DNA from: Iphione sp. A-MEVVRFRX5
Taxonomy: Eukaryota
NCBI GenBank assembly: GCA_976226885.1
Contig: OZ320321.1
Coordinates: forward strand, 22,506,001-22,570,000
Direction of reading: 5' to 3'
DNA: 64,000 bases
A program made the position numbers and the translations under genes. Below are positions 1 to 64,000 of the stretch, piece after piece; position 1 is the stretch's first letter; each line of letters opens with the position of its first letter. The notes under the pieces are model-generated. The model worked only from the letters and a program-made list of their open reading frames with translations. It had not been told where the DNA came from and ran no database searches.

Positions 1-13000: not shown

Positions 13001-16000
13001 AGATAATCTCCTAGATTTGGTGCAACTGTGACATACTGGGGTTGCATTGCAGTGCTGTGGGTAGGCAGGCGGGCGGGCAAGCAAGTAGCATAAAAAAAAA
13101 CAGGAGCACAATATAGAAACTTATTGAGAAGAACAGGTTTACTGACGGTGGCAAGAGGTGAAGTGGATGCCCTCAGACCCAACTGTCTACATCTGCAGCC
13201 AAAGGTCAGACTTTACCGCCTGGACTTGGTCGACATTCCGCAGGCCGTCAACACCATACAGATAGAGCTGGCTCAACCTACAAGGTCACAACAACCATAC
13301 ATAATTCAACCCTGCCGCCACTTCTGCCGTGCACATTTATGTATGTGTTTGTGTGTTTGTGTGTGTGTGCATCTTTTGTTTGTGCGTACGCGCGCGCACG
13401 CGCGCTCGTGTGTGTGTGGGTGTGTGGTATATTGACGAATGTGTTCAATTCAACACATGATGTTCAGATAACTGTCAGTTTTCTGTACGTGTGGGTTTTT
13501 TTCTTTTTCTTTTTTTATTAAAGGCAGCTCATGCACTGTCGATATGACATCAATGATGAAAGGAGACGGATTAAGAGGCTGGGTGGGGGGTTGGTGGGGG
13601 TGGAGGGCATCTGTTGATGTATGGAACAGATATGTACATGTTAACCCTTTAAGGGCTGCAATTATCACAGATGACTCCTCTTCAGGGCAGGGATTTTGAC
13701 ATGAGAATGGCCTAGGAGGCGAGGTATTAGATAATGTTATATGATTAGATGACAGATTGATCATAAATAAGGACCTTATTATTAATTTCAAGATATATTA
13801 GTTTAAAATATGAGTGAAACAGATATTTAGACATAATAAGCTCTTAGATATTCTGGATTTTTCTTGTTTGAATGACCGAAAAGGGCTAATTTTAGATAAT
13901 GCCATATGGCATTCCTTGCCCTGGCCTGGGAATGCCATATGGCATTCTCAGGTCTGGCCTGGGAATGCCAAATGGCATTCTCCGCCTTCAATGGGTTAAG
14001 ACCACCCTGTCTATCACTCAGTAGAAGACGCATTTGGCACAGTTTTCAATATCTTTTGGTCAGCCATCTGGGAGACTCGGGATTACGAGGTAAACTCACT
14101 GTCAATTAGAAGAATAAACCAGCTGGAACAATAATTTTCCATAAGTACCCATAGCTTGACCTTTACACAGAACTTCCAACATTGTCCACGTCCCTTTTCA
14201 TGGCTCAACTGTCAACCGTGAAAGGTGAAGTGGAGATGTTACCTGGGACTTTTATAGAACCACCCATCAAAACACTTAATTAAGACTAATTAGTACCGTT
14301 TATCTCGATCCAGAGGTGAGCCTTTGCACCTCGATCAGTCTTCCTGGTCCAAGTCATTGCCAATATAGAAATACAGGTGGATCAACATGCAGAGCAAATA
14401 TCACAATGACTTTAAAACAGAAGATTTTGGTTTCATAAAAAAAAAATTGAATATTCTAGAAGATGAGTTACAGAGATTTGTGTTATTCTAGGTTCCATAT
14501 ACATTCTATATCTACTCATTATCGAACTGATTCGTGTTATTTCATTCGGATATCGAGTATATTTTCGGATACCGGGTCATATTTCTGTTGTGAAAAGGCC
14601 TCTACGCTCCAAGGAAATCTATTTGGAAGTCATTTTCAAATACGGAGTGTGAAAATATTGAATCCTGATTGCACTTTCGAATGAATAGCTAACACGGGGT
14701 GAAACTAAACCCGGAATTCCTCGTGCAACTCCTTGTGTCACAGACCCACGTGATCTCTGAATACATGTCTGGAAGAAATGGCAGTTTTTTCCCCCCAAGG
14801 ATTTAACCTTTCGTCGACGATCTAGTCTGATAGAAAACAATAGAACCTAATACATCTTCTATTTTGATGACTGTTCTGTCTGCGTAATTGGTCCCCATTA
14901 GCTCAATAATTAGATCAAAGGAGCAGGAGAAGCTGGGCAACCTTTAATGTTCCTTTAATTCAGTTGGTTTCTCTTAACATTTAAAAAAAATCATGACAAT
15001 TTCCGAATCAGGGTGGTGGCAACAAAAGCACAGAAACACGAGATTCGTTCGGGAAAAAATGTCAATGTTGAGCGTAACCGGTCGGCAATTTTTCTCAAAC
15101 TTTTCGCACCAAAAAATTGGAAAGAATCCTCGAAATTGTTCTCGTGCACATGCAATAACGCAAGTTTTATTTGAATTTTTTACGTACAAGCGGTATGAAT
15201 CCTCTTGATTTGCCATAAAACATGGGCAGGTGATACTCGTTTTTTTTTAAACGAGATTGTTTCCATGACCTAAAAATGTGACTCGGCATCGAATTAGCTA
15301 CGAAAAGTGTTTGCTGTGCGATTTTTGCCTCGGCCAATGAATACAGTGATTGTAAAAATATAATGCCGCAGTATCAGGTATTTCTAATATATGTAACAGT
15401 TTTAAGGAAGAAACTTCCACCAGCAGGCCCGTAGCCAGGAGTTTCTGTGGGGGGTATCTTAAATTAGAGAGGTGGAACTCCTGGTTAGATGGGTGGAACT
15501 CCTGGTTAGAGAGGTGGAACTCCTAGCAAGCAATCAACATTTTCGTTTTCTCAATTTCTATCACATTTTTTCACTTTTCTGCACATCTTATGGGCATTTC
15601 TGGGGTGGACCTCCTGATCCTCTAGAGCATTTTTCTTCTCAGGGTGGAACTCATGAACCTTCTGGGGGGTATCGTCCGATACCCCCGATACCCCCTTGGC
15701 TACGGGCCTGACCAGGGCAGATTAAAAGGTCCTGCATTTAAAGCTCGAGTGAACTGTCTAAACGGGGCTATGTAGGCGTATATACTTGTGATGCGACTGT
15801 GAATAGAATTTTTTTTAACATTTTTTTACTTTAAAGCTCTTTTTTAAACTTTCATCTTTAAAGCTCAAGTAAACTAGACAGAGTTAATGCATCACTGAAT
15901 CAACGTCATCGTTCCCCACGTGGAGAGAGTAATAAAAATAAAAATAGAGTAAGACTTTCACTTGAAGACCCATCTTCGAAACAGGACCAGACCTCCATTT

Positions 16001-19000
16001 AAAGCTGCATCTGAACAGAACAAAGCACACCCTTCTAGGTCTGTGATGCAGTCGGAAATAGAGCCACCATGCATCCTCCAGACGGGGCGACGTTGAAAAA
16101 AAAACAAAACAAAACAAAACCAAAAGGTGAACTTCTTGCGAGTGAGTTTCTACCGGTGACTTGAATTGCCTAATTTACCACGGGCCACATGCGATTCTCC
16201 CAACCTCCAGGACAATCATCTCTCTTTCTACTCGGATCCTATAAAACCTGGTTATAGAGTGCGTCCGGCTCGACGTCTCTATAAATAGATTTGCCGTCAC
16301 GAGGGAGCCAGCAATTTCGCCCAGGGACGGCCACCGACGGCCCACCTCGACATTAACTATGTATTCTATTATGAAACGAAAATATGGAAATCCATGCGTT
16401 AAGGTACTGCCCCCCCCCCACCATGGAATCTCAAGATGGGACTCCAGACTGGATGCGGATGCTGGGGGGGGGGGGAATTAATGTACGGGGTACCATTATC
16501 TAGGTGTAACTGCACCACTGCCATAATCATCCAGACTAAGGGGCTATTCACATGTAGCCATCCTGAAAATCCGCACCTGTGTGTGTGCGTGCGTGGAGAA
16601 ACCCCCAACAGAGAGGGTTACGTAATTGCTATCATTTGTGGACCAGATGTCTTTTCACTATTGCTTCCTATGGGATATACGCATTCGTATGCAGAGAAAA
16701 CCCATCCTGGACAGTTTGACATCTGCACCCATGTGCAGACACGTATAAGTAGGGAAATGTGAATGAGTGTAATGGTGAGACCAGGCTGGAAAAATATCTA
16801 CACCCATGTGTGGACGCGGAGTGGAGAAATAAGGTTACATGTGAATAGCCCCTAACTTTAACTGGCGCACACCGTTATTTCAATGACTTCAGAGGAAGTT
16901 TTGTCCTTTGTTCTTCTTGAATGTGCCGTTTGTTGCTGAGCCTTCTGTGTGATGAGTAAAAGCACAGATTGCGGCATCTTTGCTACAAGTTTGTAAAAAC
17001 CATCACCCGCTTTTGTATAGAACATTTTTCTTTGTGGGGGTAAAGGACCTTTTTTTGCGTTGTATAGCAAACCTAAGAAACTCGCGTGTCCAATGACGGC
17101 TGCACCGTTGTGAGTGGAAAATGTGATACCGCTGCCTAACAACACCAACTAAAATTTAGAAAAGAAACAAAAAAGGTGAGGATGAGGTGGAGCTTGTGTG
17201 CGTGCCTCGAGGGATGAAACATTCCCTTCGTGATGCAGAATTAAATAAAAACTGACTCCTCACTCGAAGACAAAGCACGAGAGATGTGGTGTCGGCTTTG
17301 TTCTGATGAGAAACGCCCCGGCTAATTGAATCAAAAATGCCCCCCCCCCATTTATGGCCTTTTCCATCGGATGAAAGGCATGTTTGCTGCTGGCGAAATA
17401 AAAGGAAAGCTCATATATCGTAGACTCGGCCCATGGAAACTTTGTCTGATACAAGATAACACCTTCTGCATTATTATCAGCATTAAGAGGCTTTTACTCA
17501 GAGATTAGTTGTTTTTTGTCTCACTGTCCTACACCTATTTCTTATTTATCCACTTTCAAAGAGCAAGGACAAAACTCATGAGGAGGTTTGGATAACTACA
17601 CAAAATACATTTAAAGGCAAGAGTGGGGCCCTGTCAAGCTCATTGTCCCCCACTGTCAAGTGGCCATTTCATGCATGTTCCCTCGTTTTGTTATTTGAAT
17701 GGCTTTAAATTATACCAAAGTAGGGCCAGAAGCAAGTGTCCAGTGTAGAACTATTGTCCCCTGCCATCTAGTGGCCATTTCAAGCTTGATTGCACCTCCC
17801 TTGGTCAGGCTGCTACAAGGTGGTGCTGGTAGAAGGGGGGTATTGGTGAGAGCGTGTGTATGTGTATGTGTGTGTGTGTGTCTGAAAGAGAGAGTGTAAT
17901 GTCAGACCTAAAAATCCCCAAAGTACAGTCGACCCGTGCTTACCAAACAGGGGTATGTTTCACCTAAAATCATTTAGAAATGGAGATTGTTTAGGTACTG
18001 GATTCGTTATTTCAGTAACTGTCACATTGTACACTCTCAGCTGTGTTCGAGTGATGCCCAAATGCTCTGACCCAGCCCTAAACCTTTGTTATTTCCGTAA
18101 TTGTCACACTTGATACGTGTCCCTCTGATGTTCTGATGCCCTGACCCAGAGCTAAACCTTTAAATATATTTTTTAATACTTTATTTTCACTGGTTATGTA
18201 TAAACATTTTGTATATTCTGACCAGTTTTATACATCGATTTTGAACAGTGATGGTTGGGCTTGGTACACTCTAAGACTTGCAGGATGTCCTCTCCCGTTC
18301 AAAATAGCAGTATTAAATTAGCTTGGGATAGTTAAAATAACGCGCACCCATGTTCGGAAACCGAATAATTCAGAAACAGGGTATTAAATGATAATATAAA
18401 AGGTTGCTTGCAGCTCACAGCATTCGGCTATGAAGATAATTTGGGTATGGAGTGTTTGGAAGGAGCGGGCTGACTGTATTTCATTTTATTTCAACAATTT
18501 CTATTGTACATGTATGTTTGTGAGTGTGTTACCAATAGAGTAAATTGATATAATTTCACCTTTAGAATTACTTGAATTATTACCAAAATTACACACTGTC
18601 ATGGGTCCATACACATAAATATCATATATCAAAATCAGTTCATTTGACTGAAGAGCTTTGCAGTTATAAGATCTGTAAGAATGTGACAGAAGGTCGGACA
18701 GTCAGACAGCAGCATACCTAAGGTCCCATCCTCTGGTGAGGCGGGGGATAAAAAGGCTTCCATTTAAATTCAACATAAATCATAAACAATATGGCATTGC
18801 TCTTGTGAGAATCTTCACAACCAACATACATATATATATGAGTGATATGTATTTATGTGTGTGTTCCTTATAATGTGTTTAAATTGGCAAATGATACACG
18901 TACTAGCTTTCCCCGTGTTTCTTTGAAGCAATCTCTACCTTTTCCTCCCACACACATTAGCCTGAATACTCTACTCATTATTTCAGAGACAGTGTTATCT

Positions 19001-19629
19001 TCGCTTAGTCTCCCTCCCTATTACAGAAACTGTACAACAAGGGTCGAGACGTTCCACCAGTTAAATGCAACGCCAGGGGGGGAGGTTGGGGGTCGATATT
19101 GACTTGGGGGAGGTGCACTACTTACTTTTTACAGTTCCTGGCGAAGCGCACCAGGCTTGGCACCGTGATATGTTTGCAGAAGTTGAGCTTCAACACCTCC
19201 AGATTGGCGTGGCAGAAGCTGGCGAGCGTCGACACGCTGAGAGACAAAAGACACAACAGACATCAAGGTAGGCTTGGCTGCGGGGGGAAGGGGGGGTGTT
19301 AAGGGGAAGGCAGGTGTCAGAGAAGGGGTTAGGGTTCTTTTCCTTGCTGCGCACAGTAGAAGCATGCTTGTAACACTTGTCAGGGCCTCGAGTATTTAAC
19401 TAACTCCTTCACCCGTAGGTCTGTCTGCTTTCCCATCTCGCCGTCTCCCCTCTCATTCTCTATTATTCCCCTCATTCTCATTCATTCTCATTCTCCCTCG
19501 TTCTGTCTGTCCGTCTATCTGTCTCTCTCTTTCTCCTTCTCCCTCCCTCTTTCTCATTCTCTCTCATCCTTCATCTCTCCCTCTCTGATTCTCTCTCCCT
19601 CCATCTCATCCATTTCTCTCTCTCTCTCT

Positions 19630-19698
<69 letters not shown>

Positions 19699-22600
19699 GT
19701 TTATTCCCTCTTCATCTCCCACTTTCTCATTCTCTCTCATCCCTTATCTCTCCCTCTCAGTCTCTCTCTACCTCCATCTCGTTCATTTTCTCTCTCCCGT
19801 TTATTTCTTCTATATCTCGCTCTTTCTCTGTCTGTCTCACGACTGGCCAGTGAGGTGGCATCCAGTTTTATCGAGACGCACTTTTTGGTGAACTTCGCCA
19901 TTTATTAGCTCCTAAAATAAACAAACATGGCAGGTACATGTACTTAACCCCGTGGATTAATTTTGTCACCAAATCCATTAAAATACACATTTATTTCATG
20001 AAGGCATTTCGTTCATTTACAGCAGGATTCCCTGAATTCCCCCCCAAAAAAATATAACAACGAAGAAGACTAAGAACCTTTGGGGCTAGAGCAATATTCT
20101 AAGAGCCTTACCTTTTATGTGTGATCATCGAGGAGCTGACGTCCAGGTATTCCAGACTGTGACAGGCCATGGCGATGGCTCGGACCCCCATGTCAGTAAT
20201 GCCTTTACACCCACACAAATCCAGAGACCTGGAGACAGAAAACACCAGCCAAGTGAGAGGCTATCAACGCTCATTGGGCTGTCACTATCGTCTCGCCATG
20301 TTAGGTAGAGGACACTGTCGTCCGTATCTGTTATTTTTAGAGCCGTATCCGCTAGATGTTTTCACCCACATCAGAAAGGCTGGACATGGGAATGGAGTAC
20401 AACTTCACCACGAAAGACACTAGAACTCATTTCAAACAATTTTAATAGTGCCCTTTTTCATAATTCATGCCAGAAATATATATAGATAATTTTTGTATTG
20501 TAGACATTTAATTGGTGTCATTAGAAACAAAAACTTCGCCCTGTAGCAGATGAAAACCCCTGCAGCCTTGCCCTGTAGCGATTATGTATCCAACCTGTCC
20601 CAGTTTTCAATGGTTAAGTAAAGGGTGAGACCTCGCTATTGCGGTCATTAGAGTGAGGAGTGGGGGAGTCACTATTACCGACGCCTAGTAGTGAAAGTTA
20701 AGATTTACATCTGTGTCGACATATGGGTGAGAAATGAAAAGACTCACTATTATGAACACAAAAATTACGACACAGATTTTCACGAGTATGGTCATATGAG
20801 AAAGGAATAAAGAAAACTTGGTAACAGAAACTTGAGTGAGGGTTGAAGACTTCACTAACATGGTTACCCCAATCAGAAATACCAAAAGTTCACTGTCATT
20901 GCTACCTGAGTGACACATCTGACATTTGCTATCTTACAGATTCCTAAGCTTAAAAAATTCATTTCTTGTTGTTGTTGTTGTAGTTCTTCTTCTTCTTCTC
21001 CTCCTCCTCCTCCTCCTTCTTTCATTATTATTATTACCATTATTATTGTTAACATCATTATCAATATTATCACCATCTGGTTTTCTCTGTGTTCCTCACT
21101 CCGTCTCCGGACTCCTTAACATACCCTCTGTACGTCTCTCTCTCTTCCTACCTCTATCGCCCATTCCTTTCACACTTGTCATGTAAATACAATATTCAGA
21201 CCGATCCGCGCTGATGTGTACTACGGGCCATCACTTCCATAAGATCTTTTCTCAAAGTAATTTCATTCGCTCGCGATAATATATGAGTTTCACATCAAGA
21301 AAAACTACAGGCTCCTCTATTGACGATGCTCCGGAGGCTCACCTTACATAGGTTTTGCATTTCTGTATACAGACTCTGCCTGGAAAACACTCCCAGTAGA
21401 CACATCCGTCATCAGCAAGGATTACTTCGCAACTTTATAATGTAAACACCACAATAGTATCGTAATGTAGGTGGCTGNNNNNNNNNNNNNNNNNNNNNNN
21501 NNNNNNNNNNNNNNNNNNNNNNNNNNNNNNNNNNNNNNNNNNNNNNNNNNNNNNNNNNNNNNNNNNNNNNNNNNNNNNNNNNNNNNNNNNNNNNNNNNNN
21601 NNNNNNNNNNNNNNNNNNNNNNNNNNNNAAATGAGATAAGGAATAAGGAGGAATATGATGGACAGTGATAGGAAGAGGATAAAAAGGCCAAGGAGGAGCA
21701 GGAGCAGGGGCAGCAGGAGCAGGCACAGTGTGAAGATAAATAAGATGAGAAGATGTTTTATCCAGCTTGTCATCCTTAATGGATGTTTGTCACAGTGTGG
21801 ATGGAATAAGAGGATAGAAATGACAGGAGGGATAGGAGTTGGAACATGGAGGAATAGGAGGACAAGGAGAAATAGCAGGGCTACAAATGAGAGGAGGGAC
21901 AGGAGGAGGGATGTGAAGGAAAAGGGGAGGAATATAGGAGGAGGAGGAAGAGGACAAGCAAGAGGAAGAAGAGGACAGGGAGGAATGTGAGGAATAGGAG
22001 GGGAAACAGGGAGGAACAGGGAGGAATATGGGAAAAGGATGAAGAGGACAAGAAGCGGAGGACAAAGAGGAGTGTGAGAAGGAATGAGAGGGACAGAAAT
22101 GAGAGCAGGATTAGGAGGAGCTTGGAGGTATCAGGGAGGAATATGAGAAAAATAGAAGGGAGAAAACAAATGGGAAGAGGAGGACAAGGAGGAGTTTGAG
22201 GAGAAATAGGGAGTGGACGAACGGTAAGAGGTATAGGATGAGGACTAAAAGGAGGAATACAAAAAAATAGCCCCGTTTACATCATCTTCCTTAGAAACTG
22301 AACTTTTCAGATGTAGAATGATATCTCTATGCTGCAAGACTGTTGAATAACAAGAGTGTGGACCTGTNNNNNNNNNNNNNNNNNNNNNNNNNNNNNNNNN
22401 NNNNNNNNNNNNNNNNNNNNNNNNNNNNNNNNNNNNNNNNNNNNNNNNNNNNNNNNNNNNNNNNNNNNNNNNNNNNNNNNNNNNNNNNNNNNNNNNNNAG
22501 AGAATGAGAGTGGAGAGAGAGAGTGTAGAGAGAGAGAGTGAGTGAGTGAGTGTGTGTGTGTGTGTGTGTAGTGTGTAGTGTCTCTCTCTCCTAACAACCA

Positions 22601-25600
22601 CCTTGATTGGCAACTTGTTTTGGGGGTGGTTGGCAAGACTTGTTTAAGTCCTTCAGGTTTACAACTCTCGGTTCTGCCTGACCGAGCATAGCCCCCTCGG
22701 TTCTGCCTCACTGAGCACCAGACTGCTACAAACCCTCGGTTCTGCATGACTGAGCACTGAGTGTGTATGTATGTGCATTGTCAGACCTAGGAACCCCTGA
22801 ACCAGGTATGTATGTTTGTAGGTGTGTTAGGAAATGAGTAAAATTTCACCTTCAAAATACTTCGATTACTACCAAAATTACCCAGTGCCATGGGGCCATA
22901 TATATCAATATCATATATTAAAATCAGTTTTTTTGAGTGAAGGGTTTGAGACTTATAAGACCCACAAGAGTGTGACGGATGGTCGGGACACCAGCCAGCA
23001 GCATTCCTAATGTCCCCCCCCCCCTCTATGAGGCGGGGGACAACAAGACTAGTAGGTAAGTAATTTAGAAAGCGAATATTTTTTAACATTCTGCAGTTGA
23101 TGAAATAGGTGCATAAAGTAATACCAAATGACATTTATGATACAAATCACCCCTGTTTTATGGAAAACAGGAGAAAAGGATATTTAGACTGTAATTTAAA
23201 ACACTACAAGCCATAAGGTTATACTTGTGGTGCAACCTGCAAGTTAGAATCTGAATGATTCTAATTACACAACCTCCTGTCATTATGAGTTATGTGACCA
23301 TTACATTTGCAGTTGGTGGTCATGGAGGCGCTAAAAGAAAACAGCCTAGTACTTCTAGTAGAAAGCAAGTTCACATACCTGATACCACTGCAGTAGGTGG
23401 CTATCTCTGTAAGGGCCACATCGGTCAAGTTGGGACAGTTGGCCACGGACAGTGATTGCAGCTTCTTGCAGTGGTGCATGAGGTGGTGGATGGTGGTGTC
23501 CTTTATCTGTAAGAAATGTGAACATGGAAACATCAATGAATTTTATAAAGTAAGAAACTTTAACTGATGTCAAAGAGCAGGTAGGCTATAGGTTTTGCAG
23601 TGGTGCATGAGGCTGTGGATGATAATGGCCTTCACCTGTAGCAAACATATGATCATTGACATAGAAAAGACTAAGGGTTGGCTTCCTTTCCTGTGTTGAG
23701 GTGCATTCACCTGTGTTTCCCATCTGGATGCATGAACATGCATTTTACATGCATTGTGCTATCATGCAGCTAAATGCACATGGGTGTCACTTCGGGGGTG
23801 CATTGTGGACAGTGCATTTAATCATGAAATACTGATGAAAAAGGTGGAAAATGATGCTTAAAGCCATGAAAATCAGTGAAAATGACTTGGAAAATCAAAA
23901 AGGACAAAAGTGAGGCTGAAAACTGTAAAAATTGATGAAATGGTTGGAAAAAAGGCTAAAAGGGATATAAATAATGCTAAAATCCTCAAAAATTGGTAAA
24001 TATGACAAAAAAGGCATAAATAACGGGAAAAGTGAGTAAAAATGAGTAAATATAAGAAATAGCAGTGCATTGGTGTGTGTTGGTGTCCCTTTGCATTAAA
24101 TTATTGGGCAGGATTCATTAATGATCAACGGATGCACAATGCACCACAATGCACACAGACATGATGACAGCCTCTATTAAAATCATCATGATTGATCAAA
24201 ACAGCCCTAAATGGAGCAAAAACAGAACAAAAATGCACAGAGACCAGTGTAGGTATGGAAACTGGCCCGTAAGCATGATAGCAGCAGTGTTTGGGGATGG
24301 AGAGGTAAAAGAATAAGTATTTTTAAGTCACTGTTTGCTGTTAACAGTGAACCAAAAGTAGGTTTGACAGACAATAGTTTTTCTCTAGATCACACTAAAT
24401 GTTTCGAAAGTTTCCATTTTGCATGTCAAAGATTTTTAAAAACTGGTGTTCTGCATGTATTGACAACTTCAGTCTATAAGATCTTCAGGTCAGTCATTTT
24501 GAAGGCCATATCTAATTCGAGCTACAGCAGTATGAACCAGTGTATGAACACAAGGGAGATGAGGCAAATCCAGTGAAAGAAAAATACTTTGAATAAGTTT
24601 CTATGAAATAAAACAGGGTCCTAAAAATACCACGGAACAAGACAGTGTTTAGACTGAAAGGATGGGCAAGAAGTTAAGAGGATCAAAAACCTCCTTTGTT
24701 CATTCAAGTCCACGTTGCATCGAATCCAGACCGCCTCAGTCCAATTATAGAGAATATTCGCTTCTTGTCTACAGTGGTCATAACGTTTTTTATGTAGGGA
24801 ACAATTTCGCACATGTACATTGTTCGCAGAATCGACAGCAAAATAACTGCTCAGAGACTGGAGAATTCATACATGCGAGAGGACAGGCTAGATATATATG
24901 CATGCCGTGAAATCTGTCAATTTTCCTTGGTCTGCATTCTGTGGATGTGCCTTTTGCACGAATGTAACTAAAAAGCCAAGCCATCCGAATATCCCCACGT
25001 GTTCGGCACTGTATGTTAGACTCGTGTTATTTCCGGCTTGGCATGACTATGACGACAATTTCAGCCCTGCATATCGCTTGGACAACAGCAAAATATACCC
25101 GACAATTTCTTGGTTGTTAAAACTCTGGTGCACTTAAAAGGCTATATAGAAAGTTTTAGCAAAAAAAAAATCCGAAGAAAGGATGAACACCATGAAAAAA
25201 AGCAAAGGAATTTGATTCGGGGGAGCAATCGACCATCATCAGGTGGAGATTGTGAAACTTCGAAGGGGGAAGGCCACAAGGGCAGCCAAAACAGCGATCT
25301 GTGCTGGAGATGGGCAGCCTAATGTGCGCTGGTACCACCTGCTGCTCTCTGACGCTCTCTCTCCCTCTCTTCCGCTCGGGGTCTCCCCGTGACCCCCCCC
25401 CCCTTCAAACACTATACTCTGGTGCTCAGTCGGCTAAGCACTGGACCATCTACCACTCGTTCCATTCCGGTCACCTCTGCTCTTTGCAAGGCGTCCCCCG
25501 GTGCCAGATGCTGCCATTTGTTCACACCACACCCACCAGATCGACAGACTCTATCCACCGTCGCTCAGACCCTCCACGCGGCCAACAACAACGGTCGGAC

Positions 25601-28600
25601 AAATACATACAGGAAACCCCCCTCCACCCCCCCCCCCACACACACATCCCTTTTTGAAAATGCTCAGGGGAAAGAATCGCTCATTGGTGATGAAATACGT
25701 ACGCTAATTATTTGTTTTACGTCGCTTATTTGTGCTTTGTGGTTCTTGTCGGGAACCCGAAGGAGGTGGGGGGCGGGGGGAGGGGTTCTCATTACCATAT
25801 GCTTTCAACTGGTCAGGTGGTGCTTTGGGAGGCATCCAATACTTAAAGCCGGCACCCACTACTTAAGCCGGCATATAAAGAAACCTCAACAACACGCAGT
25901 AAAATCCCACGCACCCTCCCCCCTTTTTTCTGGGGGGAGGGGTTTACGAGGAAACTCACGTTCAGGATCCAAAACTTGCTAAACGGTTCAAGTTGGACAA
26001 TCTTCGGATTAACCATAACAAACGCATTTTATACTGTCAAAAGAGGTTTTCGATTCTTTTTTTTTTCATTTGCAACGTGGTCGTCACTGCCAAGTAACTG
26101 TTATTCCGACATAAACAATATGCAGAAAACCTTTCCTGCTTTTCTAACTATTCAGCCCTCAGGCTCAGGCATTTCTTCAGCTCACACTGCTAATAAATTG
26201 GATTAATCTACTTAAGCTGAATTACCCTTCAAACGAGCGCGAAAAGAATCCCACCTGCTAAAATGAGCGACCATGTATTACTAAAAACAGGTCTTCCCGC
26301 AATATTCTCACAATGACTGATACCTCCCATAGTAGATTACATTCTGCGTTGGTTGATCGGCAGATTGACGAAAGTCCAAGAAACGAGACTTCGTCTGATG
26401 ACGAACTACTTTATATAAACGAGAAATGAGCTAATAGCATGTGTCCATATGGGTAAGTATCATAACCAACTTTCAGTTCAACTGACCGAAAGGAACTGAA
26501 GTAATAAGGCCCACAAGGTTGTGACGGAAGGTCGCATGGTCAGACAGCCGTGATCCGAAGGTCCCCCCACTCCTCTTGGAGGGGAGGGAGTAAAATATAT
26601 GATAGTGCTCCAACTCAAGAGTGGCAATTTTTGCAAAATTGAATTGAATTGGAGTATGCTCCTTTCTCTTTATTTCGTGCCTTTGTTGAATGCAAAATAT
26701 ATTGAATGTTTCAAGCCAATGGAAATACAAGAACTAGAAACTTGGTTCAAACTTCAGCAGTATCCACAAAACGGCATTGGGGGATATGATCTTGAGGACG
26801 AATGCTACTCCAGTATGGCTTGCCCTCTGATATTCACTACATAAGCATTATTACTGGACATTGTTTTCTGGGAGTGTGCTCTCCGAACTGCTTCAGCTGG
26901 AGAATCAATTCAAAACCATCAATAAAGGAAACACACGGCTCAGGTACCTCTAGTGGAGAGGAGGGAGGGAGCGGGGGAGAGACAGGTGAAGCTCTTGACG
27001 TTAAGGTTCAACATTCGAAAAGGGTTTCGTAACTTTTGCTGCATTGTTTTCGAGCCCAAACTTAAGATTATGAAACACTTATTAATATTTCAGTTTAAGG
27101 TAATAATGGGTGTTAAATCCTCTTCGGGTTTTGACATCGAATGTCGGGACGAATTTACAAAATGTGTGAGAGGACCGGAAAAACTTTTTTTCCCCGTATG
27201 GCTTCAACACTGTTTTTCTCGGTTAGTTAGAAACTGTTTACACCTTGGACAAAGTTACATGTATATACAGGTTAAAAAAAACATAACGGAGATCAATATA
27301 GTTTTCCCACCTGTTTACAGCCCCTCAGGTCCAGGTTGATGACCTCTGTCAAGCTGGGCGCGAGGCGTGCGATGCTTACATCCGTCAGCTGAAGCCAATA
27401 TGAAAACGAAAAAGAAAAAACACAGCAGCTTTAGACGGAATTCTCTTTCATGAAATGTTTTTCAAGCATATGAAATCTTATAGCATTCATAAAGGGGGGG
27501 GGGGGGAATAAAGTAGCCTTTCAGACCGGCTTCGGTTTCCGTAGCTTCTTTCTCGCCGACGAATGCTTCCCTTGTACTGCGCGTCGCAGCTTAATGACTA
27601 TCTTATGAGGCACATCGTCTTAATCACGTTGTGCGGCCGCAAAGGGAAGGGGTACAAACATTAAGACAACAAACTCCCGGGAATTCCTCGACTAATAATA
27701 ACATGGGGGGGGAGGGAAATCAAGCTAGAAGTCACAGGAGTGGAAAATGTAATTTCACTGGCGTTAAGCTTCAACCATAATTCAAGAGGCGCGCGACTTT
27801 CGTTGTGCGTTTGCGAAGGATCTGAAAGGTTTTGCTGACACCCTGCACAGCGTTCCAGTACAAGGGGTAATTGTGTATGTTCGTATGATTAACACAAACT
27901 ATTTAACCCAATGAGGGCGGCAAGTATCCTTAAGGAAACACCACTTAGGATAGTTTGTATCCTTAAGGATACATTGATATATCATGACAATCTTTAAGAT
28001 TCAGTCTTATGATATTTATAATTTCATTATAAAGCATTATTCTCTGCTGCATATAATGCGTGACTTTTAAAATACATTGGAAATAATGAAATTAACTTTG
28101 CTGATCAAACACACGACAGAAACTACGTCACGGCGCCCTCCTGAATGCCATAATGACATAACAGTACCTCCCGGTCTTGATACACACATCACACACCAAG
28201 TGACCGTCTTCACTGGGTTAAAAGGATAACCAAAGACCTGGACCTTACGGGAGTAGAGTATCTAAGTCACAATCAAGAGGGCCTTAAACCGCTCCAGGAC
28301 AGTGTATCCTAGTAAAACATTTCTCACAAGATTTATTCTATTTTTTATATATCCTACATTACCCACAAGGTGTTTACACCATAGACATCCTAATAAACCA
28401 TTATCCACAAAGTGTATTACACCATTTGTATCCGTGTGAGTCCATGACCTACAAAGTTTATTACTTTGTAGCCAAGTAAAACATTACCCACATGGTATAC
28501 TGCAGCATAATTTATACATCCTAATAAAGGGTATGAACATGCCTGTATCTAGGCTACTTACAATACAATCTTCTTTATCATACAATATATATAGCATGAA

Positions 28601-31600
28601 AAGACAAAGAAACCATTTATACGCTTGAAAACCCCTAAACTTTGGAATATGAATACAAAAGAGACAATATATCACAGTAAACCACTTGAATGAGCCAACT
28701 GAGATTTATCGTAGTGTTTCTTTATGATAGCAACATGATAACTGCAATTTAGAGTGAGCGATTTAGAATGAGGAATGACTGAAAACCATCCTGGTCAGTA
28801 TGACATCTTTTCCCAATAAACAATTTCAATTTCAATTCTACTTCACTGAAGATGAAGTTTAGTTTTAGGATATAATATCGTGGGTGGTAAAACAAGATGT
28901 TTGATGGGCCGAACGTTCTGAAGCCTCGAATGCCTACCTCGACGTCCCTAATGCAGTCCGCCTGGTGGACTTGTACACCTTACAATCGTTGACTTCCAGT
29001 TATGAGTTTCATCTCAGTTTACCATCTAAGCTTATAAGTAATCACCCAACGCAAAGAGGAGAGACCTTTCTCCGGTCAGCATAAACACAACTGGGGAGTC
29101 GGGCACGATAAATCATTCCGAAGAAATTAATATCTAATGTGTGAGACGGGAATACTACGAATCAACCCTGATCAAAGTTGACGTCGCAAAGTTGAACTCG
29201 ACAAAACTGGCCCTTGTCAAACTTAACCGTGGTAGAACAGTTTAGGGTAAGGACAGGTCAATAGGCATGTAAATGAATGACAGATCATCAATCAATGGGA
29301 TCATATACAAGCCAACTACATGTACATTAAATCTAACATTATTAATGTATTATTTCAGGTTAGTAATCAGACTTTGAGAGTTAGGGTTAGGATTTAGAGA
29401 ATATCAACACACCACCACTGCATTTAAGTCCATTACACCGGAAGGAGTCCTCACGCATGCATTGCCACTGTAAGTTCTGGGGGATTTTTTTCTGCATCTC
29501 ACCCAAGTTTGACCATAAAAACTACATAAATTTATTTCGTTTACCTGTTTCCGACCTAAATCGATGGCTTATCCTTGTCAGTCATACCGTTTTTCCAAAA
29601 GTTGGTTTCTAAAGAGAGTGTTACAAAAGTTGAAAACTCAACAAACTATTTAGTTTATAACAGAACATGTTATAAAGGGCAAGTACATGCAGATATGAAC
29701 TAATTTGTTACAGACTTGAAAAAATTAACCTTTCAATATGAATACATTGACATTTTTACTACATCTCCTGGTTATAGAACCCACTGTTGGAAAATAGAAG
29801 GACTTAAGTTTGGAAACCGGTAAACAAAACACACTTTTTGGACAAGTTGTAGCCATAAAAAAAGGTTTACAATTGAATGTATATGAAAAAAATGTAAATT
29901 TAAGTTTCCTGAGTTTGGTACGAAGTTTGGTTGACATCACTATGAATGGCCTTTGACCCCATACCACACGTGGTACACAGTTGTATACCAATGGACCGTC
30001 AGAGGGTGGTAAATGCTCGTGTGTACTGCACAAGGGTGAGGTAATTAAGTTAGGGTATAACGGTTAGGGGCAGTTTTAGAGTAATGGTTAGTATTAGGAT
30101 TGAGGCTTGTATTCGGTTAGGGTTATTAGAGTTGGAGATAGCATTATGGCTGGATTTAATCATAAAAAGATAACTACAGGTTAAAGTGAGAGGGTGACTC
30201 CAATGCCGGTCAAGTGTGCTTGCATGTCAACTGTCAAAAGGTTTTTTACAGTTCATCGCTAAAAGCATGATAGTTGTCATCATCATTTGGAATGATACAA
30301 AAATAAGCCAGTGTCAAGAGACCATATAGAGAAACACATTAGTAAGAAATCAGAGCATTTGAAACAATCGTTTAGGAAGAGACAGACCCACAAGTTTATG
30401 CCTGTGGATAGGACGGTTGGACAGCAGCAAACAAAGGGTCCCCCACTCTTCTAAGAGACTTCTAACAAGGGCAGAATGCCACCATTCACCTAACAGTAGG
30501 AGAGCTTTATCAAACCTTAGAAATAACTATGTTTTACGTAACATGTTTGTAATTTCTGTTCTATCATATGATTTTCTTGTCCCGTTTCCCTCAATATATC
30601 ACGCAGCATGAGTCTGGACAGAAGCAGGAGTTGGGACTACTTGGACATAACAGAGATTAAGGGGCTCATAAATGTCCTTTGGGGGGTCTAAACATTTTGG
30701 ATTACCCAGATCCACGTGTCCATCCCACACCAAACTACCCTCCCATGGACACCACTCATTGATAATTACGGGCTGAGAACCAATGGAACCCTCGTGAAGG
30801 GGGTTGGTGTTGAACCCACATGGTGTTCATGTGTGTGAGTGCATTGTCACACCTAGAAATCTCCACACGAGGTATGTATGCTTGTGGGTATGATAGCAAA
30901 AGTGTCAATTGGTATACCTTCACCTTAAAAATACTTGAATTACTACCCAAATTACCCAGTGCCATGGATCCACATACATAAATATTATAAAAAAAATTTA
31001 AGACGAGGCCGACTGGGGGGAGACCAAATCATGGTATCAATCTTTGTGATAGGTATGTGTGTCTATCAGGTTTAAACCCTGTGAGATATGTGTCCGGAGG
31101 CGATGGATCCCGTTCCTCTCTATTTTGTCTCTCAGTTTATTAGATCTAGCACTGTCTGGATTCTTGTGAATGAAATCTACAATGGTGATTTCAACATTTG
31201 CTATTCCGCTGTGGTCACTTGGGTTGAAGTGATCTGATATCTCATTGTCTTTAGTTTGATTGTTGATGTGAAAAAAGTGCTCTCTGAATCTGTCCATCAG
31301 ACGTCATTTGGTCTGCCCCACATATTGTGAGTTGCACTGTTTGCATGTCATGCAATATATCAAATTTGAGTTCTGGTAAGATACATGAATTTGGAGATGT
31401 ACCTTCTCCCTGCGGTGCTGGAGATGATCCTGCCACTGATGTTTAGTTTTGTGCAGTACCTGCATTCCTTGTTGGTGCAGATATTGTAACATCTGCCCTC
31501 TATTGCCTTTTTATGTTTTTGGTCTTCTCCAGGGTTGTAGATTACCCTGGCTCTCACTAGGTGCTCCCGAAGGTTTTTGGTCTTCTTAATGCAGTGACCA

Positions 31601-34600
31601 GTCTGCTTTTGTGCAGTTTGTTTGTGTTGACCGTGCAAGTATGTCCCAGTTTTGTCTTACAGTTATCTGAATTACTGCCGTTCTCTTCGGTACAGGTATC
31701 TCGATGAAAAAACCCCAACCTCTTGATCATAAAAGCAGTCACGTTCAGGTGCATTCAAACTGTCAATAACATCGCCGTTAATGCACCACTCCATGGTTAA
31801 TCTTCACCTATGAAGTAGTAATAGCCCACAAGGCTTAAGCCGAAGTATAAAGGTAGAACCAGGAGGATCCGGGAGTTCAAATTGATCGCAAACGCATCTC
31901 CCGTTGGGAATTGATTGTTTTTATTTAAACACTGGGCGATAGCAACGGTGACAAGTCTTACATTTACGAAAAAAAATTATTGATTTTTAAGAGGCACGCG
32001 CGGATGATGTAAAGAAGGCAAGGAGGTGGGGGAACACATCGCATAAAAGTAAGAGTATGAAACAAAAAACACACTGAGGCCTGTTCAAATAGTATCTGAT
32101 GCGATTAAGAGTCGGGTTTCACNNNNNNNNNNNNNNNNNNNNNNNNNNNNNNNNNNNNNNNNNNNNNNNNNNNNNNNNNNNNNNNNNNNNNNNNNNNNNN
32201 NNNNNNNNNNNNNNNNNNNNNNNNNNNNNNNNNNNNNNNNNNNNNNNNNNNNNNNNNNNNNATGCAATATGCATCCATATAGGTATTTGTCCAGCTACCT
32301 AAAAGGGTAGTCGGACAATAGTCATGTATTGTATGTATTTCTTCATGCTCCAGAGACAATTTCCAGATGTATGGAAAGCCGCCCTAAGCCAGGTTTTCGA
32401 TGCACAGTCAGATTGCCAGGGGAGACCAGACCAGGGGGAGAGACCAAGTTTCGATAGAACCAAAGTCTATATTACTATATAGAAAGAGACCACAGAGGAG
32501 ACCAGACCACAACAGAGACCAGATTTCTCTCGTTGCAGAGGTGGTCTCCTAAGCTAGAGTGTCTACTGTACACATACATGTATTTACCTATGTAGGTGAA
32601 AAGTGCAGGACAAACACGGACACCGTACTACTGCCTACCGATGTGTCCGGACATAAATGTATACAGATGAGAGAGTGTGAAAGGCAAGCCATTGCCAACA
32701 GCCTTTACTGGATATGGAATTAAGCATGAGCGGGATGCATTACATGTTGATTGATACCACCAGCCGCTCTCAGCTCGATCGCGAAGGGGGTCACTGTGCC
32801 TACTGTAATAGAGATGTGTATATGGAGAAGTATCATCGAGCTTGCTCCCGAAAATATGTCACAACTACGTATCCCACACCATACATATGTATACAGTAGC
32901 CCCCCCCCAATCCGATGACTTTATAGCCAACATATACTGCTTAACCGACGACGGACCGAGGAGCGAAATGTAAAAAAATAATTACCTGAAATAGTTCCCC
33001 AAACCGACAATTTCCATATATCCGACAAAGTCTAAAGGAACCAAAAGTGTTGGCTATGGAGGGATCACTGTACATGCAATGCCCGTCTAAGCCCATCCTG
33101 GTCTATGTGCATAAATGATAATAAACCCAGAGACATGTGGAGAGGAGGGGGGGGGGGTAACTTGAAGGATGGACAGAGTGCCAGATAAGAGAGTGAAAGT
33201 CAATTGAAACAAAGCAGATGTTGCCCTCCAGTCACCCTAAGTAACCATACAGAAGCAACATATACCTGCGAATAATCTCTCCGTATCCTCCGTTTGAAAG
33301 GTTAATTACTATCATTTGAGGACCAACTGTAAATACTGCTTACGATTCAACGGGGCGATAAGATACGCAGTTAACCAAGAATATACACACTAATAACAGA
33401 CATTTTAACTTTGCAAGGACGGTTAGGTATCAGTCAAGAATGGGTCAGGCCACAAGTATGGAAAATATGAAGGGATTTTTTTTTTATATTGAAGAACTTG
33501 ACAACTGAATGCAGCCATCACTGACACAGCTCTGAAACACTGAACTGTTTGTTTTTCGGTCAATTTAATTGGGTCCTTTTCTAGTGAATTGTAAACAAAC
33601 GCACCTCAGGTGGTACATAATTACGCTGCGTCTTTGCCCTGAAAATGCGCCATGTTATAAAAATAAATACCGTCCAAGAACAGAGGATAAAACTGATGCT
33701 GCAGAACGGTTGCGACCTCTGGCAGCAGGGTGCAGAACTGACTGCCGCCCCCGCCATTCCTCTTTTTTTTGTCTTTTAAATTCTTTGAAACAGCTGTGAG
33801 GCCAGAGGATGGCTCTCAGCCGGAGCTGGGAGGATACACTGTGTAGAGACCAAGAAGCAATAATTAAGCCTATTAAACCGGGCTATAGATGGCCAAGTTT
33901 ACCCATCTTTAACCATTATTAGTGCTTCACCTTCAACCCTAACGTCCTTATATAAATACTTGGTACTCTGCGGAGTGTATGGTGCCGAGTCAGATAATCA
34001 AGAGGTTAATTTCACTCGTAATTGTTATGGTGGCAACTACCTGTGAAAGAATGGAGACCCGATAAATTTAAAACCCCCCAAAAAGATTCGGTAATATTTA
34101 CGTCGCCGGACGTCGGCTCCGGGGAGAGCAGCCGTGGCCCAGAGGCACAAATAAAACACTTGTCTTCTCTGTCCCGCGCCCTGCAGTCAGCATGGATGCT
34201 TCCTATTTCTTTGACAGAAAGTTGCCAGAGTCGTTATGTTAGATGGCCCAGTAAAAACAAACCAAAAAAAAAACAACACGTAAACCTACCCACGTGTCTA
34301 TTTCAACTTCTTGGTGATCAGTGAAATTCGGTCTTCAGCGCCAACTCAAAACCGCTGCTTGTTACCTACAATTAACGGTGGCTATTTCCAAATCACATCC
34401 CATCCTGACGTTTTGAGATACACAATGCACGGATGCCGACTTAATGAGGGTTAAGGAGCCAAAAATAAACGTCGGGGAATAAAACGATACTTGCGATGCC
34501 AATAACAACGGAAATATTAACGGTGGGCTAACTTCACTATAATGTGTTTGATAAAAGGAATGGAAAACCGAGAGGGGAGTCATTAGCCAAGAAAGATCCA

Positions 34601-37600
34601 GCTGCAATAATTTCGGAGATTTTTTTTTCTTTCTTTTTACATAGGAAAATAAGAGGCATATTAAAGACGAACACTGGGGAAAGTTGAGACTTGTTTGCAC
34701 AACAAAGATGACACATAACTGATGTTACAAGCCTCCTTTATGAATCCCAGAAGTAATATGAACCCCGCTCTCGTAATGAGCTGGTGGACCAGAAGAAACC
34801 CTACACATGTGCATGTATTTATAGATTAATGAAAACAGAATACACTGGATACACGCAAAAGAACTTCCACCAATCGAGCTCAACATTGTACCTCATGTAC
34901 TTGTTCAGAGATTTACTGGCAGTTTCATACAGAAATATCAACTGTACCCATATATGTTGGTCTCCAAATCCAAATTGATATTTTTCATGAATCGTGCTGG
35001 CTCATCCACCATTTTCTTCATGGTTGTTCAACCCAAAACAAATTTCAAGAACTGGGACAAAAATTGTACTGATCCTCCTATGTTACTTTATTTTCCTCAT
35101 GACCTACATTGTTCTTCTTTCTCCAAGATCTGGTCCTTAGTTCCTGGCCTATATCGGGTTGGGTCAAGTATGTGCAAATCGTGCAACCAATGACAAAGTC
35201 ACTGGTCAATGGTGCAGGTTGATTCATGAATTCCTCAGATTTGGACATAATTATACCGAAATACTAGGTAAATCCCTTGACGGTAACTTAAAGGTGACAG
35301 GTAAATGCTTGCCATGGTGCGAATCATTAAACACATACAATTCACACATTCCTGGCTAAGGTTACACCACCTTAATTCACACTTCCTTGGCCCGGCTGAT
35401 ATGCCATCTTTAATCACCTGTAGCAATTCACACCTCCCTGGTTGCTGACCTGCCTATATTTAAACACTTTAAGTAATTTAACACATTCCTGGCTGATGAT
35501 GTGTCTTCTTAACAATTCACACTTCCTGGTTGCTGGTCTGCCATCTTAACAATTCACACTTGCTTGGCGGCAGTTACTCCTCCCCAATCCAGACACCCTG
35601 TGTTGCCAGCTAAGGTGTTTATCACATGTGTGTAGAACACAGAATGCGTCATGCTGAGTGCATTAAATTAAAAACATGTCAGGCTGATGGCTCTTCAACA
35701 TTGCGTCCTATGGTCTACGCATCCGTATGCGTAGAACATCTGTCCCCGCCCAATTCATCATCTATGCATATGCAGCCGTATGCATAGATAAATACGAATA
35801 TGCATATATATGAATGCTGCAGGGCTTAAGTATAGGATCAACCAAATACGTATAGGCAGCCATATGGATGTCCATAGAAAAATGCATACATGTGATAAGG
35901 GCCTAAGTTGACCTGAATTGTGAGTGACCGCATTGATGCAGGGTCCACCGATACTTCCTCTATATCCCCCTGGGTAGAAAATACTGGAAAAATGAAGGAA
36001 GTGTGCACGGAAACGTGTGAGGAAACGTGCAAGGGGAGGCATACAAAGGCAGACCCTGTGGGGGAGGGGGGGGGAGTGTGAACAGTACTCACAGACATCA
36101 GTAGAACAGTGCGGCCTTTGTTAAGCATACACGTTGCACACATCTGAAGAATAATTGATGTGACCTCTGGAGGGGGCGTGGACTGACCACAGTCACCGAA
36201 AGGTGGCCGCACTACTGAAGGCTTTTTACACAAGAGTTTCGAGAAGTGCATTTTGCTCGGAGCTCTAATGACTGCCGTCGTACCGTGGCGGCATTACTAA
36301 GATGACCACAGGCCGAGGGCTCACCGTATTTAGTACAGGTATACATTTAACGGAGTAGATGTGTTCCATGATTTCACTTCGTTGTGAGAACCTCCGTTAT
36401 GAGAGGCACACTGTTTCGGCTTAAGTTTTCATAGTTTTTTTTTCTTACTTAGATTTAGTAATAAATTATGTTTTATAGTAGATGCATATGTTTCTGTGTG
36501 TTCTTTTCTTATTCAGTCCATTTTTTTGGGGAAAATACAGAAATATCAGGCAAAAACGTAGAGAGGCGACACTAGAAACGGTTTCATTTGGCAACAGGGT
36601 GGTTTAGAAATGGCGCGAGCTGCTTGTAAGGTGCGAAATGGTAATGGCGCGAAGTGGTAATGGTGCGAGTTGCTCATCGCACGACTCGTCACGCTCTTCT
36701 CATTACTTCCATCGGTGAAATACGATTCTCAACTAATCGAGAAAACCAGAAGCAGAAAATGGACTCTACCGGAACCTCCTTCTTCATGACCATCTACAGG
36801 GAAGGGGGGACACTTTTCTGAAGTCACCACCATTCACCAGACCCTACCGTTTTATGGCGTGACAAGGCGGGAATATACATTCACGGTTTGTTGTTGGAAA
36901 TAGCCAGAAACCAGTTGGATACGAAAAGTTGGCTTTTAATGAAGTACATGTACTGGCAACACACAATCAGCAAGCTCCCTCCTCCAGGGCAGTGTGTGTT
37001 ATTCGAGAGGACTTTGAAATGAGAAATGTCGCGAATGTAAATCTACTAATCACTCTACAAAATTTATCCCCGCTGTCGAAACATGAAGTGTTGAAACAAA
37101 AGGGTCACATCCGAAAGTTGTTTCACAGAACTGTTTTGAAACTTGAAAAAAAAGGAATCAACTTGAAGTTTCTTTGTTGTTTGTCAGTTTTACAAAAATA
37201 ATAACTCTCGATACGACCTGGCGAGGTAAACAATATTAACAGCGTGTCCCGTTAAGAAAGGACTTTTACTCGTCCGACTCCCGGAGCATTCAAGCAACGC
37301 CCCATCGCCCATGGGTGCCCCCGCTCACGCACATTCACACACACAAACACACACTCACTCACACACACACTCACTCACTCACTTACTCATTCATTCACTC
37401 ACACGCCTCAGACGTCCGCCCGGCCCCCGACCTGCAAGCAGGGCTGAAGCAACAGGGGAAGGAGGCGACGAAGGTGAAATGACGAGGATGATAGAGATTA
37501 ATAAGGCGGCTGATACGAGTAGCTGGGGGGGGGGGAATTAATGGAGGCAGAGGCTGGGGGCCTAATGAGACATGCCATGACCGATCACCCAGCGCCGGCC

Positions 37601-38327
37601 CACGGTTAGCCCTGACAGCGACGAGGGGGTAATACTTCGGCAATCGTCACCAGGCCAGGAGGGGAGGGAGGGGGGGGGGGGAGAGAACTACTGGCTAGAA
37701 GTAGTCGTACCCAATTTGTTCAACTGTCAGAGTGAATTCAAATCCTAACCACCGAGCGGGTTTTACCAGGTCAATTAGTAGCACAGCTAAACATAGTCCA
37801 CCTGAAATCCTAGCGTGGTTCTCATGGGGAAAAAATTGGATTTTTTTTTTCAAATTGACCTTGGTCATCTATGATCCTTATCAGAATTAGAAGCCCGTAA
37901 CAAAGGTGAGATAGCTTTAGTTAACATAAAGTATCTATCAGGTTTCTCACAGAAGAAAAGGCCGACTTGACCTTGGAAATATATCATGTGACCTTGAAGA
38001 GTGTTCAAGCAAGACCTTGGACTGACCTTCCAGCACTGGCCAAGGTTAAGGATGGTGAGAAACTTGCAGTGGCTGGCGATGCTGGCGGCGGAGCGAGGAG
38101 ACACGTTGAAACAGCCGAACAGCTCCAGTGTCCTCAAACTGTAAAAAAAATGTTTTTTGTTCAGCTCATGTTTGAAATATCGTGCTAGCGCGTGCTCTGA
38201 GGAGGATTATATTCAAAACAAACGTTAGCTGTCTTTCGTAGACAAGACACATTCAACCAACCTACAGGCTCATTTGACCAACTTACATGGCATTCCTATA
38301 TCGTATGAATGAGAAGGAGAGAGGAGG

Positions 38328-38375
<48 letters not shown>

Positions 38376-41300
38376 GTATAGTAAGAAGAGTAAACAGAAA
38401 CAGAGACAGGGTGGGAGATATCGACCGCCCAAGACGGAAAGGATGTGAGGAAAAATGCATAAATATACATGTACATGTAAATATCTTTCCATGCCTACTT
38501 CAAGTCATGCCATATAGAACAGTCAGGGCCGTTACTAGGATAGTGGATACCACTTCACGTATATATATTCGTGATATATACTCAGTCAGCAGCTCAGTAA
38601 TACAACACTCTACACCAAAAAAAATCACTTTGAGGGCTCACATCACCCCATCTGGCCACACAGCATAGCAGTCTCACATCACTCCACTTGGCTGAATAGC
38701 AGTCTCAAATCACTCCACTTGGCTGAATAGCAGTCTCACATCACTCCACTTGGCTGTATAGCAGTCTTTCATCACAACCACCTTCCTGACCATATATATT
38801 TAGTCAACAAGAAATATCCCCTTGAACCATATACTAAGTTTAATACCCTAAAATTTCCAAGGAGCTGGTGAACTCCAGCCTCCTGTTTCCCTCAAGGTGC
38901 TTCTAGTCTTGATTATATTTTAATTCAATAGTCCCAAATATCTCAGCAGAATAAAGCAGACACATTTCATTTTGCTGGGCGATGCACGGTACTTTCATTT
39001 TTTAAACTATGCTAAATTGTGTTTGTGTATCTGCTAATTATGATGTAACACTAGCCCATAATAAACCGTTGAACTGAGAAGTAGGTAAGTGAGAGGCCAC
39101 TTCATGCTTGACTACACTTGCACAGACCTCCTACCCCACCACTTAGAGTAATCATACCAGTAAGTGAGTGGCAATTTCATGCTTGACTACACTTGCACAG
39201 GCCTCCTAACCAACCACTTACAGCATTCATACCAGTAAGTGAGTAGCCATTTCATGCTTGACTACATTTGTACAAGTGACTTTGCCGACTGTATATATGA
39301 ACGAAAAACCACATATCCACATCTAATCTAGAGTTTTGCCTATTTTCTCTTCTTTACATCACAGCAAATGGCACCTGATTCGCACGGTCGCAAGTACCCA
39401 CACAGTCAAATATATATTTAGAAAATATAAAGCCTTTGATACAGTGCTAGACCCACATGATGGAGGTTCTGATGGTCGGACAGCAGTGCTCCTACCACCA
39501 CCACCAGCCTCCCCTAACATGAGGCTGGGAACAAAGAGGGAATAGGGAATAATGAGGGAAAACTATCTGCGCAGTAACAGTCTGTGGTCTCCCCCCCCCA
39601 GCTATATCCAGACTTCCAGGTGTTCGATATCAAGGCTTCAACACAGAGGAAAAGACTTTGGTTATAGACAAATCAATTATTTCAATCACAACTATTTAGC
39701 TTTTATTTTTGTGGTGCATGCATTTAATTCACTGCATGCGTTCATGCCACTTCAACGCCACCAACTGGGAAAAAAAAAGATGTGTCCAAGGAAATTCACT
39801 GTCCATTCATTCATGGTCTTGTTCATTTATGGGATCTGTACCTTACTTAGACCAAAAAAAGGAAGAACGAGTACATTCTGTTCCTCGTATACCCGTATAC
39901 ATGTGTGGGTCTGATAAACAACCCAGAAAAGCACAAGAACTGTAAAGAACCACGCATCTAATTTTTTTTCTACCAACTCCCGCAGTGAATAAGGTCATCT
40001 GGTTAGACTGACCAGTAGGCAAGCAGAGTATCTACTACACAGGCTTTTTATATGTCTCCGTAATGTGGCAGTTTTGCGGTAACTGGTCCGGCCGACTCCT
40101 AGTTCCTGGATTTTACCACGAGGGGGCGTGGTGTCAGCAGCAATCACTACCATGTTGCATCCAAATGGGCTGTGATGTCATTACATGAGAACCGCGGTGT
40201 CCCCACGGGAACATCGTCGGGGCCGTTGCGTGGCAATGGTTGTAAGCAAATTTTCATGGATGTGATGCACACAAGGCCTCCATAGCTTCGATAAGCTGTT
40301 AGAGAGTGTTTAATATGCCCAAGACAGGGACACTCGCAGATGTTAGTTTCATGAGAGTGTTGCACGGCAAAGGGCCTATGGGAGTTCTATATTTCACTGT
40401 ACAGTATTTACATGTTTTCAAAACTCAGCTATTTTCAATACATTACAGGTGTACTTTTTGGTTTCTGGACTACAGCAGTTACAAAGATTTTGACCCCGGT
40501 GGTCAATCTTTGTAATAGTTAACTTCTAACCCTGCCCATTTATAACAATGGTATGCGGTGCACTGGGAAAGAAATGTACAGTGGTCACCCACCTTATTTG
40601 ATGACTTTATAACTGACATTAACTGCGTAACCAACACACTTAGGGGGGGAATACCAAGGTAAAAAACAATAAGCTGAAAATGTTCCGCAAACTGACAATT
40701 CCCATATATCCAACAAAATCTAGGGGAACCAAAAATGCTGGTGATAGAGGGACCGCTGTACACACCAATGATATCATCTGTCTGAGAATCATTTAAAACC
40801 CCTGAAGAAGACAACCTCTGTCGAAGCCTACATAATTACTGCACTCACTTGTTGCGTTTGTGTGTTTCCACCTAAAGACAACGAATCATCTCAAACTTCA
40901 CACCTTTCAATGTATGGTAAAATCTCGCTATTGCGACTAGCTGCTTGGACCGAGGATTATGCCTGCAATAATGAGGATGGTGGAATAGTCAGGGTTTATT
41001 TCTTTACATTAACGGTCTCATTCTGTACCAAGTGAATTCATTTGGAATAGCGAGGGTACTGAAATTGCCAGGTGTTGCAACAGCGAGGTTTCCCTGTATT
41101 AGTTCCTTAAGATGCAGATTAACCGGTGTTATAGATGAGATGGAGTGAATGTTGACGGGATTATTCGAAATGACTGAGAAAAAGTACCAACGAATGAGAC
41201 CACATCTTTACAAGCTAAAATTCCTTTCTCGTTTCTAGAACACCCAGTACATCCATCATCACTTTTCTTGTTTGAACTCCGTCCTTCGGCCATCTGTGTT

Positions 41301-43016
41301 TCTGATAAGTCCTTGGGATACATCATGACATATCATCGCCAGAATACACCTTCCCTACTACTTGTCTGACTTTTTGGCCTTCCCCAGCTGCGCTGAGGGT
41401 CACCATACGTCATATGACGGGAACCGTACTTTCCAGTGGAAACCACTGCTCCTTCTCATCAAAGCTTGTCCATTCTATTTCACACATCTTTTTTCTTGCA
41501 ACCGAGCTGATCTCCCCCCCCCCCATACACACACACCTTTTTGGGGGGGACCCAGCTCATAATAAATCATGCACGTGCTTTTGACACCGTCAACATCGTG
41601 GCGCTAGCTAACGAAAATGATCCCGTCGTTGTGGCACAATACGGTATTGACAGCTATAGGAGAGAGCAAACACCGACACTGATTAAAAGTGCTGGAGGGG
41701 TGGGGGGGGGAGGGACACTGCTGTCGGCCGCTGTCAGTAATTGTTTGTCAGCAAGATGTCAGTCGCCTCCCCAGCCTGTTATTATTGATGTCTCTTTAAG
41801 CTACGTGCCACTAAAAGTTGTGCGCGGCGGGTGCTCGTTCGATGAAATACCTTCAGCTATTCCCGAATCTCATTCCCACACCAGAAGGCTTTCTCTTTTA
41901 TCATTTGTTCAATGCGGTCGTCTTTCGAACCCTCTCAGCCCCCCGCAAGCCCATCCCCCCCTCCCCCCCCCTCCTCTACCGCCTTATGCGAAACAGTTGT
42001 CAAGTTTTCAAAGGCTATTTAAACATTTACAAGGCGGCCGCCATCCTGGAATGTAATCCCAGTCGCACCGAGGGGGCACCACCGTCTCATCAATAAGCAT
42101 GAAATGTCATATTTGTTGGATAGGAAATCATCCAGAGCCACCCACGAGCCACCCCGATGAATTTCAACCCCAAAGCGGGCCCGGCAGCGAAAATGTATTA
42201 CCATTAATGAGGTGGGCATCCTCAGATTATCGGCTGGGTTTTTTTCATTGTGCCATGCAGAGGCGTGGACCGGCCACCACCTCATCTCAGGTGTTTATAA
42301 ATGCTGGAGGATTTCGCCGCCGTTTCAGCGCGGACGAAGCAAAACGCATGCGATCACGTACCTCACGACAGACTCATGTCGGTCAACCTTTGATAAGGTG
42401 GACCTATGATAAAGCCGACATACCCCGCCTCCCCGCAAAGAAACACAAACACACACACACACAATACACACAGAGATTCAAAAGTATGACAGGGTGTGTC
42501 CTTTTTTCCCCTCGAGCATCGAAAGTGCGTCTTTACACCTCACATTTATCAAGAAAAGACCCTTTTTAAGAAGACCGCTGGCTTTTGTGTGTTCAAAAAC
42601 ATCACTATATGAGATAAAATTTTGACTTTCCCAAATCAGAAATACAAATTTACATATTTTTCTAATTGTAGTACGCTTTGCTATTGTTTAAATTAGTATA
42701 CCTAGCTATGACTTCGTTAAAAAACGTGCTGCTCTCATCGTGGTCTTTTAACAATGATTGGGGAAAATAATTTTAAGGAAGAAAAAGACCTCTTCTAACA
42801 CTATTCCTCTGATGTATGTGCAAAGTAGACCCATTTCTCTCAATCAATCGTTTTGTTTGCTTGAGTTATGATCCCCGCTTTAAGAGAAAGTGGTCTTTGG
42901 TGTTATCGTATGTAGAACGAGATGAAAGCTCCTGTATAATAGAATTTCCACTTCCAGCAGACAAGAGAAATTTTGAGTTATGCTAAGGAGCACTACCCCA
43001 CACGCTTCTGTCTTGT

Positions 43017-43099
<83 letters not shown>

Positions 43100-43324
43100 C
43101 GCGCCCTCTTTCTTATTGATTCTCTTTCTCTTTGTGCTTCTCTTTGTGTTTCTTTCTCCCTCTCCTCGTCTCGAACTCGCATTCTCCCTCTCTGTTTCTG
43201 TTTTTGTCTGTCTGTCTCCCTTTCTTTCTTTCTTTGTCCTGCTGTCTCTTTTTCCCTCTCCTCATTTTCTCCCTTTCGCTCCTCTCTCCACTTCTCTGTC
43301 CGTCTGTCTCTGTCTGTCTGTCTC

Positions 43325-43399
<75 letters not shown>

Positions 43400-46300
43400 A
43401 ACACACACAGCACCCTGAGTGTTAGCAGGATTCATGCATAACCCCTCTCTCACACATACACACACAGCACCCTGAGTGTTAGCAGGATTCATGCATAACT
43501 CCTCGGCAGTTTGTTTTGTTTTCACGTCAAGCTGAAGTGGTTTAACTTTTCAAGCACTGGGAGTGTAGGAAAAATCACACGCAAATATTTAAAGATACCT
43601 TTCCACACGAAACAAAGCCTCTCGGTCGTTGTATGCGTACGAGTAGAACCGAGGAGATATTACTACCCATAATACATCAGATCGAATGAATAAGTGATCC
43701 TACTGGAAGTTATATGACTAGACACAGATCAACTGATGAATAAACAGGTACATCCGTGTATGACGCAATGCCATCTTTATTCATGGCAGGAAGCATACAC
43801 GCCACCGATGAATAAATCTCAATGGTATTTATTGCCAGCAAGAGCTACTCAATGTAATAATCACAGAGCACCGAGTCGAGGGACTCTGAGTAGCAGGCTT
43901 TTCTCTAAGACTCTGATGAGTTCTTGTTACGCCTGCTGTGGGTTTGTTCGCAGTCTATTTTTCAACTTCTGCCATCATGCTCACCTGCTGTAATAATGCT
44001 CGGGTTTCGGTTTGAATATTCAACGTCGAGCTCGGGGGCCACAAACCACTATGAAGTCCCAACCCCCAACCGAAGCCACTAGTTAAGGGGATACAGCTCG
44101 GTTTTGCCTCTAACCCCCAACCGAAACTAAATGAAATGTATTCGGGTAAATATATGTGCTTTTTGCTTAAAGAAAGATGTGCACCTGTGGATTGAAATTA
44201 TTTTGGGGACTGCTTACTAAGATTTCAATATTTTGACAAATCTACACTGCAATGTAGGATCGGGCGTAGTTTGCACAAATAAATCTAGCATATTTTAAAG
44301 AAAAAAAAACACGAATGGCCTTGTTAGAGGCAAAACCGAGCTGTATCCCCTTAAATATCAACCAATAGATAGAGACCGACAGACAGACAGCAGCCATACA
44401 GAGGAGGAACTGAGCTATATCTCCTATATTAACTAACCTAACCTTCGAAAAAAATAGATAAAGATAAACAAACATATACATATACAAAAACAATGTACAT
44501 ACATACATACATACATACATACAGGCAGACAGACAGACAGACAAAAGGGGAACCGAGCTATGTCCCTACATCAATTAACCTAACTTTACATAGACAGAAA
44601 GACAGACAGAAAAAAAGACAGACAGACAGACGAGGGACAGGGGGAGAACCCAGCAATAACTTCTCTATCACTTGACCTAAGCCTTAGATAGACAGGCGGA
44701 CAGATAGACAAAACAGATACAGGGAGACCTTGCTATAACCTGTATTGTGTGCCAAAGCGGCGGCCATTCGTGTAATTCTAGAACTGTGATACAATATTAC
44801 CTTTGTGGGAGCGGAAGAGGCAGACTTTTTCAAATCTATGCATGATATTATTATGGCATTACGCCTATTCTCCTGAGGTGTAGGATGAAGACTTATCTCA
44901 CCTTTGACCATGCTTAGAGACCAAATCGTGGACTGCTGCGTCGGTCACCACCTGACAGCCGTTCAGACAGACACTCTCCAGGCTGCAAACAGGAGCGGGG
45001 TACAGTTTGCTTTATCTATGTATATAGTACATATAACACAAATTATACAAATAAGATAAGAAGGAATCAACATGGAAGGGGAAATCATTATCATATCCAC
45101 AAGTAGAAATATGTAAACATACATGAATGGCCACTTACAGGAACAAATGATCCCTAAGAATATTTATCCTTACAAAGAAGTAGGTATTCGTATTTGCGAC
45201 ATCGTGTCAGTCGATGGAATGAGATATTCATTACTAAAACATATCTACAGTAGAAACCCTATTTGTGACAACCCCTTGGGTCCGACCAAAAGTGGTCACA
45301 AATTGATAATGGTATTCCTAAAGATCATTACTTTGGTGCCCACCTCATGTAGTCTTTAGAGTGAGAATGGTCGGAAATTGATGCAGTCACAAATAGGGAT
45401 TCTACTGTATGTTAAAACTGAATGCATATTCTATGAAGAAAATATTTTTGTGGAGGTAAATAGTCACTTGTTCACCTAGATGTCCTAATCCTATGAATAA
45501 GTTGTCCCCACAAACAGTGCACCAAATCCCTGTACGTGGACATCTCGCTATTAAAATATACAAATTCTATGGGCTGGTTTTATTATCTCAAAAAAATTTG
45601 TCAGATGTCAAACACACAATGAGTCGTTAAGCTTTCATGTTCTTTGACATCACCAACACTCCGTGTCCAGGGTCGTGCTCAAGCATCGCTTACACCTTAT
45701 CTTGTTGGCGCGCCATGACACCGTGTGAAACAAGTGGACTTTTAATGTTCAACAGATCTGATTACTTTTACAGCTGATACAGTGAAGAACTGCGAAGTAC
45801 ACAAAAGAGCACTTCTTGCGTAGGACAAACAAAATTTTTGTTCCGTACCGCTACATTACTCCACAAGTGGCATTACTTACAATTTGTATATCTATACACT
45901 GTACATACGTTGTATTACTTCATTAGCCCTTCAGGCTCAAAATTACATTATGAACACTTTTAATACAATGTCAAATCCCTTTTTGTTCTGTTTATTGCAT
46001 CGGAACAAGCCGAGATGTCCCGATACAGCATCATCAGGGGGGCGATCACCTCACAAGAGCAACCAAATTCCTCGACCCCCTCCTCCACCCCCATGGGCGT
46101 CCTAGCAACTGTATATCGCAAGAGGAGCGAAAGGGGGGGGGCGGGGGGTTGACAGAATGGAGGTTAACCCCAGCAGCTCCCCAGGTAGGCTCCCCCTTCC
46201 TCCTCACCTGTGGCTGCAGTCGACCAGCGCCATGACGCCGTTGTCGTTCACGTTGGACCAGGACGCGTCCAGGTGGGTAATGTGGCGACACCGTGCGGCG

Positions 46301-47657
46301 GCGTGCAGAAGTATATTGTCCCCGGTGAGCTCGCCACGTGAACAGCCGGTAAAGTTGAGCTCCTGGAAAAATACGGCGCCGCGCATGTTTAAAAGATGAG
46401 CGTGAGGTTTCAACACGGGAGGTGTACAAAAGTGTATGGAAAATATGAGATGGAGACAGAAAAGGGGGGGGGGGGGAGAAAAAAACAAAAGCGACGGAGA
46501 AGCGTGTGACAGAAAGATGTAGAAAGGGGATGCCCGCCGTGAGTAATACAGACACAGGCAGAGAGACAGTGATAGGTAAGGACAGGCCAAGAGATAGGTA
46601 TGTACGTATGTGTGAGAGAACGGGGATTTGCGTATGCTATATACATATACAATCATCACAGTATCATCTAGAAAGAAAGGAAAGTGGGGAGGGAGAGACA
46701 GACAAGAAGAGAGGGGAAGAGNNNNNNNNNNNNNNNNNNNNNNNNNNNNNNNNNNNNNNNNNNNNNNNNNNNNNNNNNNNNNNNNNNNNNNNNNNNNNNN
46801 NNNNNNNNNNNNNNNNNNNNNNNNNNNNNNNNNNNNNNNNNNNNNNNNNNNNNNNNNNNNNNNNNNNNNNNNNNNNNNNNNNNNNNCATGCAATGATACC
46901 TATGGTGAACAGGTTTTGCTTGCCACGCTCGTTGAAATCTTCTGGAACATTGTATCAAACCATGTGCACTCTTTGAATGTTAACTACACATAACGTCCAA
47001 ACACGCTCTTTCTTCTTTTCTGTATTGAACCAATCTTAACCCTACACCTGTGCAAATCATCTGCCGACCCCCATGCAGCTGAGTGGCTCGGGCGCCGACT
47101 CACCTTGAGTGACTCAGAGCACTGCCTGAAGAGCTCACGGAGGCCGTTGACGGACACCTGCTCACCATGACACTGGACCAAAGTCAGACTGGTCGGCTGA
47201 CGACGACCAATCTCGACCAGCCAGCTGTCAGCCATCTTACTGGTCTTCCTTACCGCGATGCTCCTCCCTGGGAACAAAACAGGACGTGTGAGAATCGTCT
47301 CAGTTCATGAGACCAGGCCAAAACACAAAAGCCAAACACAAGAAAATGAGAATCTTTTTTCCACTGAGGAATGGATGGATAGAAGAAACCCTCAAATAAG
47401 ACCAAGCTTGTTGGGACTGGCCAAGTTTGCTTTGCCACTCGATTTGATGTCCCTACAGGGTTGGCTATGTGATGCTTAGTTCGTGCAGTGTTGATTTCAA
47501 ATATAGGCTGGGCGTTAAATAAGATTAGTTGGTAGCCTTGGAGGGTTGGTTATGTAAGGCTTGGCTCTTGCAGTGCTGATTTCGAATATAATGTAATGAA
47601 GAGACAACCGCTTGATTGACCGTAATACCTTAGTCTGATACATAGAGTAAAACAAAA

Positions 47658-47742
<85 letters not shown>

Positions 47743-50700
47743 AGAGACTCATCGAGAGTAGTTCATAAGATACACTCCTATAACAGAGTGATAATCTTTC
47801 AGTTAACTCTAAAGATACGTGTTGTACAATTAAGAGATAATATGAACCCATCAGTGAAATATAATCCTGATTCTACGTAAGGGCTTGTCCACCAGTGTGA
47901 TCATAGTGAGATCCCTCCCACCCACCCAGCACTACCACCCCAACTCAGTCTGCTTCCTGATGTATTAAAATTTAAATTTGTATACACTGTATACACCACA
48001 CAGAGACTAATCGAGAAGCTTACTGTAAGATACATTTTTACACAATGGACTAATCATATCCTTCACTTAACTGCAAAGATAAACCTGTTCAAACATATAC
48101 TTTACATATACTCACACAGAGACTCACAAAGAGTTGCTCACAAAATACATTCATGTTACAGACTAAATCATCTTTCTGTTAAAGATAAAGATACATCTAT
48201 TCAAACATATGTACTGTATATATACACTCACAGAGAGACTTACAAAAAAAACTACATGTAATCACAAAGATCATTGCACACATATGAGTAACATAACAAT
48301 CCTTCAGTTAACTTGAATATATGTTGTTGTTTTTTTTTTAAGAAAGCAAATACAGCAGTGTATACACTCACAGAGCGACTCGTCCAGAGCTACCCGGTGC
48401 AGCTGCATGCACGTCTGAGCTAGTCGCCCCAAGTCACGCTGGCGCAGGTAGCTACAGATGTGCAGCCAGATTTCATCGGGAAGGCACAGCCAGGCCGAAA
48501 ACTCGCCAGCTGCTATACGTGGGCTCTGATAGAAGAAAGCGGAGTACATGGGAGAAGGGAATGGCATTGGGAGGCAGCTAGATAGAGGAGGTCGGCGGGG
48601 AAGAAGGAGGAGGAGGACATAAAACACATTACTGCTGCGGTCTCCGAAAAGAAAAGAAAAAAGAACTTGTAGTAGTTATATGTACATGGGAATAAAATGG
48701 AAAACAGTTCCCAGGTGTTCTTCAATACTTCTGAGGAGACAGAGATCTTTCTTCGTAATAATATCAGCTGTTACCTGCTCCTTCGTTCGTGAAGCTAAAG
48801 CTGATTGATTCTTAGTAAAAATTAACCTTCAATCTTATATCTATACCAAACACACAACGGTTATGACTAGTAAGGAACACATGTTGTACTTAACATATTC
48901 AGGCAAAGTACAAGTGTATCCGCCAGTTCTATTTGGAAATCTAATTTACGGATAATGTATTTACAACAGTACTATGGGGTCTTGGATAGTCTACGGACGT
49001 TACCCTCAACGTTTACAGGGGAAAATGATAAATTCGGACTTAGCTACCAACATATGGGACCAGCCATGAAAAAAGGGTTACCAAAAATTTGGATTACAAT
49101 GTCAAATAAACACTTAAAAACATTTAAAGGGTGGAAGAGTATGACAATTCCGTGATGAAAACCTGTTTTGTTATTTTTCATGGAGAAGCCGGGGCAAAAG
49201 TTTTGGCCATTTTTAATCAGTAATCAAGAACTGAAATCTGTTTAAAAATATCAATTTTTAAGAACTAAGTCTGTCCAATAATTAAGATTCAAGATTCTTT
49301 TTATTTCAAGACTTTTTTTTACTTTTTTCACAGCACCATAATGTTTTGCATTATAGAACAACCTAGAATTAATTTAGCAATCCTCTCGATCTTTTAAGTA
49401 CGTTGCTGTAACAACATTGGGCTGGGATATCTCAGGATTTGGGAAGAGTATTTGCATTCTGTTTACATGATGCCTAAACATGTTCTGTAGTTGTGCACCC
49501 TTTTTGCCTGTCTGGTCACATATACATCATGGAATGAAGTATGATGTATTATCATAATCTTCCTTAATATTTTCGTTCAAAACCTCTGCTTCTGGTAAGT
49601 GGATCTAGAATAAATGGATATTTATAAATAGTGACTATTTTGAAATCGCGAACATAACAAGCACAATGCCAACCAAGCTTGAGTTTAGTATACCCGTCTC
49701 AAAGTAAAAAAAAAAACTCTTACTTGACTAACATTGTGTTCTGTGTACAAATATAACAACCTTACAAAAGGGAATGAAATCCGAAAGGTGAATGCAAACA
49801 AATGGTCATTGATGTTAACTGGAACCCCACACACGAAAAAAACAATCGTTAGAAAGGATTCCCGACCGCAAATGTTTCGGTAAATAGTGGAGTAACATTT
49901 GACGCGCCATGAGTGCGACAGCCACAGGTGGTTAGAAGTCGAGTGCAGACAAGAAGGAAAGATGCGACACACTCTTGTTGAGCAGGTCAGAACACAGCGG
50001 TTAGGTCTTTTTGTTCAAATCAGATTCTAGGATAGTGTGCCATACGAATCTATGAACGACTTCGTCATGGCGAATGGAAATTATTCAACAAGTAGAAACT
50101 AGTACTTATGATGCACTGAGAGTGAATGAGAGGACAACAGTTCCGAAACGACCATATACCTTCCCTGGAGGAGGCCTTGGAGACTAAAGAAACAAATGCA
50201 AATATGTACACATCTTCCTTTTAGTGCAGGATTCCACGCAATCGTTTTCTTTTTTTTGTCGCTTCTAGGTATGCACAATAATATGATGCTACGAAAATCC
50301 AATGAAAAAGCCCCAGCAGCACGCAAGTTTTTATTTTTGCTCTCAAAACAGATGACTAATCACTACTCTCAACAATTTGAGCCTAAGTGTTTACTACATT
50401 TATATTTACAACTAAAAATATTTATCAGCATATGAGTACAATATCAAGCAGTGTTTCAGTTCCGATAAAATTTGTCTAATAGAAATTAGTTCTTTTAAAA
50501 CAGAATCTGATCCTAAAATTCAAAGGTGTAAATAAAGTAGTTATAAAGTTGTTACTGCTCAAATCTTTGGTAGTGAGCTGTATCGAGTGTGAATTTCAGC
50601 CAATCGTTTGGTTAGCGATGATGAGCAGCGGGAACCTTGAAATACGCACAAAAAATAATCATCCTTAACTTGTATGGTCACTCGAACCCTTTATGTTTAC

Positions 50701-53700
50701 CTACCATTTCGAAATACTTGGTGTAGGTGTTCATGAGACTCGATTTTAGTGCCTTGGAAGCTGGTCCTATGAACAATAATAAAAGTAGAAAGAAAAATGA
50801 AAACATGAATAACAATTAGGCTGAATAGAAAAAAAATCAATGATACCTGTTGAGAAATGTTAAGTTGCAATTTAAATGCATGTTCAGAGACATTTTTTCG
50901 TTTGAAAATGGTCATCTCAAAACATTTTGGAAGATCAAACTGGCGCTTTCTCAGGAAATTCCATGATAAAACACTAGGTGTCGCCATGTTCGAGTATATC
51001 TTAGGAGGCGCCACTTTCGCATGTCACCTACAGGCTTCAGTAAATGTATCATGTAAAGCTCCTGTGGTAGAGACCTACCAGAGGAGTAGACGGCTGATTT
51101 GACGGTCATTATCTTAGGCCGCTGGCTATGGTCTGTTACATCATACATAGAACAGACATTTCCAGGCAAACTTGCTGCCGCGCTCGAAACTCGGTTCCTG
51201 TTATAATACAAAATAATGGGAAATATACTTTTATATATACGAACCTGTGTACATGTACTTACATCTACATGCGCAGTCCAGATTTGATACCCAAATAACT
51301 CAAGTAGCATGAAATACAATTCAAAAATCGATTTTTTTTCAGCTATTCAATCTTTTTGGGTTAGCATTTTAGGTCTACAACTAAAGCTAAAATGCTCCAA
51401 TTAGTAGCAGCAAACACCTTTCGGAAATCGTGTATTTTCGGATACTGGGTATCCGGATAACGAATCTTGAATGTATACAAATATATGAGTTCTTGTAATC
51501 CCTTATGATATAGGGTATGAGGGTACTATATAGGGTACTATTCCATAGTACAATATCAACGAACTGGCAGTTCACTATTAATATGTCTGTATGTCGGTAG
51601 CGGTTTCGGCAAGAAACAGGACTACACTTTGGAAGTAATTCCATATGCATGTCCATGTATCTTATTTTGATGGGTGCATGGGGGAATGGGGTCCAAGAGT
51701 TTCTGTTGTTTTAACGCCTGCTTCCGGACACTCACGGATGGGGCGATTCCCCGGGCAAGTTCGATATCTGTCCTTCCCTCTCTCTTCCCCTCTGTCTGTC
51801 TCTTATACATGTTCAGACACGATGGAATTCATTCCAATTCTGTGTAATTGGAGGTTTTTCTACAGATTTCTTTTCGAAATCTAGCCAAACCTGTGTTTCC
51901 TGGAGACATGCAAGGCATAGGCCTAAGAGAGGTGTATATGAGAAATCCAAAGTAAATATCACAGAAAGGGGACTGAATAATTAGTGGGTTTTTTTTGTTT
52001 TTCAAGAGAGTCTTGGGAAAAAGAGAAAGACATTTTCCAAATCTGACATAACTTTATGTGGTCTCTTCTGACGCATGCAGCACTTTTAGTGATAATTTGG
52101 GACTTCATACTATGTTTCAAGGACCCATACATAGATTGTAGAGTGAAAAGATGCAAGACGCAAGGGAAAAAAACAGATGCATGTACTACGGCTCAACTGG
52201 AGCCATGTAAGATAGGTAAAGGATCGGGTGGAATACTGGAGCCATGTGTCATGGGTAAAGCTCAGATAGAGTACGTGAACTCACCTAGGGCCATGAGCAG
52301 CAGTCGACAGTCCTGGTTTCCTGCTACTCTCCTTTGGCTGCATATCTCCAGCTACGCCCCCAGCACTTCCACCCTCTACGCCACCATTTTGAGCGGCGGC
52401 GGCGGCGGCGGCGGCGGCAACACCGGAGTCGCCGTCGCCACCTGCGTGACCGGCACCTTCGTCGGTGTCCGTCCGTCGCTCCGCTACTCCCGCCAACCCG
52501 ACGCTACGCCTAGTGGCGCTCATCGGCCGCTTCGTCGACCGGGAGACGGCACTGGTGGGGCGTTCTCCGCCAGGGGGCGTCACATTGAGACTGGAGCGGG
52601 CCCGCACCTCGCCGTGACTCAGCGCCGACCACGCCATCGTCGAAGACCGCGCCCACCTCCGCTTATAACCGCTGTTCTCGAGGGAGCCGCGGACGTTACG
52701 AGTAGCGCTCTTTGCAGACTGTGGCCGACGTTTTCCGGCCGACGGCCCGCCCGACTTCCGGGGCTGCCCCGCCGACTGTGCGGGCTGTAAGGCCGACTGG
52801 GGTCGGGCGGGCTGACCCGGTTTGAAGCGTGGGTCTGACATGAAGCGCTTGACGAACTGTTGGTAGACGATCCTCTCCTGCTGATCAACAACCCCTTCCC
52901 CCTCCCCCTCCTCCACCTCCCCGTCCTCCCCCAGGTCTTCCCCTACCTCATCTCCCCCCAGATCGACGGGCACATCATCAGCATCGTCACTGAAGGAGTT
53001 GTTACTGGCCGCTTCCTCCACACGCTGCACCTGCCTATCCCGAAAGGCAGCATGACCTTCACCAGCCTGTGGTAAGCTCTTCTTCACCCCCGACGACGAC
53101 GACGCCCCCGCCAAGGCCGCACCTCCGAGCCTGACGCCCGCCTCGTGGTAATGATTGAGGACGGACGCCCCGGGCACCTTGAAGGACGCCGTGGTTTGGC
53201 TTCCGTCCAGGCTCAGGTTGAGATTGAGTTCCTCTTGAAGTGCCGCCGGCAGCAGCTTCTTGGGACTCTCCGCCTCGTTGTACTCGAACTGGATGTCCTC
53301 CGACAGCTTGGCCAGGTCCAGACCCACACCCCCCGGCGGCTGCTGAGTCTTGGGGCTGCTGTTCTCGGCCCGCGCGTCGAGATCCAGCGACAGCTCCGTC
53401 TGGAGGGACTTGGGCAAAGCGCGGACGGGACTCTCCTCCTTCTCGTACTCGAAGTCGTCGCTGTCCCTGACGCCACCTCCTCCTCCTCCCCCTCCTCCTT
53501 CCTGTTTCAGGTTAAGCACCTCCCGGTTTTGCGAGCTCCTACCCGCCTCTCCTTGCCCGGGGCCCTGGGCGGTCGTCTGTGACTGCTGCAGCCACGACGC
53601 CAAGCTCCCCGCCGCCCCCCGCGAGTTATAGTTCATCGACTCCTCCAGGCGGCTCTTGAAGTTGGCCGCCGACTGCGACAGGGTGAACGATCCCCGGCTG

Positions 53701-56700
53701 GAGCCGAGCTGTCGCGCCGTGTCTCTCTTCGCCTTGAACGGTACGGGGATGACGCCGCTCAGCACGGCGCCACACTCCACGCACCACGTCACGTACGTCT
53801 TGTTCACCTCGGCGCATTCCGGGCATACTTTGACCACCGAGGCGCCCGATCTCTGTACGGAATCAGAGGGCGTATCGGTCGCTGTGGCCTCCGCGCCGGC
53901 CTTTAGAGTGCTACTGAACGTTGGCTCCTCGGAGACTTTCGCAACTGTTCGACTTGGGTGCGCATCTTTGACAGTCTGATTGTTCCTAGGGGACATTTCG
54001 AAAAGCATCTCGACTTCCTCCTCGTTGCTCCGTCGCTGTGCGTCACGGACAGTCTTTGCGTCCTCTCGAGTGGCACCTCCCTCACTATTGCTGCTGCCGT
54101 TGTGGTTCTTCCTGGGTTGCTGCCGCCGGCGGGAACTTTCCTCGCTGGAATGGTGACTGAGAACCTCCATCTCCGCGGAGTCGTCCGACTGCCCGCGAGG
54201 CTGGCCGTCCGGTCTCTTCTTCAGGAACTCAAAGTCAATACCCAGAGCCTGGAGTCGCGCCGTCATGCCTTCATCGTCGACCACCGAGGTGACCTTAGTG
54301 AAGAGGTCGTCGTCGTCGCTGTCCTCTGCGTTGAGCATCTCGTTCAGGATCTTTCTCTTGTCGTTATCCAGTTTGAACCGGTCCCACTGCGCTCGCTGTG
54401 ACTGGGACAGCTCATCCTTTCCCGTATACACCCCAGAGGCTGAGCTTTTCCTCGTATCCTTCTCCATCTGCTCTACTCTCACCTGCCGACCTTCCGGTGG
54501 GCCACCGATCGCAGCGTTATTTAATTTCGCCTCGGGTTCTTTGAGGTGCTTCAAGGCAACCTGCTCACTGAGCGACTCGCCTGCAGTCGAGCTACTACAC
54601 CGCGCCGGTGCCCCCGTCACCCTCAGTCCTGCGTCTGCACGGTCCTTGTCCTTTCTCGGAGTTTCGATGATCTCCGGCTCGGGGATGGGCTCGAAGCCGT
54701 GGGCCGCGTCCGCACTGAGCTGCTCCATGGAGGCGAAGTAACGCTCGATGGACGCCGTGGTGTAGGGCATACCGGCCTTGATCTTGTCTTCAAACTGCTG
54801 CAGTCTACATGCAACAAAAAACCCTTCACATTAAGGCATATTTTAAAAAATATATATATCTGTGTTTCAGGTAACCCGACCGACTCTGATTTTTGTACCA
54901 ACTGATCTTTTTTTATTTTTCAATATTTTGTGAATATCTCTAGAAAGGATAATACTACAGATGCATGTAATGCATCATTTTGTTCATGGCATCATTAGCT
55001 TTCATATGATGTAAGTTTCATGAAGATCAGAGCAGTAGAAGTAAGTGTCACGACTGTTAAGTATTCTCCAGCTTTTTCACTGGAACATTTCTCTGGTGGA
55101 AAAAAAAATATATATCCACTGACTGACCGACCCTATACTTTTTCAACATGTCACTAGAAACACAGATATATTTAAAGGCCTAAATACAGGAACACTTCTC
55201 TTCATGAAAGATAACAAAGCTCCTTTAGGAGAAAGATTCTTAGATATTTCCAGACTTTGTAGCCTGAGGTAACTTTCTTTTGATATTTTCTTAAACATGA
55301 AATAAAAGGAAAGGGAAATGCAGAGACATATAAATGTCATCAAATTTAAGGTCAAAATCCATAAAAAGTTATGCTGGAATGATGGGTTCCTGATATCGAA
55401 GTTTCCCACAACGAGGTGATTTCCAGGTACATATCCACTTCATAAACAAAGACACAGATGTACCCTAATGACTGCTTTTGTCAAAATTACATAAAAGTGG
55501 ACAGCGTGAATCTCGTACCTGTAGGTAAAGATCAGTTCCTCTAAAGTCAAAGTACGGACTGCGATTCTCTTATTGTTTTGTTAATGCTATGAGTTATTTG
55601 AATCGAAATATTATAGATTGCCACTACTTTGCTCATATACAAACTGCCTTCACTAGTTTCCAGTCCAATGGTAATAAAATGACACATCATAGCTAAGAGT
55701 TATAATGTCTTGCTCCCAGTAAATCAGATCATAGGAGTGAATTTAGATCGTTTCTGACAGTACCAATCAATCATTTTTTTGGCCTAGTAAACATATATAT
55801 ACATGATCAACGGACTCCTTTTCAGTATGATCTGTTAAAAAGATTAGTAGAAAGTGGTTTCAAGCCACAAAAATCCCCCTTCATTATATAGATAATATAT
55901 CATGTAAACCTTTCAGGAGTGCACCCACCTGATATCGGCTACGTGCTGTCGAATACCTTCAATATGTTCTTCCTGGCTATTGGACGGTGGCCACACATGA
56001 CCTTTGACCTCACTTCCAGATCCGGAGCGCCTATGGCCCACTTTAGCCGACCTCGGCCGACCTGCGGGGTGGACGACTTCCGTCGCCCGGCTGTCGTCGA
56101 AGGGGGCGGAAGCCTGGCCGGCGCGCCCGACGCCGCGGGGGCTCTCGATCGTCGATTGGCGCGAGAGCTTGGCTGTGTTCATGGAGGTCTCACTGACGGC
56201 CGTGCTGTCTGTCACTGTCACCGTCTTGTAGAACTCCTTCTTGGTGCCGCCGATCCCGCGCACGTAGTCGAACTTGCTGGATCGCCCCGCCGCGCCGTCG
56301 GCATCGTCGACGCCGCCGGACGCGACGCGCCCGTCCTTGACAAAGTCCGACAGACTGGTGGCGACCCTCTCAGCCTGCTGCTGAGCGGCGTGGGCGGGAC
56401 TCGGGGGTCGGTCGTTCTGGCCCTGGAAGCTGTGTTTAGAAACCGTCACGTTCGCGTTGTCGCCCTCTGCCGACGTCGTCGACAACTTCCGGGCGCGGGC
56501 ATATATCTCGTCGCTGGAGTACGAGCACTTGGTGCTGCGTCGCGCCGAGGACGTCGTCGACTCACATCGCAGTTCCGTCTTCTCGCCTGCTGCTAGTTCA
56601 CTGGTTTTCTCCTTGCGTTGCCCGGAGGTCTCTCCAACCATCGACGGCTGCTCGAGGGTGCTCGGCCGGTGCGTTTGCAGCCCCAGCTCCTCTATGCTTG

Positions 56701-59416
56701 CCCGCTGAGCGGCGAACGGGAAGGCCATGGCCATCGTGGGCTGACTGTTGTTCACTTCAGTTTCCGATCGGAAGGAGTCAATGCTCATGTCGTCCTTTGG
56801 TACGCCCACCGCTCGCCATGGCGGGCGATCCTCACTTCCGCCGACGCCCGAAGCGCTGCGCTCCTCCTCCACCCAGGCGCTCTCCTCCAGGTTCTTCAGC
56901 AGTCTCTCCAGGCGGTCCTTCCCCAGGATCGACTGCAGCGTGCCTGACGCGAACTGCTCTTGGATGCTCGACGGCTGTGTCGAACCGTACCGCGCGGCAG
57001 ACGCGTCCCCATCGTCGTCGTGAGAAGCGCTACCTGCGCGGTGAGCGCGGTTCCGTTCGACGAAGTCCGTACTCTCTCCCGGAGTGGGTTTCCCGGCAAA
57101 CAACAGCTTGGGTAAGCGTGGCTCCCCCTCTACTCGCAGCGCCGGAGGAACTCCATCGACCTTGTCCGGGATGGAGACTCTCTCCTCCTCCGCTTCGCTC
57201 TCGGTTTCGATTTTCACCGGACGTGGCGGCGCGTCGCTCGTCGTCGTCGACCGCGATAAGCCTTCATGCGTCGCCGAGCGGCGCATACCCATCGACTGAT
57301 TTCCCGTCATGCTGCCGGAAGTGACTTCTGACCGTCGATGGAGTTCTTCCTGGTGACCGGCCAACTCAAATGACGCACTTCCGGCGACGTTATGCTCGCT
57401 CTGACTGGCCCGCATGCCGCTAGGGGCACCAGCGGCAGGTTTATTAGCGCGTGTCTTCGGCCGGTGCGACGGAGTGAACGTCGGGGCGGTGTAGCCGCGT
57501 ATCTTCTCAAATCCGCCGCGATCGACCGACAGCCCCAGAGCCGAGTAATCGTCCTCAAAGTCGGCATCAATCACGCTGCGCCGCGGCATCGTCGAGGAGC
57601 TCGCGTCGGGCCGCTTCTCGTCTAGCACCGACGACCAAAAGGCGTCCGTATCACCATCGTCGCTGTTGTTGTCGCTGTGCCCGCCTCTTCCTCCTCCACC
57701 ACCGCCGTTATCGAACGACTCCCGACTGACCGACGGCGATGAGTTCGTGACCTTCTTGCTCTTGACACCACCTTTCCCCTTCCGACTTCCGGTGCTCTTC
57801 TTTGTCGCTCTAGCGCCGCCGCCGCCGCCGACGCGCGAGGTGTTCGACGCGACGATGTTCAGCTCGCCGGGTGACAGGTCGGGTAGGGAGAAGCCCAGTC
57901 GACCGGAACTTGTCGACGGCGACGTGCGTCGCTGCGCGCTGGAGTCCCTTGAATGCGCGGCTGTCGAGGTCGGCACCGTTCCAATATGGCTGCCGCTCGG
58001 CTCCAAATCCCCCCTCCCGATACCATTAAATACGGCTGGCCTCGATCCAAGCTTATATCCGGCACCACTCTTCGGACCGACGACGTTCCGTCCGACCAAC
58101 GCCGCTTCCGGCCCCAGCAGCGCGGGGCCGCCGACCCCAAGCACCGGACTGCTGATCCCAATGGAATCCAGCGGCGGGGGCGACGCGTTCCCGTACAAAC
58201 CCGTCGGCCGCAGTTGAGAATCACGACCCCTAGTGGCGGAACCAGCAGTCACTGGTCGCTGATTTGTCGACGATCGTCTCGTCTCGTTATCTACGGCGAC
58301 GACACGAGAGTCTGCCAACATCTTGGAGCGAACATCCGGTTCCGTCGGAATGCGGTTGCCATTGTCGTCGGTACTCCCTCCAGTGGTATTGTCCGGAGAG
58401 CTGTTGGTGAAAAAGAAAGAATTCACAAATTATAAAATATATGTAGAATTACAGCACACATATACAAATACATATGCAATAGAGAGATTTCCGTCCATAA
58501 CCAAAGGTACGATAGTGCAAATGTTTATTGTAATGCTCTCATCATTGGAAAGTTGTACAGCATAAGAACCCTGCATCCCGCACCAACAAAAAATTAAAAA
58601 AAGAAGTATACAGATCATACCTAGAGTCTGTGTTTCCCTGTGAAACAGTGTCGAAATACTGTATGCGCTTTCGACGAAGTTCCTTGAGATTGCGGGTCCG
58701 GGGTGTGTCCTCGGGTCGCGGTGAGAAGCCTGATGGGGGTCTCACGTCGTACTTACCCTACAAACAAGGAAACAGAAGCTGTCAGGTCCCCTATCCGAGG
58801 TGGCAAGCACAGAGTCACACCTGTGAGAGGTCATCTTGTGGTTGATTGTACCTCTGCTACCCAGAACACTAAGATCTTTTTTTTTTGTAGAAAGCCTCTG
58901 GTCGGGACACACTGTTCTCTTTCTCAAACTGTCCCTTCCTGAGGCTACCCAGCAGCCGAAAACTATCTTTTTTTATTTGTACATCTCCTTGAATGACACA
59001 AAAGTAAGGCAGTAACAGTCGTCCATATCGTGGAACATATTTAAAAATCTGAGCATTTGATACAACGCCACAAAGTATAATGTAAACTTATACAGAGAGT
59101 AGTACACATGAATTTGTACGGGTAAGCATTTTTGGTGGATTTAACAAATGGGATTTGAAATGTGGCAACACTGACAAAAAAAACATGTTTGGAAAATCTA
59201 GTGAATGGACAGTCCTAGGGGGAAAAACGACGACATAGAGATAGATGGATCCATTCATCCATCCATGCATCGATGTATCCATCCATATGGTTTTCATTTT
59301 TTGGAATGTGTTCAAGTCATGAAATAAAAAGAAGTAGCTAGATGAGGCGTCTATAGCAAAATGTCCATTTAACTTTTACTTACAGTGGAACTAGCTGTTT
59401 TGCAAAGACAGAGCAT
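10001..59416 (-). CDS. Multi-exon gene model: F-box/LRR (FBXL-type) protein with a very long low-complexity N-terminus and a C4 zinc ribbon; ~2,118 aa; two alternative last exons
   Basis: Manual exon chain: 59416-59384, 58757-58621, 58400-55929, 54804-52285, 51197-51079, (50183-50160), (48794-48775), 48525-48372, 47267-47104, 46362-46208, 38138-38027, 23506-23379, 20228-20112, 19236-19126, then 13277-13187 or 10091-10001. All introns are GT-AG and phase-compatible; total 6357 nt. The F-box-to-stop part is well supported; the start exon and the two microexons are tentative. Confidence 0.75.
12630..12954. mobile_element. Non-autonomous TIR element (Harbinger-like), inverted copy of the 54835-55180 family
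   Basis: Ends taggtctttaaaaatctgtgtttccggtaac and gttactggaaagagaaatatttttaataggcctta match the two ends of the 54.8-55.2 kb copy in reverse; shared internal tgaaactta.atcatat.aaagc. Confidence 0.6.
13187..13277 (-). CDS. Alternative last coding exon A (KLSQLYLYGVDGLRNVDQVQAVKSDLWLQM*)
   Basis: Acceptor ttgttgtgaccttgtAG, phase 2; 91 nt to TAG; ungapped paralogue of 10001-10091. Confidence 0.8.
13645..13995. mobile_element. piggyBac-like MITE
   Basis: TTAA at 13641-13644 and 13996-13999; termini ccctttaagggc / gccttcaatggg (CCY-type imperfect TIR); three 32-33-bp subterminal repeats with the palindrome aatgccatatggcatt. Confidence 0.7.
14286..14386 (-). pseudogene. Degenerate third copy of the terminal exon (pseudo-exon)
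   Basis: tttgctctgcAT|G TTG ATC CAC CTG TAT TTC TAT ... GCA AAG GCT CAC CTC TGG ATC GAG ATA gives LIHLYFY ... AKAHLWIEI. The acceptor AG reads AT, the middle is 2 nt short, and the first frame hits TGA. Confidence 0.7.
15424..15710. mobile_element. MITE with CAGG termini and 5-bp TSD (copy 1)
   Basis: TIR caggcccgtagccagg / cttggctacgggcctg (15/16 match); accag duplicated at 15419-15423 and 15711-15715; internal agagaggtggaactcctggtt repeats. Confidence 0.85.
16540..16852. mobile_element. PIF/Harbinger-type MITE
   Basis: Perfect 17-bp TIR ggggctattcacatgta / tacatgtgaatagcccc; TAA TSD on both sides. Confidence 0.85.
18006..18161. repeat. Imperfect tandem duplication, ~82-bp period x2
   Basis: gttatttc.gtaa.tgtcaca...ctgaccca..gc.ctaaaccttt occurs twice. 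Confidence 0.6.
19126..19236 (-). CDS. LRR exon (SVSTLASFCHANLEVLKLNFCKHITVPSLVRFARNCK)
   Basis: LEVLKLNFCxxIT pattern; acceptor cttttgtctctcAG, donor AA|GTAAGT; phase 2 to 2. Confidence 0.92.
19440..19830. repeat. (TC)n / pyrimidine-rich simple repeat with an internal ~70-bp duplication
   Basis: Directly visible. Confidence 0.9.
20112..20228 (-). CDS. LRR exon (RSLDLCGCKGITDMGVRAIAMACHSLEYLDVSSSMITHK)
   Basis: LDLxGCxxITDxGV pattern; acceptor ttttctgtctccAG, donor AG|GTAAGG; phase 2 to 2. Absent from the ORF track because it is short. Confidence 0.93.
20963..21078. repeat. Compound trinucleotide microsatellite (TTG/TTC/CTC/TTA)
   Basis: Directly visible. Confidence 0.9.
21478..21628. other. 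Assembly gap (151 N); further gaps at 22368-22498, 32123-32261 and 46722-46886
   Basis: Runs of N. All lie in introns whose flanking exons join in frame without extra sequence. Confidence 1.
21629..22260. repeat. Purine-rich (GGA/GAA-type) low-complexity tract
   Basis: Strongly A/G-biased + strand between two assembly gaps. Confidence 0.85.
22667..22762. repeat. Three imperfect copies of ctcggttctgc.t.ac.gagca
   Basis: Directly visible. Confidence 0.75.
22773..23046 (+). mobile_element. Dispersed repeat family with a 3' GC hairpin (Helitron/Helentron-type non-autonomous element inferred); further copies at ~18511-18750, ~30839-30990 and a 3' fragment at ~26517-26590
   Basis: Shared core gtatgt.tgt.ggtgtg...ttcacctt.aaaatactt.gattactaccaaaattacccagtgccatgg; 3' hairpin tgtccccc...gggggaca at 23011-23042. 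Confidence 0.55.
23379..23506 (-). CDS. LRR exon (IKDTTIHHLMHHCKKLQSLSVANCPNLTDVALTEIATYCSGIR)
   Basis: LxxLxVxxCxxLTDxAL pattern; acceptor catttcttacAG, donor AG|GTATGT; phase 0 to 2. Confidence 0.93.
23570..23635 (-). pseudogene. Partial tandem duplicate of the 5' part of exon 23379-23506 with an intact acceptor (VKAIIIHSLMHHCKTYSLPAL*)
   Basis: 33/42 nt identical to the first 14 codons of the real exon; acceptor atgtttgctacAG; in-frame TGA at 23572-23570. Confidence 0.75.
23700..24170. mobile_element. Possible foldback-type element with tgcattgtg / cacaatgca subterminal repeats and an A-rich centre
   Basis: gtgcattgtgg on the left and ccacaatgcac on the right in inverted orientation; ends and TSD not resolved. 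Confidence 0.35.
31037..31760 (-). mobile_element. Penelope-like retroelement 3' fragment (GIY-YIG endonuclease), frameshifted
   Basis: Translated pieces ALRRPK/NLREHLVRARV, CTNKECRYC, NSNLIYCMTCKQCNSQYVGQTK, DRFREH, ISDHFN, IHRLRTHISQGLN match PLE C-terminal motifs; spread over several frames. Confidence 0.9.
32894..33070. mobile_element. Tc1/mariner-like MITE (family shared with 40579-40758)
   Basis: ta|cagt ... cactg|ta ends; internal gatgactttata and gacaatt.ccatatatcc.acaaa.tcta..ggaaccaaaa shared with the second copy. Confidence 0.65.
35338..35570. repeat. Degenerate minisatellite with an aattcacacttcctgg core (~6 copies)
   Basis: Core recurs at irregular ~35-50-bp spacing. Confidence 0.7.
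38027..38138 (-). CDS. LRR exon (SLRTLELFGCFNVSPRSAASIASHCKFLTILNLGQCWK)
   Basis: Cys-containing LRR pattern; acceptor ttttttttacAG, donor AAG|GTCAGT; phase 2 to 0. Confidence 0.92.
38665..38775. repeat. Minisatellite, 31-bp unit x ~3.5
   Basis: Unit atagcagtctcacatcactccacttggctga. Confidence 0.9.
39085..39275. repeat. Minisatellite, ~74-bp unit x ~2.6
   Basis: Repeated gtaagtgag..gc.a.ttcatgcttgactacacttgcacag. Confidence 0.85.
40579..40758. mobile_element. Tc1/mariner-like MITE (second copy)
   Basis: TA flanks, cagtg...cgctg ends, internal homology to 32894-33070. Confidence 0.65.
43015..43500. repeat. (CT)n/(CA)n microsatellite block plus a duplicated cacagcaccctgagtgttagcaggattcatgcataac
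   Basis: Directly visible. Confidence 0.9.
44330..44740. repeat. Composite array: ~35-bp core separated by (GACA)n/(TACA)n tracts
   Basis: About five copies of g.aaccgagctat.tc.ct....a.t.aacctaac. Confidence 0.6.
45248..45407. mobile_element. Tc1/mariner (pogo/Tigger-like) MITE
   Basis: TIR cagtagaaaccctatttgtgac / gtcacaaatagggattctactg (1 mismatch); TA TSD. Confidence 0.85.
46208..46362 (-). CDS. LRR exon (ELNFTGCSRGELTGDNILLHAAARCRHITHLDASWSNVNDNGVMALVDCSH)
   Basis: LxxLxLxxC / VxDxG LRR pattern; acceptor tatttttccAG, donor AG|GTGAGG; phase 0 to 2. Confidence 0.9.
47104..47267 (-). CDS. Post-F-box/LRR exon (WRSIAVRKTSKMADSWLVEIGRRQPTSLTLVQCHGEQVSVNGLRELFRQCSESLK)
   Basis: Acceptor gttttgttcccAG, donor AAG|GTGAGT; phase 1 to 0. 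Confidence 0.88.
47662..47738. repeat. (TA)n(GA)n microsatellite
   Basis: Directly visible. Confidence 0.95.
48372..48525 (-). CDS. F-box exon (SPRIAAGEFSAWLCLPDEIWLHICSYLRQRDLGRLAQTCMQLHRVALDESL)
   Basis: Matches the F-box consensus LPDEI..I.SYL...DL..LAQTC..L..VA.D..LW, with the W completed by the next exon. Strong pyrimidine tract + CAG acceptor; donor T|GTGAGT. A phase-2 acceptor near 48579 is also possible. Confidence 0.92.
48775..48794 (-). CDS. Candidate 20-nt microexon (ASRTKEQ) converting phase 1 to phase 0
   Basis: Acceptor cagctttAG, donor CAG|GTAACA; supplies the phase change needed between 51079 and the strong acceptor at 48525. Confidence 0.4.
50160..50183 (-). CDS. Candidate 24-nt symmetric microexon (VSKASSRE)
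   Basis: Acceptor ttgtttctttAG, donor AG|GTATAT; phase 1 to 1, so inclusion is optional for the frame. Confidence 0.35.
51079..51197 (-). CDS. Linker exon RNRVSSAAASLPGNVCSMYDVTDHSQRPKIMTVKSAVYSS
   Basis: Acceptor ttgtattataacAG (phase 2, matching the donor at 52285), donor G|GTAGGT (phase 1); open reading frame. Confidence 0.6.
52285..54804 (-). CDS. Giant coding exon (2520 nt, ~840 aa), low complexity, with a CxxC-x10-CxxC zinc ribbon
   Basis: Contains the 829-aa ORF 52281-54770 and extends upstream (RLQQFEDKIKAGMPY); acceptor ttttttgttgcatgtAG, donor AG|GTGAGT; phase 2 to 2; motif CPECAEVNKTYVTWCVECG at 53825-53772. Confidence 0.9.
54835..55180. mobile_element. Harbinger-like non-autonomous element
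   Basis: TAA on both flanks; imperfect long TIR (ggc...atatctgtgtttc); ccgaccga motifs; related to 12630-12954. Confidence 0.65.
55929..58400 (-). CDS. Giant coding exon (2472 nt, ~824 aa), Ser/Gly/Arg-rich and probably disordered
   Basis: Lies within the 837-aa ORF 55913-58426; GC-rich; acceptor ttctttttcaccaacAG, donor AG|GTGGGT; phase 2 to 2. Confidence 0.9.
58621..58757 (-). CDS. Coding exon GKYDVRPPSGFSPRPEDTPRTRNLKELRRKRIQYFDTVSQGNTDS
   Basis: Acceptor ttccttgtttgtAG, donor AG|GTATGA; phase 0 to 2; joins in frame to the exon starting at 58400. Confidence 0.8.
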
Positions 59417-59445
59417 TCAGTCGGGACCAACTATCAGCCTTGCGT
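59384..59445 (-). CDS. Candidate start-codon exon (coding 59416-59384, MLCLCKTASST)
   Basis: Acceptor tttttctcAG, donor GTAAGT. The ATG at 59416 directly follows an in-frame TGA. It gives 11 codons ending in phase 0, matching the phase-0 acceptor at 58757. Confidence 0.45.
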
Positions 59446-60119
59446 CTGAGAAAAATATATTGATAAAAACAATCTGAACAGCCAGCTGCCTCTGAGACAG
59501 AAGCCAAACTTAAAAGGTTAGGACTCAGCCCATCACGTTGAAACTGACCAACCTGAGATCAAGGTAGAAGAAGAGACAACCAACTCTGGACGATTAGAAC
59601 AATTTTTGATATACTAATATAACAGGTTTTTAATGGGATCAGTAATAGGGTCTAGCCCCAAAAACCCTAAAAGGAGGAAAGATAATAGCACATTATACCC
59701 AGACACCTCATAGTCATAACGAGCGTCTCGATCAGAGCTTAATCAAAACAAGAAATATCCACTGGATTTGTACCTTGCCACCTGAATAGCCTTTTTATGG
59801 CTGGTTAGGTCAACAACTGCAAAATTTGGTAACTCCTGGTGATACATTAAACCACAGAGCGTTTTCAATCCGCACTGTGATGCATGATGTCTAAGTTACC
59901 TATAAGGGATATTATAACCACTCCTGACTAACAACCCTTTCTTAATGAGGTAGAAATCCAGTAACTTGCTCGTTAATAACAGGACTAGAAACCTACAAAC
60001 TTTCTCTTTCATAAGATCAGCAGAAGCAACTGTATCTACATGAGCCAAGGGTAGAAAACCAGACTCTCCGCCATCTGTGGGGCCGCCTTCATAATTAAAT
60101 TAAAAAGACAATCGGAATG

Positions 60120-61150
60120 ATGAGGGGCGGTTGAAGAGAAAATTCCAGACATGCTACCCGCCTCCTGCTGCTCTGCCTCCTAGACAATATAGCACTTCTA
60201 CGCGCCTTACTATCGCACGTGACGAAATGACGGCCCCCAAAATTTCCACAAATATATTTTTTTGTTGTTGTAGGCCGACGTTAAAGTTGTTCTCACTTGA
60301 CTGTAGCATATCTTTGACTATTAAAACGATTAGCTGACGCCGTGGTCTCTGACCCAAACCTTTGCGTGAATGGGAAATTATTGCAAGTTACAATGCGGAA
60401 AGAGGAAATGCCACCATCGTGTACGCTTTTCAGAAAAACTCAGGGCGAGTTCGCTAGACTACTGCATGAACTTAGCAAGTACAAAATATGAGACTTGATA
60501 TTAGACTGATACGTTTGCAGGACCATAGCCAGGAATTTTTTGTGGGGGGTATCTGAAATTAGAGAGGTGGACCTCCTGGTTAGAGAGGTGTAACTCCTGG
60601 CATGTGTTTTGCAAAGAGGTACATGTATAGGAAAACTGGGAGTGAAATAGCCTTTTCAGCTATATTTTGTGCCAAGATCAACTGATTTCCTCACTGTCGT
60701 TTAGTAATTCTTTTTCTCTGGGTGAATCTCTTGGCGTTTCTGGGTAGGTATTGGATTATACCCCCGATACCCCCATTAGCTACAGGTCTGGTTTGTGCCT
60801 ATAAAAGTTTCAATTTCTTAGCGACCGTGACTTAAGATTTGCTTTGTGACTGCACGAGTTCTATTTGGGTTTGGTCGACTGGAGACGAAGCGAGTTGGAC
60901 TAAGGCGCATGGCAAGCAATCAAGACTGCATGGTAAATGATTGACAGTCAAATAATATGGCTGATATGTAACAGGGTGTGGTGGCGGCAGTCAAGTGTAT
61001 GCAACTCTCAAACTGGCGCGCGTGGAAATCCGACGCCCTCTCTATCACATTGAATCGAAAAGCACCGGCAGTGTAATATCCACCTGTAAAGTGCTAGGCA
61101 CACAGTGAATATATGAACGTCGCTGAACTGCTCAAACCGGAAGTTTTATT
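60120..61150 (-). promoter_or_regulatory. Putative promoter/first-exon region of the F-box/LRR gene
   Basis: Locally CpG-rich patches upstream of the candidate start exon; CACGTGAC at 60216-60223; ETS-type ACCGGAAGT at 61136-61144; candidate donor GTAAGG at 60210. Motif evidence only. Confidence 0.3.
60518..60790. mobile_element. MITE with CAGG termini and 5-bp TSD (copy 2, same family as 15424-15710)
   Basis: Homologous ends and internal repeats; gtttg duplicated at 60513-60517 and 60791-60795. Confidence 0.8.
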
Positions 61151-61662
61151 TTATTCCCATGCCTAGCTGTACAAGTAAACATGTCGTAGACACTGTATGC
61201 CTTCTTCGGGTTCAGATGTCCTTTTGGTTTATAAATTCTTTGATCCTCACTTGTACTTGTTCAACATGGAAAGGTTTTCGTGTCACCAACTTGAACTCCT
61301 GATGATTTTCTGTGTCACTCTTCCCTTACTCTGATCTTCATGGTACTTGTAGATAGCTGTTATACTGCGTTTAATTCTAGCAACACTGTCGCCCAGAACA
61401 GTCTCCCCCATCAATCTTTTCAACAAATTTCAGAGGTGTACACATGCAATTTAGTGATGCATACACTTTTCTCTCTGTGCCTGTACCAGCACTCTACGAC
61501 TAGCCTGTACATCAATGGTTTTACAATACCTTTTCTCATTGATCAGCATAGGTCTTTCCCTATGTACAGAGGATATTCAAAAACCAAAAAACGGCCATTT
61601 CAGCAACAATTGTTCGGATTTCAATTTTAGGAGGGATTTTGAATAGTAGCTTAATGAGTAAC

Positions 61663-61915
61663 TTAACCCTTTGATTCATAACGAACCTGGGGGACAGTGA
61701 TGCACGGCAGCCAACATGTGGAGGAGGTGCACACTCTTCAATGAGTAGCTATCCCTTTGATGCATAACAAAGTCGGGGGACAGCAGTGAACGGCAGCCAA
61801 CACCTGGAGAAGGCACAAACTCTTCAATGAATACTCAATGTAGCTTAACCCTTTGATTCATAATGAACTTGAGGGAGAGCGGCCCCAGGTATAGTTATCC
61901 CTTTGATACATACTG
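61663..61915. repeat. Imperfect tandem repeat, ~90-bp unit x ~2.5
   Basis: Repeated ccctttgat.cataac.aa...ggggacag...cggcagccaaca..tggag..ggc.ca.actcttcaatga. Confidence 0.75.
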
Positions 61916-63289
61916 AGCTGGTGGCATTCAGTTTTTGAGTATCATTTTAATGTCTTTTTACAAAATAAGAGCATTCAGATTCGGAAGTCGAATATTTTGG
62001 TTATGTGAATAGCTAAATAGAGAAAAACGATTTGTTGCAGGATAAAGTGTTCGGATTTCAGAAAATTCGGTTTTCAAATGTGCAGTATTTGAATATCCTC
62101 TGGATTATGTTCCCCTAATCTGTCTCCCTGATTCCTTCATCAAGAACTGGTTCCTTATCGCCCCCATCTTCCCTAAAATAAGGAGCTTTTATGCCTACAA
62201 TACTGAGCGGTTTGAATATTAGATAATAGAGAAAATCAATCCGTTCCAGACAATCATGCATGCCTGGAATAGCAAGGGGAGCGCATTAATGAGGTGACGG
62301 AATACCCAGGGGTCACTGTACACAGTTGGGTTTGTATTTCATGCATCAATGATTAGGAGGCTTTGTGGTTACCTGCGGAGTTGACCTATAAGCCATGAGA
62401 AACTCTCCTATTTCGCTTATTCAATCTTTCAGACTTCTACTTAACTAACAAAGACTGCCTCCATCAATGATTGATTGACAGAATCTAGAGGCCACCGTCT
62501 ATTCTCAATGATTTTTGCACCAGTAGTAGACTTCAAGACAGTGACCTCATACCAACTAATATATAGTATAATCAACAACAACCAATCCACTCTCGCCAGA
62601 AGGTAATGGACCTGAAATATATGCTCCACACACCCAGCATGGACAATTTCGAGGCACAATGTTAGCCACTATTTCTGTATTGTCACATTCACCTGACAGA
62701 CACGGCACCCTTTACAGAACCTTTGGTACCTCTATTAATATTGTGTTACCATAACTTGCTGCCGAGTCCGTTTTTGGTTTTCACACTACATGTACATGTA
62801 CCTTAGTGTCTATTGTGGGCCAGCTGAGCCACCTTTCTTCTCAGATATGGCATTTCTCCTTCAGTCCCACCTGGTCTTGGAACAAATCTTCAATCATATA
62901 GGATCGGGATGTTCTTTTGATGCAAATGACTGTCAACATCAACCCACCTCCTATTGGTATATATATATATATATACATACACACGTCCCCAACCCCCTTA
63001 GGCAAGACCATGAGCAGTGACACACAAGTAGGACTTTCTGGCACCTTATGTATAATATCAGAGTCAAGTAGCTCATTTAACTTCTCATGAAGCTTTACCC
63101 TCAGGCCAAAGGGAATATGCCTAACTTCTTGTGTAACATCTTTGACCCTTCAATCAATGTAAATCTCTGCCTCGTACCACTTGAGGCATCCTACAGCAAT
63201 GAAAAGCTGTTAGTATCTGGCAAAAAGTTACCCTATTAGACTCACCTTCACACTATTTACCCCAAAACCAATCTACAAGATCCCTAACT

Positions 63290-64000
63290 CTTCTGATATG
63301 GCTCTACCTAGTACTACCTTGCCCTTTTAACTATTGTTTCTTGCTTGTTATGGTTTCCATTTTCCTCGTAATTGTTAGTGAGATGTCTAGCCTTCAGACA
63401 AATACATGCATATGACATATGACCCCTAGCAACATAATTCCAATACTCCGGAATTTGCCCACTCTCCTTTGGTTTTGCTGCCACTGAGCTGCTTAAACCG
63501 GAGGATCTCTATTATTTCCAGATACGGCTGTCTATGTAAACATGCTGCAGACACCACTGAGAGTACGAGGGACCAGGAAAAGATCAGTTTGATTTTCTAA
63601 ACACTCGGTTCCATTTGGTCTGAACTTACTTGGCTCAATCCAGCCGAGTCCTTATTTCTATTTATTATACATCTGACAGACTAGATCTGCTCTAAATTTC
63701 AATGATCCCAGACATCATTCAGTCACTCAAGCGACATGGTCAGCCAGATCCTAGGATCTAATCAACTAGTTCCAGTTAACATCCATTTTTGCCCACACAA
63801 CCCCTCTCGATACTCCAGCCTATGGACTATATCACTCTAGCTGATGGGGGTAATTGTTCTTTAGCCCTTACACGTTATAGAAGATTTATTATTCTCAGTG
63901 TCTACAGAAAGAGTCAGTACAGACTAACAATTTCAAATCTATCACCTGCTGAGGCCCACACATTAGTACCAACAACAACTTCGGTAACCTACTGACTCAT
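63290..64000 (-). mobile_element. Highly decayed RTE-like LINE, reverse-transcriptase C-terminal region
   Basis: Minus-strand remnants resembling (Y)LGSL..., EIRTRL.. and a GH...ITRKME...G..R tail, with many stops and frameshifts. Confidence 0.45.

What the first reader, a model, noticed from the sequence alone, without database searches (positions are those of the whole stretch)
48372..59416. F-box/LRR module apparently fused to a ~1,750-aa disordered, zinc-ribbon-bearing N-terminus
Seen: the exon at 54804-52285 has no stop before a strong GTGAGT donor, so the large ORF must continue downstream. The next recognisable domain exon is the F-box, reachable in frame either through the linker exons or directly via a phase-2 acceptor near 48579. 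Known: typical FBXL proteins carry the F-box near the N-terminus and are a few hundred residues long, though some (e.g. FBXL17, FBXL13) have extensions. Inference: an unusually large SCF receptor whose disordered region may localise or scaffold the ligase. I cannot assign an orthologue.
Basis: partly seen in the sequence, partly recalled or inferred. Interest (0 to 1): 0.7.

Follow-up and report, generated by a model that had tools for sequence, protein, structure and literature searches.

The report
Giant zinc-ribbon F-box/LRR ligase receptor
The two giant exons and the F-box/LRR exons are one minus-strand gene for a protein of about 2,180 residues, a likely ubiquitin-ligase substrate receptor with a long floppy zinc-ribbon-bearing front end; unnamed and, as far as I could find, unstudied orthologues are already annotated from worms and molluscs to sharks, frogs and marsupials.

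Summary
Exon B (54804-52285) is open throughout. Its only in-frame stop lies inside the AG|GTGAGT donor. The same split-Arg AG|GT site ends the homologous exon in three related genomes, and in one of them no stop follows. Two small exons bridge exon B to the F-box exon (48525-48372) in frame: X (51197-51079) and a linker (50766-50705). Their phases are conserved in all four genomes. Sixteen exons with canonical splice sites give an open frame of 2,177/2,178 aa.

A profile of exon B alone found annotated proteins of 1,100-2,200 aa in nemerteans, brachiopod, annelids, molluscs, hemichordate, amphioxus and vertebrates. Nineteen of the 22 scanned carry a C-terminal F-box, most with detectable LRRs. 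All named ones are "uncharacterized" or "hypothetical". Two unbroken public contigs, probably cDNA, span ribbon or exon-B tail through F-box and LRR.

A second, short F-box-only isoform remains possible. No RNA run was listed for this species. This is a new member of a known but unstudied FBXL subfamily.

The parts
59384..59416 (-). Tentative first coding exon (ATG at 59416, ACT|GTAAGT phase-0 donor)
Evidence: Read from the sequence; it fits the phase-0 acceptor of the next exon. No conservation with L001-L003 was found.
58621..58757 (-). Exon 2: conserved N-terminal family motif (DTPRTRNLKELRRKRIQYF)
   Evidence: tblastn hits to L001 and L002 and to residues about 7-34 of the Owenia, Tubulanus and Lingula proteins. 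N-termini of 17 homologues are listed. Acceptor tag|GGT is phase 0; donor TCT AG|GTATGA is phase 2.
55929..58400 (-). Giant exon A (about 824 codons, low-complexity, several conserved short motifs)
   Evidence: ORF; splice sites; alignment A3 with three genomes, whose last motif EEHIEGIRQHVADIR is conserved in three and recognisable in the fourth.
52285..54804 (-). Giant exon B (840 codons), with the zinc ribbon and a twice-repeated acidic motif
   Evidence: AlphaFold2 gives mean pLDDT 43, with 612 of 840 residues below 50.
53772..53825 (-). Zinc-ribbon core C-x2-C-x3-N-x6-C-x2-C, with Trp before the third Cys
   Evidence: The four Cys and the Asn are invariant in 40 aligned family members. 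The pattern occurs in 73 retrieved proteins. Pfam DZR scores 19.4 bits, below its 27.3 cut-off.
51079..51197 (-). Exon X (119 nt; phase-2 acceptor, phase-1 donor CTG|GTAGGT)
   Evidence: It is the best-supported of four open AG...GT candidates with the required phases in the interval. An equivalent exon exists in L001, L002 and L003. It shares the motif (L/M)(T/S)V-x-SA with L002, L003 and two annelid proteins.
50705..50766 (-). Linker exon (...SSLMNTYTKYFEM; phase-1 acceptor, phase-0 donor ATG|GTAGGT)
   Evidence: Conserved in L001, L002 and L003. The annotated homologues listed read Y-x-(K/R)-Y-x-x-M directly followed by (S/T)PR.
48372..48525 (-). F-box exon (SPRIAAGEFSAWLCLPDEIW...DESL; phase-0 acceptor cag|AGC, phase-1 donor)
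   Evidence: Pfam F-box-like 4.1e-11, 42.9 bits. The acceptor is at the same place in L003. The closest solved F-box is SKP2, weakly.
47104..47267 (-). LRR exon L1
   Evidence: Splice-aware fit to guide P0092.
46208..46362 (-). LRR exon L2
   Evidence: LRR_6 at 20.7 bits on this exon alone.
44902..44982 (-). LRR exon L3
38027..38138 (-). LRR exon L4
27311..27388 (-). LRR exon L5
23379..23506 (-). LRR exon L6
20112..20228 (-). LRR exon L7
   Evidence: LRR_6 at 22.0 bits.
19126..19236 (-). LRR exon L8
13187..13277 (-). Last coding exon, copy a (gives 2,177 aa; the low coordinate is approximate)
10004..10094 (-). Last coding exon, copy b (gives 2,178 aa; coordinates approximate)

Best explanation
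This is one minus-strand gene of at least 16 coding exons, spanning about 49 kb (59.4 kb to 10-13 kb). It encodes a protein of about 2,180 residues with these parts in order. First comes a short conserved N-terminal motif. Then comes about 1,780 residues of mostly disordered Ser/Gly/Ala/Arg/Glu-rich sequence, carried by two giant exons and studded with short conserved motifs and one C4 zinc ribbon. Two small bridging exons follow, then an F-box, then a C-terminal solenoid of roughly a dozen cysteine-type leucine-rich repeats. Most likely mechanism (inferred): the F-box docks on SKP1 of an SCF (SKP1-CUL1-RBX1) ubiquitin ligase, and the LRR solenoid binds the substrate. The zinc ribbon and the linear motifs of the long arm would recruit partners, place the ligase, or regulate it. 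The gene structure and family membership are shown here. The ligase function is inferred from homology and fold. The role of the N-terminal arm is conjecture.
For: (1) The homologous exon ends at a split Arg codon AG|GT in the window, L001, L002 and L003. In L002 no stop follows and the frame runs 47 junk codons on, so a splice donor explains the conservation better than a stop.
(2) Exon X and the linker exon have the required phases (2 to 1, then 1 to 0) in all four genomes and join the phase-0 F-box acceptor.
(3) The 16-exon model uses only AG/GT sites and is open for 2,177/2,178 codons.
(4) A profile of exon B alone gave 80 hits. Nineteen of the 22 long ones scanned have an F-box 300-700 residues downstream of the ribbon, most with detectable LRRs. 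They come from nemerteans, brachiopod, annelids, molluscs, a hemichordate, amphioxus and vertebrates.
(5) Four such proteins align collinearly to the window; three of them also match exon 2 with residues 7-34, and all four run from the zinc ribbon to LRR exon L8.
(6) Contig L004 (3,654 nt, run SRR3401917) has one unbroken ORF from ribbon to LRR end. P0092 (2,066-nt contig) runs from the exon-B tail through the X motif, the linker and the F-box to the C-terminus.
(7) Compact relatives of 595-677 aa still pair the ribbon with the F-box/LRR.
(8) An AlphaFold2 model of a homologue's F-box/LRR domain, 50-75% identical to the window per LRR exon (pLDDT 88.7), matches FBXL2 at TM 0.80/0.84 and FBXL17 at 0.71/0.78. 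By sequence, the Owenia homologue's domain hits FBXL2 at 1.9e-36.
Against: No RNA run was listed for this species, so no splice junction is observed directly here. The start codon is not fixed: exon 2 has no Met in the window, and the proposed first exon is not conserved. Exon X is only weakly conserved. Whether the public gene models and Logan contigs rest on RNA could not be checked. SCF assembly, substrate and zinc binding are untested. The window's LRR exons are individually below Pfam cut-offs. The fold evidence comes from a homologue, because the joined window model was neither searched nor folded.
Confidence: 0.85

Rival explanations
1. There are two isoforms. Besides the long fused protein, an internal promoter between exon B and the linker exon yields a short F-box/LRR-only protein that starts at the Met inside the linker exon (...SSL-M-NTYTKYFEM). 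This adds to the best explanation rather than replacing it.
For: NCBI predicts a 414-aa 'isoform X2' in amphioxus that starts at the equivalent Met (MMNYHLDNQTYAKILTM-TPR...), alongside a long amphioxus form of 1,344 aa that has the zinc ribbon. The window and L001 keep a Met at that place.
Against: L003 has no Met there, and conservation runs upstream of it. The amphioxus short form is a computed model whose RNA support could not be checked. No promoter evidence was obtained here.
Confidence: 0.3
2. There are two separate neighbouring genes. The giant-exon gene ends at the TGA at 52283-52281, and the F-box/LRR gene has its own promoter and first exon downstream.
For: The ORF does end at a TGA. 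The Ptychodera flava annotation splits the locus into a 1,429-aa model without an F-box and a 270-aa LRR model.
Against: L002 has no stop at this site but keeps the GT. The linker exon is coding upstream of any Met and needs an upstream exon in phase 1. In L003 only about 400 bp separate the last exon-B-like exon from the linker exon, and most of that is exon X. Nineteen of 22 long homologues scanned are fused. The Ptychodera pair lacks the F-box exon altogether, which looks like an annotation gap; the other hemichordate is fused.
Confidence: 0.05
3. Exon B splices directly to the phase-2 acceptor at 48577, skipping exon X and the linker exon, as the main or a minor isoform.
For: The join is in frame and has a long pyrimidine tract.
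Against: It would remove the Y-x-K-Y-x-x-M motif that precedes (S/T)PRI in the ten homologues listed. The stretch 48577-48526 matches homologues only as a chance alignment of pyrimidine-rich codons. The conserved acceptor is cag|AGC at 48525.
Confidence: 0.07

Closest known systems
Unnamed 'uncharacterized protein LOC...' family: Lingula XP_013397233, Lineus XP_064634992, Owenia CAH1787023, Lamellibrachia KAI0220530, Callorhinchus XP_042202810, Xenopus laevis LOC108705424, Monodelphis LOC103101858
   Same: Among the invertebrate members, the order of parts is the same: N-terminal motif, long low-complexity region, one zinc ribbon with identical Cys/Asn/Trp spacing, the Y-x-K-Y-x-x-M/(S/T)PRI motif, F-box, then about 12 LRRs. 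Four of these proteins are collinear with the window's exons.
   Different: The window's predicted protein (about 2,180 aa) is at the long end of the range; vertebrate members are about 1,200-1,450 aa and compact forms 595-677 aa. The disordered parts are only 30-47% identical even to the nearest genomes. For the vertebrate members only the ribbon, F-box and LRR were checked, not the N-terminal or pre-F-box motifs. No member has a tested function.
FBXL2 / FBXL20 (human SCF substrate receptors; PDB 6o60)
   Same: An F-box followed by a cysteine-type LRR solenoid. This is the best sequence match (1.9e-36) and the best fold match (TM 0.80/0.84) among solved structures.
   Different: Only 26% identity in the fold alignment. 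FBXL2 is about 420 aa with the F-box near its N-terminus (recalled, not tested here), and it has no zinc ribbon or long arm. Vertebrate FBXL2/3/13/14/20 score far below family members (1e-37 or weaker against 1e-78 or better), so this is a separate subfamily.
FBXL17 and SKP2
   Same: F-box/LRR receptors. NCBI names the amphioxus short isoform 'SKP2-like'.
   Different: Both are weaker matches than FBXL2 (6e-22 and 8e-18; TM 0.71 and 0.39). Neither has a zinc ribbon. Nothing here supports orthology to SKP2.
DZR / Zn_ribbon-type zinc ribbons (Pfam PF12773, PF13248; DZANK1, RadD, eL40)
   Same: A CPxC ... aromatic-CxxCG pattern with 10 residues between the two knuckles. Thirty-one of 40 family ribbons hit DZR at E of 0.01 or better. 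The profile weakly hits the RadD, DZANK1 and eL40 ribbons in the PDB (E 0.002-0.008).
   Different: There is a single ribbon, not a double one. The window's copy is below the curated cut-off. The spacing also equals that of RanBP2/NZF fingers (recalled), but only 2 of 40 members hit that Pfam model, and the Trp sits before the third Cys rather than before the first.

Membership tests
FBXL (F-box + LRR) SCF substrate receptors | An F-box domain above the curated threshold | tested here: met
   PF12937 at 42.9 bits (cut-off 24.3) and PF00646 at 30.7 bits (cut-off 20.5) on window 48304-48627.
FBXL (F-box + LRR) SCF substrate receptors | A leucine-rich-repeat solenoid directly C-terminal to the F-box | tested here: met
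   Nine LRR exons are collinear with homologues whose LRR_6/LRR_4 hits pass cut-offs. Single window exons reach only 20.7-22.0 bits of LRR_6 against 23.4. An AlphaFold2 model of a homologue, 50-75% identical per LRR exon, matches FBXL2 at TM 0.80. The joined window model itself was not scanned.
FBXL (F-box + LRR) SCF substrate receptors | Binds SKP1 and assembles with CUL1-RBX1 | not testable with these tools
   Inferred from the F-box only.
Unnamed zinc-ribbon FBXL family (Lingula LOC106164026-like) | Zinc ribbon C-x2-C-x3-N-x6-C-x2-C with Trp before the third Cys and G after the fourth | tested here: met
   Window 53825-53772. C, C, N, C, C are invariant, and P, W, G are at least 90% conserved, in 40 members. 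The pattern occurs in 73 retrieved proteins.
Unnamed zinc-ribbon FBXL family (Lingula LOC106164026-like) | Motif Y-x-(K/R)-Y-x-x-M followed at once by (S/T)PRI...W-L-x-LP(D/E)E | tested here: met
   It is encoded across the linker/F-box exon junction (50705|48525) and is present in nine of the ten named homologues checked, with Littorina a diverged variant.
Unnamed zinc-ribbon FBXL family (Lingula LOC106164026-like) | N-terminal motif (D)TPRT-x-x-(L/I)K-x-(L/I)R-x-KR(L/I)-x-(Y/F)F within the first ~40 residues | tested here: met
   Window exon 2 (58757-58621) aligns to residues 7-34 of the Owenia, Tubulanus and Lingula proteins. The N-termini of lophotrochozoan members share it; the hemichordate and amphioxus models do not.
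Pfam DZR (PF12773) double zinc ribbon | Score above the gathering threshold | tested here: not met
   19.4 bits against 27.3 for the window's ribbon. There is only one ribbon. It works like a zinc ribbon but is not filed as DZR.
RanBP2/NZF zinc finger (PF00641) | Match to the family model (the family's W-x-C start and, for ubiquitin binding, its T-F motif are recalled features, not tested) | tested here: not met
   Only 2 of 40 members hit PF00641 at E of 0.01 or better. The window reads V-K-V-C-P-E-C-A-E-V-N. The identical spacing is a lead only.
SKP2 orthologue | SKP2 as the closest characterised relative | tested here: not met
   Among solved chains FBXL2 scores above FBXL17, which scores above SKP2, by sequence and by fold.

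The most novel reading that the evidence does not exclude
This would be an ancient bilaterian FBXL subfamily, kept from annelids to marsupials but without a named human, mouse, fly or nematode orthologue. In it a single zinc ribbon is obligatorily coupled to the F-box/LRR module, even in compact members of 600 aa. The ribbon would read a second ligand such as ubiquitin, a nucleic acid or a partner protein, and the long arm would scaffold a condensate or a large complex, giving a two-handed SCF receptor of a kind not yet described.
Probability: 0.15. Interest if true: 0.6.

Novelty: new member of a known kind. Interest (0 to 1): 0.35.

Why it matters
For genome annotation, the result shows that the two giant GC-rich exons and the F-box/LRR exons scattered over 40 kb belong together, and it fixes the bridging exons. 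An ORF-based or naive gene caller would split them. For biology, it points to an F-box/LRR receptor subfamily that public databases hold in dozens of animal species under 'uncharacterized LOC' names. It seems never to have been studied, probably because human, mouse, fly and worm lack a recognised copy. The family is testable in Xenopus, axolotl, amphioxus or a mollusc or annelid model. The window's gene itself is an ordinary member of that family.

Tried and rejected
RNA evidence: the look-up of sequencing runs on 48300-58299 listed no run.

Direct B-to-48577 splice: rejected as the main route.

First exon: blastn of the upstream 5 kb against L001-L003 found nothing conserved, so the ATG at 59416 stays a guess.

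Pfam on the giant exons: nothing for exon A, and only sub-threshold zinc-ribbon hits for exon B.

Pfam on exon 2 and the linker exon: nothing.

Single LRR exons against the PDB and Pfam: too short to name a paralogue.

Literature: a full-text search for F-box + zinc ribbon + LRR, and a search for six LOC identifiers of family members, found nothing relevant.

Earlier notes by words: nothing.

Exons were searched one by one by reference. Exons were joined only inside my own scripts, to count codons, check the frame, compute composition and fit splice junctions. The fold of the F-box/LRR part therefore comes from a stored homologue (P0092:205-614).

The N runs were left untouched.
Full report
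**What is in the sequence**

The region lies in AT-rich DNA (about 40% GC). It holds two islands of 61-64% GC that coincide with two minus-strand ORFs of 837 and 829 aa.

Exon A (58400-55929) starts after ...caacag| and ends ATC AG|GTGGGT. Exon B (54804-52285) starts after ...catgtag| and ends CCT AG|GTGAGT. Both junctions are phase 2, so A joins B in frame.

The stop that closes ORF B (TGA, 52283-52281) is made of bases 2-4 of the donor. Any phase-2 GTRAGT donor gives such a stop when left unspliced, so the stop by itself says nothing.

The F-box is real. Window 48304-48627 scores 42.9 bits on Pfam F-box-like against a cut-off of 24.3.

**Is the end of exon B a donor or a stop?**

A word search with exon B found three ORF-type proteins. 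Their contigs gave loci L001, L002 and L003.

All three loci carry, on one strand and in the same order, homologues of a small upstream exon, exon A, exon B, a short piece at window 50773-50702, the F-box exon and the LRR exons. L003 is compact: its whole F-box/LRR part fits in 2.8 kb.

The homologous exon ends in every genome at a split Arg codon followed by GT:
- window: AG|GTGAGT
- L001: AG|GTAATT
- L002: AG|GTCTGT
- L003: AG|GTAATC

In L002 no stop follows, and the frame runs on for 47 AT-rich junk codons. A conserved GT without a conserved stop is what a splice donor predicts.

**The bridge to the F-box**

The conserved piece at about 50.7 kb is an exon, 50766-50705 (catag|GA ... GAA ATG|GTAGGT). 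Its acceptor is phase 1 and its donor phase 0. It encodes ...SSLMNTYTKYFEM.

The F-box exon starts at a phase-0 acceptor, cag|AGC, at 48525. L003 has the same acceptor.

The linker's phase-1 acceptor cannot take exon B's phase-2 donor, so one more exon is needed. In L003 it is obvious: an open exon at 12914-13035 with a phase-2 acceptor and a phase-1 donor sits between the two.

A scan for open AG...GT intervals with those phases found four candidates in the window. The one at 51197-51079 has the better donor and matches an equivalent exon in each other genome. These exons share a weak motif, (L/M)(T/S)V-x-SA, with each other and with annotated annelid proteins.

I fitted the LRR exons to the closest transcript-like homologue. 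That gave a 16-exon model that uses only AG/GT sites. It is open for 2,177 codons, or 2,178 with the alternative last exon noted earlier by this scan (note s1-347233).

The joining was done only inside my own scripts, to count codons, check the frame, compute composition and fit junctions.

**Do homologues share the architecture?**

A profile of exon B alone (alignment A1) was run against 1.84 billion representatives and gave 80 hits. I scanned 22 of the long ones with Pfam. Nineteen have an F-box 300-700 residues downstream of the match, most with detectable LRRs. The three without are:
- Ptychodera, a split model
- Lymnaea, 1,171 aa
- an unnamed ENA ORF

The sources are:
- nemerteans: Lineus, Tubulanus
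- brachiopod: Lingula
- annelids: Owenia, Lamellibrachia
- gastropods and bivalves scanned: Littorina, Lottia, Potamilus, Argopecten, Mytilus, Solemya (further long hits from Biomphalaria, Haliotis, Gigantopelta, Patella and Pinctada were named but not scanned)
- hemichordate: Glandiceps
- amphioxus
- vertebrates: elephant shark, coelacanth, caecilian

A further search from the shark protein showed the family in:
- sharks and rays
- sturgeon, gar, bichir and bowfin
- a few teleosts
- many frogs including Xenopus, and axolotl
- turtles, alligator and lizards
- marsupials
- two placental mammals

Every member that carries a name is called 'uncharacterized' or 'hypothetical'. No human, mouse, zebrafish, fly or nematode entry appeared in either list. 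I treat this as an absence of evidence, not a demonstrated loss.

Four annotated proteins align collinearly to the window. Residues 7-34 of three of them match exon 2, and all four then run through the ribbon, the tail of exon B and the F-box to LRR exon L8.

The ten named proteins listed read Y-x-(K/R)-Y-x-x-M immediately before (S/T)PRI...WLxLP(D/E)E, with Littorina a diverged variant. In the window this sequence is encoded exactly across the linker/F-box exon junction.

This settles the route. The apparent homology of 48577-48526 is pyrimidine-tract codons aligning by chance.

**Transcript-like evidence from relatives**

Two Logan contigs carry single unbroken ORFs across what are many exons in the genomes:
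- L004 is 3,654 nt from run SRR3401917 and encodes the 1,112-aa protein P0033, which runs from the ribbon at residue 91 through the F-box at 730 to the C-terminus.
- P0092 is 614 aa on a 2,066-nt contig. It runs from the exon-B tail through the X motif...DPYAWYIAM|SPRI..., the F-box and all the LRRs.

They are most simply spliced cDNA. I could not check the library type of either run.

**The parts of the protein**

N-terminal arm. The roughly 1,780 residues before the F-box have 20% W/F/Y/I/L/V/M/C, against 39% in the C-terminal domain. They are rich in S, G, A, R and E.

AlphaFold2 on exon B, with only four sequences, gave a mean pLDDT of 43, and 612 of 840 residues were below 50. Short confident helices sit at the conserved motifs. 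This fits disorder, but the shallow alignment weakens the inference.

Conserved islands in exon A include LGFSLPDLSP, DFEDDYSxLGLSVDR, a KDRLERLLKNLEESAW helix and EEHIEGIRQHVADIR at the exon's end. In exon B they include MPYTTASIERYFASME and an acidic motif present twice.

Zinc ribbon. The core (53825-53772) reads C-x2-C-x3-N-x6-C-x2-C, with Trp before the third Cys. The Cys and Asn are invariant in 40 aligned members, and the pattern is found in 73 retrieved proteins. Pfam places it nearest DZR/Zn_ribbon models, below their cut-offs. The profile weakly hits the RadD, DZANK1 and eL40 ribbons. Compact family members of 595-677 aa keep just the ribbon plus the F-box/LRR. This suggests the ribbon, and not the long arm, is the constant partner of the ligase module.

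F-box/LRR. An AlphaFold2 model of P0092:205-614, which is 50-75% identical to the window per LRR exon, has pLDDT 88.7. It shows an F-box helical bundle and roughly a dozen strand-helix repeats. Its best structural matches are FBXL2 (TM 0.80/0.84) and FBXL17. By sequence, the Owenia homologue's domain hits FBXL2 at 1.9e-36, ahead of FBXL17 and SKP2. Named vertebrate FBXLs score far below family members, so this is its own FBXL subfamily.

**How it most likely works**

Shown here: one gene, the order of its domains, and its family membership.

Inferred from the established behaviour of F-box/LRR proteins: the F-box binds SKP1, the LRR solenoid presents a substrate to CUL1-RBX1, and the protein acts as an SCF substrate receptor.

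Conjecture: the ribbon and the linear motifs of the arm recruit partners or place the ligase.

**Rivals**

Two separate genes is unlikely (0.05). L002 has no stop at the site. The linker exon is coding upstream of any Met. L003 leaves only about 400 bp between the two parts, most of it exon X. Fusion holds in 19 of 22 scanned homologues.

The split Ptychodera models lack the F-box exon in both halves, while the other hemichordate is fused. That looks like an annotation gap.

An additional short isoform from an internal promoter cannot be excluded (0.3). NCBI predicts a 414-aa amphioxus isoform that starts at the Met equivalent to the one in the window's linker exon.

**Open points**

- No RNA run was listed for this species.
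- The start codon is not fixed. Exon 2 has no Met in the window or L001, whereas in L002 it begins with ATG.
- The organism was not determined here. The closest transcript-like LRR match is nearly identical, over the stretch compared, to the protein of the annelid Lamellibrachia.

**Verdict**

The gene is a new member of a known, widely annotated but unnamed and apparently unstudied FBXL subfamily. Two literature searches found nothing on it.

Noticed in passing
loci and proteins (P0139-P0195): The family is widespread in vertebrates: sharks, rays, sturgeon, gar, bichir, bowfin, a few teleosts, many frogs including Xenopus, axolotl, turtles, alligator, lizards, marsupials, and two placentals (Tamandua, Condylura). 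Almost all are 'uncharacterized' or 'hypothetical'. No human, mouse, zebrafish, fly or nematode entry appeared, which suggests repeated loss.
   Followed up: partly
P0094 (677 aa), P0096 (595 aa): These compact family members have the zinc ribbon within the first 40 residues, about 250 residues of linker, and then the F-box/LRR. The ribbon and the ligase module stay together even when the long arm is absent.
   Followed up: partly
P0093 and P0038 (amphioxus): A predicted 414-aa 'SKP2-like isoform X2' starts at the Met of the linker-equivalent exon, while a 1,344-aa form has ribbon, F-box and LRR. This hints at an internal promoter.
   Followed up: partly
window about 53470-53355 and about 53300-53190, minus strand: An acidic motif occurs twice in tandem in exon B (...DSDDFEYE..ESP.R.LPK.LQ.ELSLDL and ...EDIQFEYNEAESPKKLLPAALQEELNLNLSLD). 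Both copies are conserved in L001, L002 and L003.
   Followed up: partly
L002 about 6719 versus window 58757: Exon 2 begins with ATG right after the acceptor in L002. It begins with GGT in the window and GTG in L001. So the start codon sits in different exons in close relatives, or the first exon is non-coding in L002.
   Followed up: partly
window 31040-31656, minus strand (intron between LRR exons L4 and L5): Broken ORF pieces contain a ...YCMTCKQCNSQYVGQTK... / ...RFREH... pattern that reminded me of a GIY-YIG nuclease, as in Penelope-like retroelements. Pfam gave no supporting hit, so this is an impression only.
   Followed up: partly
window 46722-46886, 32123-32261, 22368-22498, 21478-21628: There are four runs of N. 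All fall in introns of this gene.
   Followed up: no
window 42880-43525 and 19557-19743: Long (GA)n/(CA)n-type microsatellites in introns produce spurious Arg/Glu-rich ORFs on the gene strand.
   Followed up: no
P0042 and P0097 (Ptychodera flava): RefSeq splits the hemichordate locus into a 1,429-aa model without an F-box and a 270-aa LRR model that starts just after the F-box. The F-box exon seems to be missing from both, which looks like an annotation or assembly gap.
   Followed up: partly
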